A stretch of 41,713 nucleotides of DNA, taken from the IMG/VR virus record IMGVR_UViG_2778261064_000003, positions 1-41,713 of that record; one strand, written 5' to 3'. Origin of the DNA: a virus. Its lineage: Duplodnaviria; Heunggongvirae; Uroviricota; Caudoviricetes. The notes below the pieces were generated by a model, which was not told where the DNA came from, ran no database searches, and was given only the letters and a program-made list of their open reading frames with translations. The position numbers were made by a program, and so were the translations under genes. This document shows positions 1-41,713 of this stretch, one piece after another. How positions within the stretch are numbered: the stretch's first letter is position 1; each line of letters opens with the position of its first letter.

Positions 1-730
1 ATTATCTCCCGTTTCCTGGACATAAATGCCTGACAACTGACAGCCGGAAGGTGCCCGGAATGTCCATGTAATTTCAGTACCGCCGGGATTATGAAACACC
101 TCGTTGGTATACTGGAAATTACGCACAGCACCAGAATCGGTACTGCTGATGGTGATATCGCTGGTGCCATCAAACAGCACATTGTTAATCCTGCGGGCAT
201 TCTGAAGGCGGGTTGCCGTTCCGGCGTTGCCGCTGATGTTGCTGATGGTGATATCCGAAGTCAGGGGCATACCGTTGACCCTGCGGGTATTCGGTACGGC
301 ACTACTGGCTTTATTTACCGTGTCACGTAATGAAAGTGCATCAATAATTTCATCGGCTGTGGTTTTACCAAGAATGCCGCGCACAAACGCACTGAGCGGC
401 GTTAATGCCATTTCGTCTTCGCCGGTAAAATACGGGAACGTATTATTCTCACCGGTTAATCCGGCAATGGCACCGGCTGAGCCACTGTTCGTAATAAACA
501 GCTTTTTCAGCGCTGTCATAATCTGGTCGGTTGTGTTTTTATCCGGTTTGATATTTGCCTGCCGGAGAATTTCCAGCAGTTCAGACTGAATAATATTAAA
601 CCAGTCTGGTCCTGGATAAGTGGGTGGAATACCGTTCCCGCCTTCGGTGAAATAAAGCGTTGTTTTGCTTAATTCAGCCGCAACAGGCGGCATAACAGGC
701 ACACCCGTATTATTGTCCACGTGAAACATA
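1..730 (-). CDS. Tail fiber protein, N-terminal part (partial, continues past window edge)
   Basis: Open minus-strand frame starting at ATG 730..728 (MFHVDNNTGVPVMPP...) and running off position 1. It sits directly downstream of the gp48-like gene, where Mu has tail fiber S. Not in the ORF track because it is truncated. Confidence 0.6.
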
Positions 731-732
731 AA

Positions 733-1336
733 TTATTCTCCGGTGTAATAATATTCATATTCCGTACCCGCCAGCCGGTAATGCTTCAGCAGGCATTCCA
801 GCTCGCGGGTACGTTCGCTGATTAATGGCGTCATGACGTCATCAATACAGGTAAACCGCCCGGCATCGTTGTCCGGGACTTCCACTTTCAGCAGCCAGCG
901 ATACCGTGCCGGATGCAGCGGGTACATGCAGTCACGCAGGCAGTGGTGCGGCAGAACGGCCGTCACCTTAATGGTGAAGCCCAGCGCCGCCGCAGCGGCT
1001 TCAATCTGCCAGGTTGCCAGCCCGCCTTTGCGGCGGTATTTCTCCACAACGGCCCGGCGGCGGGCTTCCGTTGTGGTGGCGGGCTTCCGTTGTGGTGGCG
1101 GCAATTCCGCATTCCGGCAGCGCCAGATATTGCTCCCACTCCGGCAGCAGCTGGAGCGTGGTTTCCGGTCGCATCTCCACATGCAGGCGCGAGGCATCGT
1201 ATTCAACGCGGGTTAAACGCTCTGCCAGTGCCCTTAAAAAGCGGTTTAAATCCGCGTCGTTATCACGCGGCCATGCCTTACCCCGTGGCATGACCTGTTG
1301 CAGTGCGGTCAGCCATTCCGTCACGCTGTGAGCCAT
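733..1336 (-). pseudogene. gp48-like baseplate/tail protein (DUF2313-like position) disrupted by a 19-bp tandem duplication
   Basis: Two overlapping minus-strand ORFs (1001..1336 and 733..1206) in different frames both encode ATTTEAR around the duplication. Removing one 19-bp copy joins them into one frame of about 194 aa. Confidence 0.65.
1062..1099. repeat. Perfect 19-bp direct tandem duplication (GGGCTTCCGTTGTGGTGGC x2)
   Basis: Seen directly: 1062..1080 and 1081..1099 are identical. Confidence 0.95.
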
Positions 1337-2397
1337 GTCACCTCCCCGATGGTGATAAGCTCATCCACATCACTGGTGGTGTCTTCCCCGATGTTAAGAA
1401 AGTAATCCGTGATACCGGACGTCATACCGATGGACGTGCGCAGCGAGGACACCGGCAGCATCTGACCGGGGGCCAGCGTTTTCTGTAATGCGGTCAGGTT
1501 TGCCCGGACGGCGTTCCTGTTCGCCTGGCTGTCCGGTGTCAGACGGATGGACAGGTCGAGCTTCTTCAGCCTGACCTGCACCGGCCAGACCTCGATGCCG
1601 CCCGGTTTGCCCACCATCACGCCGGTGGCCGGGTGTTTGTGGCAGAACAGATACTGCTCCATTGTCTTCAGGTCGTCCCGTGTGGGGATAATGTCTTCAC
1701 GGTCATCATAAAGCCATGCCAGCCCGACCGTGCTGGGGCCGTGCCACGCATCCCACGCCCACGCACGGCTGACGCCCGGCACTTCACGCGCCCATATCAC
1801 GTAGTCATGCAGCGCACCACCTACCGGGGGATTACGGCGCACATACAGCAGACGGTCCAGCAGCTCTGCGATGGATTCAGTGTCTGCGCCACCGGTGATG
1901 CCACTTTCAGTCACCGCGCCTGTGCTGCCCGTTCCGGGCAACGGGGACAGCAGGGTCAGCACGGCACCGGCAGCAAGATTGCCCGCCACACCAGCTTCTT
2001 CAGCCTGCACGATGACGGTGACCTCGCCGTTCTGTACCTCGCCGGATGTGAGCACCTGATACACCTGATTCGTGTCGGACTGCATCCGGGTTTCTGCCGG
2101 AAGGGGGGACTGACTGGTGAAGGTCACCGGCCCGCTGGCAAAGGTGGCCTGCTTGCGGATAACCCCTTCATACGTTGCTGTTTTGATAATGGTTTCATCA
2201 TCAGACGTGGTGGACGGGATTATCTGGTCCTTGATCCAGCTCTGATGGTCGTATAAATCCCGGACCTGACTGCTGAATGACACGTTCAGCGCCTGCTCAA
2301 CACTGACAGGCGGCAGCTTTTGCAGACCGAGTTCATACGCAATATCTTTCTCGCCGTCGGCAATCAGCTTGCCCAGCGTGGGGATTTCATACGGCAT
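1321..2397 (-). CDS. Baseplate J-like protein (Mu gp47-like)
   Basis: 358-aa ORF in the Mu tail gene order between gp46-like and gp48-like; size fits baseplate J family. Confidence 0.7.
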   Translation of the reverse strand: MPYEIPTLGKLIADGEKDIAYELGLQKLPPVSVEQALNVSFSSQVRDLYDHQSWIKDQIIPSTTSDDETIIKTATYEGVIRKQATFASGPVTFTSQSPLPAETRMQSDTNQVYQVLTSGEVQNGEVTVIVQAEEAGVAGNLAAGAVLTLLSPLPGTGSTGAVTESGITGGADTESIAELLDRLLYVRRNPPVGGALHDYVIWAREVPGVSRAWAWDAWHGPSTVGLAWLYDDREDIIPTRDDLKTMEQYLFCHKHPATGVMVGKPGGIEVWPVQVRLKKLDLSIRLTPDSQANRNAVRANLTALQKTLAPGQMLPVSSLRTSIGMTSGITDYFLNIGEDTTSDVDELITIGEVTWLTA

Positions 2398-2839
2398 TAA
2401 TGGTGGCCTCCCATCGGCGGGTGATTTCGATTGTGAGCGTGGTTTTGTCCGGGCGGGTTAACACCACCTGAAAGGCAATACGGTCAGGGACGATGATGCT
2501 GGCCGTGACGGTGGCGTTACGGGCGTAACCGGCCCGCAGCAGCGGTTGCATGGACAGCCGCGCGTAATCCTCCACACGCAGGCGGACGTCTTCCGTCAGC
2601 TTTTCGCGCTCAAGCAGCCACAGGCGGGAACCCCACGAAAAATCGCTGTACGTGTCGCCCGGCCAGCCGCGCGGGTCGCCGGAACCATCAGGAATGACAT
2701 CATCGTCATCAGCACGGGCATCGGTGAAAAGGCAGATAAGAACCTGAGTGACCAGCCCCTCATCCAGTGAGAGGCCGTTATGGGTGACGGTGATATCACC
2801 CCGTGAGAGCATGTTATTCCAGTGGATTCCTGTCGTCAT
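2387..2839 (-). CDS. Baseplate wedge protein (Mu gp46-like)
   Basis: 150-aa ORF, position and size match Mu gp46; overlaps neighbours by a few nt (operon coupling). Confidence 0.6.
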   Translation of the reverse strand: MTTGIHWNNMLSRGDITVTHNGLSLDEGLVTQVLICLFTDARADDDDVIPDGSGDPRGWPGDTYSDFSWGSRLWLLEREKLTEDVRLRVEDYARLSMQPLLRAGYARNATVTASIIVPDRIAFQVVLTRPDKTTLTIEITRRWEATINAV

Positions 2840-3372
2840 ACGGGCGGTGATGTATTCTCATTGTCGCCGTCCTTATGAATATGATTGCTGAAAGATTTGC
2901 CGTTGATTCTGACATCTTCAGTAAACTCACAGGGACCGACGAATTTCATATTTCCTGCATTTATAGCCAGTAATTCGTCGGCAGTGATATTTACCGTTTT
3001 CCCTGAAACGTCTACCTGTTCTCCTGTAATTTCAATGATGCCGTTTTCCTTCAGGGTAATGTGTGATTTGCCGTCCCGGTGATACAGCCTGACATCGCCG
3101 GGGGACAGGCCTTTCGGGCGGCATCGCTTGTCCTCCACCGCAATGGCAACCAGCCCGTCACGCCGTCCGCCAACGGCCAGCACGATGGCTTCTGAACCTT
3201 CCGGCGGAACGGAAGTAAAACCGTAGTTCTGGAAGCGTTCCACATCGTCATCAGTGGCATCTGCCAGCGTCTGGATTTGCAGGTTCTGCCGCTCCAGACT
3301 GTCAGACACCATGCGGACAATGGCACGGTCAACCAGCAGCCGCAGACGGCGGGCAATGGCGTTTAATCCCAT
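2836..3372 (-). CDS. Baseplate assembly/spike protein (Mu gp45-like)
   Basis: 178-aa ORF downstream of the baseplate hub gene; position and size match Mu gp45. Confidence 0.6.
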   Translation of the reverse strand: MGLNAIARRLRLLVDRAIVRMVSDSLERQNLQIQTLADATDDDVERFQNYGFTSVPPEGSEAIVLAVGGRRDGLVAIAVEDKRCRPKGLSPGDVRLYHRDGKSHITLKENGIIEITGEQVDVSGKTVNITADELLAINAGNMKFVGPCEFTEDVRINGKSFSNHIHKDGDNENTSPPV

Positions 3373-4433
3373 GTTGCCACCGCCTTTGTTTTCTTCGTCT
3401 TCGCTTTCATTTCCGGCATATCCAGTGATTCAGGCGGAACCAGCGCCAGAACCGTCATCCGCCCCTGTGCACCATCCGTCCAGGTCACCCCGGATATCAG
3501 CCAGGTGGTTTTCAGGTTCTGAATGCTGTCGTCGATATCGACAAGGCGGTTGGTCTGCCACAGCGGACCGCTGTCGCCCTGTTCGCGCCAGCCTGCCACC
3601 GTGATTTCCGTCGTGCGGGCCTCTCCCAGCATCCGGGCTTTGTACCATTCCCCGCGAATGCTGGCACCGCCCACGGTCAGACTGTCTTCATTGACCAGAA
3701 TGCGCGGGCGGTAACGGTTAATTTCCGGGTCTTCGGTGATGTACTGGCGACCGCCCACCATCGTGGCAGGCTGGCTGTCCCACAGTTTGCCACCGGCACT
3801 GGTGGTGCCCTTGATGATGTACTGACTGTTACGCTCCCGCCAGCTGAAGCGCCCACGGGCGGCGAGGATATTTTTTCCCAGCACCAGTGACACGCCCGCG
3901 CGAACGGAAGAAGCGCGGGTGATAATCAGATTACCTGCGCCGTCAGACGTCAGCAGAACACCGCGCTGTTTTGCCAGCCGGTCGAGCAGTTCAAAACCCG
4001 TTTCACCCTGTTCCAGAACAACGGACGCAAACGCCTCCCCGGTCGGGGTTTCCGTGATGACGGTTATTCCGAACGGGCGGCAGACATCCGCCGCCACCTG
4101 TTCAAGCCGCACGCCTTTCCATTTCCCGGACGAATGCACCACAGAGCAGTCCACCAGGTCGCCGGTTTTGTCGCGCCCCATGACACGAATTTCCACATTG
4201 TCCGCGTCATAGCTGGGAATAAAATCATCGATATACCCCGTCAGCACGGTATCCGCACCCAGCCTGACCGTACAGGGTTGCCCCTCACGAATCACGCGCG
4301 GTGCCGCCGCTGACCAGCGTGTTGTCACACTGAGATCAAACTCACCGGCAATCGCCTTCAGGGAACGGCTGACGGACATTTCCGTCCAGCCTTCCCACAG
4401 TTTGCCGTCAACGGTAAGAATCACGGATCCCAT
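3363..4433 (-). CDS. Baseplate hub / tail protein (Mu P, gp44-like)
   Basis: 356-aa ORF following the N-like gene in Mu order. Confidence 0.6.
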   Translation of the reverse strand: MGSVILTVDGKLWEGWTEMSVSRSLKAIAGEFDLSVTTRWSAAAPRVIREGQPCTVRLGADTVLTGYIDDFIPSYDADNVEIRVMGRDKTGDLVDCSVVHSSGKWKGVRLEQVAADVCRPFGITVITETPTGEAFASVVLEQGETGFELLDRLAKQRGVLLTSDGAGNLIITRASSVRAGVSLVLGKNILAARGRFSWRERNSQYIIKGTTSAGGKLWDSQPATMVGGRQYITEDPEINRYRPRILVNEDSLTVGGASIRGEWYKARMLGEARTTEITVAGWREQGDSGPLWQTNRLVDIDDSIQNLKTTWLISGVTWTDGAQGRMTVLALVPPESLDMPEMKAKTKKTKAVATWD

Positions 4434-5707
4434 CAGTCGGTAATCTCCACAGGTTGCGTCGGCAGAATGAATGACGGATGGCGCAGGCGGTTACGCTGCA
4501 CGATTTCATCCCGTCGGCTTGTATCCCCATGCTCGCGCCATGCCAGCAATGCGGCAGATGTGGTTGTGGTCAGCGTCACCTGCCGGGTTTCCGGCAGACG
4601 GGCGGCACGCTCGCGGGCATCCGTAATCACGGCCTGCCGTAAATCGCGCAGCGTTCGCCACAATGCCCGCTGGTTATTTTCCACCGCTGCCACCGCCTGC
4701 TCATGCAGTTCAGCCGCCAGCGCGTCACCGGCAGATAATGCCGCATCACTGGTATCGAACGTCATCGAGGCCACGGCATTTGCCTGTCCCAGCAGGGTTT
4801 CCAGCACAACCACCTGGCGGAAGTCGTCAATGTTCTTCTGCAGGCTGTCAGATACCGGCTGATAATCCGGTGACAGCCCGATAGCAAAGCCAGGTTCGCC
4901 GTCTGCCACGCTGCCTGGCTTCACGGTGATATCTTCCGGCAGTGCGCCGGTGGCAACCTGTCGGGCGCGTTCTCCGGCCCACTGGTTGCGTAATGTCGTG
5001 TAAACCGCCAGTGCTTCGGGTGGTTCCGTCACCAGAACAACCACGCCGTCGATGAACGAGGACAACTCACTGACCAGACGTCCCGGCGTGGCAATAATGG
5101 TTCCGGCCATCTCCTTAAAATGGTTCAGCCTGTCCATCCACTGATTCAGTGCTGCCGGTAACGTGGGCAGGTTAGCCACAAGGTTTTCCATATCGGCCAG
5201 AAAGCTGTCGGCCATATCACCCAGCCCGTCAGGTACACTGAACCAGTCGCCAGCATCAATGGCCGCTTTTACCGCATCAATGCCTGTCAGCACCTCCTGC
5301 TGCGTGTTATCCGCCGCAGACGGGAACAGGCGCTCGCCTGCCTCAAACACTTCAAAGGTGACATATGCAATGCCATCTTCCTCCGTGCTGAGGCGATGGG
5401 TGACCTTGCCAACCTGTACGGTCTGTATCCCGAACCACGGGTGGATAAGCTCGCCGGGGCCGGGGGTATTGAGCGCGTCTAAAAGGGCGTTTAAATCATC
5501 CTGGAAGTTTTTACCTGGCAGCTTTGCGTTAATCTGCTGTTGCCCCGGAACGGCCCCGTTATCATCCGTCCAGGCGGTTTCGCGCCGGGGATACGCGCGG
5601 GGAATGGCACGACGGCCACCGGTGCCTTCCGTATCCACCAGAAAGAAGGGGACGCCGCGAAACGAGGCATCGCGCAGCCCGTCCCATTTGCCTTTGCTCG
5701 TTGTCAT
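4433..5707 (-). CDS. DNA circularization protein N-like tail protein (Mu gp43-like)
   Basis: 424-aa ORF immediately downstream of the tape measure gene, as in Mu. Confidence 0.6.
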   Translation of the reverse strand: MTTSKGKWDGLRDASFRGVPFFLVDTEGTGGRRAIPRAYPRRETAWTDDNGAVPGQQQINAKLPGKNFQDDLNALLDALNTPGPGELIHPWFGIQTVQVGKVTHRLSTEEDGIAYVTFEVFEAGERLFPSAADNTQQEVLTGIDAVKAAIDAGDWFSVPDGLGDMADSFLADMENLVANLPTLPAALNQWMDRLNHFKEMAGTIIATPGRLVSELSSFIDGVVVLVTEPPEALAVYTTLRNQWAGERARQVATGALPEDITVKPGSVADGEPGFAIGLSPDYQPVSDSLQKNIDDFRQVVVLETLLGQANAVASMTFDTSDAALSAGDALAAELHEQAVAAVENNQRALWRTLRDLRQAVITDARERAARLPETRQVTLTTTTSAALLAWREHGDTSRRDEIVQRNRLRHPSFILPTQPVEITD

Positions 5708-7572
5708 TACCCTTGCTCCACGCTGGTGACGCCAGCCTGCGCACTGAGTCTGACGCCGGGTTGATCCACTCTGACACTTTTCACGCGGGCATCACCTTCC
5801 ACCACCACACGGATTTCCCCCTGCAATTGCTGCGAAAGGAAAGGATAATTCTGTGTGGGTTGCATACCTGCCCACGGTCGCGGGTCAGCAATGTTCTTGT
5901 CACCCAGCGAGTTGAACCAGTCCGTTACCTTACGCCAGACGGACTCGAGCGCTTTCTGGTTGTCCTGACCTTGTTGCGCGAACTCACGTTCCCACTGGCT
6001 GGCGCTGGCATCACCGGCAACGGATTTAGTGAGACTGTCAACCTCACCCGGCAGGGCGTATTGTGTGGTCAGAAAATCGTAAAACTCCAGAGCACCGGCA
6101 ATGATGCCAGCGCCTTTACCTGCCTTTCCTCCACGGTTACCCGGCCCCCGAGGATTGCGGGGATTGCGCGATGAATCCGGTGTATCCGGCAGACCGCCGG
6201 TATTACCATTCATCCCGCCACTGCCCATATTGACCACATAAACCGGCATCACGCCGGAGCCGAAAACATCCGTAATGCCGCCGGGTATTCCTTTGCCTTT
6301 CCCTTTGGGATTCATGATGTCGTGGAGGGTTTTACCTAACTGGTACGTTTTTCTGATGGCGATAATGCCGCCCACAGCAATCGCCATATATTTACCGACC
6401 TGCAACCAGTTCTGGACGGTGTTCTGGTCCACGCTGTTGATGGCATCAGCCAGGTCCTGAACGGGTTTTGCCAGTTGATGGTGGGAGAATTTTTTCCAGC
6501 TGGTTTCCAGCGCCTGCATGGCCGACGTAAAATCCTGTGCAGCATATGCGGCATCCTTCATGATGCCTTTTCCATCACCTGTAACCTTCATATAACGTTG
6601 CAGGTTTTCTGCGCCTTTGCCTGAGGTTACCGCTTTGATTAACATTGTTGCATCATCAAGAAACCCGGCTTCATCCAGCCGTTGGGATTGTATTTCTGTA
6701 CCTTTACTTCCGGAGCGTGCGGCAATCTCCTGAAGAAGAAGGGGCAATGAACGCATATTTCCTTCGTTATCGAATACGTTAATGCCATTGTGTTTAAGAA
6801 CCTTTACGGTTCCTGTTTTTTGCAAATCTTTTATAAGGTTTTCTACTACTGTAGCCGCAGTATCCCGATCTCCGGTTGCATCAATCGCAGATTCAAGCAC
6901 AACCCCAACATCCCTGACACCCTGCACACCACGTCCGCCCGCAGCGGAATACAGCGACATCGCACGGGTTGCTTTTTCTGCGATGTCTTTCAGTTCATAG
7001 GCACCTTCTTTTCCCAGCAGGTTCAGGGTATCCATTGCCTTTAAGGCATCGTTTTCATCCTTAATCCCGAACTTCGTAAACTGAGAAAACAGCGAGCCGA
7101 TGGCTTCCCCTGAACTTCCGGAAGCGGCGATGGATGCCGCCATCATCTCCTTGTTTTTGAAACCAAAATTAATCTCACCCGTCACGGTGCCAACTTTTTC
7201 CACCGCGCTTATCAGTTCACTGTCATCAACCTTAAATTTGATGGCGGCGTCCTGAATACCATTCAGCATCTGTGCCATTTCTTCGCGCGTCTTTTCTGCG
7301 GAAATACCAATACGGGTCATCCGGCGATCCACCTGCGCAAACTCACGCATCATGGCGCTACCCGCAAAACCGGCAATCATCGCCGTGTAGCGGTTACCCA
7401 GCACATCGAGGCCACGTGTGGCAGATTCCGTAGTGGCTTTAACAAGGCTCATTGCCTTCTGATGATTACGCGCGAACTGCGACATATTTGCGCCGTACTG
7501 CCGGGCTTTGGCGGTCAGGTTCCCGGCAAGGTTGATCATGATTTCCGTACTGAGACGGTTACCTGTTGCCAT
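5707..7572 (-). CDS. Tail tape measure protein
   Basis: 621-aa ORF, Gly-rich and helical, located between tail chaperone and baseplate genes. Confidence 0.8.
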   Translation of the reverse strand: MATGNRLSTEIMINLAGNLTAKARQYGANMSQFARNHQKAMSLVKATTESATRGLDVLGNRYTAMIAGFAGSAMMREFAQVDRRMTRIGISAEKTREEMAQMLNGIQDAAIKFKVDDSELISAVEKVGTVTGEINFGFKNKEMMAASIAASGSSGEAIGSLFSQFTKFGIKDENDALKAMDTLNLLGKEGAYELKDIAEKATRAMSLYSAAGGRGVQGVRDVGVVLESAIDATGDRDTAATVVENLIKDLQKTGTVKVLKHNGINVFDNEGNMRSLPLLLQEIAARSGSKGTEIQSQRLDEAGFLDDATMLIKAVTSGKGAENLQRYMKVTGDGKGIMKDAAYAAQDFTSAMQALETSWKKFSHHQLAKPVQDLADAINSVDQNTVQNWLQVGKYMAIAVGGIIAIRKTYQLGKTLHDIMNPKGKGKGIPGGITDVFGSGVMPVYVVNMGSGGMNGNTGGLPDTPDSSRNPRNPRGPGNRGGKAGKGAGIIAGALEFYDFLTTQYALPGEVDSLTKSVAGDASASQWEREFAQQGQDNQKALESVWRKVTDWFNSLGDKNIADPRPWAGMQPTQNYPFLSQQLQGEIRVVVEGDARVKSVRVDQPGVRLSAQAGVTSVEQG

Positions 7573-7768
7573 GCTGTTTCTCCAGTTGCTTTATCAGGCG
7601 GAACAACTGCCGCAGGGGCAGTTGTTCCAGGTACTGAACGCTGAATCTCTGGGACAGGTTAACCAGCAGGTTCATCAGTGCCGCTGCCAGCGGCATCAGT
7701 TCGCCCCCGCGTTGCCACCTCCTCAAGCATTTCATCCAGCGCCGCCGCTTTCGTGCTGATAAGCTCAA
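7559..7768 (-). other. Alternative-frame ORF overlapping the 3' end of the chaperone gene and ending 14 nt inside the tape measure gene; candidate frameshift extension
   Basis: Open frame of 69 codons with helical, Leu-rich sequence (LMNLLVNLSQRF...) in the +1/-2 frame relative to the chaperone. It fills the 86-bp gap between chaperone stop and tape measure start. Confidence 0.35.
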
Positions 7769-8054
7769 GGTCTGCCGGGTGGAGCATTCGCAGCTGTTTC
7801 ATGTCCAGCGGACCGGGGATATTGCCGATTGACGCAACCTGACGGCGCATCATTTCCAGTCCCATCAGCACTTCAGAACAGTAGGCCACCGCCTTTCCGT
7901 TCCCGCCCATGACGACGCGTTCTGCGGCCAGTTGTGCATCAATCACGTCACTGGCGGTCAGTTCGCGCAGCTTCACGGTTTTATGCAGGGTTTCATCTGC
8001 CGTGCCTTTGCCGGTCAGAAGCCCGTGTTTCAGTTCAAATGTCATTTCAGCCAT
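7659..8054 (-). CDS. Tail assembly chaperone (Mu gp41-like)
   Basis: 131-aa ORF between tail tube and tape measure genes, the conserved chaperone position. Confidence 0.6.
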   Translation of the reverse strand: MAEMTFELKHGLLTGKGTADETLHKTVKLRELTASDVIDAQLAAERVVMGGNGKAVAYCSEVLMGLEMMRRQVASIGNIPGPLDMKQLRMLHPADLELISTKAAALDEMLEEVATRGRTDAAGSGTDEPAG

Positions 8055-8055
8055 G

Positions 8056-8412
8056 TCACACCTTCACGCATTTTTCACCGATAAAGTTGGCACTGATGGT
8101 GCCGGAATCCTCGTCCAGCTCCGCCGGGTTATCCGTGGCTGAACCTGTCATCATGTAGTTCAGGCCGTTGTCGCCGTAGAACATCACCGTGACGTCTTCC
8201 CAGCTGCTGATTTCAATCACGTCCATATCCGCTGCCGCCGCAATGGTCACTTTGATGGACGGCGAGGCCATCTTGCTGGAGATGCCCCAGACCTTGCCGC
8301 CGCCCATATGCTGGGTGCGGCTGAAGCCGCCCGGATTCAGTATGGATTTCCCCTCGGTTTTAATTTCGCGGCCATTCACGCGAATGGTCGCCATGCCAAG
8401 AATTTTTGCCAT
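8056..8412 (-). CDS. Tail tube protein (Mu M-like)
   Basis: 118-aa ORF directly downstream of the sheath gene. Confidence 0.7.
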   Translation of the reverse strand: MAKILGMATIRVNGREIKTEGKSILNPGGFSRTQHMGGGKVWGISSKMASPSIKVTIAAAADMDVIEISSWEDVTVMFYGDNGLNYMMTGSATDNPAELDEDSGTISANFIGEKCVKV

Positions 8413-8421
8413 GTGGTCCCC

Positions 8422-9897
8422 TTAAACTCTGAACTGAATCAGGCCTGCCAGCACACGCAGCTGGTTCACCAGATTCGGGTGGCAGATAAAGTTCAGGCGG
8501 TTTTTATCGCTGCTGTCGCGTGTCACCTGAAGCGTGTCCCTGTAATCGCTGAAGTTCTCCACAAGGCCTGCCGGGATAAGTTCGGTCTGGCAGATATCCA
8601 GCAGCTCTGCGGTGCACAGCTTCGGCGTCATCACCGGCTGCCCCGCATCCAGCGAGTCCAGCACGTCATCATCCGCCAGCTTGTGGCGCGGATAACGGTT
8701 CGAGAAACGGTTTTTGATGATGTAACGGATACGGCCCAGCGTGGCGGGCGACTGCACATCAAGGTACGACACATCCGCATCACCGTACTGATTAACCCGG
8801 TACATGGTGATTTCACGCTCTATGCAGACGTTATCCCCGGCGTCCACCATGTGCGTGGCAATGCCGTCATGCAGCAGCAGGTTACGTTCCGGCATATCCC
8901 AGCGAACATTACGCGCAGGCGGCAGAATGCCGGTCAGGACCAGCGTCTGAAGCGGACGCGCCGGGTCAATGGCAAGGTGATACGCTGCCGTTGCGCCGTA
9001 TGACGCGGCCCACATCCACGCCGGGTGCGGTGACAGGTTGGTGCCAATACAGCTAATCAGCCAGTCATTGCGGGTTTCACCAAACGTGCCTGTCTCGCCG
9101 TGCGTGCCACGAAACGCCGTCCATAGCTGCGCTTCCATCATCCTGAGCGGCCCCCAGCGGTTCAGCAGTTCATCACGCAGGGTGTTCAGGCTTTGCGTGT
9201 CGGTGAACGGGGCGATGATATCGGTAAACCACTCCGGGCCGATGGCCGCAACGGCGTCTGCCATTTCCGGTGTCCCGGTGCCGCCGGTAAACGCGGTTGC
9301 GGTCACCTTCACACCTGCCGGGAAGGCTTCACCGGTGTAGTAGTTCAGGCGAACGTCGGCACCGTTGCCGGTGACGCCGTGCCAGTTCACGGTCAGCTCC
9401 ACGGTATCCGTGGCATCATCCTTCACCGCAGCGGCCACCTGCGTGGCAGGCTTTTTCGTCACCGCATCAGCAATGGCTTTTGCAATGTTTTCTTTGGTAT
9501 CCCCGGCGCTCACGCCCACCTGAACGGAGACACCGTTAATCAGCAGAGCCACCGTTCCGGCCTCTGTTGCTGTCCCCAGCACGGTCAGCGTGGCTTTTGC
9601 GGCAGCGCCAACAGGTGCGGCAACCGGCATTGCCCAGGTTTCCGTGTACGTGTTGGCACGACGCAGTATTTTGAGCATTTCAGCCAGCATCGACCCTTTG
9701 CCATAAAGCTGCTCTGCCTGGCTGTCACTGGTGATGCGGGTCAGTGACAGGGCGTCTGCGCTGCCGGACGATACCGCATGGCCCATGACCAGAATTTTTC
9801 GGCTTTGCGCGGATGCACTGTCCAGCGCCTGTGAATTGTCAATATCGATCACGACGAGCGGGACGCGGATATCATCAGGAATTGAACCCAGCGACAT
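8422..9897 (-). CDS. Contractile tail sheath protein (Mu L-like)
   Basis: 491-aa ORF, size and position typical of myovirus sheath upstream of tube. Confidence 0.8.
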   Translation of the reverse strand: MSLGSIPDDIRVPLVVIDIDNSQALDSASAQSRKILVMGHAVSSGSADALSLTRITSDSQAEQLYGKGSMLAEMLKILRRANTYTETWAMPVAAPVGAAAKATLTVLGTATEAGTVALLINGVSVQVGVSAGDTKENIAKAIADAVTKKPATQVAAAVKDDATDTVELTVNWHGVTGNGADVRLNYYTGEAFPAGVKVTATAFTGGTGTPEMADAVAAIGPEWFTDIIAPFTDTQSLNTLRDELLNRWGPLRMMEAQLWTAFRGTHGETGTFGETRNDWLISCIGTNLSPHPAWMWAASYGATAAYHLAIDPARPLQTLVLTGILPPARNVRWDMPERNLLLHDGIATHMVDAGDNVCIEREITMYRVNQYGDADVSYLDVQSPATLGRIRYIIKNRFSNRYPRHKLADDDVLDSLDAGQPVMTPKLCTAELLDICQTELIPAGLVENFSDYRDTLQVTRDSSDKNRLNFICHPNLVNQLRVLAGLIQFRV

Positions 9898-10097
9898 TAT
9901 TTTTTCCCTCTGGTTTTGTTGCTATTTTTCGGAAGCGCGGTTATTTCCACATCTCCCTCGGCTTCACGGCGCAGCCAGTAAGCGCAGACGTCGAGACGTT
10001 CCCCTTCCGGGGATAAATGCGCGCCATCCGGTTTACGGACACGGACGTTTTCCCGCGCTGGCTTAATCAGTTTCTGTTCCATCGTCACCCCGTACAT
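9897..10097 (-). CDS. Hypothetical small protein
   Basis: 66-aa ORF filling the gap between gp38-like and sheath genes; no recognisable motif. Confidence 0.3.
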   Translation of the reverse strand: MYGVTMEQKLIKPARENVRVRKPDGAHLSPEGERLDVCAYWLRREAEGDVEITALPKNSNKTRGKK

Positions 10098-10674
10098 GGA
10101 TCACGTCGTTAATTTCAGTGTGTTCACCGCAGCGCAGCGTTGCCCCGAGGCGCAGGAAGTCCGGGAGCGCGGCGAGATCAATCTCTTCATCCAGCCGGAA
10201 TTCCTGCTCCCACGTCACCGCCCACATGGTGACACCCAGCCCGTCGAGGCTGGCGGAGTAAATGTTGTCTGCCCGCACATCAGCAGCCAGGCGTTCAGCC
10301 CCCATGCCTGCTGTGGCATCCGACGACAGCAGGCGTTTGATCACCTTTCCGGCCAGCACTTCACAGCGCACGTCGCGGGAATACCCCCACGAATCCGTTG
10401 CCATGATGTAAGCCACCCAGGTAACCAGACCGGACAGCCCACCGCGCGGGTTGATATCCCGGACACGCAGGGCAGCTACCCGGATACAGCCGGTGCGACC
10501 GGACAGATAGCGCTTCACTTCTTCCGGGCTGTTGAACTGGCCGATGTGACGCTCCACCACGTCGGCCCGGTCAGGGGTTTTCCCCTGAAGTGCTGTTTTC
10601 AGCCAGGCCACAATGCGCTCTGCGGCCGCAACGGTGCTCCCCGGTGTGCGCAGTTCAGGGCGTTGTTCTGTCAT
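10063..10674 (-). CDS. Mu gp38-like virion protein (function unknown)
   Basis: 203-aa ORF in the Mu head-tail joining block. Confidence 0.55.
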   Translation of the reverse strand: MTEQRPELRTPGSTVAAAERIVAWLKTALQGKTPDRADVVERHIGQFNSPEEVKRYLSGRTGCIRVAALRVRDINPRGGLSGLVTWVAYIMATDSWGYSRDVRCEVLAGKVIKRLLSSDATAGMGAERLAADVRADNIYSASLDGLGVTMWAVTWEQEFRLDEEIDLAALPDFLRLGATLRCGEHTEINDVIHVRGDDGTETD

Positions 10675-11216
10675 GGCAGAACCTCCTTCCAGAAATGACT
10701 GATAACCTGTTGCAGCTCCTGCTGGTTGGCAGAAGACAGCCCCAGAAATTCACGTTGTGGAATGTTCATCATGCGGTTATGTGCGCCGACGGTCTGCCAG
10801 ACCGGATATTTCAGCGCCCGCCCGAAACACTGCGAGATAAGCCGTTTGTGGGCGCTGACCGGCACACTGCCGGAAAAGCCGTCATTCATGATGCGGGCAT
10901 AATCCAGCGGTGAACCGATACGCACCACGCGGTTTTCCACGATGTACTGGATACTCTCCAGCAGATGGCCTTCACCACGCAGCAGACTCTGGTTGCCGTG
11001 GCGGGTCTTTTTGTACCCGTCAGACCAGTCCGGCCAGCGTTGTCCGCCCGGACTGCTTTTCTCATCGATGATGCGGCGGCGGGTCTGTGATTCCACCACC
11101 GCACCAATGCTCTCCAGCAGCTCTGCCTGCAATGAACCATCTGCCAGCTTTTCAACGGCACGGCGGATATCCTCCAGCCGCTGGTCACCGCTGATCTGTA
11201 CAGAAATCCCCATCAC
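10671..11216 (-). CDS. Phage virion morphogenesis protein (Mu G family-like)
   Basis: 181-aa ORF whose sequence pattern I recognise as the phage virion morphogenesis family. Confidence 0.55.
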   Translation of the reverse strand: MMGISVQISGDQRLEDIRRAVEKLADGSLQAELLESIGAVVESQTRRRIIDEKSSPGGQRWPDWSDGYKKTRHGNQSLLRGEGHLLESIQYIVENRVVRIGSPLDYARIMNDGFSGSVPVSAHKRLISQCFGRALKYPVWQTVGAHNRMMNIPQREFLGLSSANQQELQQVISHFWKEVLP

Positions 11217-11650
11217 AGCACCCCTTTCAGGTTGTTACGGGTGAACAGCCGGGCATTGGCACCCACCACAATGATTTTCCCGTGGTCGGTTTCTGCCGGG
11301 GTGGCATACGTCGGCAGGCCCAGATCACGGGTGCCGTTCGCCATCTCACGCAGGGTTTTAATGGCGTCGTCGTAGCGTTTCTGGATCAGCTCAGTGATTT
11401 GATTGTCACGCTCTGACAACCAGTAAAACGCCAGCGATACCGCCACGCGTTGCAGCGGGCGCGGGATTTCCGTCACTCCCAGCGGCAGCTGGTAGAGGCG
11501 GGACAGAAACGAATCAATTTCCGCTTCGGCATCACTGATGGCCTGACGGATTTTGTCTTCATCCAGCCCGTTGGTTTCCCGGTTAATCGCCATGTTCCAG
11601 ACAAGATTGCCGTCCGCGCGTAACAGGTCTTCCTGCGTGATGTACCCCAT
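11213..11650 (-). CDS. Mu gp36-like head-tail protein (DUF1320-like)
   Basis: 145-aa ORF in the Mu head-tail joining block, translationally coupled to neighbours. Confidence 0.55.
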   Translation of the reverse strand: MGYITQEDLLRADGNLVWNMAINRETNGLDEDKIRQAISDAEAEIDSFLSRLYQLPLGVTEIPRPLQRVAVSLAFYWLSERDNQITELIQKRYDDAIKTLREMANGTRDLGLPTYATPAETDHGKIIVVGANARLFTRNNLKGVL

Positions 11651-11961
11651 CAGCCTTTCTCCGCTTCCCGGACAATCAGATTCGGCTCTGCCATCAGGCG
11701 GGTGGCAACCGCAGCGGTCACCGCCACATCCTCACCGGCATGTGACCAGAAACGGCCACAGCGCCAGAACCCGTTTTCAGACACGGCCCGGACGTTCAGC
11801 CGGACAGGGGCGTCACCCTGTACAGCAACCGGGTCTTCAGCCGGACGTGGTTCATTCGCCTGACCGTCAGCCATAATAACGTCTGCCAGCGGTGCCGGGT
11901 TTTCCTGTGCAGCGCTGTTCTTTGCGGCTTTCGCGCCTTTGGTTCCTGCTTTTTCACTCAT
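11650..11961 (-). CDS. Hypothetical protein (Mu gp35 position)
   Basis: 103-aa Ala/Pro-rich ORF downstream of the major head gene. Confidence 0.5.
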   Translation of the reverse strand: MSEKAGTKGAKAAKNSAAQENPAPLADVIMADGQANEPRPAEDPVAVQGDAPVRLNVRAVSENGFWRCGRFWSHAGEDVAVTAAVATRLMAEPNLIVREAEKG

Positions 11962-11965
11962 GACT

Positions 11966-11983
11966 CTGCCTTTTAAAAGGCAG
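11966..11983 (-). promoter_or_regulatory. Perfect 18-bp palindrome CTGCCTTTTAAAAGGCAG between major head gene and next gene
   Basis: Seen directly in the 81-bp intergenic region after the major capsid gene. Confidence 0.3.
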
Positions 11984-12042
11984 TTAAAAGGGCATTCACA
12001 GCGCCTTTTAACTGCGGGTTACAACAGATTACGGATGACGGG

Positions 12043-12945
12043 TTATGCCGGGGTGGTGATGTACGGGCTGTCCACGATGTCCACATCCTTGTACCAGATG
12101 TTGGAATCGCCGCCGTTAACCAGCATGGCGTCAATGATGCGCTTCGCGTCCGCGCGGTTTCTCGGCCCCACCACAAGGGTGGTCGGGCGGATGCCCAGCG
12201 GTTCACCGTTGGTGGTCTTCATACCCAGCAGCAGATTGCTGGCCTTCTCGTAGTTCTCCGCTGTCAGTGCCGCACGGGAACCGACGGCGGTCTGCCAGAA
12301 GCCGAAGCCCGCATTGCAGCGACCGTCCACCCCGTAAAGGAACTCGTTATTCTTGAAGGTGTGCTCGCTGTTCAGATCATCCAGGGCTTCAAACTTAAAG
12401 GCGCGTCGCGTCTGCCAGATGATGGGTTTCAGTACCTGAGAATCATCAATCAGGAACCACGGTTCCCCCTGGTCTGATGCCGGGGTGCCGACAACGTTGC
12501 TGTATGTGCCGTCGCCCAGCGGGTGGTCTTCATCAAAGAAGTTCTGACCGTCAAAACACAGGGTGTTAAACCCGGCACACAGCAGGGGGTAACACAGCTT
12601 GTCCGGGAACTCCGACGTCTGGCGGCCATAGCGTTCAGCGATAATGCTGTACTGACCAATCTGTTCGTCTTCAATGTGTTCGCGTTTAACGCGGATCGAA
12701 CTTTCCCAGGTTTTGTTCGCAAGGGTGTAACCATAACCGTCCAGCGTTGCCATCTGACGGGCGCTGACCCATTCCTTAATCTCCGGTAAATCTTTCATCC
12801 AGCCGTAGGTATTGGAGGCGGACGAACTCGGGATTTCAGAGGCGATGCGCTGCCACTGTGGGGTGACACCACTCAGCCCACGGGTATAAGCGGCGCTCAG
12901 ACAGGTGGTCAGCGCGTGAAGGACTTCGGAAGTGACTGCTCCCAT
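12043..12945 (-). CDS. Major head subunit (Mu T-like)
   Basis: 300-aa ORF directly downstream of protease/scaffold gene, as in Mu. Confidence 0.75.
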   Translation of the reverse strand: MGAVTSEVLHALTTCLSAAYTRGLSGVTPQWQRIASEIPSSSASNTYGWMKDLPEIKEWVSARQMATLDGYGYTLANKTWESSIRVKREHIEDEQIGQYSIIAERYGRQTSEFPDKLCYPLLCAGFNTLCFDGQNFFDEDHPLGDGTYSNVVGTPASDQGEPWFLIDDSQVLKPIIWQTRRAFKFEALDDLNSEHTFKNNEFLYGVDGRCNAGFGFWQTAVGSRAALTAENYEKASNLLLGMKTTNGEPLGIRPTTLVVGPRNRADAKRIIDAMLVNGGDSNIWYKDVDIVDSPYITTPA

Positions 12946-13907
12946 CAGTTATTCTCCTGTTTAGGTTTAGCGGCGAGGAACTCTTCCCCGGTAATACCCA
13001 TGCTGCGGCACATCGCCAGTTCGGCGTCGGTCAGTGTCTGCGCGGGTTTATCCTTGCCCTGGCTGGGCTTGTCGTTGTTCACCAGCGGCTGTGCACCTCT
13101 GGTGTACTCCGCAAACTGTTTGCGGCCTTCTTCCGTACGGCAGGTGGCAAGGAACATGTCACGGTTTGCCGGGGCCACTTTTCCGGCCTCAATGGCCGCA
13201 TCCACAAGCGCTTCTGCTTCCTGCTCTGCCAGTTGCTGAAGGCGTTTTTCTGCGGTTTCGGCACGGTTCAGTGCCAGATTGTGGGTTTCCACCGGCACAA
13301 ACTTCGTCAGATCAGGTGTCTGTGCGCGGTTCAGCGCCACCTGTTCGTTCTCCTGAAGTTGTTTAATGGCGGCCACGGTATCGTCCACCGTGGCAGATTC
13401 AGCCAGCCCAAGCAGGCCGGTGATTTGCACAGGTACTGTCATCGGGTTTTTCTCCGTATTCAGTGCAGGAAAATCCAGGTTAGGTTTGTTGGTCAGCCCG
13501 ACGCTGGACAGGCGCGTCACCACACCGTCTGCGTCAAAGAAAAACGCCGGGCTGTAATAGCGGTAGCGGCGCTCGCTCAGCATCCAGCGGGCGGACTCGC
13601 TCCAGACAACACGCCCTTCAATGGTGCCGCTGTCCGTCACGCGCAGTTCTTCCACCCAGCCATACGCCGGGGCTTCATCACCGCGTTGCCCTTTAATTTC
13701 GGTGGCGTGTTCAATGTCCACCGGAATTTTGATGTCGGACGAACGGGTGACCACCTCATGCGGATTGTGGTTAATCCACGTCCGGCCATCGCGCCCGGTG
13801 AACTCACCCGCAGGGACGAGTTCGAGCCATTCCGGCAGTTGAGCCGGTGTCAGCTCAGGGATGGGTTCTGGCAGGGAAAAACACAGCGCCAGCAGTTCCG
13901 GTTGCAT
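12945..13907 (-). CDS. Head maturation protease/scaffold (Mu I-like)
   Basis: 320-aa ORF between F-like and major head genes; coiled-coil rich C-terminal half. Confidence 0.7.
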   Translation of the reverse strand: MQPELLALCFSLPEPIPELTPAQLPEWLELVPAGEFTGRDGRTWINHNPHEVVTRSSDIKIPVDIEHATEIKGQRGDEAPAYGWVEELRVTDSGTIEGRVVWSESARWMLSERRYRYYSPAFFFDADGVVTRLSSVGLTNKPNLDFPALNTEKNPMTVPVQITGLLGLAESATVDDTVAAIKQLQENEQVALNRAQTPDLTKFVPVETHNLALNRAETAEKRLQQLAEQEAEALVDAAIEAGKVAPANRDMFLATCRTEEGRKQFAEYTRGAQPLVNNDKPSQGKDKPAQTLTDAELAMCRSMGITGEEFLAAKPKQENN

Positions 13908-13956
13908 GTCAGTCTCCGTCGTTTGGGATTACCGCCGGTCAGTATGCGGAAGGCAG

Positions 13957-13980
13957 AAAAAAAGCCGGATTTACCGGCTT
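13957..13980 (-). terminator. Rho-independent terminator-like hairpin (minus-strand AAGCCGG-TAAAT-CCGGCTT followed by T7)
   Basis: Seen directly; located downstream of F-like gene and upstream of protease gene; identical copy at 21691..21714. Confidence 0.6.
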
Positions 13981-14120
13981 CACTGAAAACGGGGAAATAC
14001 CCCCTTCAAAACCCCTTCAAAAACGCCACAGCATCTTCAAAAACGTCAGAATGCACATTCACGCCATCAGAATAAAAAACGCGTTTCTGATGCGTTTCAG
14101 GGGGATTTACGGCGGGAGGG

Positions 14121-14885
14121 TTACTCACTGTCAAAACGGGCCTGTTTTGTCGCCAGCTGGCGCGCCAGCGCCTGCTCACGGTTTATGCCGGGATTGTAGT
14201 TCCAGCCCGGATCAATCCCTTCCGGCACATCTTCCTCTTCGCCCGTGCGTTTGTTCACCCAACGGACGGTCCGGATTTCCGGCGCTTCGGTGTGAATGGT
14301 GCCCTGTGCCGCCAGTTGCGCATATTCACCACGGCTGACCTGACGGGTGGTGCATTTGCAGCCCCAGCCATTAGGGGCGAAATGTGTCAGCCAGAACGGA
14401 TGATCAACCGGCAGACACAGACGCGCCCATTTCACATGCTCCGCCCGGTGCTCGCGGGATGGTCCCAGCTCGTAAATCAGATACGGCATGGCCCGCTTTG
14501 TCCGTTGGATGCGTTCCCACTGGCCCGCCGCGCGGGCGGTGCGCATGTTGGTGTCAAAAATCGTGCGGAGGCGGCGGTCACTGCCCAGCTGTACGGTGCG
14601 CCTTTCGCCTGTCAGCGGATCATCCATCTCCTGTACGCCCCACCATCTGCGTTTTATCAGCAGCGGTTGCAGCGCCTCCCGGAACTCGCTGAACGTCTGC
14701 CCGCTTTGCAGGGCGTCTTCCACAAGGGCTTTCACATCCGACAACAAATCCAGTTGCAGCATTTTTGCCACGGTGAAGCTGTTCCGGTGTTCTTCCCGCC
14801 ACACATCCCGGTAATCAAAACCGGGGCGCAGCTTCTTCGCCTTCAGCCACGCCAGCGCCTCTTTCGGGATGAGGGTTTCACGCAT
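14121..14885 (-). CDS. Head morphogenesis protein (Mu F, gp30-like)
   Basis: ORF downstream of portal; start set at MRETLIPKE (ATG 14885), which overlaps the portal stop. Confidence 0.6.
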   Translation of the reverse strand: MRETLIPKEALAWLKAKKLRPGFDYRDVWREEHRNSFTVAKMLQLDLLSDVKALVEDALQSGQTFSEFREALQPLLIKRRWWGVQEMDDPLTGERRTVQLGSDRRLRTIFDTNMRTARAAGQWERIQRTKRAMPYLIYELGPSREHRAEHVKWARLCLPVDHPFWLTHFAPNGWGCKCTTRQVSRGEYAQLAAQGTIHTEAPEIRTVRWVNKRTGEEEDVPEGIDPGWNYNPGINREQALARQLATKQARFDSE

Positions 14886-16449
14886 GACCGGTGTCCCCCA
14901 GCGCACGGGCCTTAAAGCACACCTCCGCCAGTTGCAGGGCAAAGTCGTCCGCGTTCAGCGTTTCCTGAAGCTCAGGCAGGCGTTTCAGAAAGTCATCAAA
15001 ACTGTCGCATTCCTGCGCCAGTGTCAGCACCGGGTTCGTGAACGCCTCGCCGGTTTTCTGCCAGTCACGCAGGGCATCATCCACCATCTGTGCCAGTTCG
15101 TCGGGGTGTTCCCGGTTCAGGGCGACGCGCTCGCGGTTCATCGCCATTTCACCTGACATTCCGGCAGAAACCGGATGCAGAATATCGGCCCCTTCATCCG
15201 GCTCAGCAAGACCGAACCGGTCCCGCAGCTCCGATTCCTGAACCCGCATCCCCCGGTCAATCAGCGGCACCAGAGCGTCTGTCAGCGCCTTCAGATCTTC
15301 CGCTTCACTGATACGCAGAACAACACGGGGATAGTGCGCCTGTGGCCCGTAGTTGGCCTCAATGTAGGGACGCACCAGATATTCATTCAGCGTGTTAGCC
15401 AGCTGCCGCGCGTCCCAGCGCACAATGTCCATGCGCACCTGATTGTGCACGTCCGCCTGTGAACGCGAACTGCCGTTATCCGTGGTCATGGTCTGCCCCA
15501 GTACGGCTTTACTGATTTGCGCATCACACCATTCCGCCATTTCACGGAACAGCGCGCCGCCGTTATTCCGGCTGGCGTTTTCCTGCATCTCCAGTTGCAT
15601 GGACTGCGGAATGGCACACCCGGCATCCGAGGCAATGGAGGCAATCGCATCAATCAGCACGCGGATTTGCTCCTCCGTGGCATTGGGGCCGTATTTCCCC
15701 ACCGTGACCGGAATACCGAATTTTTCCGCAAATGCCCACCAGTCGCGCACGGTATAGGATTTCAGCATGTACATTACCGCCACCAGACGGGCCAGACCGT
15801 TACGCAGCGGCAGACCGGATTTCAGGCGCGGCTGGTGAACAATGAATTTTCCCGGTGTCAGCGGTACGCCATCCACCGGCTCATCGTCCGTCAGCAGGCG
15901 GAACTGGCGCAGCGTGGGTTTTTCGGCTTTCAGAAAACGGGGATCAACCCACTCATAATCACGGGGCACCCAGTGGTTATTGCGGGTGTTCCACAGAATT
16001 TCACAGACCGCCACGCCTTTCCCCAGCCCGTCAAGCAGATCAAACATCAGCTCGGGGATTTGCGGCGCGGCCATCAGCTCACGGATGGCATCCGCCAGCT
16101 GCACATCGGCATCGTCGTCACTGGCGGCCACCACCACCGGTTCAATACCCGCCACCGTCAGCTTGCGGGTGCGCAGTACCGAGGCGTAATGCAAATCGCG
16201 TTCTTCCATCTCTTCGGCAAGGATAAAAAAATCACGCGTGATGCCGTCGGCGGCATTGCGCAGAATGCCTGCCAGCCTGCCGGGATTCAGCCCGGAAGCA
16301 ATGCTGATGCCCGGCGAGGCCGAGCGCACGCCAGCCTGATGCGGACGGGCCTGTATTTCATCGAGCGTCTCTTTTTTCAGCGTGTCTTCCTCACCGGTTG
16401 CCGGGTTCAGCAGACGGCGAACGGCCCCGGCCAGTTGTTTCAGGTTCAC
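14878..16449 (-). CDS. Portal protein (Mu gp29-like, DUF935 family)
   Basis: 523-aa ORF directly downstream of terminase large subunit. Confidence 0.8.
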   Translation of the reverse strand: MNLKQLAGAVRRLLNPATGEEDTLKKETLDEIQARPHQAGVRSASPGISIASGLNPGRLAGILRNAADGITRDFFILAEEMEERDLHYASVLRTRKLTVAGIEPVVVAASDDDADVQLADAIRELMAAPQIPELMFDLLDGLGKGVAVCEILWNTRNNHWVPRDYEWVDPRFLKAEKPTLRQFRLLTDDEPVDGVPLTPGKFIVHQPRLKSGLPLRNGLARLVAVMYMLKSYTVRDWWAFAEKFGIPVTVGKYGPNATEEQIRVLIDAIASIASDAGCAIPQSMQLEMQENASRNNGGALFREMAEWCDAQISKAVLGQTMTTDNGSSRSQADVHNQVRMDIVRWDARQLANTLNEYLVRPYIEANYGPQAHYPRVVLRISEAEDLKALTDALVPLIDRGMRVQESELRDRFGLAEPDEGADILHPVSAGMSGEMAMNRERVALNREHPDELAQMVDDALRDWQKTGEAFTNPVLTLAQECDSFDDFLKRLPELQETLNADDFALQLAEVCFKARALGDTGHA

Positions 16450-17981
16450 AGTAAACCTCCCTCATTTTTCAGACCGCGTGTCAGCCTCATCTGGCGGCGC
16501 GCGTTGCGTTCTTCCGGTTTCGCCGGGCGGTTCAGGCGGTGCAGTTCGTAACGGTGGCAGTCATCCTTGCTGGCAAGGAACCCCAGGAAAATGGCCACAG
16601 CGGCGTCGCCGTGACGTTTGTGACCGTCGCTGCCTCTGGTTCGTGAATCATCAATGCCGGGAACGCCACGCAGTAACTGAATGGCTCCGAGATCGTTTAT
16701 CACGTCTTCATGCTTCGGAAGGATCAGCTCATCATCTTCAAACGCTGCACGGAACCGGGGCATGTTTTCGCGGTAGAACGCCACGGACAGCATCACCTGT
16801 TCCACTTCATCGCCGTACCGCTCTGCCGCCTGTTCTGCCAGATACTGACCATTCCCCCGCGCATCCATTTTGATGCCGTCACGGCGGGGCAGACAATCGC
16901 AAAGCCAGAACAGCACCTGCTCCTGCTGTTTAAACGGCACATTGGCAAGTTCAACCAGGAACGGCACCTCGCGGGTGGTGTCATCGTTCACCGTCACCGG
17001 GGCCAGGACGGTCAGGTCACCCGAACGCGCAAAGTCTTCCCCCAGACAGTGGCGCAGGTTCTTCGGGAGTTTTTCCAGTTCAGGGCGCACCACCGTTTCC
17101 AGCCATTCCCGGATATCTGCCCGGCGCTGGCTTTCCGTCAGTGCGTTAAATTCCGGTGTGCCGGTAAAGCGCAACACTTTCCCGGTGCCACGGGCTGCAC
17201 GCTCACGCAGTGAGCGGGGGATATACGTGCCGCCGCCGTTTTTCGGGACGCAGTAATATTCCTCCAGTGCGTCTTCGCGGGTGGCGGTATTTCGCAGCAG
17301 GCCTTCTTTCCATTCCGCCTCGGCCTCCGGTGACCACACCATGCCGCGCACCTGACAGATACGCCGGTACAGCCCGTCATTGCAGGCGTCGTCCAGCGTG
17401 ATGGTGTGAATGCTGTAATCTTTTTTGCCCGCGCGGCTTTCCTGAATCAGCTGGTTAAACAGGTTGTCCACGCCGTCATGGGTGGAAATAAGGCGAATTT
17501 TGCCGCCCCATGTTTTCAGCGGCAGCACCGCCTTCAGCAGCTCGTCCAGTTTTTCATGGAACGCGGCCTCGTCGATGGTGGCATTCCCCTGCATCCCGCG
17601 AATGTTGCTCGGGTTGCTGGACAGTGCCTTGACCTTAAAACTGCTGGCGAAGTACACGACGAACGTCAGAATGTCCTTGTCTTCGTCGGTGATCACTTCC
17701 TCGCAGATTTCTTCCGCTGCCGCATTAAACGCTTTCGCCCACATCGCCACGGCCTCGATAAATTCGCGGGCCATCTCCTTGTTCGAACCGATATAAAAGT
17801 GATCGCGCCCGCCGTCTTCCTTCTTCAGCGATGCCGTCAGTGCCGCATCTGCCGCCTCCGCCCAGGTTAAACCGGTACGGCGGGATTTCTCGGCGATTTT
17901 CAGGTCGGCATCATCCGCCACCCAGCGTTTCTGATACGGCAGCAGAACATCATATTCACTGAACGTGTCCATCTGCGTCAT
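16446..17981 (-). CDS. Terminase large subunit (Mu gp28-like)
   Basis: 511-aa ORF upstream of portal; size and position typical. Confidence 0.8.
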   Translation of the reverse strand: MTQMDTFSEYDVLLPYQKRWVADDADLKIAEKSRRTGLTWAEAADAALTASLKKEDGGRDHFYIGSNKEMAREFIEAVAMWAKAFNAAAEEICEEVITDEDKDILTFVVYFASSFKVKALSSNPSNIRGMQGNATIDEAAFHEKLDELLKAVLPLKTWGGKIRLISTHDGVDNLFNQLIQESRAGKKDYSIHTITLDDACNDGLYRRICQVRGMVWSPEAEAEWKEGLLRNTATREDALEEYYCVPKNGGGTYIPRSLRERAARGTGKVLRFTGTPEFNALTESQRRADIREWLETVVRPELEKLPKNLRHCLGEDFARSGDLTVLAPVTVNDDTTREVPFLVELANVPFKQQEQVLFWLCDCLPRRDGIKMDARGNGQYLAEQAAERYGDEVEQVMLSVAFYRENMPRFRAAFEDDELILPKHEDVINDLGAIQLLRGVPGIDDSRTRGSDGHKRHGDAAVAIFLGFLASKDDCHRYELHRLNRPAKPEERNARRQMRLTRGLKNEGGLL

Positions 17982-18580
17982 ACGCTAATCCCCAGAATGT
18001 CTCGTTTGATGGTGTCAGCCGCACCGCCTGACAGACCACCCGTTCTGACCAGCTCTTCGGTTTTCTCAGCCATCTCCTGCGCAAACGCATCGCGGATCGC
18101 TTTCTCGCGTTTATGGCTGGTCATGGCTGCCGCTTCCAGACGCTGGGCAACCAGCGCCAGTTGCCCCAGCGCCTTTGGTGCTACAGGTTTGTCGTCTTCT
18201 GCCATCGACATGGACGTTTCAAAGGCCAGCGTTTTTACAAACTCCATCAGCAGCCTGCCGACGTCTGATGTTGGCGCGGAACCCAGCTTTGCCGCCCAGA
18301 CTTCGGCCATTTCGCGGGAGGCGCGGATTTTGGCCCCGACTTTTTCCATGCGGCTGGCATAACGGTTTAAACCCGTCCGGCTTAACTGCATCTCTTCCGG
18401 CAGGTTGTGTTCGTCAATCAGGGCGTTGATGGCTTCGCGGATTTCTTCCTGCGTGTGCCGCTTTTCCCGCAGCATCTGATGCAACTGCTCCCGGATACTG
18501 TCCGGGAGTAAATCCACTTTGGAAAGACGACCACGGGTGGGACGTTGTTCATTTTCCATGTGTGCGCTCCTGTTGCTCAC
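17978..18580 (-). CDS. Mu gp27-like protein (DUF3486, putative terminase small subunit)
   Basis: 200-aa ORF immediately upstream of and overlapping terminase large subunit. Confidence 0.6.
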   Translation of the reverse strand: MSNRSAHMENEQRPTRGRLSKVDLLPDSIREQLHQMLREKRHTQEEIREAINALIDEHNLPEEMQLSRTGLNRYASRMEKVGAKIRASREMAEVWAAKLGSAPTSDVGRLLMEFVKTLAFETSMSMAEDDKPVAPKALGQLALVAQRLEAAAMTSHKREKAIRDAFAQEMAEKTEELVRTGGLSGGAADTIKRDILGISV

Positions 18581-18696
18581 TACGCTGTAAACTTTCGTAT
18601 GCAGATTTCAGTGCGCCGTTCTGGATTTCCCGCCATGTCAGGTTGTGCGCCAGACGGCGGAGTTCATCACGGGACGCTTTACTTATCGGATTCTTT

Positions 18697-18996
18697 TTAC
18701 GGTTCACGACGGCCCCCATCTTCAGTTCCCGGTGTTTTCAGACCGGCGTATATTTCTTCGCGAACGGAGCGGATATCCTTACCCAGCAGCTTCCACAGCC
18801 GCGCACATGCCGGTGATGACCGAAGTAAGCGTTTCATGGGGGTATCCGGTGCATCCGGGTTCCAGGGCTTTCCGGTCTGTTGTTCGTATGCACGGGCAAT
18901 AGCGTTTTGTTCGATATCCGCCAGCACAAGACAGTGCGCAAGCCGCCATATAACGGCACGTTCTCCGCGGCTTAACGGCTTCAGTTTTCGGGTCAT
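18697..18996 (-). CDS. Hypothetical protein
   Basis: 99-aa ORF tightly spaced after the upstream gene. Confidence 0.45.
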   Translation of the reverse strand: MTRKLKPLSRGERAVIWRLAHCLVLADIEQNAIARAYEQQTGKPWNPDAPDTPMKRLLRSSPACARLWKLLGKDIRSVREEIYAGLKTPGTEDGGRREP

Positions 18997-18998
18997 GC

Positions 18999-19292
18999 TC
19001 AGTCCCTCGCACGGGGTTTTTTAACGCCCGGCACACCGGACAGACCGTTTGCCACATCCTCGCCGCTGCCGGTTATTTCAGCCACGTAACAGCCGCCCAC
19101 ATCAGACAGACGAACCAGCCCCTGCTCGCGCAGCCATGCAAGCTGGGTGCGCACCACATCACGGGATACTTTATGACCGTAGGCCTGAAGGCAGGTCTGC
19201 AACACGGATTCATTCGCGCTGTCGCCACAGTCCAGCAGGGAACGCAGCAACACCAGACGACGGTCTTCAGTGAGGATCTCTTTCATCGCCAT
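18999..19292 (-). CDS. Hypothetical protein (possible winged-helix fold)
   Basis: 97-aa ORF with start abutting the stop of the upstream gene. Confidence 0.5.
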   Translation of the reverse strand: MAMKEILTEDRRLVLLRSLLDCGDSANESVLQTCLQAYGHKVSRDVVRTQLAWLREQGLVRLSDVGGCYVAEITGSGEDVANGLSGVPGVKKPRARD

Positions 19293-19597
19293 TATTTTTT
19301 TTCCTTTAACTCGTTCTCTAATAACAAATCACTGATGCGGGATACCTGGCGGATGGATGGCCCCAGCTCTTTGATTTCTCCCCGCAGGTTGCTGATATCC
19401 AGTTGCAGGCGGTGAAATTCATTGCGGTCGGGTAGCTGATTCACCAGACCTTCCATCACCGACACACGGGAACGCAGCGAATCAAACTCTTCGCGTTTGA
19501 CGTAGGTCTTCGCCAGAATCAGCTGAATCAGGTTTATCGCTGTCATTAACAGTGCCCACAGAATGGGCCAGTTGGCTCTGATCACTTCCCAGGACAC
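19292..19597 (-). CDS. Membrane-anchored coiled-coil protein (possible spanin-like lysis component)
   Basis: 101 aa with an N-terminal hydrophobic segment (ILWALLMTAINLIQLIL) followed by coiled-coil sequence. Confidence 0.5.
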   Translation of the reverse strand: MSWEVIRANWPILWALLMTAINLIQLILAKTYVKREEFDSLRSRVSVMEGLVNQLPDRNEFHRLQLDISNLRGEIKELGPSIRQVSRISDLLLENELKEKK

Positions 19598-19809
19598 GTC
19601 TTCCTCCTGCGCTCCCGTATCTGCTGACAGTCAATACAGGTCACCACATCCGGCAGCGCCGCAAGGCGCTGTGCCGGAATGATGTTCCCGCAGTCATTGC
19701 AGAAGCCCCGGCTGTGGGGCGTTTCTTTTGTCCGTGTCTGCCAGGCTTTAACGACGCTCTGACGCTCGTTCAGAACCACTTCACTGATGCGATCGATTTC
19801 GTCGGTCAT
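19582..19809 (-). CDS. TraR/DksA-type C4 zinc-finger protein
   Basis: 75 aa with CNDCG...CIDCQ four-cysteine motif typical of the TraR/DksA family. Confidence 0.6.
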   Translation of the reverse strand: MTDEIDRISEVVLNERQSVVKAWQTRTKETPHSRGFCNDCGNIIPAQRLAALPDVVTCIDCQQIRERRRKTCPGK

Positions 19810-20564
19810 TTCGGCCCCGCAGACATTTTGTGACGGCTTGATTTGCTGTAACGGGCAAAGCCGTCAAGGGTTCGCACGCCGAGATAGCCCAGCGCCGGGG
19901 TAAGCAACATCAGCGTGATATCCCAGTCCGGTGACGGCATATGCAGCGTGATACCTCTGGCACCGGCAATGGCTCCGGCAATCTGGCCGCAGGAGAGCAA
20001 CAGCACATAGGCCAGACCGCTGTAACAGGAAAGGCGGGCCAGCAGCGGGCGCGTCTGGCGCACATAGCTGTCCGTGGCATTGTCACCATTGCGGATGGTT
20101 TCCTGCTGTTCGTGGTGTGCGGCCTGCTGGTCAGCCAGCACCAGCTTCTGCCGCTCCACCTCCAGTTGTTGCAGCTGAATTTTCAGGGTTTCCAGTTGTA
20201 TCTGTTGTTCCGGTGGTAACATCGCCATCTTCTGTTCCAGAACGCGCTGCTGTTCAGCCACCGGCAGGCTTTCCCGGACGCTTTCCACCATACCGGCCAC
20301 CGAGTCAGCGGCGGCAGATGTACCGCCACCAAACCAGCGCCCGACGGAACGAATCAGCCCCGGCCCGGCTTTCAGCAGAACGGAGGCGATGCCTGAAAGG
20401 GTTAACGGATCCACGGGAAACCTCCATACAGATAACGCTGAAGACAGAGCAGAGCGCCGCAACCGCCACCACACAGCCAGAACACCGGGTGTGCCGGTGA
20501 CATCATCATCAGCGTGCTGAAGACGCAGCAGAAATATCCCAGCGCCCAGACCACCCATGACCAC
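19806..20564 (-). CDS. Membrane protein with Gln-rich coiled coil and C-terminal transmembrane segments (start uncertain, possibly GTG 20414)
   Basis: ORF-track frame is 252 aa but overlaps the upstream gene by about 160 nt, so the true start is probably internal. Confidence 0.5.
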   Translation of the reverse strand: MVMGGLGAGIFLLRLQHADDDVTGTPGVLAVWWRLRRSALSSALSVWRFPVDPLTLSGIASVLLKAGPGLIRSVGRWFGGGTSAAADSVAGMVESVRESLPVAEQQRVLEQKMAMLPPEQQIQLETLKIQLQQLEVERQKLVLADQQAAHHEQQETIRNGDNATDSYVRQTRPLLARLSCYSGLAYVLLLSCGQIAGAIAGARGITLHMPSPDWDITLMLLTPALGYLGVRTLDGFARYSKSSRHKMSAGPK

Positions 20565-20923
20565 ACGATGATGTGGCGACCAAAAGCCCGGTAACGGACC
20601 TCAGGCAGCAGGCGAAATGGCACATTCCCGAGGCTTGCGCTGTATGAAAACAACACCACCCCGGCAAAGGACAACAACATCAGCACGAACGATCGCCAGC
20701 CACATAACATGCTGATGATGAACATACAGAGCGTCAGTCCGGCCAGCGGCCATGGGGTTCTCATCAGTCGGGAACAAATCAGCCAGTCACATAGTTTTAA
20801 AATTTTGTTCATAACCTTTTTCCACATTGAATTTTTCCCTGTACTTCTGGCACTGCCAGAAAATGTCCCGTGTATCCACGGAGTTCCAGCCACGCATGTA
20901 GTAGCTGGCGTGTGTGCCGTCAT
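20402..20923 (-). CDS. Polytopic membrane protein (candidate holin-like protein; start probably internal Met near 20827 or 20812)
   Basis: Several hydrophobic helices (LAGLTLCMFIISML, FVLMLLSFAGVVLF, IIVWSWVVWALGYFCCVF). Confidence 0.5.
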   Translation of the reverse strand: MTAHTPATTCVAGTPWIHGTFSGSARSTGKNSMWKKVMNKILKLCDWLICSRLMRTPWPLAGLTLCMFIISMLCGWRSFVLMLLSFAGVVLFSYSASLGNVPFRLLPEVRYRAFGRHIIVWSWVVWALGYFCCVFSTLMMMSPAHPVFWLCGGGCGALLCLQRYLYGGFPWIR

Positions 20924-21038
20924 GGCCGGTATAGTCCAGCGGTTTCGGGGGCGGACCTCCGGCCATACGGTGCAGAACCTCCTGACGCAGGCGGTCGCGC
21001 CGCCCGGCTTTCAGAGAGGCATCCCAGCCTTTGCCCAT
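20787..21038 (-). CDS. Hypothetical protein
   Basis: 83-aa ORF starting 2 nt after the lysin stop. Confidence 0.35.
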   Translation of the reverse strand: MGKGWDASLKAGRRDRLRQEVLHRMAGGPPPKPLDYTGHDGTHASYYMRGWNSVDTRDIFWQCQKYREKFNVEKGYEQNFKTM

Positions 21039-21039
21039 A

Positions 21040-21636
21040 TCACCCCCGCGTGGCGGACATGATGCCCAGAGGGGTATCGATGATTTCCAGACAGGCGTCG
21101 GTCAGCTTTTCCATGCGGTTAAACCAGCCGTTCAGGTATTTGCCCTGGGCGGGTTTGGATTTGATGATGTCGGCATAAAAGCGGGAACGACGGACAATGC
21201 AGCGGGCCAGCAGCCAGTCAGGGGTGGACTGGCTCACGGCCTTACGGGTACGGGGGCCGATGATGCTGTCAGCATCCACATCAGCGGCTTCCTGCAAAAT
21301 CCTGATGGCTTTTTTAACGCCATGCTGAACCGCCGCATCGAACACAAACATCGCCACGCCATCAGGCCACTGGTCACATCCGGCAGGCAGCCAGTAATCG
21401 CGCCAGTAAATCTGCGCAACCTGTTCGCGGGTTAAATCCCTGATGCGGGTATCCGGTTTGCCGTCGCCGTTGACATCGGTTTGGCCGTCAATCACACCGT
21501 CGCGGCGGTCAGAAATGCCGTATTTGGTTTCGCCGCCACGGTCAGTGGGGTCATTGACATAGACGCCTTCGATATCGGGACGCAGAATGAAATTCAGCGC
21601 ATGTTCAAAAGCCGGGGAGAATTTTTGATTTACCAT
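21040..21636 (-). CDS. Peptidoglycan hydrolase (GH108-like N-terminal domain with peptidoglycan-binding C-terminal region)
   Basis: 198 aa; I recognise the sequence pattern as the GH108 / PG-binding lysin family, and it sits at the lys position downstream of the Mor/C-like activator. Confidence 0.65.
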   Translation of the reverse strand: MVNQKFSPAFEHALNFILRPDIEGVYVNDPTDRGGETKYGISDRRDGVIDGQTDVNGDGKPDTRIRDLTREQVAQIYWRDYWLPAGCDQWPDGVAMFVFDAAVQHGVKKAIRILQEAADVDADSIIGPRTRKAVSQSTPDWLLARCIVRRSRFYADIIKSKPAQGKYLNGWFNRMEKLTDACLEIIDTPLGIMSATRG

Positions 21637-21640
21637 AAAA

Positions 21641-21681
21641 GCACCATGAAGCAGATTTAAACGTGGTCTGCTTCATGGTGC
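21641..21681. promoter_or_regulatory. 15-bp perfect inverted repeat GCACCATGAAGCAGA-N11-TCTGCTTCATGGTGC immediately upstream of the lysin start
   Basis: Seen directly; ends 5 nt before the lysin start codon. Confidence 0.5.
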
Positions 21682-21690
21682 CGGAGGCAT

Positions 21691-21714
21691 AAAAAAAGCC
21701 GGATTTACCGGCTT
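21691..21714 (-). terminator. Rho-independent terminator-like hairpin, second copy of the element at 13957..13980
   Basis: Seen directly: identical 24-nt sequence AAAAAAAGCCGGATTTACCGGCTT (plus strand), with about 35 nt near-identical including flanks. Confidence 0.6.
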
Positions 21715-21720
21715 CATTGA

Positions 21721-22170
21721 TTAAGGGCGTCGTGGCGGACGACGAACGGGGTGAGGCAGGTTCGGGGAGTGGTAAAACAAATCCGGCTGGTATTTATTAC
21801 GCTCCAGACGCCGCATCCGTTTGATGGCCTTGTAGACGGTTTTATACGTCACTCCGTAACGCTGAACCAGTTCAGGAATATTATGGCCGTTAAAATCACG
21901 CCAGATACGCATATCCCGGACAAGATTCTCCAGAATATTCCCCCTCGGAACATAAACCTGCATCCCGCCGATATGGCGACAAATCGCCACAACCAGCTCA
22001 AGGGAATGGGCAGGGTCTGCGCCAATCCGGGCCAGCTCTTTACGCAGCAGTGCGTTCAGTTCAGAAAGTAACGCCGGATAAGCGGTGTTTTCCTGGTAAT
22101 CATGAAGGTATTCCAGAACGCTGTCGTCCCGAAGGTCTTCGAATAAATCCTGCTCTTTCATCTGTTTCAT
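21721..22170 (-). CDS. Mor/C-family transcriptional activator
   Basis: 149-aa ORF just upstream of the lysin gene; size and C-terminal basic helix-turn-helix-like region as in Mu Mor/C. Confidence 0.6.
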   Translation of the reverse strand: MKQMKEQDLFEDLRDDSVLEYLHDYQENTAYPALLSELNALLRKELARIGADPAHSLELVVAICRHIGGMQVYVPRGNILENLVRDMRIWRDFNGHNIPELVQRYGVTYKTVYKAIKRMRRLERNKYQPDLFYHSPNLPHPVRRPPRRP

Positions 22171-22718
22171 ACAGCAATTCTCCCGCTGTTTCGTGCGCGG
22201 GCATATGCACTGGTCAGTGCATCATATCCGCGTAGTTCCCGCCCGGATGGGCTTGCAGGTAACGGCACACCATGTCGGGCAAAGGCTTCCCGGATGCAGC
22301 GCATGTGCCACTGCTTGAGCGTTTTGAGCACAATCTGTAACGATTCCCCGTGACACCAGGCCAGCGTGGAAACACCCTGACCGCCATTACGTCTGGCCGT
22401 CAGGCGTGCAACGTATTTGTCCAGCGCGACATCGCTGCCATCAGCGACAAAGCCATCCTGAAACATCTGCTGCCAGATTTTGTAAATCTTCTCGCGTGGT
22501 GTGACATGCCCCTTAAAGCGACGGCGGGGATGTTTTTTCTGCTTCTTAAAACCGCGCTCTTTCATGGCATCGAGCACCAGTTCCAGTTGTGCGACGGTCA
22601 GCTCGCGGCAACTGGTCTTGCCTGTGCACTGCACCAGAAAGGCGCGGTAAGTGTCATCGTCGAGTTGTAGATCACGACGGGCGACATGAATTAATTTAAT
22701 CAGGGATGTGCGATTCAT
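22167..22718 (-). CDS. GemA-like early protein (Mu gp16, DUF1018-like)
   Basis: Position immediately upstream of the Mor-like gene; start set at MNRTSLIKL (ATG 22718) with a GGAGGT RBS. Confidence 0.5.
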   Translation of the reverse strand: MNRTSLIKLIHVARRDLQLDDDTYRAFLVQCTGKTSCRELTVAQLELVLDAMKERGFKKQKKHPRRRFKGHVTPREKIYKIWQQMFQDGFVADGSDVALDKYVARLTARRNGGQGVSTLAWCHGESLQIVLKTLKQWHMRCIREAFARHGVPLPASPSGRELRGYDALTSAYARARNSGRIAV

Positions 22719-22791
22719 TATCGTACCTCCGGAAAAGGGGGCGGTGCGGCAACACCGCCAGAATCCACTCACTAAACAGAGGAAGCTTTTT

Positions 22792-23058
22792 ATGAAAAAC
22801 AGTGAACAACCTTATGATGTTGCAGGGTATACCATTGCCTCAAGGTTGCTGATACTCCTTGTCAGAAAGGGGCTGATTACCGCAGAGGAAGGAAAAACAA
22901 TCCTCAAATCCGCTGCAGTCGTAGCTGCAGAGGCTCCGGTATTGAGAACAACGAATGATTCCGCCCTGCAAATATCGCAGCTAATCACTGAAACCATCAG
23001 TTTGTTAGACCAAGATCCTGATGAATATCAAAAGCCTCAGCCATCTGAGCATCCGTAA
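22792..23058 (+). CDS. Hypothetical 88-aa protein encoded on the opposite strand within the early region
   Basis: ATG at 22792 preceded by GAGGAAG RBS; convergently overlaps minus-strand ORF 22997..23311 by 62 nt. Confidence 0.45.
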   Translation: MKNSEQPYDVAGYTIASRLLILLVRKGLITAEEGKTILKSAAVVAAEAPVLRTTNDSALQISQLITETISLLDQDPDEYQKPQPSEHP

Positions 23059-23311
23059 GAATATCTTTATTTGATAGCCCCAGCCTGCGACGAATGTATT
23101 CCTCGCGGGCTGCTTCATTTTGTAGCGCCACGGCAGCTTCCACCTGGTTCATTTCACGGTTAATAATGCTCCGGACTTCTCTGGCGGTGAGGTCATGCTC
23201 AATACCATATTTAACGATATCGTGCATACGTTCCAGCATCTTTAAATTAGCCATGACGCCATCAATATCAACTGGTGTGAATTTCATTTCTTTATCTTCA
23301 TGTTTATTCAT
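22997..23311 (-). CDS. Hypothetical protein
   Basis: 104-aa ORF in the early-region gene string. Confidence 0.45.
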   Translation of the reverse strand: MNKHEDKEMKFTPVDIDGVMANLKMLERMHDIVKYGIEHDLTAREVRSIINREMNQVEAAVALQNEAAREEYIRRRLGLSNKDILTDAQMAEAFDIHQDLGLTN

Positions 23312-23486
23312 TTCTTAATACCTCTTCGCAATAAAAGATTTCACTGGGATAACGTTTTTGTATGCGCTCCATCACCTGCATACATGCCTGTTCTGTGGGC
23401 CAGATTTTTTCCGTTACCGGAATGGCATCGCAGGCATCATTCCCGCAGGTGCCAACCAGCAGGACAAAGCCAGTTGACTTAATCAT
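23304..23486 (-). CDS. Hypothetical small protein (possible lipoprotein-like N-terminus)
   Basis: About 60 aa from MIKSTGFVLLVGTC...; start overlaps the upstream stop by 8 nt. Confidence 0.4.
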   Translation of the reverse strand: MIKSTGFVLLVGTCGNDACDAIPVTEKIWPTEQACMQVMERIQKRYPSEIFYCEEVLRNE

Positions 23487-24021
23487 GTTCACTGACTTCC
23501 TGTGTTGCTGCCGGAGCTGGTGAATAATCAAGAATGAGATAGCGCATGACGTGGCCGGTGATATTCCAGCCACTGGAACCACAAATAAAACGTCCCAGCC
23601 GGATATCGATATACGCCATCACAAAACGGGGCATCCCCTGTTTGCACATCTCGTCATCCACTTCAGCAACGATGTAAACCGACTCGCAGGTCAGTACGCC
23701 TGTCGCAAATTCTTTTACCAGTGCCGGAATGGCATTGCCTTCCAGCCAGGGCAAAGAGCGGCGGAACGCGCACCATTGAGCATCATCAACATCGGGGTGC
23801 TCCGTTGTTGCGTTTCGTATTACTGGCGGCGTCGGACGAGGGCGCGGAACGTCATAAAATCCGTTGCATTCAGTGAGAACTCCGGCATCAACCGCATCAC
23901 GCAGGAAATACACCATTGAGGAAGGTGGCATCTTCATTTTTTCAGCCAGAACGCCACAGGTCAGACGGCCGTAAACCTGTAATAATGTGCTGACGCCGCT
24001 CAGAACTTTTGCATTAATCAT
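23479..24021 (-). CDS. Hypothetical protein
   Basis: 180-aa ORF downstream of gam. Confidence 0.5.
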   Translation of the reverse strand: MINAKVLSGVSTLLQVYGRLTCGVLAEKMKMPPSSMVYFLRDAVDAGVLTECNGFYDVPRPRPTPPVIRNATTEHPDVDDAQWCAFRRSLPWLEGNAIPALVKEFATGVLTCESVYIVAEVDDEMCKQGMPRFVMAYIDIRLGRFICGSSGWNITGHVMRYLILDYSPAPAATQEVSEHD

Positions 24022-24119
24022 TTTTTATTTCCCGTATATCAGATTCAGGCGCGAGCAATCCCCTGACGCATCGCGCCATAATTAAAAGAAAGTGAACTAA
24101 TTAAATATTTGTGGTGGTA

Positions 24120-24644
24120 TTAAATACCGGCTTCCTGCTCAAATGGAATAATAGAAAAATCCTCAATGCCTGATTTAACTGTAATTCCGGCAACACCTGC
24201 GACCGCTTTCGGTTCCAGTAAAATCGCTTCCTTGTTGATTTCCTGTTTCGTGCGAATAAAGCGTTGCAGGCCAAGACGCTCCAGCGTTTCCATCACCGCA
24301 TCCACACCGCGAATACTTACTGATGGTGGGCGCTGACGCCATGACACATCGCCGGTTACCAGGTTGGCCGTCTTCACCTTGCCGCCGTTCGTCAGTTCGT
24401 CACGGTTCGCTTCACACCACCCCTGAACGCCTTTTGAAAGGGTTTCAATACGGGTTTTAAGCGGCGCAATCCGTGAGGCGTATTTCTCCGTAATTTCAGC
24501 AATAGCGTCATTCATTTCCGTTTCAAGTCGTACCGCTTCGCGTTGCAGGTCACCAATCCAGCGAATATCACACACCACGGCATCCCGGGATTGAGGAACA
24601 TAAGCTGCTGCGGCATTCCTGATTCGTTTTGCTGGTTTAGCCAT
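24120..24644 (-). CDS. gam: Host-nuclease inhibitor protein Gam (Mu Gam-like, DNA-end binding)
   Basis: 174-aa translation (MAKPAKRIRNAAAAYVPQSRDAV...GVDAVMETLERLGLQRFIRTKQEINKEAILLEPKAV...) closely matches my recollection of Mu Gam. Confidence 0.85.
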   Translation of the reverse strand: MAKPAKRIRNAAAAYVPQSRDAVVCDIRWIGDLQREAVRLETEMNDAIAEITEKYASRIAPLKTRIETLSKGVQGWCEANRDELTNGGKVKTANLVTGDVSWRQRPPSVSIRGVDAVMETLERLGLQRFIRTKQEINKEAILLEPKAVAGVAGITVKSGIEDFSIIPFEQEAGI

Positions 24645-24664
24645 ATAAATAAAGCTCCTGTTAA

Positions 24665-24952
24665 TTAATATTCGCTGTATACAATGCTGGATACAGCACG
24701 ATTGCTTAATTCCATCTTTTGGGCTATCACATGAATAGCCAACCCTTCTTTATAAAGTTCACGACACAAATATTTGTCGCGCTCACTGATTTTGTATACA
24801 CACAACGATATTCCGTACCTTCTGGCATGCGCACGCAGGGCGCTTGTGGCAACATTCAGTTTTTTCGCCATTTCTTCAACAGTCATTTTCCCGACACTGG
24901 CTTCGATAAATTCTCGGTCTTCACGTGACCATCTTTTGCGAGGGGTTATCAT
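24665..24952 (-). CDS. Hypothetical helix-turn-helix protein
   Basis: 95 aa with two HTH-like segments. Confidence 0.5.
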   Translation of the reverse strand: MITPRKRWSREDREFIEASVGKMTVEEMAKKLNVATSALRAHARRYGISLCVYKISERDKYLCRELYKEGLAIHVIAQKMELSNRAVSSIVYSEY

Positions 24953-24968
24953 GATGATGCCCTCCTTA

Positions 24969-25388
24969 TCAGTGCACCGGGAGTTCGAATCGTGCCGACA
25001 GCATATGCCGCACAGATAACTGAACCGCTTTCAGGGCAAGGGAAGAATACGTCCCCTGCGTCCAGCCTTTCGCCATTTGCCGGTAATCGCGCCAGATGTT
25101 CTTCCACTGCTCCCGTGCGTCCGGGTCTGACACGCTGATGTATTCGCGGTCCATGACGTATTCCCATAAATCCACATTGAAGGCATTGCCAAACGTAATG
25201 GCGCGGAATATCGCTTCCCCGCAATAACGCGCACAAATGCTGTAATGGTCGAATGCAATCAGGTAAGTCTTTTCGCCATATCCCTCAACTTCGCGCGCGC
25301 AAATAAATTCGCGCAAGTCTCCACCATTGCTATTACGCTCTTTAATCCGAATTAATGCCTGAATTTCGTTTCTGATTTTGGCGTTCAT
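24969..25388 (-). CDS. Hypothetical protein
   Basis: 139-aa ORF in the early region. Confidence 0.5.
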   Translation of the reverse strand: MNAKIRNEIQALIRIKERNSNGGDLREFICAREVEGYGEKTYLIAFDHYSICARYCGEAIFRAITFGNAFNVDLWEYVMDREYISVSDPDAREQWKNIWRDYRQMAKGWTQGTYSSLALKAVQLSVRHMLSARFELPVH

Positions 25389-25408
25389 TGTCAGCGTTCC
25401 TTTATGAA

Positions 25409-25678
25409 TTAATGTCTGGCAGCACCTGGATCAAACGGGAACAACTCACCTTTTGCATTCAGTCCTTTGGCTCGTGCTGATTTCAGTAGCTCTCTGGATG
25501 CCTTTTCAATGATTTCCGGTCCCATGCTCTCAACAATGCACGCAAGCGCGTCATGCGGTCCGGTGTTTTCCTCCGGGGAAAGTTCAACCGCCCGCACGGT
25601 CATGCTTATGCATGAAGCATCTTTTCCCTGATATTCCATACTTTCCGGGCTGTTAAATTCAAAGATCACTTTTGCCAT
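25409..25678 (-). CDS. Hypothetical mildly acidic protein
   Basis: 89-aa ORF, Glu-rich. Confidence 0.45.
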   Translation of the reverse strand: MAKVIFEFNSPESMEYQGKDASCISMTVRAVELSPEENTGPHDALACIVESMGPEIIEKASRELLKSARAKGLNAKGELFPFDPGAARH

Positions 25679-25689
25679 TTTGTTTCTCC

Positions 25690-25944
25690 TTATTGATTCT
25701 GAATAACTGCGCTGACCTTTATTTTCGCGCCTTCTACCTGTTTAAAGAAAACACCACTACACCACGGACAACATGTGAAGGAGTCCCATACTTCATTTTC
25801 GGGGGAACTTTGCGTCATAAGTTGTTTGCCACATCCTGGGCATTTATATGTCGTCAAAGGCACTCCGTGGCGCTGACAATGTTTAACCCACTCAATATAT
25901 TTTCCAGACCTGATACTCATCGTTATCTCCAGATAATCTGACAA
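25690..25944 (-). CDS. Hypothetical zinc-ribbon protein
   Basis: CPGCG...CCPWCSG cysteine pairs. Confidence 0.5.
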
Positions 25945-26150
25945 CCATTAAGACGGGCCGTCCATACTGAACGGGCAACCCCGGATTTATGCTCCATAAT
26001 CCTGACAGCGTTTCTGACCAGCTCTGGTGGCGGGCAGGTGATTTCAAGCACCGGGCGGGCCACGCCCAGCCATGATTCGTTGACGTGGCTGCCGCGCTCC
26101 TGTAACCAGGTCTTTACTTCCGTTGCCATTTTGATATTCCGTGACATCAT
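25923..26150 (-). CDS. Hypothetical protein at the Mu kil position
   Basis: 75-aa ORF immediately downstream of B; positional inference only. Confidence 0.4.
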
Positions 26151-26162
26151 GGTTTATGCCCC

Positions 26163-27116
26163 TTACTGCCAGTTCAGCAACTTAGGGTTGCTGTAAGCCT
26201 CCTTAAAAGCCGCTTTTATGTGACTTTTATTCAGGGATGAACCAGCACCTTTCGCCGCCAGCCACGCATGATTCAGTGTGTGAGTTAATACACGCAATCC
26301 CCCGGGCTTTTCGGCAACCCTCATCAGCAGATCCAGCTCATCTTCCTGTGTTACTCCCCATGCTTTGGCTACAGCCATCACATCAGTCTTTTTCACTTTG
26401 CGCAGTTGTTTTGTCATGGCAAAACGGCTGAACAGACGAGCCAGTTCATCAGTCCCACGACGGGTGGCATCCGCCATCTGTTTCGGGTTGCCAATTAAAA
26501 CCATCCCCACGCCAGTAGCATCCTGAATGGCGCGTAATTGCTCCAGACCATCCACACTTAAGTGGTCAGCTTCATCAATAATCAGCAGGGGGTTAACACG
26601 ACCACTGGTTTCTTTACCACCGCCCAGTTTTCTGCGAATGGCGCGGGTTATATTCCCCTTATTTCTTCCCGGATTATTAATTTCCAGCGCATATGCTATT
26701 TCAAGGAGGCATTCAGTTACGCTCGAATGTGCCGGAGCAAGCGTCACCATCCAGGCATTAGCTGTCTTGCGACAATATTCCCGTGCAGCAAAAGTTTTGC
26801 CGACACCCGGTACGCCAACAACAACACTGATAATCCCGAGTGAGCGCACTGTTTTAAACAGCTCATGCAAATCACAAAATGTCTGGGTCTTCACAACACC
26901 AGGGGCACCTGACAAATTCTGTCCCTTAAGCCAGACCTGATACCATTTCTGCAATTTGTCATGCATACCTTCGACATTACCTTTGTACTCTCCTTTACGC
27001 AGAGCCGAGAGTGTTGCCGGAGACATTCCTGCTTCATCAGCAATATCTTCCTGGGACTTGTCGCCCTCGTTAATCAACGTGTTAATAGTGTTGAAAACAT
27101 CATCAATATCAGTCAT
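26163..27116 (-). CDS. DNA transposition ATPase (MuB-like target DNA activator)
   Basis: 317 aa with Walker A motif GVPGVGKT; directly downstream of the transposase. Confidence 0.85.
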   Translation of the reverse strand: MTDIDDVFNTINTLINEGDKSQEDIADEAGMSPATLSALRKGEYKGNVEGMHDKLQKWYQVWLKGQNLSGAPGVVKTQTFCDLHELFKTVRSLGIISVVVGVPGVGKTFAAREYCRKTANAWMVTLAPAHSSVTECLLEIAYALEINNPGRNKGNITRAIRRKLGGGKETSGRVNPLLIIDEADHLSVDGLEQLRAIQDATGVGMVLIGNPKQMADATRRGTDELARLFSRFAMTKQLRKVKKTDVMAVAKAWGVTQEDELDLLMRVAEKPGGLRVLTHTLNHAWLAAKGAGSSLNKSHIKAAFKEAYSNPKLLNWQ

Positions 27117-27160
27117 AGTATTTCCTCCATCATTACAGATTTACTTTGTTTCCTTGTTTA

Positions 27161-27188
27161 ACAGTCCGTTACAGCGGACTGTTTTTTT
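27161..27188 (+). terminator. Terminator-like hairpin ACAGTCCG-TTACAG-CGGACTGT followed by a T7 run (plus-strand sense) in the A-B intergenic region
   Basis: Seen directly; the U-tract is on the plus strand, antisense to A and B. Confidence 0.4.
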
Positions 27189-27190
27189 AT

Positions 27191-41713: not shown

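Follow-up and report, generated by a model that had tools for sequence, protein, structure and literature searches.

The window, by which we mean the whole stretch of 41,713 nucleotides that was analysed, is the complete contig PTRP01000035.1 of assembly GCA_002965585.1, which is labelled 'unclassified Escherichia'. Positions 1-30473 (minus strand) carry a Mu-like prophage part with genes for tail, head and lysis functions, Mor, Gam, MuB, MuA, ner and a repressor; matches to the Pfam families Mu-transpos_C, HTH_Tnp_Mu_1, Phage-MuB_C, Mor, Portal_Mu and Mu-like_gpT place this part among the Mu-like transposable prophages. Towards the start of the window, at 733-1336 on the minus strand, lies a frameshifted gp48-like gene (YmfQ family, baseplate wedge protein 3), which measures 604 nt instead of 585. 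The gene order is gp44-gp45-gp46-gp47-gp48-fibre, with gp48 directly after the Baseplate_J gene gp47 (wedge protein 2; 1321-2397, minus strand), which is intact, and before the tail-fibre genes. The downstream neighbour (1-729, minus strand) encodes a 269-aa tail or fibre protein, is cut by the contig end and has its ATG 3 nt past the gp48 stop codon; in sister contigs, it is followed by a gene for a tail-fibre assembly protein and then by one for an Stf-like fibre.

The cause of the frameshift is a tandem duplication. The 19-bp unit GGGCTTCCGTTGTGGTGGC (given as the plus strand; the gene lies on the minus strand) is present twice, at 1062-1080 and 1081-1099, and the two copies are 100% identical. 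The initial annotation had reported a perfect duplication at these positions from a reading of the sequence, and both our script and Tandem Repeats Finder agree with it. By the script, identity at a period of 19 extends over 1059-1101, that is, two full copies and a 5-bp GGCGG overhang, so that the tract has the form GGCGG-N14-GGCGG-N14-GGCGG, or, on the plus strand and with its surroundings, ...CCCGGC GGCGG GCTTCCGTTGTGGT GGCGG GCTTCCGTTGTGGT GGCGG CAATTCC.... Tandem Repeats Finder described it as 2.3 copies of period 19 with 100% matches and a score of 86, the highest of any repeat in the window (the runner-up scored 44), and a sequence of 41.7 kb would be expected to contain about 1.5e-7 perfect 19-bp tandem duplications by chance.

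The tract overlaps a quasi-palindrome at 1044-1076, found by DNA folding, in which CCACAACGG (1044-1052) pairs with CCGTTGTGG (1068-1076) in a 9-bp stem that includes an inner GCCCG/CGGGC stem. Its fold has a z score of -3.1 to -3.6, and none of 200 shuffled sequences folded equally well. The 3' arm falls within the duplicated unit and thus occurs a second time, at 1087-1095; the quasi-palindrome itself exists in the single-copy allele too. Elsewhere in the window, a perfect 11-bp tandem repeat (CCCCTTCAAAA, two copies) occupies 14001-14022, in the gap that separates the protease/scaffold gene from the minor head gene; it is not specific to this lineage, because the alignment with the prophage of E. 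coli 06-00048 runs through it without an indel.

The 19 additional nucleotides shift the reading frame by +1 after codon 85, and the C-terminal 109 residues are lost from the protein read from the native start. The first ORF (1001-1336, minus strand) encodes 111 aa, consisting of 85 native N-terminal residues followed by 26 out-of-frame residues, and equals the protein WP_241957500.1; the second (733-1206, minus strand) encodes 157 aa and represents the native C-terminal part, from about residue 80 to residue 194. The ORF translations bear out the earlier description of two overlapping frames that both encode ATTTEAR, and removal of one copy in silico restores an open frame of 585 nt and 194 aa, in agreement with the single frame of about 194 aa proposed there. 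A member of the Phage_Mu_Gp48/YmfQ family would be expected to have one uninterrupted ORF of about 175-195 aa, in place of which we found ORFs of 111 and 157 aa. Judged by its reading frames, then, the split gene is a pseudogene of the gp48/YmfQ family and no functional member of it.

Identity of the gene and the expected loss of the wedge protein

The repaired protein matched positions 2-149 of the 150 in the profile of Pfam family PF10076 (Phage_Mu_Gp48); its score of 111 bits exceeds the cut-off of 37.4, and both ORF fragments also match this family. Residues 4-191 of the repaired protein align with residues 2-175 of Mu gp48 (PDB code 9ki1, chain a; NCBI 'YmfQ family protein') with an E value of 2e-21. 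The same structure was the best Foldseek match of the predicted model, with a probability of 1.00 and a low TM score, the latter because the monomer model is only of moderate quality (AlphaFold, pLDDT 66); after 9ki1, the structure search returned baseplate triplex or wedge chains of phiCD508 and diffocin. The predicted model was used solely to place the break relative to secondary structure. The profile match and the alignment with 9ki1 substantiate the original assignment of the gene to the Mu gp48 type. Homology with Mu gp48 is full-length and the gene occupies the equivalent position after gp47, although the repaired protein is only about 31% identical to its Mu counterpart and has a 15-residue insertion and, unlike Mu gp48, the gene is broken by the +19 frameshift, so that no full-length protein is encoded.

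In Mu, gp48 is taken to be essential on the strength of the virion structure (PMC11915804) and of classical Mu genetics. We compared the repaired protein with 26 homologues (48-74% identity) and found Arg86, Arg87, Glu92, Lys93, Arg96, Gly98, Gly99, Leu100, Trp103, Ile105 and Glu106 to be invariant; the break thus immediately precedes the most conserved block of the family. In the predicted model, it falls at the start of a helix comprising residues 83-95, and not at a domain boundary. [quoted passage not shown] By alignment with 9ki1, residues 150-173 or thereabouts are the equivalent of this loop, far downstream of the break.

Translation of the duplicated allele would give the 85 native residues, 26 junk residues and a stop, and what is missing would include both the most conserved motif and the fibre-docking region. 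No functional wedge protein is to be expected, and any particles formed would have defective or fibreless baseplates; at most, the N-terminal fragment could join the wedge core, where it would be unable to complete the wedge or hold a fibre. Translational coupling to the fibre gene would plausibly be lost as well. It is conceivable that another YmfQ homologue, encoded elsewhere in the genome, supplies the function in trans.

Could the split gene nevertheless work, through re-initiation, through frameshifting, as two fragments that assemble with one another, or by virtue of a useful N-terminal fragment alone? Gene callers do predict two products, both of which match PF10076, and the part retained at the N-terminus supplies, in Mu, one helix of the three-helix core bundle (PMC11915804). 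However, the second ORF has five candidate starts (TTG at 1206, ATG at 1197, ATG at 1182, TTG at 1104 and GTG at 1047), and no Shine-Dalgarno-like sequence was found at any of them, on which ground we rejected re-initiation at an internal start. Programmed ribosomal frameshifting was rejected likewise: neither a slippery heptamer (XXXYYYZ) nor a homopolymer occurs within the overlap of the two ORFs, which begins at nucleotide 131 of the gene, the sole XXXYYYZ motif lying outside it at nucleotide 87, and the homologues consist of one ORF. The break interrupts a predicted helix shortly before the invariant motif, and no homologue that we examined is organized as two ORFs by design. We therefore regard a working split gene as very unlikely and, from the position of the break before the conserved block and the lack of both Shine-Dalgarno starts and a slippery site, we infer that gp48 function has been lost.

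One-copy homologues and two-copy carriers

Comparison with homologous prophages, as suggested in the initial annotation, showed the gene to be unsplit elsewhere. Among 5,426 complete E. coli genomes, 50 records matched and all 50 cover the gene; the 30 matches listed of these 50 measure 585 bp, which is the single-copy length, or 577 bp in those that begin only at base 9 of the query, and the E. coli records are annotated as one 'YmfQ family protein'. Alignment with two E. coli records produced a clean 19-column gap in otherwise near-identical sequence. The intact allele of E. coli 06-00048 (WP_065226821.1) has one copy of the 19-mer and, apart from the 19-bp gap, differs by one base, giving 96.7% identity over 604 nt. 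Over about 28 kb, the Mu-like region shares about 96% identity with the annotated Mu-like prophage of that strain, and no sizeable indel other than the 19-bp insertion appears in the comparison. In the collection of isolated phages, a DNA search at near identity gave no match; relatives there are recognizable at the protein level only, with identities of at most 57%, and 39 of the 40 protein-level matches form one uninterrupted stretch. The exact 194-aa translation of the repaired gene was found as a protein on 138 public contigs. A gene that is normally split can thus be discarded as an explanation, given the uninterrupted E. coli matches and 39 of 40 phage records; since one copy is found throughout the homologues, with the 19 extra bases (1081-1099) missing from all that were examined, the one-copy state is the ancestral one.

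In exact scans, the 38-mer spanning the two-copy junction was absent from the species-representative genome contigs, a set from which the carrier lineage is missing, and the 28-mer was absent from the metagenome contigs. The exact 111-aa product WP_241957500.1 was found on eight contigs, and a look-up by the exact neighbouring gp47 protein, in which 12 contigs were read, returned five loci. The 38-mer is present in all five, which come from GCA_002965565.1, GCA_002965585.1, GCA_031220325.1, GCA_015337505.1 and the Logan assembly of SRR2914463; over 8.2-8.4 kb they match the window with 100% identity, and there was no one-copy sibling of the carrier lineage among them. Two of the carrier assemblies have no protein called across the gp48 gene, which is the expected outcome of pseudogene annotation.

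These carriers also bear on whether the duplication might be an artefact of assembly or sequencing, the genome in truth having a single copy. It is the case that the evidence consists of consensus contigs and that all the carriers are short-read draft assemblies. Against this, the 38-mer recurs in four NCBI assemblies of differing contig structure as well as in the independent Logan assembly; the 43-bp tract is far below the read length; and no k-mer with k of at least 25 is repeated at the duplication site, for which reason a de Bruijn graph is unable to generate the second copy. We consider an artefact extremely improbable, and the recurrence of the two-copy state in the four NCBI assemblies and the Logan run speaks against the assembly-error reading for which the initial annotation had allowed. 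Because it is shared by several identical assemblies and rests on no repeated k-mers, the duplication is, on the evidence of these consensus sequences, real and fixed in one clonal Escherichia lineage.

Slipped misalignment is a classical route to short tandem duplications, and hairpins favour slippage. In the alignment, the single-copy alleles carry GGCGG twice, exactly 19 bp apart, and the duplication probably had a single origin in replication slippage between these two microhomologies, beside the hairpin-forming quasi-palindrome. A nascent strand that had passed the second GGCGG would have re-paired with the first and then recopied 19 bases, an event that would require no special machinery.

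Structure of the prophage

A complete Mu-like transposable prophage would have two ends (TG...CA) and, on either side, a 5-bp target duplication. The left end of the present element is at about 30473 (...CCTCTTCA), close to three AGTATCAAAT repeats. Immediately beyond it, at 30476-30754 (minus strand), is what the Mu-like insertion has left of the lambdoid minor tail gene U, matching Pfam positions 1-94 of 130; in this region (30290-30754), the Mu-like prophage can be seen to have been inserted inside gene U of a lambdoid prophage. The lambdoid head and lysis module (30476-41713) comprises Nu1, terminase, portal, S49 protease, D, E, FI, FII, Z and the truncated U', and shares 99.7% identity with prophages of many E. 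coli genomes. For the host flank, serT-hyaA, which is available in the sister contig L008 (DAPGOY010000030.1 of GCA_031220325.1, a 60-kb short-read contig that is identical to the window where the two overlap), the identity to E. coli is only 96.3%. The discrepancy between the identities of prophage and host flank suggests recent exchange of prophages between Escherichia species and, by these sequence identities, the carrier clone is a non-coli Escherichia.

The window breaks off in the fibre region, and the right side of the Mu-like element falls outside it. Beyond position 1 of the window, L008 continues in the order gp48, tail protein, assembly protein, Stf-like fibre, DUF4376, tRNA-Ser(UGA) and hyaA. 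We found no com, no mom and no Mu right end in L008 between the fibre genes and the lambdoid attR/serT. Identity profiles, drawn against non-parental references, changed here: up to about 9700, L008 tracks Mu-like prophages at 98-100%, whereas from about 9800 it is about 100% identical to the lambdoid right end at serT of E. coli N96 and only 72-93% identical to the Mu-like references. The crossover, at about 9700-9800, is located inside the 749-aa Stf-like gene (in a region noted at 9650-12600). The simplest reading of L008, a single short-read contig, is that the Mu right end was lost by fibre-gene recombination: exchange between homologous fibre genes would have deleted this end together with the lambdoid genes V-J, and what is left would be a fused, immobile remnant.

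The remaining Mu-like genes in the window, including that for gpT, all equal their intact relatives in length. Judged by sequence, the window accordingly shows no gene lesion other than that of gp48, which could be of very recent date. The closest complete relative of the prophage, that of E. coli 06-00048, keeps com and its right end and has a different lesion of its own, a frameshifted gpT (30866-31801 of locus L006, the chromosome of that strain); the gpT gene of the window is intact at 12043-12945.

Decay, selection and reversibility

For the fate of the gene, the initial annotation had offered two alternatives, an inactivating mutation in an essential tail gene and a reversible, slippage-prone site. 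The first is supported by the position of the break before the conserved block and by the intact state of the homologues. Because the prophage is already fused and probably immobile, the lesion is best read as neutral decay and not as regulation, and we believe that the most probable account, by a wide measure, is that of a gp48 pseudogene made by slippage, fixed in one clone, in the course of neutral decay of a probably immobile prophage remnant. The neutrality of the lesion in this account is our inference.

An inactivation that was selected, in the sense of domestication, with the host lineage favoured by the knockout of a tail gene, would be a rival to this account. In its favour, the allele is fixed in all sampled members of the lineage, and other lineages have other frameshift alleles of the gp48-type gene. 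However, fixation among near-identical clonal genomes requires no selection; the related 06-00048 prophage, with its different lesion in gpT, looks like random decay; and, from what is understood of phage biology, loss of a wedge protein gives the host no protection from killing upon induction and no clear benefit. Selected inactivation thus seems to us improbable, and we retain neutral decay.

The second alternative, a site that slips back to one copy frequently enough to switch, or to hedge, the production of tails, is physically possible. A shift by one period leaves 24 bp in perfect register (1059-1101), so that precise deletion of one copy should be mechanistically easy, and there are precedents: reversible gene inactivation by a short tandem duplication in phcA of Ralstonia is cited in a preprint (bioRxiv 10.1101/2023.04.27.538605), and a reversible duplication-plus-inversion is known in agr of S. 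aureus (PMC6686034). Several other frameshift alleles of the family also break near the duplicated segment. Nevertheless, the five loci of the lineage all have exactly two copies and are otherwise identical, at least as consensus assemblies; the other lineages examined all have one; the junction was found nowhere else in the scans of species-representative genome contigs and metagenome contigs; and the tract is no multi-copy short repeat conserved in homologues, as would be expected of a phase-variable locus. Even among the precedents, another strain with an agrA duplication yielded no revertants (PMC6686034). Moreover, since the prophage appears to be without its right end, a return to one copy would probably not by itself yield a phage again. 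With copy number constant in the lineage, the suggestion of a working switch finds no support, and we think it most unlikely that one operates here.

The independently frameshifted alleles in other assemblies (P0017, P0018, P0020, P0021, P0041, P0069 and P0088), which belong to unrelated lineages, deserve description in their own right. In P0017, 8 nt have been deleted a few codons upstream of where the duplication lies; elsewhere the frame shifts after codon 67, 76 or 91, and in a Klebsiella allele the break follows the LPDC motif. Altogether, five of the nine public frameshifted alleles break in or beside codons 67-91. Sequencing error may account for some of them. As far as the sequences indicate, their scatter is that of sporadic decay, perhaps combined with a segment that is locally prone to indels. 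We entertain only as a speculation with little in its favour that the GC-rich quasi-palindromic segment (residues 67-91 or so) is a recurrent and perhaps reversible indel hot spot in enterobacterial Mu-like prophages; if it were, the 19-bp duplication would be one 'off' state of baseplate and fibre attachment, revertible by precise slippage. In a different kind of rearrangement, the 176-aa E. coli protein P0031, annotated as a tail fibre assembly protein, aligned at 89% identity with the N-terminal 59% of the gp48 fragment, and may be a gp48-TAP fusion that resulted from a deletion in another prophage.

The practical consequences of reading the locus as a decayed gene concern annotation. The appropriate label is that of a frameshifted gp48/YmfQ pseudogene, in place of two 'putative phage tail proteins' (WP_241957500.1 being the truncated product), and censuses of prophages should score this prophage as defective. 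Beyond annotation the meaning is small, although the locus is a clean textbook example of a tandem duplication associated with microhomology and a hairpin, and the duplication could act as a lineage marker for this non-coli Escherichia clone. Were the site to flip at a measurable rate, the list of duplication-based reversible switches would gain a minor entry; nothing here suggests such flipping.

Pneumococcal cap3A is a known case of a slipped-strand tandem duplication that inactivates a gene, sometimes reversibly. In common with cap3A and with phcA of Ralstonia, the gp48 duplication is short and perfect, not a multiple of three in length, flanked by microhomology and located within a coding sequence, and in each case the exact loss of one copy would restore the gene. 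It differs from them in that neither reversion nor variation in copy number was seen in the five consensus loci, and in that gp48 belongs to a defective prophage and underlies no host trait under fluctuating selection. The closer comparison is with the decaying defective prophages of enterobacteria, of which the present one is a typical case: like them, it has a frameshifted late structural gene and, like them, it is nested in, and has apparently recombined with, another prophage. In these respects the lesion is ordinary prophage decay of a well-known kind.

Follow-up and report, generated by a model that had tools for sequence, protein, structure and literature searches.

A probable Mu-type -2 frameshift site in the tail assembly chaperone gene of a Mu-like Escherichia prophage

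A Mu-like transposable Escherichia prophage, analysed here as a stretch of 41,713 nucleotides (the window; positions 1 to 41,713 of IMG/VR virus record IMGVR_UViG_2778261064_000003), very probably (probability about 0.88) encodes a tail assembly chaperone that undergoes programmed -2 ribosomal frameshifting of the Mu type. The basis of this reading is the homology of the chaperone, a slip site identical to that of phage Mu, conservation of the site among relatives, an extension that is both conserved and under selection, and the order of the genes. All features described below lie on the minus strand.

Chaperone gene and the alternative frame

The chaperone gene (8054..7659) is an open reading frame with a zero-frame product of 131 aa, homologous to Mu gp41. 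The product matches Pfam family Gp41_Mu (PF23746, E=1.2e-37) over profile positions 1-107 of 107, and also Phage_TAC_7 (PF10109, E=1e-7) and phrog_508, 'tail assembly chaperone' (E=3.8e-40). NCBI lists an identical sequence under the name 'phage tail assembly protein [unclassified Escherichia]'. Its identity to the Mu chaperone is 43%, and tblastn against phage Mu gives 50.5% over residues 5-100. Within a contractile-tail module, the genes follow the order tube, chaperone, tape measure. The sheath gene (9897..8422) is followed by the tail tube gene (8412..8056; Pfam Tail_tube PF10618, E=5e-37), directly upstream of the chaperone, and the gene for the 621-aa tape measure protein (7572..5707) starts at ATG 7572..7570 and matches Pfam PhageMin_Tail (E=8e-17) and phrog_973, 'tail length tape measure protein' (E=2e-121). 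Besides sheath and tube, this Mu-type tail module has homologues of the DNA-circularisation protein gpN and the baseplate protein gpP. Mu gp41/FS-gp41 (Mu_41/Mu_56) share both the Gp41_Mu family and the order of tube, chaperone and tape measure. Relatives were reached at the protein level by tblastn, blastn against phage records having returned one match only; a scan of genome contigs with the single protein found nothing, and an alignment-based scan recovered loci.

The original prediction was of a 69-codon alternative frame running from the 3' end of the chaperone gene to 14 nt inside the tape measure gene, and all of its coordinates hold on frame translation. Counted from its first TTG the frame spans 7768..7559; from stop to stop the +1/-2 frame is open for 79 codons (7798..7559), and it ends with TAA (7561..7559), 14 nt into the tape measure gene. 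As had been stated, a stop about 5 codons past the G run closes the -1 frame, with only 25 codons open around the chaperone stop, and the plus-strand C5 at 7704..7708 is indeed a coding-strand G5 inside the overlap. The part translated after a shift is the last 48 codons only, from GGC 7705..7703 through AGG 7564..7562.

By itself the open frame is not beyond chance. In this window of 54.6% GC, open runs of 79 codons or more account for 13% of the +1-frame codons inside genes, and the +1 frame is open across the gene stop in 5 of the 30 genes. The octamer GGGGGCGA, discussed below, occurs once in the window when both strands are counted, roughly the chance expectation for an 8-mer. The feature is judged real because the site is conserved in relatives and the extension frame carries a coding signature, not because of the length of the open reading frame.

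Slip site and extension among related phages

The slip site reads CGG_GGG_CGA in the zero frame (7709..7701) and comprises Arg116 (7709..7707), Gly117 (7706..7704) and Arg118 (7703..7701), with G5 at 7708..7704. It has the pattern [C/A]GG_GGG_CGA, in zero-frame phase and near the 3' end of the gene, and the G run singled out originally thus sits in a site of the same sequence and phase as that of Mu: the context is ACG CGG GGG CGA ACU (7712..7698) in the window and GAA CGG GGG CGA GUG in Mu, the same nonamer in the same codon phase. This phase is shared with 149 related loci. The octamer GGGGGCGA is in phase in 43 of 43 related loci and in 106 of 116 further ones, and is the sole invariant nucleotide block among 38 distinct sequences. 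Loci carrying it come from Escherichia, Klebsiella, Raoultella, Pluralibacter, Aeromonas, Vibrio, Photobacterium, Shewanella, Marinomonas, Marinobacter and Pasteurellaceae, and reach down to about 41-50% chaperone identity. Its invariance could owe in part to dual coding, as R-G-R in frame 0 and G-G-D/E in the extension frame. A literature search for GGGGGCGA gave irrelevant matches only, e.g. a ribosome-binding site in a Burkholderia phage table.

The survey contains natural variants of the site, namely G4, G7, in-frame fusions, and presence or absence of an upstream Shine-Dalgarno (SD)-like element. G4 only is found in a few relatives (Xenorhabdus, Sodalis and Ca. Pantoea), so perfect -2 re-pairing is impossible there. 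In all G5 lineages the codon before GGG ends in GG (CGG, AGG or GGG), a count that is partly circular, G5 having been the search criterion. Chaperone and extension are in one frame in assemblies of Erwinia tracheiphila and Marinomonas rhodophyticola, where a homopolymer assembly error is possible.

The extension after a -2 shift consists of 48 codons (GELMPLAAALMNLLVNLSQRFSVQYLEQLPLRQLFRLIKQLEKQHGNR) and TAA (7705..7559, frame translation). The predicted fusion CDS, join(8054..7704, 7705..7559) with a -2 shift at GGG, would encode 165 aa, that is chaperone residues 1-117 and a 48-aa C-terminal extension, with the junction ...VATRG|GELMPL.... The -2 junction has one extra Gly, and its predicted tryptic peptide is GGELMPLAAALMNLLVNLSQR. 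In all related loci the extension is 45-55 aa long, and it ends between -44 and +14 nt from the tape measure start, with one outlier (+138 nt). The window's extension matches phrog_38797 (E=1e-34), and those of relatives align with it on the pattern G-[D/E]-hydrophobic ... LP[L/I]R-x-L. Past the chaperone stop, pN/pS in the extension frame is 0.16-0.44 (28 codons, 5 comparisons); for the remaining two frames, the four diverged comparisons give 0.86-3.3 and the closest pair gives 0.29 or no defined value. This shows that the extension frame past the chaperone stop is under purifying selection and evolves as coding sequence.

Mu and the window both have an extension that is about 50 aa long, lies in the +1/-2 frame, begins with G-E and finishes at the tape measure start. 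The two are homologous, with a common LPL-R/S-x-L motif; hhalign of the window-clade against the Mu-clade extension profile gives moderate rather than overwhelming support (74.8% probability, E=2.6e-5, 34 collinear columns). The loci differ in the distance from slip site to zero-frame stop (50 nt in the window, 29 nt in Mu) and in the extension stop, 14 nt past the tape measure start in the window and 14 nt short of it in Mu. Two features of the window are missing from Mu: an SD-like GAGGAGGU that lies 10 nt 5' of the P-site GGG, and an in-frame ATG that forms codon 4 of the extension. In 4 of 24 lineage representatives, Mu included, no ATG, GTG or TTG precedes codon 12 of the extension frame, and in several lineages this frame opens just 3-4 codons 5' of the site; in those lineages it is therefore reachable by frameshifting only.

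Slip site and extension frame, sought in related phages, were both present in nearly all of them. The proposed recoding of the chaperone into the +1/-2 frame is supported by this conservation, together with the Gp41_Mu homology and the Mu slip site. The 165-aa fusion sequence was not found in a collection of ~15 billion proteins and had no matches in a PDB sequence search or in NCBIfam. In two related E. coli RefSeq prophages that were inspected the equivalent fusion is unannotated and only the short chaperone is given. The window's fusion is likewise unannotated and is predicted from sequence, whereas that of Mu is on record (GenBank note, P0DJY4).

Mechanism and competing readings

Under a -2 mechanism the majority of ribosomes would read 8054..7659 and yield the 131-aa chaperone. 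In a small minority, whose size is conjectural here, tRNA-Gly would occupy zero-frame GGG 7706..7704 in the P site with the poorly decoded CGA 7703..7701 in the A site, presumably the contribution of that codon. The peptidyl-tRNA would slip back two bases, with perfect re-pairing on GGG 7708..7706, and decoding would restart at GGC 7705..7703 and proceed for 48 codons to TAA 7561..7559. We infer that the shift occurs in this prophage and that the fusion is expressed.

A programmed -2 frameshift in Mu gp41 was reportedly described by Xu, Hendrix and Duda in 2004. In GenBank record AF083977 the CDS of Mu_56 is a join with the remark 'verified -2 translational frameshift in PMID 15469818'. When the -2-at-GGG junction rule is used on Mu, the predicted product is identical to Swiss-Prot P0DJY4, 'Probable tail assembly protein FS-gp41', and to UIW09302.1 (188 aa); a Mu product made by a +1 shift has no record among deposited proteins. 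Reviews treat Mu as the classic natural -2 case (PMC5009743; PMC3498833). Efficiency of the Mu shift is ~2%, and a 2025 preprint that used a reconstituted translation system measured a 14% shift at the Mu site. The description of a +1/-2 frame as non-canonical stands for tailed phages generally, among which it is unusual, but not for Mu, where it is the documented norm (PMC5009743; PMC3498833).

A -2 and a +1 shift reach the same frame, so sequence alone cannot tell them apart. A +1 shift at the same site and with the same architecture, skipping C 7703, would give a 164-aa product with the junction ...ATRG|ELMPL... and the tryptic peptide GELMPLAAALMNLLVNLSQR. The slow A-site CGA is the classic context of +1 P-site slippage, the G4 variants of Xenorhabdus, Sodalis and Ca. 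Pantoea do without perfect -2 re-pairing, and the Erwinia and Marinomonas in-frame fusions show a +1-type junction, RG-E/D. Nevertheless, Mu is recorded as a verified -2 case and its deposited product is the -2 version, the GG-ending codon before GGG in the G5 lineages (the partly circular count above) is needed by a -2 shift and not by a +1 shift, and tRNA-Gly would need to re-pair on GGC. A +1 shift is thus improbable, and we infer the -2 direction.

The extension could alternatively be a separate small gene, translated as a 45-aa peptide (MPLAAALMNLL...) from ATG 7696..7694 with G5 as its Shine-Dalgarno sequence and with no frameshift. An ATG or GTG is present at extension codon 4, 7 nt past the G run, in 13 of the 24 lineage representatives, and other annotations treat the extension as an ORF of its own (D108 gp42, 48 aa; phrog_38797). 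Such a start is not conserved, however: other lineages encode K, L or A there, and the extension is conserved yet startless in Mu, Shewanella MuM16-2, Vibrio 1.028.O and Marinomonas. A small gene would also fail to account for the invariance of CGA and for the G run keeping one phase to frame 0, Mu makes the fusion, and genomes with fused frames exist, which together make this reading very unlikely. G5 doubling as a Shine-Dalgarno sequence for internal initiation at ATG 7696..7694 in the window's clade is a possibility that does not exclude the frameshift.

Slippage of RNA polymerase on G5, with one G lost or two gained, would produce a minority mRNA in which the frames are fused; the site is a homopolymer and the proteins would be indistinguishable from those of +1 or -2 ribosomal shifts. 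In bacteria, runs that support productive slippage during transcription are longer, typically of 9 or more A/T. G5 falls short of such runs, the invariant CGA after the run would be unexplained, and the Mu site is active, at the 14% given above, in a reconstituted translation system; polymerase slippage is accordingly a still more remote explanation. An unexpressed frame left open by chance, for which the frequency of long open +1 runs in the window could be cited, is effectively refuted by the conservation of site, phase, extension length and end point across genera, by purifying selection, by the phrog_38797 match and by homology to the verified Mu case.

Possible stimulators, other systems and significance

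Upstream of the slip site, the SD-like GAGGAGGU (7724..7717), located by anti-SD duplex energy 10 nt before the P-site GGG codon, is a candidate 5' stimulator of the -2 shift. Its duplex energy is -12.3 kcal/mol (gene-wide rank 0.003), and SD-like elements at 7-12 nt spacing are found in most lineages, the Mu clade excepted. A control by synonymous-codon resampling gave P=0.21 for the window and a combined P=0.005 over lineages that are non-independent. Since this control for amino-acid sequence weakened the rank signal, the element, though suggestive, is kept as a hypothesis only, and the idea that it pairs with 16S rRNA during elongation as the 5' stimulator of a natural -2 shift is rather doubtful. 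If true, non-Mu members with the element might shift far more efficiently than the ~2% of Mu. Downstream of the site, a 93-nt fold was no better than shuffled sequences (z=-0.06), and RNAalifold found no conserved downstream structure across 10 diverse sequences. A 7-bp hairpin at 7695..7679 was rejected as a family-wide feature, being found in the enterobacterial clade only and overlapping the conserved MPLAAAL codons.

The likeness drawn originally to lambda G/GT holds. Lambda gpG/gpGT and the window share two products (in the window, predicted) with a common N-terminus and a gene pair directly upstream of the tape measure. In lambda the gpG:gpGT ratio is fixed at 30:1 and neither protein is present in virions (PMC5009743). 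The lambda shift is a -1 tandem slip at a heptamer, whereas in the window the -1 frame is closed and the shift would be -2 (or +1) on G5; the lambda tail is non-contractile and the window's module contractile. A lambda-type X_XXY_YYZ -1 shift was rejected for the window, since the -1 frame is not open to the tape measure, and the locus is a functional analogue of the lambda pair, not a member of its type. By this analogy, short and long forms would both carry the tape-measure-binding chaperone domain, the extra domain of the rare long form, presumably the function of the extension, would recruit the tail tube or initiator, and tail assembly would need a fixed low ratio of long to short form.

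P2 E/E+E' (Phage_TAC_7, 'E, or 41 or 14') is likewise a contractile-tail chaperone with two products upstream of the tape measure, and the window's chaperone matches its family, PF10109. P2 E/E+E' uses a -1 shift. Arterivirus (PRRSV) nsp2TF is also made by a natural, efficient -2 ribosomal frameshift (PMC5009743), but on eukaryotic ribosomes, at another slip sequence and with a trans-acting viral protein, and it is unrelated to tail assembly. In E. coli dnaX an internal SD-like element stands ~10 nt 5' of the shift site (PMC5009743), a spacing similar to that of the window's GAGGAGGU; the dnaX shift is -1 and has in addition a 3' stem-loop, whereas the window's element is a candidate with a weak excess over amino-acid constraint.

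The locus brings no new mechanism: it is one more instance, unannotated, of recoding that has been known since 2004. It carries little scientific weight, because the Mu mechanism has been established since that year and the slip site is the same. Its practical value is in annotation: elsewhere the extension goes by the name of a stand-alone 'hypothetical protein' (D108 gp42) or makes up a PHROG with no assigned function. The natural site variants are usable for studying what drives -2 as opposed to +1 slippage. A rule joining the frames at -2 wherever a Gp41_Mu gene carries an in-phase GGGGGCGA would annotate about 150 loci in at least 12 gammaproteobacterial genera.

The tail assembly chaperone gene and its open alternative frame

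The minus strand of the window carries a contractile-tail module with ORFs for a sheath (9897..8422), a tube (8412..8056), a 131-aa protein (8054..7659) and a 621-aa tape measure (7572..5707). The 131-aa protein is identified by Pfam and PHROG as a tail assembly chaperone, with a full-length match to Gp41_Mu (PF23746, E=1.2e-37) and further matches to Phage_TAC_7 (E=1e-7) and phrog_508 'tail assembly chaperone'. Its neighbours, according to Pfam, are Mu-type tube, sheath and tape measure, a DNA-circularisation protein (gpN N-terminus) and a gpP/gp44 baseplate hub. The prophage of E. coli 06-00048, collinear with window positions 148..28707 at 96% identity, includes genes for Mu transposase, a MuB-like ATPase, Gam, Mor and Com; the window's own Mu transposase is a 695-aa ORF at 29278..27191 (minus strand). 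In that E. coli prophage (L045), the closest annotated relative, the gene for gpT, the Mu-like major head subunit (16931..17866), is a 'frameshifted' pseudogene in RefSeq.

Alternative frames were assessed by three-frame translation starting at the chaperone ATG. The reading frame described in the original prediction is confirmed: the +1/−2 frame is open for 69 codons from a TTG at 7768 and ends 14 nt within the tape measure gene, the −1 frame is closed by a stop about 5 codons past the G run, and that run is GGGGG on the coding strand at 7708..7704. From stop to stop the +1/−2 frame spans 79 codons, from 7798 to the TAA at 7561..7559. The open frame by itself is statistically unremarkable. 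Window GC is 54.6%, open runs of 79 codons or more hold 13% of the +1-frame codons within genes, and the +1 frame is open across the gene's stop in 5 of 30 window genes. The case therefore depends on comparative evidence.

The slip site and extension in Mu and other relatives

Besides Mu_41 (chaperone), GenBank record AF083977 annotates a joined CDS, Mu_56, with the note 'verified −2 translational frameshift in PMID 15469818; tail assembly chaperone frameshift product'. The Mu junction, GAA CGG GGG CGA GUG, and that of the window, ACG CGG GGG CGA ACU (slip site at 7709..7701, minus strand), are identical in nonamer and codon phase. In the shift model, tRNA-Gly on the zero-frame GGG moves −2 to the preceding GGG and decoding restarts at GGC. 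Run on Mu, the −2 model gives a 188-aa protein (…QERG-GEWLR…) exactly identical to Swiss-Prot P0DJY4 'Probable tail assembly protein FS-gp41' and to GenBank UIW09302.1; a protein collection query with the +1 version (187 aa) returned no record. Mu was for years the sole natural −2 case, with an efficiency of ~2.2% (PMC3498833), and is cited with the 2004 paper and Baranov et al. 2006 (PMC5009743); a 2025 preprint puts the figure for its site at 14% when measured in a reconstituted system. Sequence alone does not separate a +1 shift from a −2 shift, and −2 is favoured, since the Mu record is −2 and the codon preceding GGG ends in GG in all G5 lineages.

A conserved slip site, sought in related chaperone loci, is present. 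The slip-site octamer GGGGGCGA occurs in the same phase in 43/43 loci, comprising 35 IMG/VR loci, Mu and seven other named phages or inserts (Klebsiella phage Kp4866-3, Shewanella MuM16-2, Vibrio martha 12B12, Vibrio 1.028.O, Pasteurella Pmp9, Alteromonadaceae B23 and the Mu-like insert in a Stx2c phage). In these loci the extension measures 47–52 aa, and its end lies between −44 and +14 nt relative to the start of the tape measure gene. Among 38 distinct sequences, the octamer is the sole invariant nucleotide block, and flanking codons vary freely. A further 116 loci came from a wider search seeded with an alignment; in 106 of them the octamer is in phase and the extension is 45–55 aa long. 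This set includes 36 named genomes, from Raoultella, Klebsiella, Pluralibacter, Aeromonas, Vibrio, Enterovibrio, Photobacterium, Plesiomonas, Shewanella, Marinomonas, Marinobacter, Pasteurella, Canicola and [Haemophilus] felis. One Enterobacteriaceae MAG (L078) has the in-phase octamer with G7 in place of G5.

The ten octamer exceptions can be grouped by type. Group one comprises truncated, disrupted or off-frame copies (L052, L054, L055, L157). Group two comprises G4 variants in which the extension is still open and conserved, namely GAG GGG CGA UAG in Xenorhabdus (L072, L074), with a zero-frame stop immediately after CGA, and GCG/UCG GGG CGA in Sodalis (L079) and Ca. Pantoea persica (L080); perfect −2 re-pairing is impossible at these sites. 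Group three, single-frame chaperone-extension fusions in two assemblies, consists of Erwinia tracheiphila (L081, junction …ERG-EWLQ…) and Marinomonas rhodophyticola (L070, …QRG-DLAG…). Their junctions have one G fewer than the −2 product, and they are either genuine constitutive fusions or homopolymer assembly errors.

The 48-aa extension peptide (7705..7559, minus strand) alone matches phrog_38797 (58 aa, family of unknown function; E=1e-34), and thus the same small ORF recurs among phage genomes. Past the stop codon of the chaperone, no frame but the extension frame could be coding, and over the 28 codons there its pN/pS is 0.16–0.44 against five relatives. The other two frames give 0.86–3.3 in four diverged comparisons; in the closest pair, one gives 0.29 and the other is undefined. 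Twenty distinct extension peptides align with the common pattern G-[D/E]-hydrophobic … LP[L/I]R-x-L, and the window-clade and Mu-clade profiles match collinearly over 34 columns (hhalign probability 74.8%, E=2.6e-5). To judge from these sequence signatures, the extension is coding.

The extension could also be translated through independent initiation. Its codon 4 is an in-frame ATG (7696..7694, minus strand) 7 nt past the G5, which could serve as a Shine-Dalgarno (SD) sequence, and ATG or GTG stands at codon 4 in 13/24 lineage representatives, although not in Mu. In 4/24 (Mu, Shewanella, Vibrio 1.028.O and Marinomonas), however, the extension frame lacks any ATG, GTG or TTG up to codon 12, and in several lineages it opens just 3–4 codons ahead of the slip site; initiation therefore cannot be the conserved mechanism. 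Within the window's clade it may contribute, and may then give a 45-aa peptide. Transcriptional slippage at the G run is unlikely, as the run is only five long and the invariant CGA would be unaccounted for. A chance ORF is ruled out by the conservation of site and extension and the coding signature of the extension frame.

Candidate stimulators of the frameshift were also considered. There is no significant fold past the slip site (z=−0.06 against shuffles), and no conserved RNA structure was found across the chaperone family. A 7-bp hairpin, UGCCGCU-GGC-AGCGGCA (7679..7695, minus strand), lies 5 nt past the CGA codon in the enterobacterial clade only. Upstream, the SD-like GAGGAGGU (7724..7717, minus strand) lies 10 nt from the P-site GGG codon, with an anti-SD duplex energy of −12.3 kcal/mol (gene-wide rank 0.003). 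Most related lineages have comparable GGAG(G) elements, spaced 7–12 nt from that codon; the Mu clade has none. Synonymous-codon resampling with amino acids fixed gives a modest excess (median P=0.22 per lineage; combined P=0.005, the lineages not being independent). Measured against the gene as a whole the signal is strong, but it is weak once the encoded amino acids are controlled, and a 5' stimulator role for GAGGAGGU is hypothetical.

Insertion into a lambdoid prophage

At window positions 30400..41338 (minus strand), lysis and head genes of a lambdoid prophage adjoin the Mu-like prophage: lysozyme, Nu1, gpA terminase, lambda-type portal, S49 protease gpC, capsid gpE, FI, FII and gpZ. The next ORF (30754..30401, 117 aa) extends into the Mu-like end; the junction lies near 30300..30460. 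This arrangement suggests transposition of the Mu-like element into the region of a lambdoid prophage that holds its tail genes; a similar 'inserted Bacteriophage Mu-like phage' is noted in the Stx-phage records LC727881 and LC727895. Three plus-strand copies of AG[T/C]AGTATCAAAT (30301..30313, 30343..30355 and 30447..30459) lie just past a repressor-like gene (29607..30242); 0.44 matches are expected by chance, and three are reached in 3/100 shuffles. They are candidate transposase-binding sites of a Mu-like left end.

Klebsiella sp. WOUb02 has five copies of the chaperone locus (L049–L052, L055) on its chromosome and three records labelled plasmids; two of the copies are degraded (L052, 3' end altered at a contig end; L055, frame disrupted). 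Such a set of copies would fit a Mu-like element that is actively transposing.

Proposed mechanism and annotation

Beyond the homology, slip-site identity, conservation, coding signature and gene order observed, the proposed mechanism draws on the Mu experiment and, for function, on the lambda G/GT paradigm (PMC5009743). At GGG, while CGA, a poorly decoded codon, occupies the A site, a few percent of ribosomes would slip −2, yielding a 165-aa fusion, join(8054..7704, 7705..7559). Short and long forms would share a tape-measure-binding domain, the extension would supply a function needed for starting tube polymerisation, and both forms would be expected to be absent from the virion.

The 165-aa fusion has no entry in a collection of ~15 billion proteins, and no PDB or NCBIfam entry covers it. 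For two related E. coli RefSeq prophages (L039, L045), PGAP lists the short 'phage tail assembly protein' only, and D108 gp42 is the extension annotated as a separate 48-aa hypothetical protein. The mechanism is already known, and the window locus is read as an orthologous, unannotated instance of it. The value of the finding lies in annotation and in a catalogue of natural slip-site variants.

Follow-up and report, generated by a model that had tools for sequence, protein, structure and literature searches.

The closest described counterpart of the locus analysed here is the middle promoter Pm of bacteriophage Mu, which is the sequence immediately after the stop codon of mor (AAAGCCGGTTAATCCGGCTTTTTTTACGTCC; longer extract, AAAGCCGGTTAATCCGGCTTTTTTTACGTCCTCAATATCCTG). 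The Mor element of Mu consists of two 5-bp inverted repeats around a G/C-rich hexanucleotide (PMC4390567, PMC4287176), the bases of Pm are G at -57, T at -56, and AAA at -55 to -53 (PMC4390567), and on its bottom strand the permanganate-sensitive T's lie at -12, -4, -1, +1, +3, and +4 (PMC4287176). The C-dependent late promoters of Mu are likewise activator-dependent, with a -10 hexamer and without a -35 (PMC2582627), and C sites are of the type TTAT-N5-6-ATAA (PMC12867686). In phage T4, read-through RNA of the lysozyme gene e pairs the ribosome-binding site of that gene, and the late promoter lies in the 5' strand of the pairing, which is absent from the late mRNA (PMC3014915). The Pm-type element is well characterised in Mu; in our literature search, no open-access description of Pm-type boxes in C-less Mu-like prophages was found. 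Here we describe two copies of a sequence in such a prophage, each of which is, to judge from its sequence, with high probability a Pm-type, Mor-dependent sigma-70 promoter whose activator/-35 region holds the hairpin of an intrinsic terminator, and both of which appear to be an expected variation on Mu biology.

The window, by which we mean the whole stretch of viral DNA that was analysed (41,713 nt; IMG/VR record IMGVR_UViG_2778261064_000003), contains the exact 24-mer AAAAAAAGCCGGATTTACCGGCTT twice, at positions 13957-13980 and 21691-21714 on the plus strand. No third match was found in the window at three or fewer mismatches, and 100 dinucleotide shuffles gave an expectation of 0. The first-pass annotation had described about 35 nt as near-identical, which is right and slightly conservative: positions 13951-13984 and 21685-21718 agree, ungapped, at 32 of 34 positions, and over 50 nt (13940-13989 versus 21674-21723) the two copies, here called A and B, agree at 41. 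Read on the minus strand, both copies have, as had also been noticed, a hairpin with a U-tract, made up of an 8-bp stem (five G-C pairs), a 5-nt loop, and T7. Pfam searches confirmed the neighbours proposed for them, an F-like gene at copy A and a Mor-family gene at copy B, and gave the order along the minus strand as GemA, the Mor-family protein, copy B, a GH108 endolysin, the large terminase, the portal, the F-like protein, copy A, protease I, and the major head protein gpT. The long genes of the region are all on the minus strand, and relatives of the F-like gene in RefSeq are labelled phage minor head or head morphogenesis protein. The proposal of a regulatory cassette shared by two boundaries of late operons holds, and the anatomy of the cassette is that of an intrinsic terminator. 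The features of the locus are collected in Table 1.

Table 1. Positions of the module copies, their parts, and neighbouring genes in the window
Feature	Position	Strand	Support
Copy B, whole conserved module (Pm ~-56 to -7), predicted promoter of the lysis/packaging operon	21674..21723	-	Module HMM E = 3e-18; 37/50 to Mu Pm
Copy B predicted Mor-binding element, AATGA-AGCCGG-TAAAT, corresponding to -51 to -36 of Mu Pm	21703..21718	-	13/16 to Mu element
Copy B hairpin, stem GAAGCCGG/CCGGCUUU, loop UAAAU	21695..21715	-	-12.6 kcal/mol, z -3.97
Copy B T-tract, with hairpin the predicted intrinsic terminator for the early operon ending in mor	21691-21697	-	
Copy B -10 hexamer, CACCAT, at the offset of Mu Pm TATCCT (-13 to -8)	21675..21680	-	Ungapped alignment register
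Copy A, whole conserved module, predicted promoter of the head/tail operon from protease I	13940..13989	-	Module HMM E = 3.3e-18; 37/50 to Mu Pm
Copy A predicted Mor-binding element, AGTGA-AGCCGG-TAAAT	13969..13984	-	14/16 to Mu element
Copy A hairpin	13961..13981	-	-12.6 kcal/mol centroid
Copy A T-tract, with hairpin the predicted intrinsic terminator closing the lysis/packaging operon	13957-13963	-	
Copy A -10 hexamer, CATACT	13941..13946	-	Same ungapped offset as Mu TATCCT
Endolysin leader 16-bp hairpin	21640..21682	-	Folding
Leader 5' arm, containing the -10 hexamer and running to the predicted start point	21667-21682	-	
Leader 3' arm, including the ribosome-binding site GGUG (21642-21645)	21640-21655	-	
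Mor-family activator gene, sole Mor/C-family gene of the window	21721..22170	-	Pfam Mor 3.6e-30
GH108 endolysin, first gene of the copy B operon	21040..21636	-	Pfam Glyco_hydro_108 + PG_binding_3
F-like minor head gene, last in the operon upstream of copy A	14121..14942	-	Pfam Phage_Mu_F 9e-14
Protease/scaffold I, first gene downstream of copy A	12945..13907	-	Pfam Mu-like_Pro 2e-44
Lambda-like gpZ	30751-31329		
Lambda-like capsid E	32146-33198		
Lambda-like S49 protease	33569-35023		
Lambda-type portal	34869-36470		
Lambda-like gpA terminase	36670-38595		

We set the register of Mu Pm by the permanganate positions, the bases given in PMC4390567, and primer MLK7 (+10 to -9). Only a start point at Mu position 9224 (L002 1225) fits all of these data, which places the -10 hexamer TATCCT at -13 to -8; in this fixed register the Mor element of Mu is AGTAA-AGCCGG-TTAAT at -51 to -36. 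A start point near L002 1232, at the second GTAAA, was excluded by the permanganate positions and the primer. Compared ungapped with Pm, both window copies match at 37 of 50 positions overall and at 12 of 12 in the right arm and T-tract, and the AGCCGG spacer is identical. The likeness thus comprises a near-same sequence from -56 to -24 with its spacer and T7, an equal offset of the -10 hexamer, in which both copies share with Mu an A at position 2 and a T at position 6, and a mor stop codon that stands in the same register to the box in copy B and in Mu. Further, an HMM of 46 module sequences, from which Mu was excluded, finds Pm at E = 3.6e-12 and has no other match in 11 kb of Mu, Plys and PI included. 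Hairpin and promoter overlap in such a way that the left arm of the hairpin coincides with the spacer of the Mor site and the loop with the right half-site of that site, and the right arm and T-tract span -35 to -24. The same overlap is annotated in the curated GenBank entry for Mu, in which a predicted terminator (9179-9200) is nested within a "middle promoter, activated by Mor" (9163-9233).

The copies differ from Pm in their half-sites, which are TAAAT on the right and A[G/A]TGA on the left, as against TTAAT and AGTAA in Mu, and the half-site dyad of the window copies (3 of 5) is poorer than that of Mu (4 of 5). They also differ in setting, because the single copy of Mu drives a middle operon ending in C, whereas the two copies of the window stand before endolysin and packaging genes and before protease and head genes. 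Both -10 hexamers are weak, with 3-4 of 6 matches to TATAAT, and the -35 region of both copies is the T7 tract, without a -35 hexamer. At the position of the proximal UP subsite (-57 to -52), copy A has TTTTCA, copy B TAATCA, and Mu GTAAAC, all A/T-rich and not alike. The predicted start points, which for a Pm-type promoter are expected about 43.5 bp beyond the centre of the Mor element, are near 21667 for copy B and near 13933 for copy A; the latter leaves ~26 nt to the ATG of protease I (13907).

Relatives were gathered by an exact search of IMG/VR with a 20-mer core (64 stretches), a protease-anchored search (28 loci), and a degenerate search with one genome per species (86 stretches). In the IMG/VR loci found by exact match, the core is invariant by construction, and the evidence lies in the flanking features and in the independently anchored loci L021-L030. 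The hosts of the C-less Mu-like family are Enterobacterales (Escherichia, Klebsiella, Raoultella, Kluyvera, Serratia, Brenneria, Trabulsiella, and Pluralibacter). Across these relatives, the module lies 47-67 nt upstream of the GH108 endolysin start in 39 contexts and ~50 nt upstream of the protease I start in 23; the gene downstream of the endolysin-side module is constant, whereas the gene upstream varies, being either mor or an unrelated inserted ORF. Extra ORFs of 106-194 aa between mor and the module are present in L004, L005, L032, L033, L038-L040, L044, L045, and others; they carry a signal peptide or transmembrane segments, belong to several unrelated families, and look like moron cargo. 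A hexamer of the form [C/T/A]AnnnTG is found at the Pm offset in 98% of Mu-like contexts compared with 0% of control terminators, and TG at -2/-1 in 88% compared with 4%, where the controls are fetched stretches without Mu-like proteins, among which a few short Mu-like loci are perhaps misassigned, an error that would only weaken the contrast. On the endolysin side, the conserved GCAC immediately before and within the -10 hexamer also pairs with the ribosome-binding site, and part of its conservation could serve RNA structure rather than RNA polymerase.

The hairpin is kept in the endolysin-side copy of every relative examined. On the protease side, the stem of L021 is preserved by a compensatory C/G swap and its T-tract is weak, and in L022-L030, whose protease is 60% identical, the copy (CAGTGAAGCCGGTTAATCCACCTGAGTCCCCGTTTCCCCCCACACTG) keeps the Mor element CAGTGAAGCCGGTTAATCC and CACACT and has lost the right arm and T-tract, although the endolysin-side copy of the same phages retains hairpin and T-tract. 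Because the hairpin is lost at the protease side in some relatives, termination there is probably optional. The two sites also carry signatures of their own: AGTG is present in 18 of 18 distinct protease-side contexts and in none of 36 endolysin-side contexts, at protein identities of 54-100%. Within a phage, both sites carry one and the same loop variant, either TAAAT or TTAAT (34 of 34 loci). Because the site-specific signatures recur across diverged phages, the duplication appears to be old and the sites orthologous between phages, and we read the two copies as old paralogous sites that are kept alike by function.

As RNA, the stem, loop, and U7 of the copies fold at -12.6 kcal/mol (z -3 to -4), and the Mu counterpart at -12.2. 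From this modelling, the hairpin of copy B very likely ends the early operon, and that of copy A in the window very likely ends the lysis/packaging operon as well; we infer termination efficiency at both. The early transcripts of Mu presumably end at the Pm hairpin, at a terminator called t9.2, for which our literature search gave no match. The hairpin AAGCCGGT[T/A]AATCCGGCTTTTT with its T-tract is also found in chromosomes of Bacteroidota, Spirochaetes, and Pantoea. These ordinary terminators share the exact hairpin and T-tract with the module but differ from it in having A-rich upstream flanks and in lacking Mu genes, the TG at -2/-1, and the hexamer at the Pm offset, and their sequences indicate convergent terminators outside the module family. 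The exact 23-nt hairpin with its T-run was found ~65 times in unrelated bacteria (L096-L181), Ignavibacteria and a conserved chromosomal site of Pantoea included.

The label of terminator, under which the repeat was first described, is borne out for the hairpin and U-tract and falls short for the whole, because the conserved block passes the hairpin on both sides and matches Mu Pm from about -56 to -7. Were the copies plain Rho-independent terminators, duplicated at two operon ends and with the late promoters elsewhere or replaced by read-through, their canonical intrinsic anatomy, the prediction by TransTermHP of a terminator at the Mu counterpart, and the ordinary terminator-like sites with an identical hairpin in many unrelated bacteria would all be accounted for. 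However, those same-hairpin controls are without the flanking features, and in the module conservation reaches ~8 nt upstream and 21 nt downstream of hairpin and T-tract, in the register of Mu Pm. Moreover, the module goes with the downstream gene, and the box is kept in L022-L030 without hairpin or T-tract. Only 50-55 nt separate the T-tract from the start codon at each copy, so there is no room for a separate promoter. The promoter that the first-pass annotation had proposed to look for after each copy was not found by a consensus sigma-70 scan downstream of either, and the copy itself reads as the promoter. Overall, we consider it improbable that the copies are terminators and nothing else.

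Recombinational exchange had been raised as another possibility, and in the form of recent recombination or gene conversion, which would make the copies identical without a shared function, it fits the observations that the copies are closer to each other (41 of 50) than to Mu (37 of 50) and that the loop variant is concordant at the two sites in all 34 loci. The concordance would arise just as well if the two sites followed a single Mor protein, and what speaks against recent exchange is AGTG at one site versus AATG at the other before AAGCC, a difference that is site-specific across phages whose flanking proteins are 54-66% identical and that accompanies differing downstream blocks; further, the right halves in L022-L030 have fully diverged, whereas the Mor element is identical. 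We therefore regard this explanation as very improbable. Least credible of all is that the dyad serves another protein (for example gyrase, IHF, Ner, or the repressor) or is a host repeat such as REP, even though the sequence is palindromic and copy A adjoins a region homologous to the strong gyrase site of Mu. Copy B lies away from the gyrase-site-like region, the footprinted Mor site of Mu is matched almost exactly by the box, and Rfam gave no match to the module at threshold, with only a sub-threshold hit to sroD over the hairpin (E = 0.18; 25 bits compared with a gathering score of 50). A host repeat, which the first-pass annotation had named as a finding that would refute its reading, is at odds with the distribution of the motif, which is confined to prophage-bearing E. 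coli genomes: a 43-nt query around copy A matched 46 of 5426 E. coli genomes, each at 2, 4, or 6 places, which amounts to two for every prophage copy, with no match outside the prophage among the 5426, and the Mu-like prophage is present in ~50 of these complete genomes, STEC1575 and 06-00048 being examples of carriers. Pm-type promoters that overlap a terminator hairpin are thus the reading that we prefer for the two copies.

The protein that would act at such promoters is the Mor of the window, which shares 63% identity with Mu Mor and 32% with Mu C; no second Mor/C-family gene was found in the window by tblastn. Its recognition helix is TVYKAIKRMRRL, compared with TVYKAIRRMRRL in Mu Mor, and the helix TVYKAI[K/R]RMRRL is invariant in 42 relatives and Mu. 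The gap from mor to the endolysin gene is 85 nt, and the middle operon is absent. Because there is a single activator, which is Mor-like, and no C, Mor probably drives both operons directly, lysis and packaging from copy B and head and tail from copy A. In the mechanism that we propose, Mor would be made from the early transposition/replication operon and would bind the 16-bp element A[G/A]TGA-AGCCGG-TAAAT. Transcription would then start near 21667 and proceed into the endolysin, lysis, and packaging genes through F, and would start near 13933 and proceed into protease I, the major head protein, and onward. Upstream RNA running through the module would be stopped by the hairpin and U7 at the end of the preceding operon, and the cassette would in this way insulate and restart transcription at both boundaries. 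In the absence of a C gene and a middle operon, the cascade would have two tiers (early, Mor, late) compared with three in Mu.

No further module copies, weaker ones included, were found ahead of the tail, baseplate, or com/mom genes, either in the window or in one complete relative; without a third copy, the head/tail operon would be very long or further promoters would have escaped recognition. In the complete relative, from E. coli STEC1575, com and mom lie at the right end, downstream of a cluster of GATC sites (L095 7373-7495); this element is without a Mor box upstream of com/mom and without a C gene. In an alignment of Mor proteins (L001-L169), arginine at AI[K/R]RMR occurs only with TTAAT loops (6 of 10, Mu included), and lysine occurs in all 33 phages with TAAAT loops plus 4 with TTAAT, which suggests only partial co-variation between this residue and the loop variant. 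The window Mor has DLF near its N terminus (residues 5-10), as in Mu Mor, and a C-terminal YQPDLF (residues 127-132) where Mu Mor has QPSLL. QPDLF is the C-terminal clamp-binding consensus reported for MuC and its family (PMC12867686), and its presence here would be in keeping with a Mor that acts in place of C.

Copies B and A occupy the same genomic positions, before the same downstream genes, as the Mu late promoters Plys and PI, respectively. In Mu, a terminator after C overlaps Plys, a likeness to copy B, and the order at PI is gyrase site, terminator, PI, and then gene I, a likeness to copy A. The difference is that Plys and PI have C-type sites, whereas the window has Mor-type boxes and no C gene. 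Between the F-like gene and copy A, the non-coding DNA (13985-14120, minus strand) aligns with the Mu G-I region that bears the strong gyrase site, and its phased repeats (GCGTTTTTGAAGGGGTTTTGAAGG, compared with GGGATTTTTAAACCGGTATTTAACGG in Mu) are conserved in all relatives and in Mu. A small hairpin at 13991-14004 followed by GTTTTC has the position of the predicted Mu terminator at 17908-17953. The Mu-like prophage ends near 30.3 kb, with transposase A at 27191-29278, B at 26163-27116, a Ner-like gene at 29281-29553, and the repressor at 29607-30242. From 30400 to 41713, the window holds the morphogenesis module of a lambda-like prophage around the Mu-like prophage, that is, a phage inserted in a phage.

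The leader of the endolysin gene holds a further predicted hairpin. In the window, the folding of the leader in read-through RNA is -43.4 kcal/mol (z -7.85), compared with -4.0 kcal/mol (z -0.09) in RNA from the predicted +1. Consistent values were obtained across relatives: in 31 distinct contexts the means are -21.9 kcal/mol for read-through RNA and -4.6 kcal/mol from the predicted +1, and 20 lineages whose stem sequences differ widely gave mean z values of -3.8 and +0.4, respectively. Of 338 bases predicted to pair with the 25 nt that precede the start codon, 291 are located upstream of the predicted +1. The protease-side leader hairpin of the window is weak (-7.3 kcal/mol), and we propose translational control for the endolysin side only. 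In the proposed mechanism, early RNA that leaks past the terminator would be untranslatable for endolysin, and Mor-initiated endolysin mRNA would be open; from these foldings, we put endolysin translation that depends on the start site at about an even chance. In the leader of Mu Pm (L002 1219-1249), an inverted repeat TGATGA (-6 to -1)/TCATCA overlaps the start codon of gene E18; its 5' arm lies just upstream of +1, and it is a weak 6-bp counterpart of the endolysin leader arrangement.

The arrangement resembles that of T4 gene e in that read-through RNA is predicted to hide the ribosome-binding site of a lysis enzyme, with the partner strand upstream of the start point. It differs in that the T4 promoter is a gp55 late promoter and that of the window a Mor/sigma-70 one, in that the phages and the sequences are unrelated, and in that the effect described here is a predicted one. 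A fuller reading, which we hold tentatively and rate somewhat below an even chance, is that one cassette does three jobs, terminating transcription, restarting it under Mor, and hiding the endolysin ribosome-binding site except in Mor-initiated mRNA, with Mor as the sole late activator, which might also couple late transcription to the sliding clamp, as has been reported for MuC. Within it, the leader would be a fail-safe against premature lysis in the style of T4 lysozyme, evolved independently.

The basic understanding of Mu regulation is unchanged by these findings. To label these sites terminators would hide two promoters, from which the lysis and morphogenesis genes of the prophage family are probably all switched on. 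The relatives also provide a natural mutagenesis series for recognition of the Mor site, in which TAAAT and TTAAT loops, boxes without a hairpin, and a compensatory stem swap are represented and through which the Mor element can be told apart from the terminator overlapping it. The predicted leader hairpin would offer a simple explanation of how endolysin synthesis from early read-through RNA is avoided. Overall, the results suggest that the three-tier cascade of Mu has collapsed to two tiers in many of its enterobacterial relatives.

Follow-up and report, generated by a model that had tools for sequence, protein, structure and literature searches.

In bacteriophage T4, the long early transcripts of the genes e (lysozyme), soc, 49 and I-TevI contain a helix that sequesters the Shine-Dalgarno sequence (SD) and/or the AUG (PMC3014915). 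In control of the gene e type, the late promoter is situated in the DNA for the 5′ strand of this helix, and the late transcripts, which lack that strand, are translated (PMC3014915). The target of gene e control is an endolysin and its rationale is the avoidance of premature lysis (PMC3014915), which provides an experimental precedent for a phage lysin. The promoter Pm of phage Mu has a -10 but no -35; Mor binds to it as a dimer, at a 16-bp element centred at -43.5 in which a G/C-rich hexamer is flanked by two 5-bp inverted repeats (PMC4287176, PMC4390567).

The stretch of viral DNA analysed here (41,713 nucleotides, hereafter the window) is a Mu-like prophage, with Pfam matches to the Mu transposase, GemA, Mor, Mu F and the Mu-like I protease. 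Its lysin gene is preceded by a perfect inverted repeat. We consider it fairly probable that this dyad acts as an RNA hairpin through which the promoter of origin determines whether lysin is translated, read-through RNA being masked and late RNA being open. Premature endolysin synthesis is costly to a phage, and in this Mu-like group the lysis genes directly follow the early operon with one terminator between them. A promoter within a hairpin that masks the ribosome-binding site (RBS) would be a simple, protein-free way to tie translation to the promoter of origin.

The lysin leader and its inverted repeat

The Mor-family transcription activator gene (21721..22170, − strand, 149 aa; PF08765 Mor, E = 3.6e-30) is the last gene of the early operon and lies directly after the GemA homologue, the same place as in Mu. 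Its product was 63% identical to Mu Mor. A tblastn search of the window with this protein did not detect a second Mor/C-family gene. The protein possesses an N-terminal QDLF and a C-terminal QPDLF, which fit both clamp-binding motif consensuses of the Mor/MuC family (PMC12867686). Mu Mor has the N-terminal putative motif (DLF) only, and MuC has two (substitutions L5A and L133A; PMC12867686); in having both motifs the window protein resembles MuC. It also has a proline/arginine-rich C-terminal tail, which is missing in the shorter homologues of its relatives.

On the − strand, the mor-like gene is followed by a hairpin with a run of seven T, nine bases, the dyad, TTTT and the lysin ATG, in this order. 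The endolysin gene (21040..21636, − strand, ATG at 21636..21634) encodes GH108 (PF05838, E = 1e-23) and PG_binding_3 (PF09374, E = 2e-16) domains. It is the first gene past the promoter cassette, and its RefSeq relatives are annotated as glycoside hydrolase family 108.

The dyad is a perfect inverted repeat, GCACCATGAAGCAGA / TCTGCTTCATGGTGC (21681..21667 and 21655..21641, − strand), complementary at 15/15 positions and with an 11-nt spacer. Its 5′ arm, GCACCAUGAAGCAGA (21667..21681, − strand), spans the putative -10 hexamer, the discriminator and the putative +1. The A/U-rich loop of 11 nt, CCACGUUUAAA (21656..21666, − strand), would be the 5′ end of the late transcript, and the 3′ arm, UCUGCUUCAUGGUGC (21641..21655, − strand), holds the lysin Shine-Dalgarno sequence GGUG (21645..21642). 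The four T residues at 21640..21637 are the sole spacer between the dyad and the lysin ATG (21636). An earlier note, made from the sequence, had reported a perfect 15-bp dyad with an 11-nt spacer at 21641..21681, and our repeat search returned the same coordinates with 100% complementarity. The note also placed the dyad 5 nt before the ATG; the adjacency is correct, but 5 is the difference between the coordinates, and four bases (TTTT) actually intervene.

The window contains two perfect inverted repeats whose arms are 15 bp or longer and whose spacers are 3-40, whereas 200 dinucleotide shuffles gave 0.01 on average. The one other than the lysin dyad (15 bp, 39140-39154 / 39182-39196, spacer 27) is found at the early-operon end of the prophage, past the repressor gene (29607..30242); it may represent a host terminator. 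The 15-bp half-site of the lysin dyad had no second copy in the window, and permitting up to 3 mismatches yielded matches at chance level only. A search of the whole window against the Rfam families produced no match at the gathering threshold, with weak sub-threshold matches near the dyad. A candidate for a terminator or a regulatory hairpin is GGAACAACTGCC/GGCAGTTGTTCC (7600-7611 / 7617-7628), a perfect inverted repeat of 12 bp whose loop is 5 nt long; it is located in the − strand gene block below the head genes, where it separates the − strand ORFs 7659..8054 and 5707..7572.

Homology to the Mu Pm promoter

Positions in the cassette are given as an index in which the A of AGCCGG is index 0. 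The numbering of Mu Pm was fixed from the coordinates of the primers MLK7 (+10 to −9) and JM40 (−87 to −47) (PMC4390567). From these primers, +1 of Mu is genome position 9224, or index 46, the Mor element is AGTAA-AGCCGG-TTAAT and the bases at −13..−8 are TATCCT. The window possesses a putative Mor-type binding element, AATGA-AGCCGG-TAAAT (21703..21718, − strand), which corresponds to -51..-36 of Mu Pm. At the positions of the Mu TATCCT it has CACCAT (index 33-38; 21675..21680, − strand), a candidate -10 hexamer. CACCAT matches TATAAT at 3/6 positions, including the two best-conserved ones, and is a weak −10. By homology to Mu Pm, the activator-dependent lysin transcript would start at 21667 on the − strand (index 46), to within 2 nt. 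The experimentally numbered Pm of Mu, together with conservation among relatives, thus points to a -10 and a +1 within the 5′ arm of the dyad.

An intrinsic-terminator-like hairpin with an 8-bp GC-rich stem, a 5-nt loop and 7 T was identified by a terminator scan and by RNA folds (21691..21715, − strand). A near-identical hairpin and T-run follow mor in Mu, in the mor-E18 intergenic region, and this Mu sequence has been cloned as part of Pm (primer 'Mu Pm nt9163'). With the Mu numbering set by the primers of PMC4390567, the Mor element overlaps the left arm and loop of this hairpin, as well as the bases just upstream of it. The DNA of the ‘terminator’ after the mor-like gene would therefore double as activator site and promoter spacer, the binding of Mor being deduced from sequence. 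A terminator at 21691..21714 had been called in the earlier note, which is reasonable, but a role as terminator only does not hold if the same DNA is the putative activator site and spacer. If confirmed, this leads to an annotation rule: where a ‘terminator’ follows mor, the next promoter has its activator site there.

We scanned viral contigs for the hairpin and T-run motif and obtained 119 stretches, which together with annotated relatives gave 64 unique leaders, each reaching from the motif to the start codon. The left half-site C-A-R-T-R-A, which was outside the search pattern, was kept in the 64 unique loci, with two invariant positions. Index 34 was A in 63/64 unique loci, index 38 was T in 62/64 and index 39 was G in 60/64; past index 40 conservation among them was gone. 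No sigma-70 -35/-10 pair was found in the region, as expected, since the promoter would be activator-dependent. The locus thus has the 16-bp element, the -10 without a -35 and the phage-encoded Mor/C-family activator of a Mu Pm-type promoter, with a position relative to +1 that is transferred from Mu.

Several other assignments were considered for this region. Equating the Mor dyad with the terminator hairpin, and the A/T-rich loop TTTAAAT with the -10, was ruled out by the primer coordinates of PMC4390567, which place the -10 at index 33-38. A likeness to Mu Plys (the C-lys intergenic region) was also rejected, as the window region is homologous to Pm instead. A small leader ORF opening at the ATG within the 5′ arm (21676) was also considered; this ATG lacks an SD and is not in frame with lysin, and the conservation of T38-G39 is better ascribed to a promoter constraint.

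Exactly two copies of the motif AGCCGGTAAATCCGGCTTTTTT are present in the window, one ahead of the lysin gene and one at 13979..13958, ahead of the I-protease gene. The second cassette (13932..13991, − strand; exact motif match, nhmmer E = 1e-17) comprises activator element, hairpin, T-run and a -10, CATACT. Behind it lies the Mu-like I protease/scaffold gene (13907..12945, − strand; Pfam Mu-like_Pro, E = 2e-44). A check for a similar dyad at the other late operons had been proposed; what recurs at 13979..13958 is the shared ‘terminator’ motif with its -10 region, and not the dyad. This arrangement suggests direct control of two or more late operons by the single Mor-like activator. The second cassette is the equivalent of the PI promoter of Mu. 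A palindromic terminator-like sequence (the ATAAAAAACGCGTTTCTGAT region, 14072-14091) was present about 90 nt upstream of it, between the Mu F-like and I genes. No third cassette was detected in the window by nhmmer, the only further hit being a weak partial match at 452-465. This match to the motif core (CCGGTTAATCCGGC, 452-466, + strand, nhmmer E = 0.006) has neither T-run nor -10 and is probably coincidental.

Predicted folding and variation among relatives

Folded alone as RNA, the dyad hairpin had a free energy of −27.4 kcal/mol (z = −8.5), and none of 200 shuffles was equally stable. An RNA starting at 21667, from which the 5′ arm is missing, reached −8.1 kcal/mol (z = +0.9), no better than shuffles. 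In the fold of the read-through RNA the stem covers the lysin SD, and weak outer pairs extend to the start codon. The cost of opening the RBS was computed over −14..+3 around the start codon, from SD to AUG. For the leader identical to that of the window (L050) it was 22.1 kcal/mol in the read-through RNA compared with 4.7 in the +1 RNA. Medians over 63 unique leaders were 13.1 kcal/mol for read-through RNA, 6.7 for RNA from index 46 and 7.3 when index 23-45 was shuffled, and the difference in opening cost across the 63 leaders was significant (Wilcoxon p about 1e-11). Sequestration of the SD and AUG in upstream-derived transcripts is, in this sense, a prediction of computed folding.

In the mechanism that we propose, the early transcript would end at the intrinsic terminator after the mor-like gene. 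Transcripts passing the terminator would hold both arms, and the 15-bp stem would bury the lysin GGUG and leave lysin untranslated. The stem and the UUUU behind it may offer a second chance of termination on this read-through RNA. Accumulated Mor-like activator would then bind 21718..21703 and recruit sigma-70 RNA polymerase to CACCAT (21680..21675). Late transcription would start inside the hairpin, at the base that ends the 5′ arm (about 21667). The late RNA, unable to form the hairpin, would have an open A/U-rich leader with a free SD, and lysin would be made. Masking would be limited to transcripts from upstream because the putative -10 and +1 sit inside the 5′ arm. We infer where transcription starts in the window phage, that read-through exists and that translation is affected. 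Since a strong terminator (8-bp GC-rich stem, 7 U) stands before the hairpin, few transcripts may read through, and the benefit of suppressing them may be small. Occlusion of the lysin RBS by an RNA structure was one of two roles suggested in the earlier note; it agrees with the computed folds, with the change that masking would affect upstream-derived transcripts only.

The I-gene cassette of the window showed no significant differential RBS masking by RNA folding, so the hairpin is not obligatory in the cassette. Differential masking does occur at some I-type cassettes of other phages, for example in L047.

Across 63 unique relatives, Mu included, the sequence of the hairpin varied while its geometry persisted. 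All leaders were picked for sharing the motif; clustering their variable region at 70% identity gave 17 families with unrelated stems, which are not fully independent of each other. The Mor and lysin proteins of these families are about 58-81% identical to those of the window. In all 17 families the partners of the SD/AUG bases were almost exclusively at index 46 or below; the commonest end of the 5′ arm was index 46 (median 47). The apical 5′ arm reached index 49-53 in 28/63 leaders, and here a short residual stem could stay in the late RNA. Leaders from Klebsiella and Yersinia phages and from Mu differed in sequence, and each had a predicted hairpin with its 3′ arm over the SD and/or the AUG. 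In Mu, CCUGUGAUGA at −10..−1 of Pm is predicted to pair with UCAUCAUGGG over the E18 start codon.

Alignment with MAFFT and RNAalifold of 48 leaders recovered no consensus structure, as the stems are in different registers, and shuffle and swap tests were therefore used. In the swap test, the 5′ part of every family was joined to the 3′ part of each family. In 17/17 families, RBS masking by the cognate 5′ part exceeded the mean of the non-cognate parts (p = 1.5e-5), with a rank of 1-3 of 17 for the cognate part in every family. The evidence for covariation consists of these shuffle and swap tests, taken without phylogeny-aware correction. A structure that is kept and covaries while its sequence does not points to a function at the RNA level and not to a protein-binding site.

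The perfect 15/15 pairing was allele-specific, the identical sequence being present in L050 only among the fetched viral loci. The other relatives in family F1 have a right arm that is one base longer (TTCACAGGTGC or TTCACTGGTGC), which results in a bulge or small internal loop. The bases aligned with the lysin SD were AGGTGC in relatives and AGGAGGG in the distant loci L006 and L009.

Some relatives differed in gene content. Both L006 (a prophage of E. coli TUM9757) and L009 (Yersinia phage vB_YpM_5) possess, in addition to Mor, a second, C-like gene of the Mor/C family. A GH108 lysin homologue is first after Pm in L006, with a second glycoside hydrolase behind the C-like gene. In L009 the GH108 homologue is also first, and the fetched stretch ends within the C-like gene. 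In both, GCCCUC just past the T-run pairs with the GAGGGC of the SD of the GH108 gene. Extra ORFs were found between mor and the cassette in the E. coli prophages L002-L005 (about 1938-2435, locus coordinates), encoding hypothetical proteins of 160-166 aa, and in Klebsiella phage Kp4866-3 (L008, 1361-1693), with a hydrophobic product of 110 aa. The cassette remains joined to lysin in these relatives. In H39-H41, DNA homology to the window starts exactly at the mor end. The junction between mor and cassette looks like a moron insertion hotspot.

Other roles of the dyad have to be weighed against these results. It could be a back-up terminator, in which dyad and UUUU act in tandem with the upstream hairpin to stop early transcription before the lysis genes and RBS masking is incidental. 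The stem of 15-16 bp with UUUUAUGG directly after it agrees with such a role, and family F7 also has GUUUUAUG behind its stem. However, with a U-tract of only 4 U and a loop of 11 nt, the dyad was not called by the terminator scan. Furthermore, in most lysin-type families the stem is not followed by a U-run (AGGCATG, AAATG, CAATG, CGTAGTG), while all keep the SD in the 3′ arm. We regard this as unlikely to be the explanation of the hairpin. Termination is compatible with the logic of a promoter inside the hairpin and could coexist with RBS masking, and an auxiliary role of this kind, in the window's family and not in general, is plausible.

A long, regular and very stable stem (-27.4 kcal/mol) at an operon boundary could also be an RNase III site or a hairpin stabilising the mRNA of the early operon, unrelated to lysin translation. 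We give this little chance: it leaves unexplained why the SD is always in the 3′ arm and why the 5′ arm ends at the putative +1 in unrelated families, and many of the family stems are short and bulged.

The other role suggested in the earlier note was that of a DNA site for an activator of the Mor/C type. As an operator, the dyad would bind a dimeric regulator, either a Mor/C-like activator or a repressor of the late promoter. Dyad elements are bound by Mor/C proteins, and perfect symmetry across -10..+27 would suit a repressor. Against this, the half-site is unique in the window and the 15-bp arms are far longer than typical half-sites. The dyad centre is a few bases downstream of the putative +1 and not at -43.5, and the element common to both late promoters is the upstream motif. 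Moreover, the sequence is unrelated in the 17 families, which share an identical activator motif and have Mor proteins 60-80% identical, and it is the complementarity that is kept. We thus abandoned the activator site and consider an operator of either kind very improbable. Finally, we give almost no credence to a repeat without a selected function, for instance a small palindromic duplication left by local sequence history: the perfect form is indeed a rare allele with imperfect close relatives, but chance would yield 0.01 such repeats, and equivalent hairpins of other sequences, with co-varying arms, occupy the same place in 17/17 families.

RBS masking by the hairpin in upstream-derived RNA is therefore the reading that we retain. 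We tentatively extend it, at somewhat less than an even chance, to the Mor-dependent promoters of Mu-like phages as a group, Mu Pm included. These may be composite insulator cassettes of about 90 bp, combining terminator, activator site, promoter and anti-RBS strand. In such a cassette the -10/discriminator DNA would also be the anti-Shine-Dalgarno strand, so that promoter and RBS would co-evolve, and the downstream genes would be silenced both transcriptionally and translationally until the activator fires. If true, the timing of gene expression in a paradigm phage would have a layer of control that has gone unrecognised, and the strategy of T4 gene e would have arisen with another type of promoter. 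A cassette as compact as this could double as a synthetic insulator part.

Comparison with Mu, IS10 and T4

The window shares with Mu Pm the hairpin and T-run motif, the 16-bp element, the -10 positions, the spacing, the place after mor and an activator of the Mor family encoded upstream. In Mu, a middle operon (E18-C) is transcribed from Pm, and Plys is turned on by C, which is a second activator. The window, by comparison, has a single Mor/C gene, and its Pm-like cassette is found directly before lysin and, as a second copy, before the I gene. Given these positions, the cassette probably acts as a late promoter. We found no description of an RBS-masking hairpin at Mu Pm or in Mu-like phages in the literature searched, which was of limited coverage. 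If confirmed, the hairpin would add a layer at the well-studied Mu Pm and would explain why the leaders are fast-evolving yet self-complementary.

A related principle is known from IS10/Tn10 as ‘fold-back inhibition’. Read-through transcripts from outside carry the complement of the RBS upstream of it, transcription from the promoter of the element itself begins past this complement, and translation of the transposase is limited in this way. Unlike the window, IS10/Tn10 is an insertion sequence and the controlled gene is not a phage lysis gene, nor is an activator-dependent promoter involved.

T4 differs from the window in its promoters, which are gp55-dependent late promoters (TATAAATA) of a virulent phage, whereas the window has a putative sigma-70, Mor-activated promoter without a -35 in a temperate transposable phage. 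Unlike in T4, a strong intrinsic terminator precedes the hairpin in the window, and the -10 hexamer itself (G-CAC) provides the anti-SD bases. If confirmed, the T4 lysozyme paradigm would be extended to temperate transposable phages with sigma-70 activator-dependent promoters. From the computed folds, we suggest that the lysin leader of the window is under control of the T4 gene e type, placed in a Mor-dependent cassette and apparently common to Mu Pm.

Follow-up and report, generated by a model that had tools for sequence, protein, structure and literature searches.

A probable orthologue of Mu gene 15 encoded opposite the early genes in the gp14-gemA interval of a Mu-type prophage

Background

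Morons are accessory genes that lie between the core genes of a phage and are often expressed from the prophage. In the RefSeq genome of Mu (NC_000929.1), the interval between gp14 and gemA contains Mup15, or gp15 (NP_050619.1), an 88-aa gene on the complementary strand at 7896..8162 that overlaps gp14 (7655..7957) by 62 nt. The frame was already present as the putative ORF F-134 in the 1991 record of the Mu left end, and gp15 is annotated in an equal layout in SfMu, in the Yersinia phages Tongde, vB_YpM_5 and vB_YpM_6, and in many E. coli prophages. The GenBank record of Mu (AF083977.1), whose update is credited to Jacobs-Sera and Hatfull (PMC9239132), has dropped gp15 and contains instead a 55-aa ORF on the early strand, Mu_54, at 7960..8127. 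The same record, citing PMID 9454718, annotates a 'semi-early promoter' at 8151..8217, across the gp15 start and a hairpin. A literature search brought up no open paper that deals with how Mu gp15 is expressed or what it does. The semi-essential early region of Mu has genetically defined functions, cim and arm among them, that are listed without particular ORFs (PMC4553209).

A comparable arrangement has been described in the Pseudomonas transposable phage Fc02, where olg1 and gene 10 overlap on opposite strands in the early/regulatory region. Of the two, the one that does not lie on the early strand is transcribed during lysogeny and confers exclusion of other phages (PMC9936078). This pair may serve as a working analogy for gp15, with which it has in common an opposite-strand overlap in the early/regulatory region of a transposable phage. 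The two loci differ, however, in that their sequences are unrelated and that olg1 and gene 10 adjoin the repressor and ner, not gemA; moreover, expression and exclusion were shown experimentally in Fc02, whereas gp15 is known from sequence.

Organization of the locus

The window, that is, the whole stretch of 41,713 nt that was analysed (IMG/VR record IMGVR_UViG_2778261064_000003), carries a Mu-type prophage, with the early, the lysis and the structural genes all on the minus strand. The gene order on that strand is a Gam-like gene, a gp11-like gene, a 60-aa gp13-like ORF, a gp14-like gene, a gap, gemA, a Mor/C activator and a GH108 endolysin. The gap between the gp14-like gene and gemA contains an 88-aa ORF on the plus strand (Table 1). 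A sequence-only reading of the window had singled out this ORF together with its ribosome-binding site, its overlap with the minus-strand gene and an inverted repeat nearby, and the sequence and the ORF list confirm all of these coordinates. Its remark that coding is almost exclusively on the minus strand agrees with the prophage of E. coli PSS-15, a close relative in which the repressor and the gp15-like ORF are the sole genes on the plus side. A longer gemA ORF with a GTG start, reaching up to 22772, was set aside as a mechanical extension.

Table 1. Features of the gp14-gemA interval and its surroundings in the window
Feature	Position	Strand	Remarks
gp15-like CDS, 88 aa	22792..23058	+	ORF list; ATG at 22792, stop ends at 23058
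Shine-Dalgarno GAGGAAG of the gp15-like ORF	22779..22785	+	6 nt 5' of the ATG; sequence
Convergent 3'-3' overlap of the gp15-like and gp14-like CDSs, 62 nt	22997..23058	.	Sequence and ORF list
gp14-like early gene, 104 aa (Mu gp14, formerly E15; phrog_6075)	22997..23311	-	
Hairpin GGCGGUG-N6-CACCGCC, gemA leader	22740..22759	-	Terminator- or attenuator-like
gemA Shine-Dalgarno, GGAGG on the minus strand	22726..22730	-	Conserved in all lineages
gemA (gp16 family, PF06252), 183 aa	22167..22718	-	ATG at 22718
61-aa ORF, counterpart of Mu_54 in GenBank AF083977.1	22812..22997	-	Judged an antisense shadow frame of gp15
gp11-like gene (PF25754)	23479..24021	-	
Mor/C-family activator	21721..22170	-	

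Relationship to Mu gp15

In a tblastn search of phage genomes, the 88-aa protein of the window matches Mu at 7902..8162, on the strand opposite the early genes, with 52.9% identity over 87 aa (99% coverage, E=1e-21). It also matches phrog_8747 with E=6.2e-26, residues 1-86 aligning to profile positions 1-86 of 88, and the Mu-type representative in a phmmer search with E=7e-18. The CDS of the PGAP protein WP_079916120.1 from E. coli PSS-15 is identical to the window ORF. Synteny gives the same picture: in NC_000929.1, SfMu, Tongde, the E. coli W-type prophage and the Salmonella loci, the gene is placed between gp14 and gemA, runs against them and overlaps the 3' end of gp14 with its own. The overlap is 62 nt in the window and in Mu, 56 nt in the Salmonella lineage and 53 nt in phage D108, where the ORF is 119 aa long. 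Mu gp15 is like the window protein in its length of 88 aa, in its 53% identity over the full length, and in its slot, orientation, 62-nt overlap, upstream hairpin and place of the Shine-Dalgarno sequence; it differs by sequence divergence only. The window as a whole differs from Mu in belonging to a sister lineage in which a single Mor/C-type activator is directly followed by the GH108 endolysin. The sequence-only reading had assumed that Mu has no gene in this orientation here, and in this it was mistaken, as Mup15 of NC_000929.1 is such a gene. It had also proposed homology searches with the 88-aa and 104-aa proteins; these have now been run and lead to phrog_8747/Mu gp15 and phrog_6075/Mu gp14, respectively.

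On this evidence the plus-strand ORF is very probably the orthologue of Mu gene 15, a real, accessory protein-coding gene in a polymorphic slot between gp14 and the gemA leader of Enterobacteriaceae Mu-type phages. It is an optional gene that is already catalogued in the Mu RefSeq record, in PHROGs and by PGAP, and not a new kind of module. As a discovery, gp15 matters little, since it has stood for years in the Mu RefSeq record as Mup15 and in PHROGs, and the exact protein of the window is in PGAP. What is new here is modest, namely the comparative support for gp15 over Mu_54, an unannotated allele in D108 and variants in which the slot is empty.

The family is narrow. A full phmmer search of 1.84 billion proteins returned five representatives at 50% identity and one doubtful match. 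A profile that included the D108 allele added no lineage beyond sequences from E. coli, Shigella, Salmonella and Yersinia phages, and a scan of genome contigs confirmed no further gp15 relatives.

The coding strand

Three lineages were compared: lineage A, consisting of the window and its close E. coli relatives; lineage B, consisting of Mu, SfMu, Tongde and E. coli W; and lineage C, consisting of Salmonella enterica prophages, represented through the proteins P0004 and P0005. Selection was analysed in six frames in the 68 codons that gp15 does not share with gp14, using pairs of sequences from different lineages. The gp15 frame is open, with no stop, in all three lineages, and the proteins are only about 45-53% identical. 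Variable columns number 38, 30 and 56 at codon positions 1, 2 and 3, respectively, of 68 each (chi-square p = 0.014). Since all relatives that carry the ORF have this frame open in the corresponding position, and the substitutions are codon-periodic, the ORF is more than a product of chance.

These observations also bear on the idea that neither strand carries a gene here, and that a chance ORF lies within a regulatory leader made up of the 'semi-early' gemA promoter and a terminator region. Such a leader would fit the promoter annotation in Mu, which runs across the start of gp15 and the hairpin, and would fit the existence of viable phage from which the gp15 region has been deleted. It would not explain the excess of third-position substitutions over 68 codons, the dN/dS values well below 1 or an ORF kept at 45% identity. 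The hairpin and leader are, in addition, retained where a segment of roughly 220 nt of the ORF is missing, so that ORF and leader are separable. We regard a region without any gene as extremely unlikely.

A more serious competitor is the minus-strand ORF at 22812..22997, the counterpart of Mu_54, which would be translated by coupling to gp14 in the early operon and would reduce the plus-strand ORF to its non-coding shadow. This is the frame chosen over gp15 in the current GenBank annotation of Mu. Its ATG overlaps the gp14 stop codon in the window (TGATG), and a gene on the early strand needs no extra promoter. Furthermore, the gp15 and Mu_54 frames are antisense to each other with their third codon positions in common, so that periodicity alone cannot separate them.

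The frames were therefore compared by the kind of change they accumulate. In every between-lineage pair, the gp15 frame has the lowest dN/dS of the six (0.19-0.37), followed by 0.21-0.49 in the shadow (Mu_54) frame and about 0.6-2 in the others; the contrast between the first two is modest because the shadow frame has its third positions in common with gp15. Replacements are more radical in the Mu_54 frame in all of these pairs, with mean BLOSUM62 scores of replaced residues of -0.41 to -0.84 versus +0.14 to +0.27 in the gp15 frame. The motif YDVAGY (gp15 codons 8-13) is invariant, and between lineages its codons differ by synonymous third-position changes only. In Mu this stretch lies beyond the Mu_54 stop, and its pattern of change is thus left unexplained by Mu_54. 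The Mu_54 frame of the Salmonella lineage lacks an ATG and is interrupted by an internal stop, and no minus-strand ORF of more than 46 aa occupies the gap there.

The translation signals point in the same direction. The ATG of gp15 is preceded by a purine-rich Shine-Dalgarno sequence in all lineages (GAGGAAG in the window, AGAGGA in Mu and GAAGG in the Salmonella lineage), and the same holds for the D108 ORF (AAAGGAAA). The Mu_54-type start has no Shine-Dalgarno sequence in the window, and the annotated ribosome-binding site in Mu is just 3 nt. The Mu_54-like ORF has no significant PHROG match, and a single-sequence AlphaFold2 (AF2) model of its product has a pLDDT of 49, a value that is not like-for-like with that of the alignment-based gp15 model. 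Codon usage is indecisive, as gp15 scores above the Mu_54-like ORF and neither is typical of the phage: gp15 reaches 0.01-0.05 bits per codon, about 2 standard deviations below the phage's long genes (0.35 +/- 0.16), and the Mu_54-like ORF scores -0.21, which exceeds the -0.48 +/- 0.09 of typical shadow frames and to that extent speaks for it. Taken together, the comparison makes gp15 very probably the selected frame, and a Mu_54-type gene in place of gp15 improbable. The two public Mu annotations disagree on the coding strand, and the comparative evidence favours the older gp15 call.

An open antisense frame with common wobble positions is a frequent by-product of coding on the other strand. 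Both strands could nevertheless be coding in the Mu and window lineages, gp15 and the Mu_54-like ORF forming a fully overlapping antisense pair. The two ORFs are indeed both open with an ATG in these two lineages, and the stop-start overlap with gp14 suggests coupling. The loss of the Mu_54 frame in the Salmonella lineage, however, leaves the conservation of gp15 unchanged, and the stops of the Mu_54 frame fall exactly at gp15 tyrosine codons, of which they are the antisense. An antisense gene pair is for these reasons very unlikely. The earlier proposal that a plus-strand ORF with its own Shine-Dalgarno sequence converges on and overlaps an early gene thus appears to describe a real gene, judging by the open frame, the lowest dN/dS and the Shine-Dalgarno sequence kept in all lineages.

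A hairpin in the gemA leader

The inverted repeat GGCGGTG-cggcaa-CACCGCC lies between the gemA start and the plus-strand ORF, and occurs once in the window versus 0.03 expected. Its stem is invariant in 31 of 32 related loci, always just 5' of the gemA Shine-Dalgarno sequence and also in loci lacking gp15. In the remaining locus, PhiR68_1, the outer pair is compensated, G-C being replaced by A-T (A-U in RNA). The loop varies among loci while the stem does not. On the early strand, the repeat forms a hairpin with a GC stem of 7-8 bp that folds stably in all lineages, followed on its 3' side by a C/U tract and then the GGAGG of gemA. The tract, with 3-4 U, reads CCCUUUUCC in the window, and Mu has CCCUUUCC. 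The Salmonella lineage (UCUUUUUC) and PhiR68_1 (UUUUUAAA) have a richer U tract. A terminator scan did not call the hairpin, the U tract being too short for its threshold.

Because the hairpin is present upstream of gemA even where gp15 is absent, it belongs to the gemA leader. The sequence-only reading had noted the repeat in the divergent region between gp15 and gemA; the repeat is indeed there, but as an element kept without gp15 it is not a control feature of the gp15/gemA pair. The best reading is that of a putative attenuator or weak terminator acting on early transcripts, or of a hairpin that stabilises their RNA, although a palindrome bound by a protein would show the same pattern of conservation. 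The conserved hairpin is accordingly of interest as a candidate attenuator that may limit early read-through into gemA-mor.

The dyad was also considered as a Mor/C-type activator site centred near -43.5 and rejected, since the start implied by the coordinates would fall at or inside a CDS on either strand and has no -10 element.

Features of the predicted protein

An AF2 model of the gp15-like protein, built from a 7-sequence alignment, is a three-helix bundle with a mean pLDDT of 76.5. The last 18 residues, which are encoded by the gp14 overlap, form a poorly conserved C-terminal tail with pLDDT 51-66. Counted from the sequence, the protein has 12 Asp/Glu versus 8 Lys/Arg and is acidic; by inspection, neither a signal peptide nor a membrane segment was seen. 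The prediction is accordingly of a small, acidic protein of three bundled helices, whose loose tail is specified by the gp14 overlap.

Searches of Pfam, NCBIfam and PADLOC and a PDB profile search gave nothing above threshold for the gp15-like protein, be it from a defence system or from another family. Below threshold, PF22746 (SHOCT-like_DUF2089-C) matches residues 23-39 only, at E=0.009 and 16 bits, where the cut-off is 27; this may be a lead towards an oligomerisation helix and not a sign of family membership. Fold searches returned generic three-helix bundles only and singled out no known fold. The structure prediction proposed in the sequence-only reading has thus yielded a three-helix model for the 88-aa protein, while the fold searches assigned no function to it.

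Expression signals and a proposed role

No sigma-70 consensus promoter was found upstream of the gp15-like ORF in a sequence scan, a method that could miss an activator-dependent promoter. The best lenient candidate in a matrix scan of four lineages, TTAATC-17-TATCGT, scores 7.6 versus a median of 5.8 and a 90th percentile of 8.2 in random 300-nt stretches, and is not conserved. Downstream of gp15 there is no conserved terminator; the only terminator-like site on the plus strand, at 23386..23400, is not conserved in Mu. The G+C content of gp15 (0.475) is not distinct from that of its neighbours (0.45-0.53).

Because gp15 is not transcribable from the early promoter Pe, it would need its own promoter, weak or regulated. 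We suggest that this promoter would be active when Pe is silent, either during lysogeny or in the first moments of an infection. Since the protein has no enzymatic, DNA-binding or membrane features, a protein-binding role is proposed, in which gp15 would act by binding a protein of the host or of a competing phage. On induction, convergent transcription from Pe across gp15 would shut it off. The early transcripts, running through gp15 in antisense, would then meet the hairpin and the C/U tract before gemA, where a fraction of them would terminate. The tail of gp15 encoded by the overlap may be an overprinted extension under loose constraint. As a whole, this picture of expression, protein binding, silencing and termination is tentative, and we consider it possible rather than probable.

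A more specific proposal would make gp15 and the D108 allele prophage-expressed factors of superinfection exclusion, anti-defence or immunity control, possibly cim or arm, and would make the locus, with gp15 convergent to the Pe operon and just upstream of a leaky terminator before gemA-mor, a small lysogeny/lysis switch. Transcription of gp15 would then lower read-through into gemA-mor during lysogeny, whereas transcription from Pe would silence gp15 on induction. This version we think unlikely, and the equation of gp15 with cim or arm is speculation.

An optional gene in a polymorphic slot

In D108 and Mu_3F6, gp15 is replaced in the gp14-gemA slot by a 119-aa ORF on the same strand, which belongs to phrog_38610 and is missing from the annotation of the D108 record. 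In D108 this ORF has its own Shine-Dalgarno sequence, a hairpin upstream as in the window and a 53-nt overlap with the 3' end of gp14, and its product carries an acidic N-terminal extension of 26 residues. A direct BLASTP comparison with the window protein was not significant (E=0.29). The two proteins nevertheless align along their full length, and both match phrog_32893 over the first two helices, with E=1e-7 for the window protein and E=5e-7 for the D108 ORF. The D108 ORF is treated here as a putative remote homologue of gp15.

The slot is empty in two other elements, namely vB_YpM_3, a phage that forms plaques, and a prophage in E. coli JCKP02. In these, about 20 nt separate the gp14 stop codon from the hairpin, and the junction falls in a short ATCAG repeat, which flanks the missing ribosome-binding site and first 68 codons, roughly 220 nt in all. 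gp15 is therefore non-essential, and the state of its slot, which in otherwise collinear Mu-type phages may be filled, differently filled or empty, is that of an accessory gene.

The same variants bear on the suggestion in the sequence-only reading of a toxin-antitoxin-like or antisense module, taken here as one formed by gp15 and gp14, whose complementary 62-nt 3' ends would control a toxic product. In its favour, every lineage with gp15 retains the convergent overlap, at 53-62 nt. The two genes are, however, convergent and not co-transcribed, both products are predicted to be soluble and helical, and neither matches a toxin or antitoxin family in Pfam, PADLOC or NCBIfam. Moreover, gp14 is unchanged in vB_YpM_3 and JCKP02, from which gp15 has been deleted. 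Since gp14 persists without gp15, neither gene depends on the other for viability, and a module of this kind is highly unlikely; we do not retain the suggestion.

The alternative offered in the same reading, that the ORF is a moron, fares better in part. Like phage morons, gp15 shows polymorphism of presence, absence and allele, is oriented independently of the operon and has atypical codon usage. Unlike them, it showed neither a promoter nor a terminator of its own in the scans, and its G+C content does not set it apart. The putative homologue in D108 and Mu_3F6, together with the viable phages that lack gp15, marks the gp14-gemA junction as a hot spot for optional genes on the opposite strand, and Mu-type phages may keep host-interaction or anti-phage functions there. 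One Salmonella locus contains an IS256-family insertion within the 3' end of gp15.

Occupants of the gp15 slot and its natural absence

Coordinates of the features are collected in the table. In phage D108 the 377-nt gap between gp14 and gemA, which is 'empty' by annotation, houses a 119-aa ORF that runs opposite to the early genes, has a Shine-Dalgarno (SD) sequence and overlaps the 3' end of gp14. This ORF matches phrog_38610 in PHROG, and a match to phrog_32893 is common to it and the window protein, the 88-aa gp15-like product. In D108 and Mu_3F6 alike, the 119-aa ORF is apparently a distant allele of gp15.

The slot can also be vacant. Both E. coli JCKP02 and Yersinia phage vB_YpM_3 lack the gp15 ribosome-binding site and codons 1-68, leaving about 20 nt between the gp14 stop and the conserved hairpin of the gemA leader, with a short ATCAG repeat at the junction. 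The existence of these natural variants shows that gp15 is dispensable for a plaque-forming phage.

Single genomes exhibit further changes. An IS256-family transposase (PF00872) in a Salmonella Aberdeen assembly has replaced the gp15 C-terminus and split gp15 from gp14. In E. coli 06-00048 the gp14 homologue has lost its own stop and gained 4 codons (108 aa); the intact 88-aa gp15 ORF of this genome was passed over by PGAP, yet it is annotated in sister genomes.

Features of the gp15 slot and neighboring early region. L-numbers denote related loci, with coordinates counted within each locus, except for Mu, where they are those of the genome.
Feature	Source	Position	Strand
119-aa ORF, no annotation	D108 (NC_013594.1), L029	1654..2013 (record 7853..8212)	minus strand of locus
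119-aa ORF, no annotation	Mu_3F6, LR595867.1	8015..8371	opposite to early genes
Empty gp15 slot, natural variant	E. coli JCKP02, L028	1519..1575	
Empty gp15 slot, natural variant	Yersinia phage vB_YpM_3, L031	2013..2065	
IS256-family insertion, gp15/gp14 junction	Salmonella Aberdeen, L024	2736..3944	
Extended gp14 homologue	E. coli 06-00048, L001	2486..2812	
Conflicting annotations	Mu, L004 and L006	7896..8217	
Upstream extension of gemA ORF	window	22719..22772	minus
111-aa opposite-strand ORF between gemA and Mor genes	Salmonella enterica prophages, L020 and L021	1552..1887	+
Terminator and dyad region downstream of Mor/C-type gene	window	21640..21715	minus

Annotation of the region

Public annotations of Mu are in conflict here. 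RefSeq NC_000929.1 annotates the opposite-strand gp15, whereas the updated GenBank AF083977.1 instead has the same-strand, 55-aa Mu_54 and a 'semi-early promoter' (the record's reference is PMID 9454718) that covers the gp15 start and the hairpin.

The mechanical gemA ORF reaches upstream to a GTG at 22772 (201 aa), spanning the hairpin and the SD. Based on homologue annotations and a GGAGG at 22726..22730, the true start is the ATG at 22718. The annotated N-terminus of PhiR68_1 GemA is likewise over-long.

Neighboring regions

Some Salmonella Mu-type prophages carry a second opposite-strand ORF, of 111 aa, for which a search for PHROG matches returned none. It lies between gemA and the Mor gene, so opposite-strand accessory genes appear to have at least two slots in the early region.

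The window prophage has a single Mor/C-family gene with the lysis genes directly after it, and lacks both a separate middle operon and a separate C gene. A canonical terminator (AGCCGG-TAAAT-CCGGCT, then T7) lies 3' of the Mor/C-type gene and is followed, just 5' of the GH108 endolysin ATG, by a 13-bp perfect dyad, CACCATGAAGCAG-N13-CTGCTTCATGGTG. This stretch may be an activator-dependent late promoter region.

Follow-up and report, generated by a model that had tools for sequence, protein, structure and literature searches.

A known Mu-type early gene block between B and gam carries a discrete recombination cassette in its third gene

Five small genes between the transposition gene B and gam of a Mu-type prophage had been described as uncharacterised and as the most likely place for undescribed anti-defence or host-takeover functions. 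This raises the question of whether these genes are new and, if they are not, what their relatives indicate about their role. The DNA analysed here, referred to as the window, is the whole 41,713-nt stretch of the IMG/VR virus record IMGVR_UViG_2778261064_000003. In our comparison the five genes very probably represent the catalogued Mu early genes kil, E5, E6-slot, E7 and E8. The block is already known and constitutes an ordinary early segment of a Mu-type (Muvirus) prophage. What our analysis adds concerns its third gene, ORF3, which by its sequence is placed in a discrete recombination cassette and in a superfamily other than that of Gnarl2, the product of the Mu gene at the same position.

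The early genes of the prophage are encoded on the minus strand of the window and the repressor gene on the plus strand (Table 1). The five tightly packed ORFs of the original prediction were located as described, with intergenic gaps from B to gam of 12 (B stop to ORF1 start), 2, 11, 20, 16, and 20 nt. The given sizes of 75, 89, 139, and 95 aa were correct, but that of 84 aa was not. It resulted from an upstream TTG at 25944 overlapping kil. The supported start of ORF2 is the ATG at 25920, preceded by a GGAG Shine-Dalgarno (SD) sequence and located 2 nt behind the kil stop, which yields 76 aa and equals the length of Mu gp6. With this correction, every one of the five ORFs starts with ATG behind a GGAG/AGGAG-type SD sequence. 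A scan of the coding strand of the block for promoters and terminators gave no signal above shuffled expectation, and an Rfam search of the block gave no match.

Table 1. Position of the early genes in the window and of the corresponding blocks in the Mu and D108 records.
Feature	Position	Strand	Remarks
repressor	29607-30242	+	
ner	29281-29553	-	
A (transposition gene)	27191-29278	-	
B (transposition ATPase, MuB-type)	26163-27116	-	Pfam Phage-MuB_C E=2.5e-23, also AAA_22; upstream neighbour of block, in one operon with it
kil / ORF1 (Mu gp5 orthologue)	25923-26150	-	75 aa, pI 10.3, basic; first gene after B
ORF2 (gp6/E5 orthologue)	25690-25920	-	76 aa, predicted zinc ribbon
ORF3 (gp7/E6 slot occupant, D108-type allele)	25409-25678	-	89 aa, acidic, pI 5.1
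exchangeable cassette body within gp7 slot	25424-25656	-	DNA identity drop
ORF4 (gp8/E7 orthologue)	24969-25388	-	139 aa, narrow ORFan family
ORF5 (gp9/E8 orthologue)	24665-24952	-	95 aa, basic, predicted tandem helix-turn-helix
gam	24120-24644	-	Pfam Phage_Mu_Gam E=6e-42; downstream neighbour of block, in one operon with it
gp11 homologue	23479-24021	-	
Mu block (NC_000929)	4315-5781		
D108 block (NC_013594)	4260-5741		

The ratios of dN/dS against the Mu/D108 orthologues were 0.11-0.23 for the five genes and thus similar to those of gam (0.10-0.13), which identifies the five ORFs as real genes under purifying selection. The alternative that some of them are chance open frames in an AT-richer spacer draws on their shortness, on the lack of an above-threshold Pfam family for any of them, and on overlapping ORFs of like length on the opposite strand. 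However, purifying selection acts in the called frames, each start combines an ATG with an SD sequence, the PHROG matches span the full length, and the frames are kept at 38-46% identity in Kluyvera-type and other elements. Chance frames are therefore practically excluded; effectively, this reading has already been refuted. Opposite-strand ORFs, such as one of 89 aa at 25672-25941 (+), were set aside, since selection and SD sequences support the minus-strand frames.

A blastn search of positions 24100-27150 against phage records gave a single collinear match that runs from gam to the stop codon of B (24100-26164), with identities of 81.7% to D108, 84.4% to Mu, and 86.5% to SfMu. The matching phage region is annotated as gam, gp9, gp8, gp7, gp6, and kil. 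Exactly five genes extend from B to gam in both the Mu and the D108 records: kil (Mup05), gp6 (formerly E5), gp7 (E6), gp8 (E7), and gp9 (E8). Compared one to one, the five ORFs share 57-89% aa identity with their Mu/D108 counterparts. Gene order and strand are common to all three blocks, sizes are alike, and the third gene of the window is of the D108 gp7 type. The genes of the block have been part of the Mu sequence since about 1990. Moreover, all five ORFs matched existing PHROG families (E=1e-25 to 6e-82). This contradicts the earlier view that none of the proteins fits a known family. All five proteins are orthologous to named Mu/D108 early genes, and an established function is available for part of them. 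The description as uncharacterised does not apply to Kil, which has a published phenotype, or to the Mu gene of the third slot, gnarl2, but is appropriate for gp6, gp8, and gp9. Searches with the five proteins gave nothing significant in PDB and nothing above the cut-offs of Pfam, NCBIfam, and PADLOC; PADLOC returned one sub-significant match, for ORF5 (E=0.0019).

The block differs from those of Mu and D108 in a few respects. The C-terminus of gp8 and the N-terminus of gp9 diverge (24983-24944), and ORF5 comprises 95 aa as compared to 99 aa in Mu/D108. The flanking proteins Gam and gp11 are 92% and 84% identical to those of Mu, whereas B shares just 41% identity with Mu B and belongs to another lineage. 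Thus, the transposition module next to the block is not that of Mu.

Its position, after A and B and before gam, is in the semi-essential early region, as had been predicted, and at the start of that region; in Mu this proximal part carries accessory host-interaction genes. The semi-essential early region of Mu is driven by the promoter Pe, forms part of a long early transcript, and comprises functions described as 'largely unknown' (PMC3820752; also PMC8705779, PMC4553209). By analogy with Mu, the five genes kil-E5-E6-E7-E8 would be co-transcribed from an early promoter Pe upstream of ner. The repressor would keep them silent or nearly so in the lysogen, and expression would set in within minutes of induction or infection. 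Transcription from Pe in this prophage is predicted from Mu biology, and a point against it is that the A/B module belongs to a lineage other than that of Mu.

ORF1 matched PHROG 2743 'Kil' over residues 1-75 of the 75-position profile (E=1.9e-39) and shares 85% aa identity with both Mu Kil and D108 Kil. A C-terminal motif, RSVW...GC.IIWR, is invariant down to 39% identity, including Kluyvera-type elements, and the dN/dS of kil is 0.11. Expression of Mu kil kills the host and turns E. coli cells spherical (Waggoner 1989, as cited in PMC3961180). According to the statements on Kil in the citing article, such spheres point to inhibition of elongation rather than of septation (PMC3961180). Because Mu Kil yields spheres, the PHROG label 'septation inhibition' is loose for Kil of the Mu type. 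Lambda Kil and KilR of the Rac prophage likewise are small, early-expressed, host-toxic prophage peptides that disturb cell morphogenesis. In contrast to Mu Kil, which generates spherical cells, these block FtsZ and cause filamentation (PMC3961180), and they share no sequence similarity with Mu Kil. Judged by orthology, the sphere-forming, host-toxic phenotype is very likely to be conserved in ORF1, which would then affect cell elongation or shape and not septation. Such a transfer of a phenotype through Mu orthology holds only for Kil. Within the literature collection searched, we found no newer work on the target of Mu Kil, nor on gp6, gp8, or gp9.

The zinc-ribbon protein mentioned in the original prediction is ORF2, which matched PHROG 3786 (E=5.5e-39) and is 79% identical to Mu gp6. 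Four cysteines, C27, C30, C51, and C54, form a CxxC...CxxC pattern that is kept in at least 95% of 14 unique gp6 sequences, down to 38% identity. The FmdB-type zinc ribbon model TIGR02605 was matched with E=7.9e-4 and 19.4 bits, below its cut-off of 31.3 bits. Like the FmdB/CxxC_CxxC_SSSS proteins of this model, gp6 is shorter than 80 aa and has two CxxC knuckles about 20 residues apart; the resemblance is limited to this motif. It is quite probable from the conserved cysteines that gp6 binds one Zn via such a ribbon, and gp6 is predicted to be a small adaptor binding protein or nucleic acid.

For gp9 (ORF5), orthology is clear from 89% identity to the Mu protein. It matched PHROG 323, 'transcriptional regulator, D5-like', with E=4.4e-26, covering only positions 145-244 of the 319-position profile. 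Sub-threshold matches to HTH_Tnp_1, sigma-70 region 4, and Cbp1-type multi-HTH models of Pfam/NCBIfam extend over both halves of the protein. Two tandem HTH units of about 40 aa are predicted, the second of which (LCRELYKEGL...KMELS.R.V) is nearly invariant. The numerous sub-threshold HTH matches and the PHROG 323 match agree with the small HTH protein that had been noticed in the block. gp9 is a likely DNA-binding protein of the tandem-HTH type and may serve as a regulator or DNA-associated factor.

ORF4 matched PHROG 3690 (E=5.9e-82) and is 81% identical to Mu gp8 over residues 1-129 and about 76% over the full length, with about 10 differing aa at the C-terminus. Pfam, NCBIfam, PADLOC, and PDB gave no match for gp8. 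An exhaustive HMMER search with a gp8 profile yielded just 11 matches, mostly fragments, among 1.84 billion representative proteins, so that there is no remote family for gp8 to draw on. By these searches gp8 classifies as a narrow enterobacterial ORFan, and in our best explanation it would be conserved and globular. Profile searches and structure prediction had been suggested for the block in advance; the former placed all five proteins in PHROGs, and the latter was of use for ORF3 (mean pLDDT 76, see below) but not for gp8. The AF2 model of gp8, built with 13 homologues, was discarded at a mean pLDDT of 46, which leaves the role of gp8 without structural support.

We compared 53 loci that were anchored on gam and in which B could be recognised. 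One of them lacks any ORF in the B-gam interval. Among the other 52, kil comes first of the recognisable genes downstream of B in 49; in the remaining three it follows an unclassified 49-aa ORF (two loci) or a gp8-like gene (L084). About one third of the loci are devoid of gp6, which shortens the B-gam interval from about 1510 to about 1290 nt. A minimal form, kil-gp7-gp9, lacks both gp6 and gp8 and spans about 870 nt from B to gam. More distant Kluyvera-type elements carry just kil and one or two small genes. The third slot is occupied by differing alleles across the surveyed loci. The presence or absence of gp6 and gp8 together with a near-constant kil characterises the block as accessory and modular, its first gene being the constant one. 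Such an architecture is compatible with a role in host interaction and does not point to any specific one.

The mildly acidic 89-aa protein listed earlier (pI 5.1) is ORF3, which matched PHROG 2230 over positions 1-89 of 89 (E=1.4e-25) and is 57% identical to D108 gp7, a member of the same family. Mu gp7 belongs to PHROG 10252. BLASTP returned no alignment of ORF3 with Mu gp7 (NP_050611.1), and the global identity of the two is 22%. At the DNA level, the identity of Mu and D108 is 97-100% throughout the block and falls to 30-45% only in the interval 25656-25424; between the window and D108 it is 85-93% in the flanks and 55-75% in the cassette. One junction is located about 22 nt inside the 5'-end of the gene and the other about 15 nt ahead of the stop. 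All proteins of the slot begin with MAKVI(I/F)E and measure 78-89 aa, and most of them end in His. These shared termini coincide exactly with the conserved DNA on either side of the cassette and are therefore explained by recombination. Clustered at 65% identity, the 65 unique full-length slot proteins fall into five classes; at 35% they form two superclasses, of 55 D-type and 10 Mu/Gnarl2-type sequences. The third slot is a discrete recombination cassette exchanged between two sequence-unrelated superfamilies. The D-type family comprises 65 clusters at 90% identity, all from Enterobacterales (E. coli, Salmonella, Yersinia, Cronobacter, Kluyvera, and Edwardsiella). The dN/dS of the slot is 0.13, with saturated dS.

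The Mu occupant of this slot, E6/Mup07 (NP_050611.1), was recently described as orf63, 'gnarl2' (Silas et al., Nat Commun 2025, PMC12373910; preprint 10.1101/2023.04.06.535777). Expression of Gnarl2 shifted the O-antigen bands of ECOR1 and ECOR22 downwards and increased T5 infection 10^5-10^6-fold; its target is unknown according to the authors (PMC12373910). A gp7 of the D108 type was not found in the searchable files of their library (PMC12373910).

One may ask whether ORF3 and Gnarl2 are true homologues that have diverged widely, with the same fold and ancestry and the same alteration of the O-antigen, perhaps with another serotype specificity for ORF3. By placement and size the two are alike. 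ORF3 occupies the same variable slot in the gp6-gp8 interval, its 89 aa fall within the range of 40-90 aa and nearly equal the 87 aa of Gnarl2, and both proteins are acidic. They also share about the first 7 codons (MAKVI.E) and the last one (His). A full-length hhalign comparison was collinear end to end (P=2.7e-5, probability 49-58%), and Mu gp7 matched PHROG 2230, the family of ORF3, with E=0.009. However, this similarity did not withstand removal of the termini, which coincide with the conserved DNA flanks of the cassette. After trimming of the first 8 and last 2 residues, the profile-profile score, at 9.4, lay at the level obtained with shuffled columns (10.3 +/- 2.2). Smith-Waterman z values (mean 1.47, maximum 4.2) equally resembled those of a reversed-sequence control (1.18 and 4.3). 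Together with the negative BLASTP result, a profile search with the 40-sequence family drew in no Mu-type protein. In a BFVD fold search, in which the presence of a Mu gp7 model was not established, one marginal match and no strong second one were obtained. We consider a diverged Gnarl2 unlikely and unsupported, since the trimmed, shuffled, and reversed controls erased the full-length hhalign signal. In the protein body no homology between ORF3 and Gnarl2 is detectable, and as far as their sequences tell, ORF3 is an alternative occupant of the Gnarl2 slot without demonstrable membership in the Gnarl2 family.

An AF2 model of ORF3 from the 40-sequence alignment exceeded a pLDDT of 90 for residues 31-60. 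It places residues 3-9 and 25-31 in a beta-hairpin and residues 41-51 and 53-70 in two helices, with a disordered tail; a search for structural neighbours with this model gave none of significance. Since no homology is left once the cassette flanks are removed, the idea that ORF3 acts on the O-antigen derives from position, size, and charge alone. Reasoning from the slot, an effect of ORF3 specifically on O-antigen or LPS is possible but rather doubtful, whereas an action on some strain-variable host target has a somewhat better than even chance. Speculatively, ORF3 may be a small non-enzymatic protein that, like Gnarl2, binds a host protein of envelope biosynthesis or another strain-variable host protein. 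A more general and quite tentative proposal, which we regard as improbable, is that the D108-type family (PHROG 2230) represents a second, structurally distinct group of small stand-alone effectors of host surface or host immunity that alternates with Gnarl2. If so, the slot-3 allele would help to set which host serotypes or strains the prophage modifies. As the alternative occupant of the slot, Gnarl2, alters the O-antigen, the D108-type family including ORF3 is a specific and cheap candidate for an O-antigen assay.

We also considered the suggestion that the block encodes as yet undescribed proteins that act alongside Gam as inhibitors of intracellular defence (restriction, CRISPR, abortive infection, or others). 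An early-operon position adjoining gam, which encodes a RecBCD antagonist, small proteins of narrow, lineage-specific families, and a turnover of slot-3 alleles combined with presence or absence of gp6 and gp8, as is typical of arms-race loci, are in line with it. Independently, Silas et al. chose the region as a 'highly variable region' and source of accessory genes (PMC12373910). Their 200-gene library includes Mu gp6 (UDP0137, 'Zn finger'), gp8 (UDP0119), gp13, and gp15 (PMC12373910). Against the suggestion, gp6 and gp8 were screened and not named as hits; the text of either paper mentions no phenotype for orf119 (gp8) or orf137 (gp6) (PMC12373910; preprint). A strong and general effect of gp6 and gp8 in counter-defence or toxicity is therefore less likely in the hosts screened. 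The sole screened member with a phenotype, Mu gp7, targets a surface barrier and not an intracellular system. Furthermore, none of the models for defence or anti-defence in PADLOC, Pfam, or NCBIfam was matched, and the divergence of the slot is old and purifying, without visible positive selection. Undescribed inhibitors of intracellular defence are thus improbable in our assessment, and we retain the assignment of the block to the known Mu early genes.

As a discovery the block matters little, because it consists of known Mu genes that are contained in PHROGs and recur in E. coli. Its residual value is that of a compact and well-delimited set of early accessory genes in which phenotypes are available only for Kil and the Mu allele of the third slot. 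In this slot, two unrelated protein families have replaced each other by a clean natural exchange of cassettes, and one of the two was lately shown to alter the O-antigen. Matches to the block were present in 92 of 5426 complete E. coli genomes (about 1.7%). A prophage of E. coli 06-00048 is 95.6% identical across the whole 3 kb, and ORF3-ORF5, gam, and gp11 recur with 100% identity on one IMG/VR contig (L032).

Upstream of the small genes between B and gam, a mosaic junction falls exactly on the B/kil boundary. The B protein of the window shares only 41% identity with Mu B, whereas the adjoining region from kil to gam is 79-92% identical to Mu, with the exception of the swapped cassette in the gp7 slot, which shows 57% identity to D108. 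Among the related gam-anchored loci the same kil-gam block is paired with at least four B lineages, whose identities to Mu B are about 100%, 90%, 75-79%, and 41-49%. Coordinates are compiled in the table below.

Features of the early region and of related loci
Feature	Location	Strand
ORF containing a homologue of Mu gp15 (MKNSEQPYDVAGYTIAS...)	window 22708-23058	+
gp11 homologue	window 23479-24021	-
Gap between gam and gp11	window 24022-24119	
Side of the mosaic junction with kil-gam	window 24100-26150	
gp8/gp9 divergence spot	window 24944-24983	
B side of the mosaic junction	window 26150-27116	
Inverted repeat between A and B	window 27160-27183	+
Extra gam-gp11 gene (example)	L055:1158-1706	
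gp8-like gene preceding kil	L084:3647-4199	

A second local divergence spot was found within the block, where DNA identity to Mu and D108 drops to about 0.45, whereas these two phages share 97% identity with one another in the matching region. The differences affect approximately the final 10 residues of gp8 and the N-terminal residues of gp9 (ORF5), which comprises 95 instead of 99 amino acids. In L084, a more distant Mu-type element, the gp8-like gene (33% identity) is located ahead of kil rather than behind the gp7 slot, and before gam L083 and L084 retain only kil and a gp9-like gene. Therefore, the gene order of the block is not fixed.

The interval between gam and gp11 is another variable accessory slot adjoining the kil-gp9 block. 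Several related prophages (L038, L039, L046, L048, L054, L055, L057, L062, and L066) carry an extra gene of approximately 182-201 codons at this position, which matched PHROG 2260 and gave no match in a Pfam search. This gene is absent from Mu and from the window, where just 98 nt separate gam from gp11.

Frameshifted forms of gp8 and of the proteins from the gp7 slot also occur in public databases (P0010, P0012, P0026, P0036, P0078, P0080, and P0082). Their N-terminal half is conserved and their C-terminal half is out of frame, which suggests that these genes are decaying in some resident prophages.

The PHROG description of ORF1, 'Kil protein for bacterial septation inhibition', lumps together unrelated Kil proteins. 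The phenotype published for Mu Kil is spherical cells, not filaments (PMC3961180). The gp15 homologue is encoded opposite to the early operon, as is Mu gp15 (NP_050619.1), which is UDP0085, another entry of the accessory-gene library of Silas et al. (PMC12373910). Finally, between A and B, which are 74 nt apart, lies a perfect inverted repeat of 10 bp with a T-run after it on the + strand, the antisense strand of the early operon; when read on the coding strand, it would not function as an intrinsic terminator.
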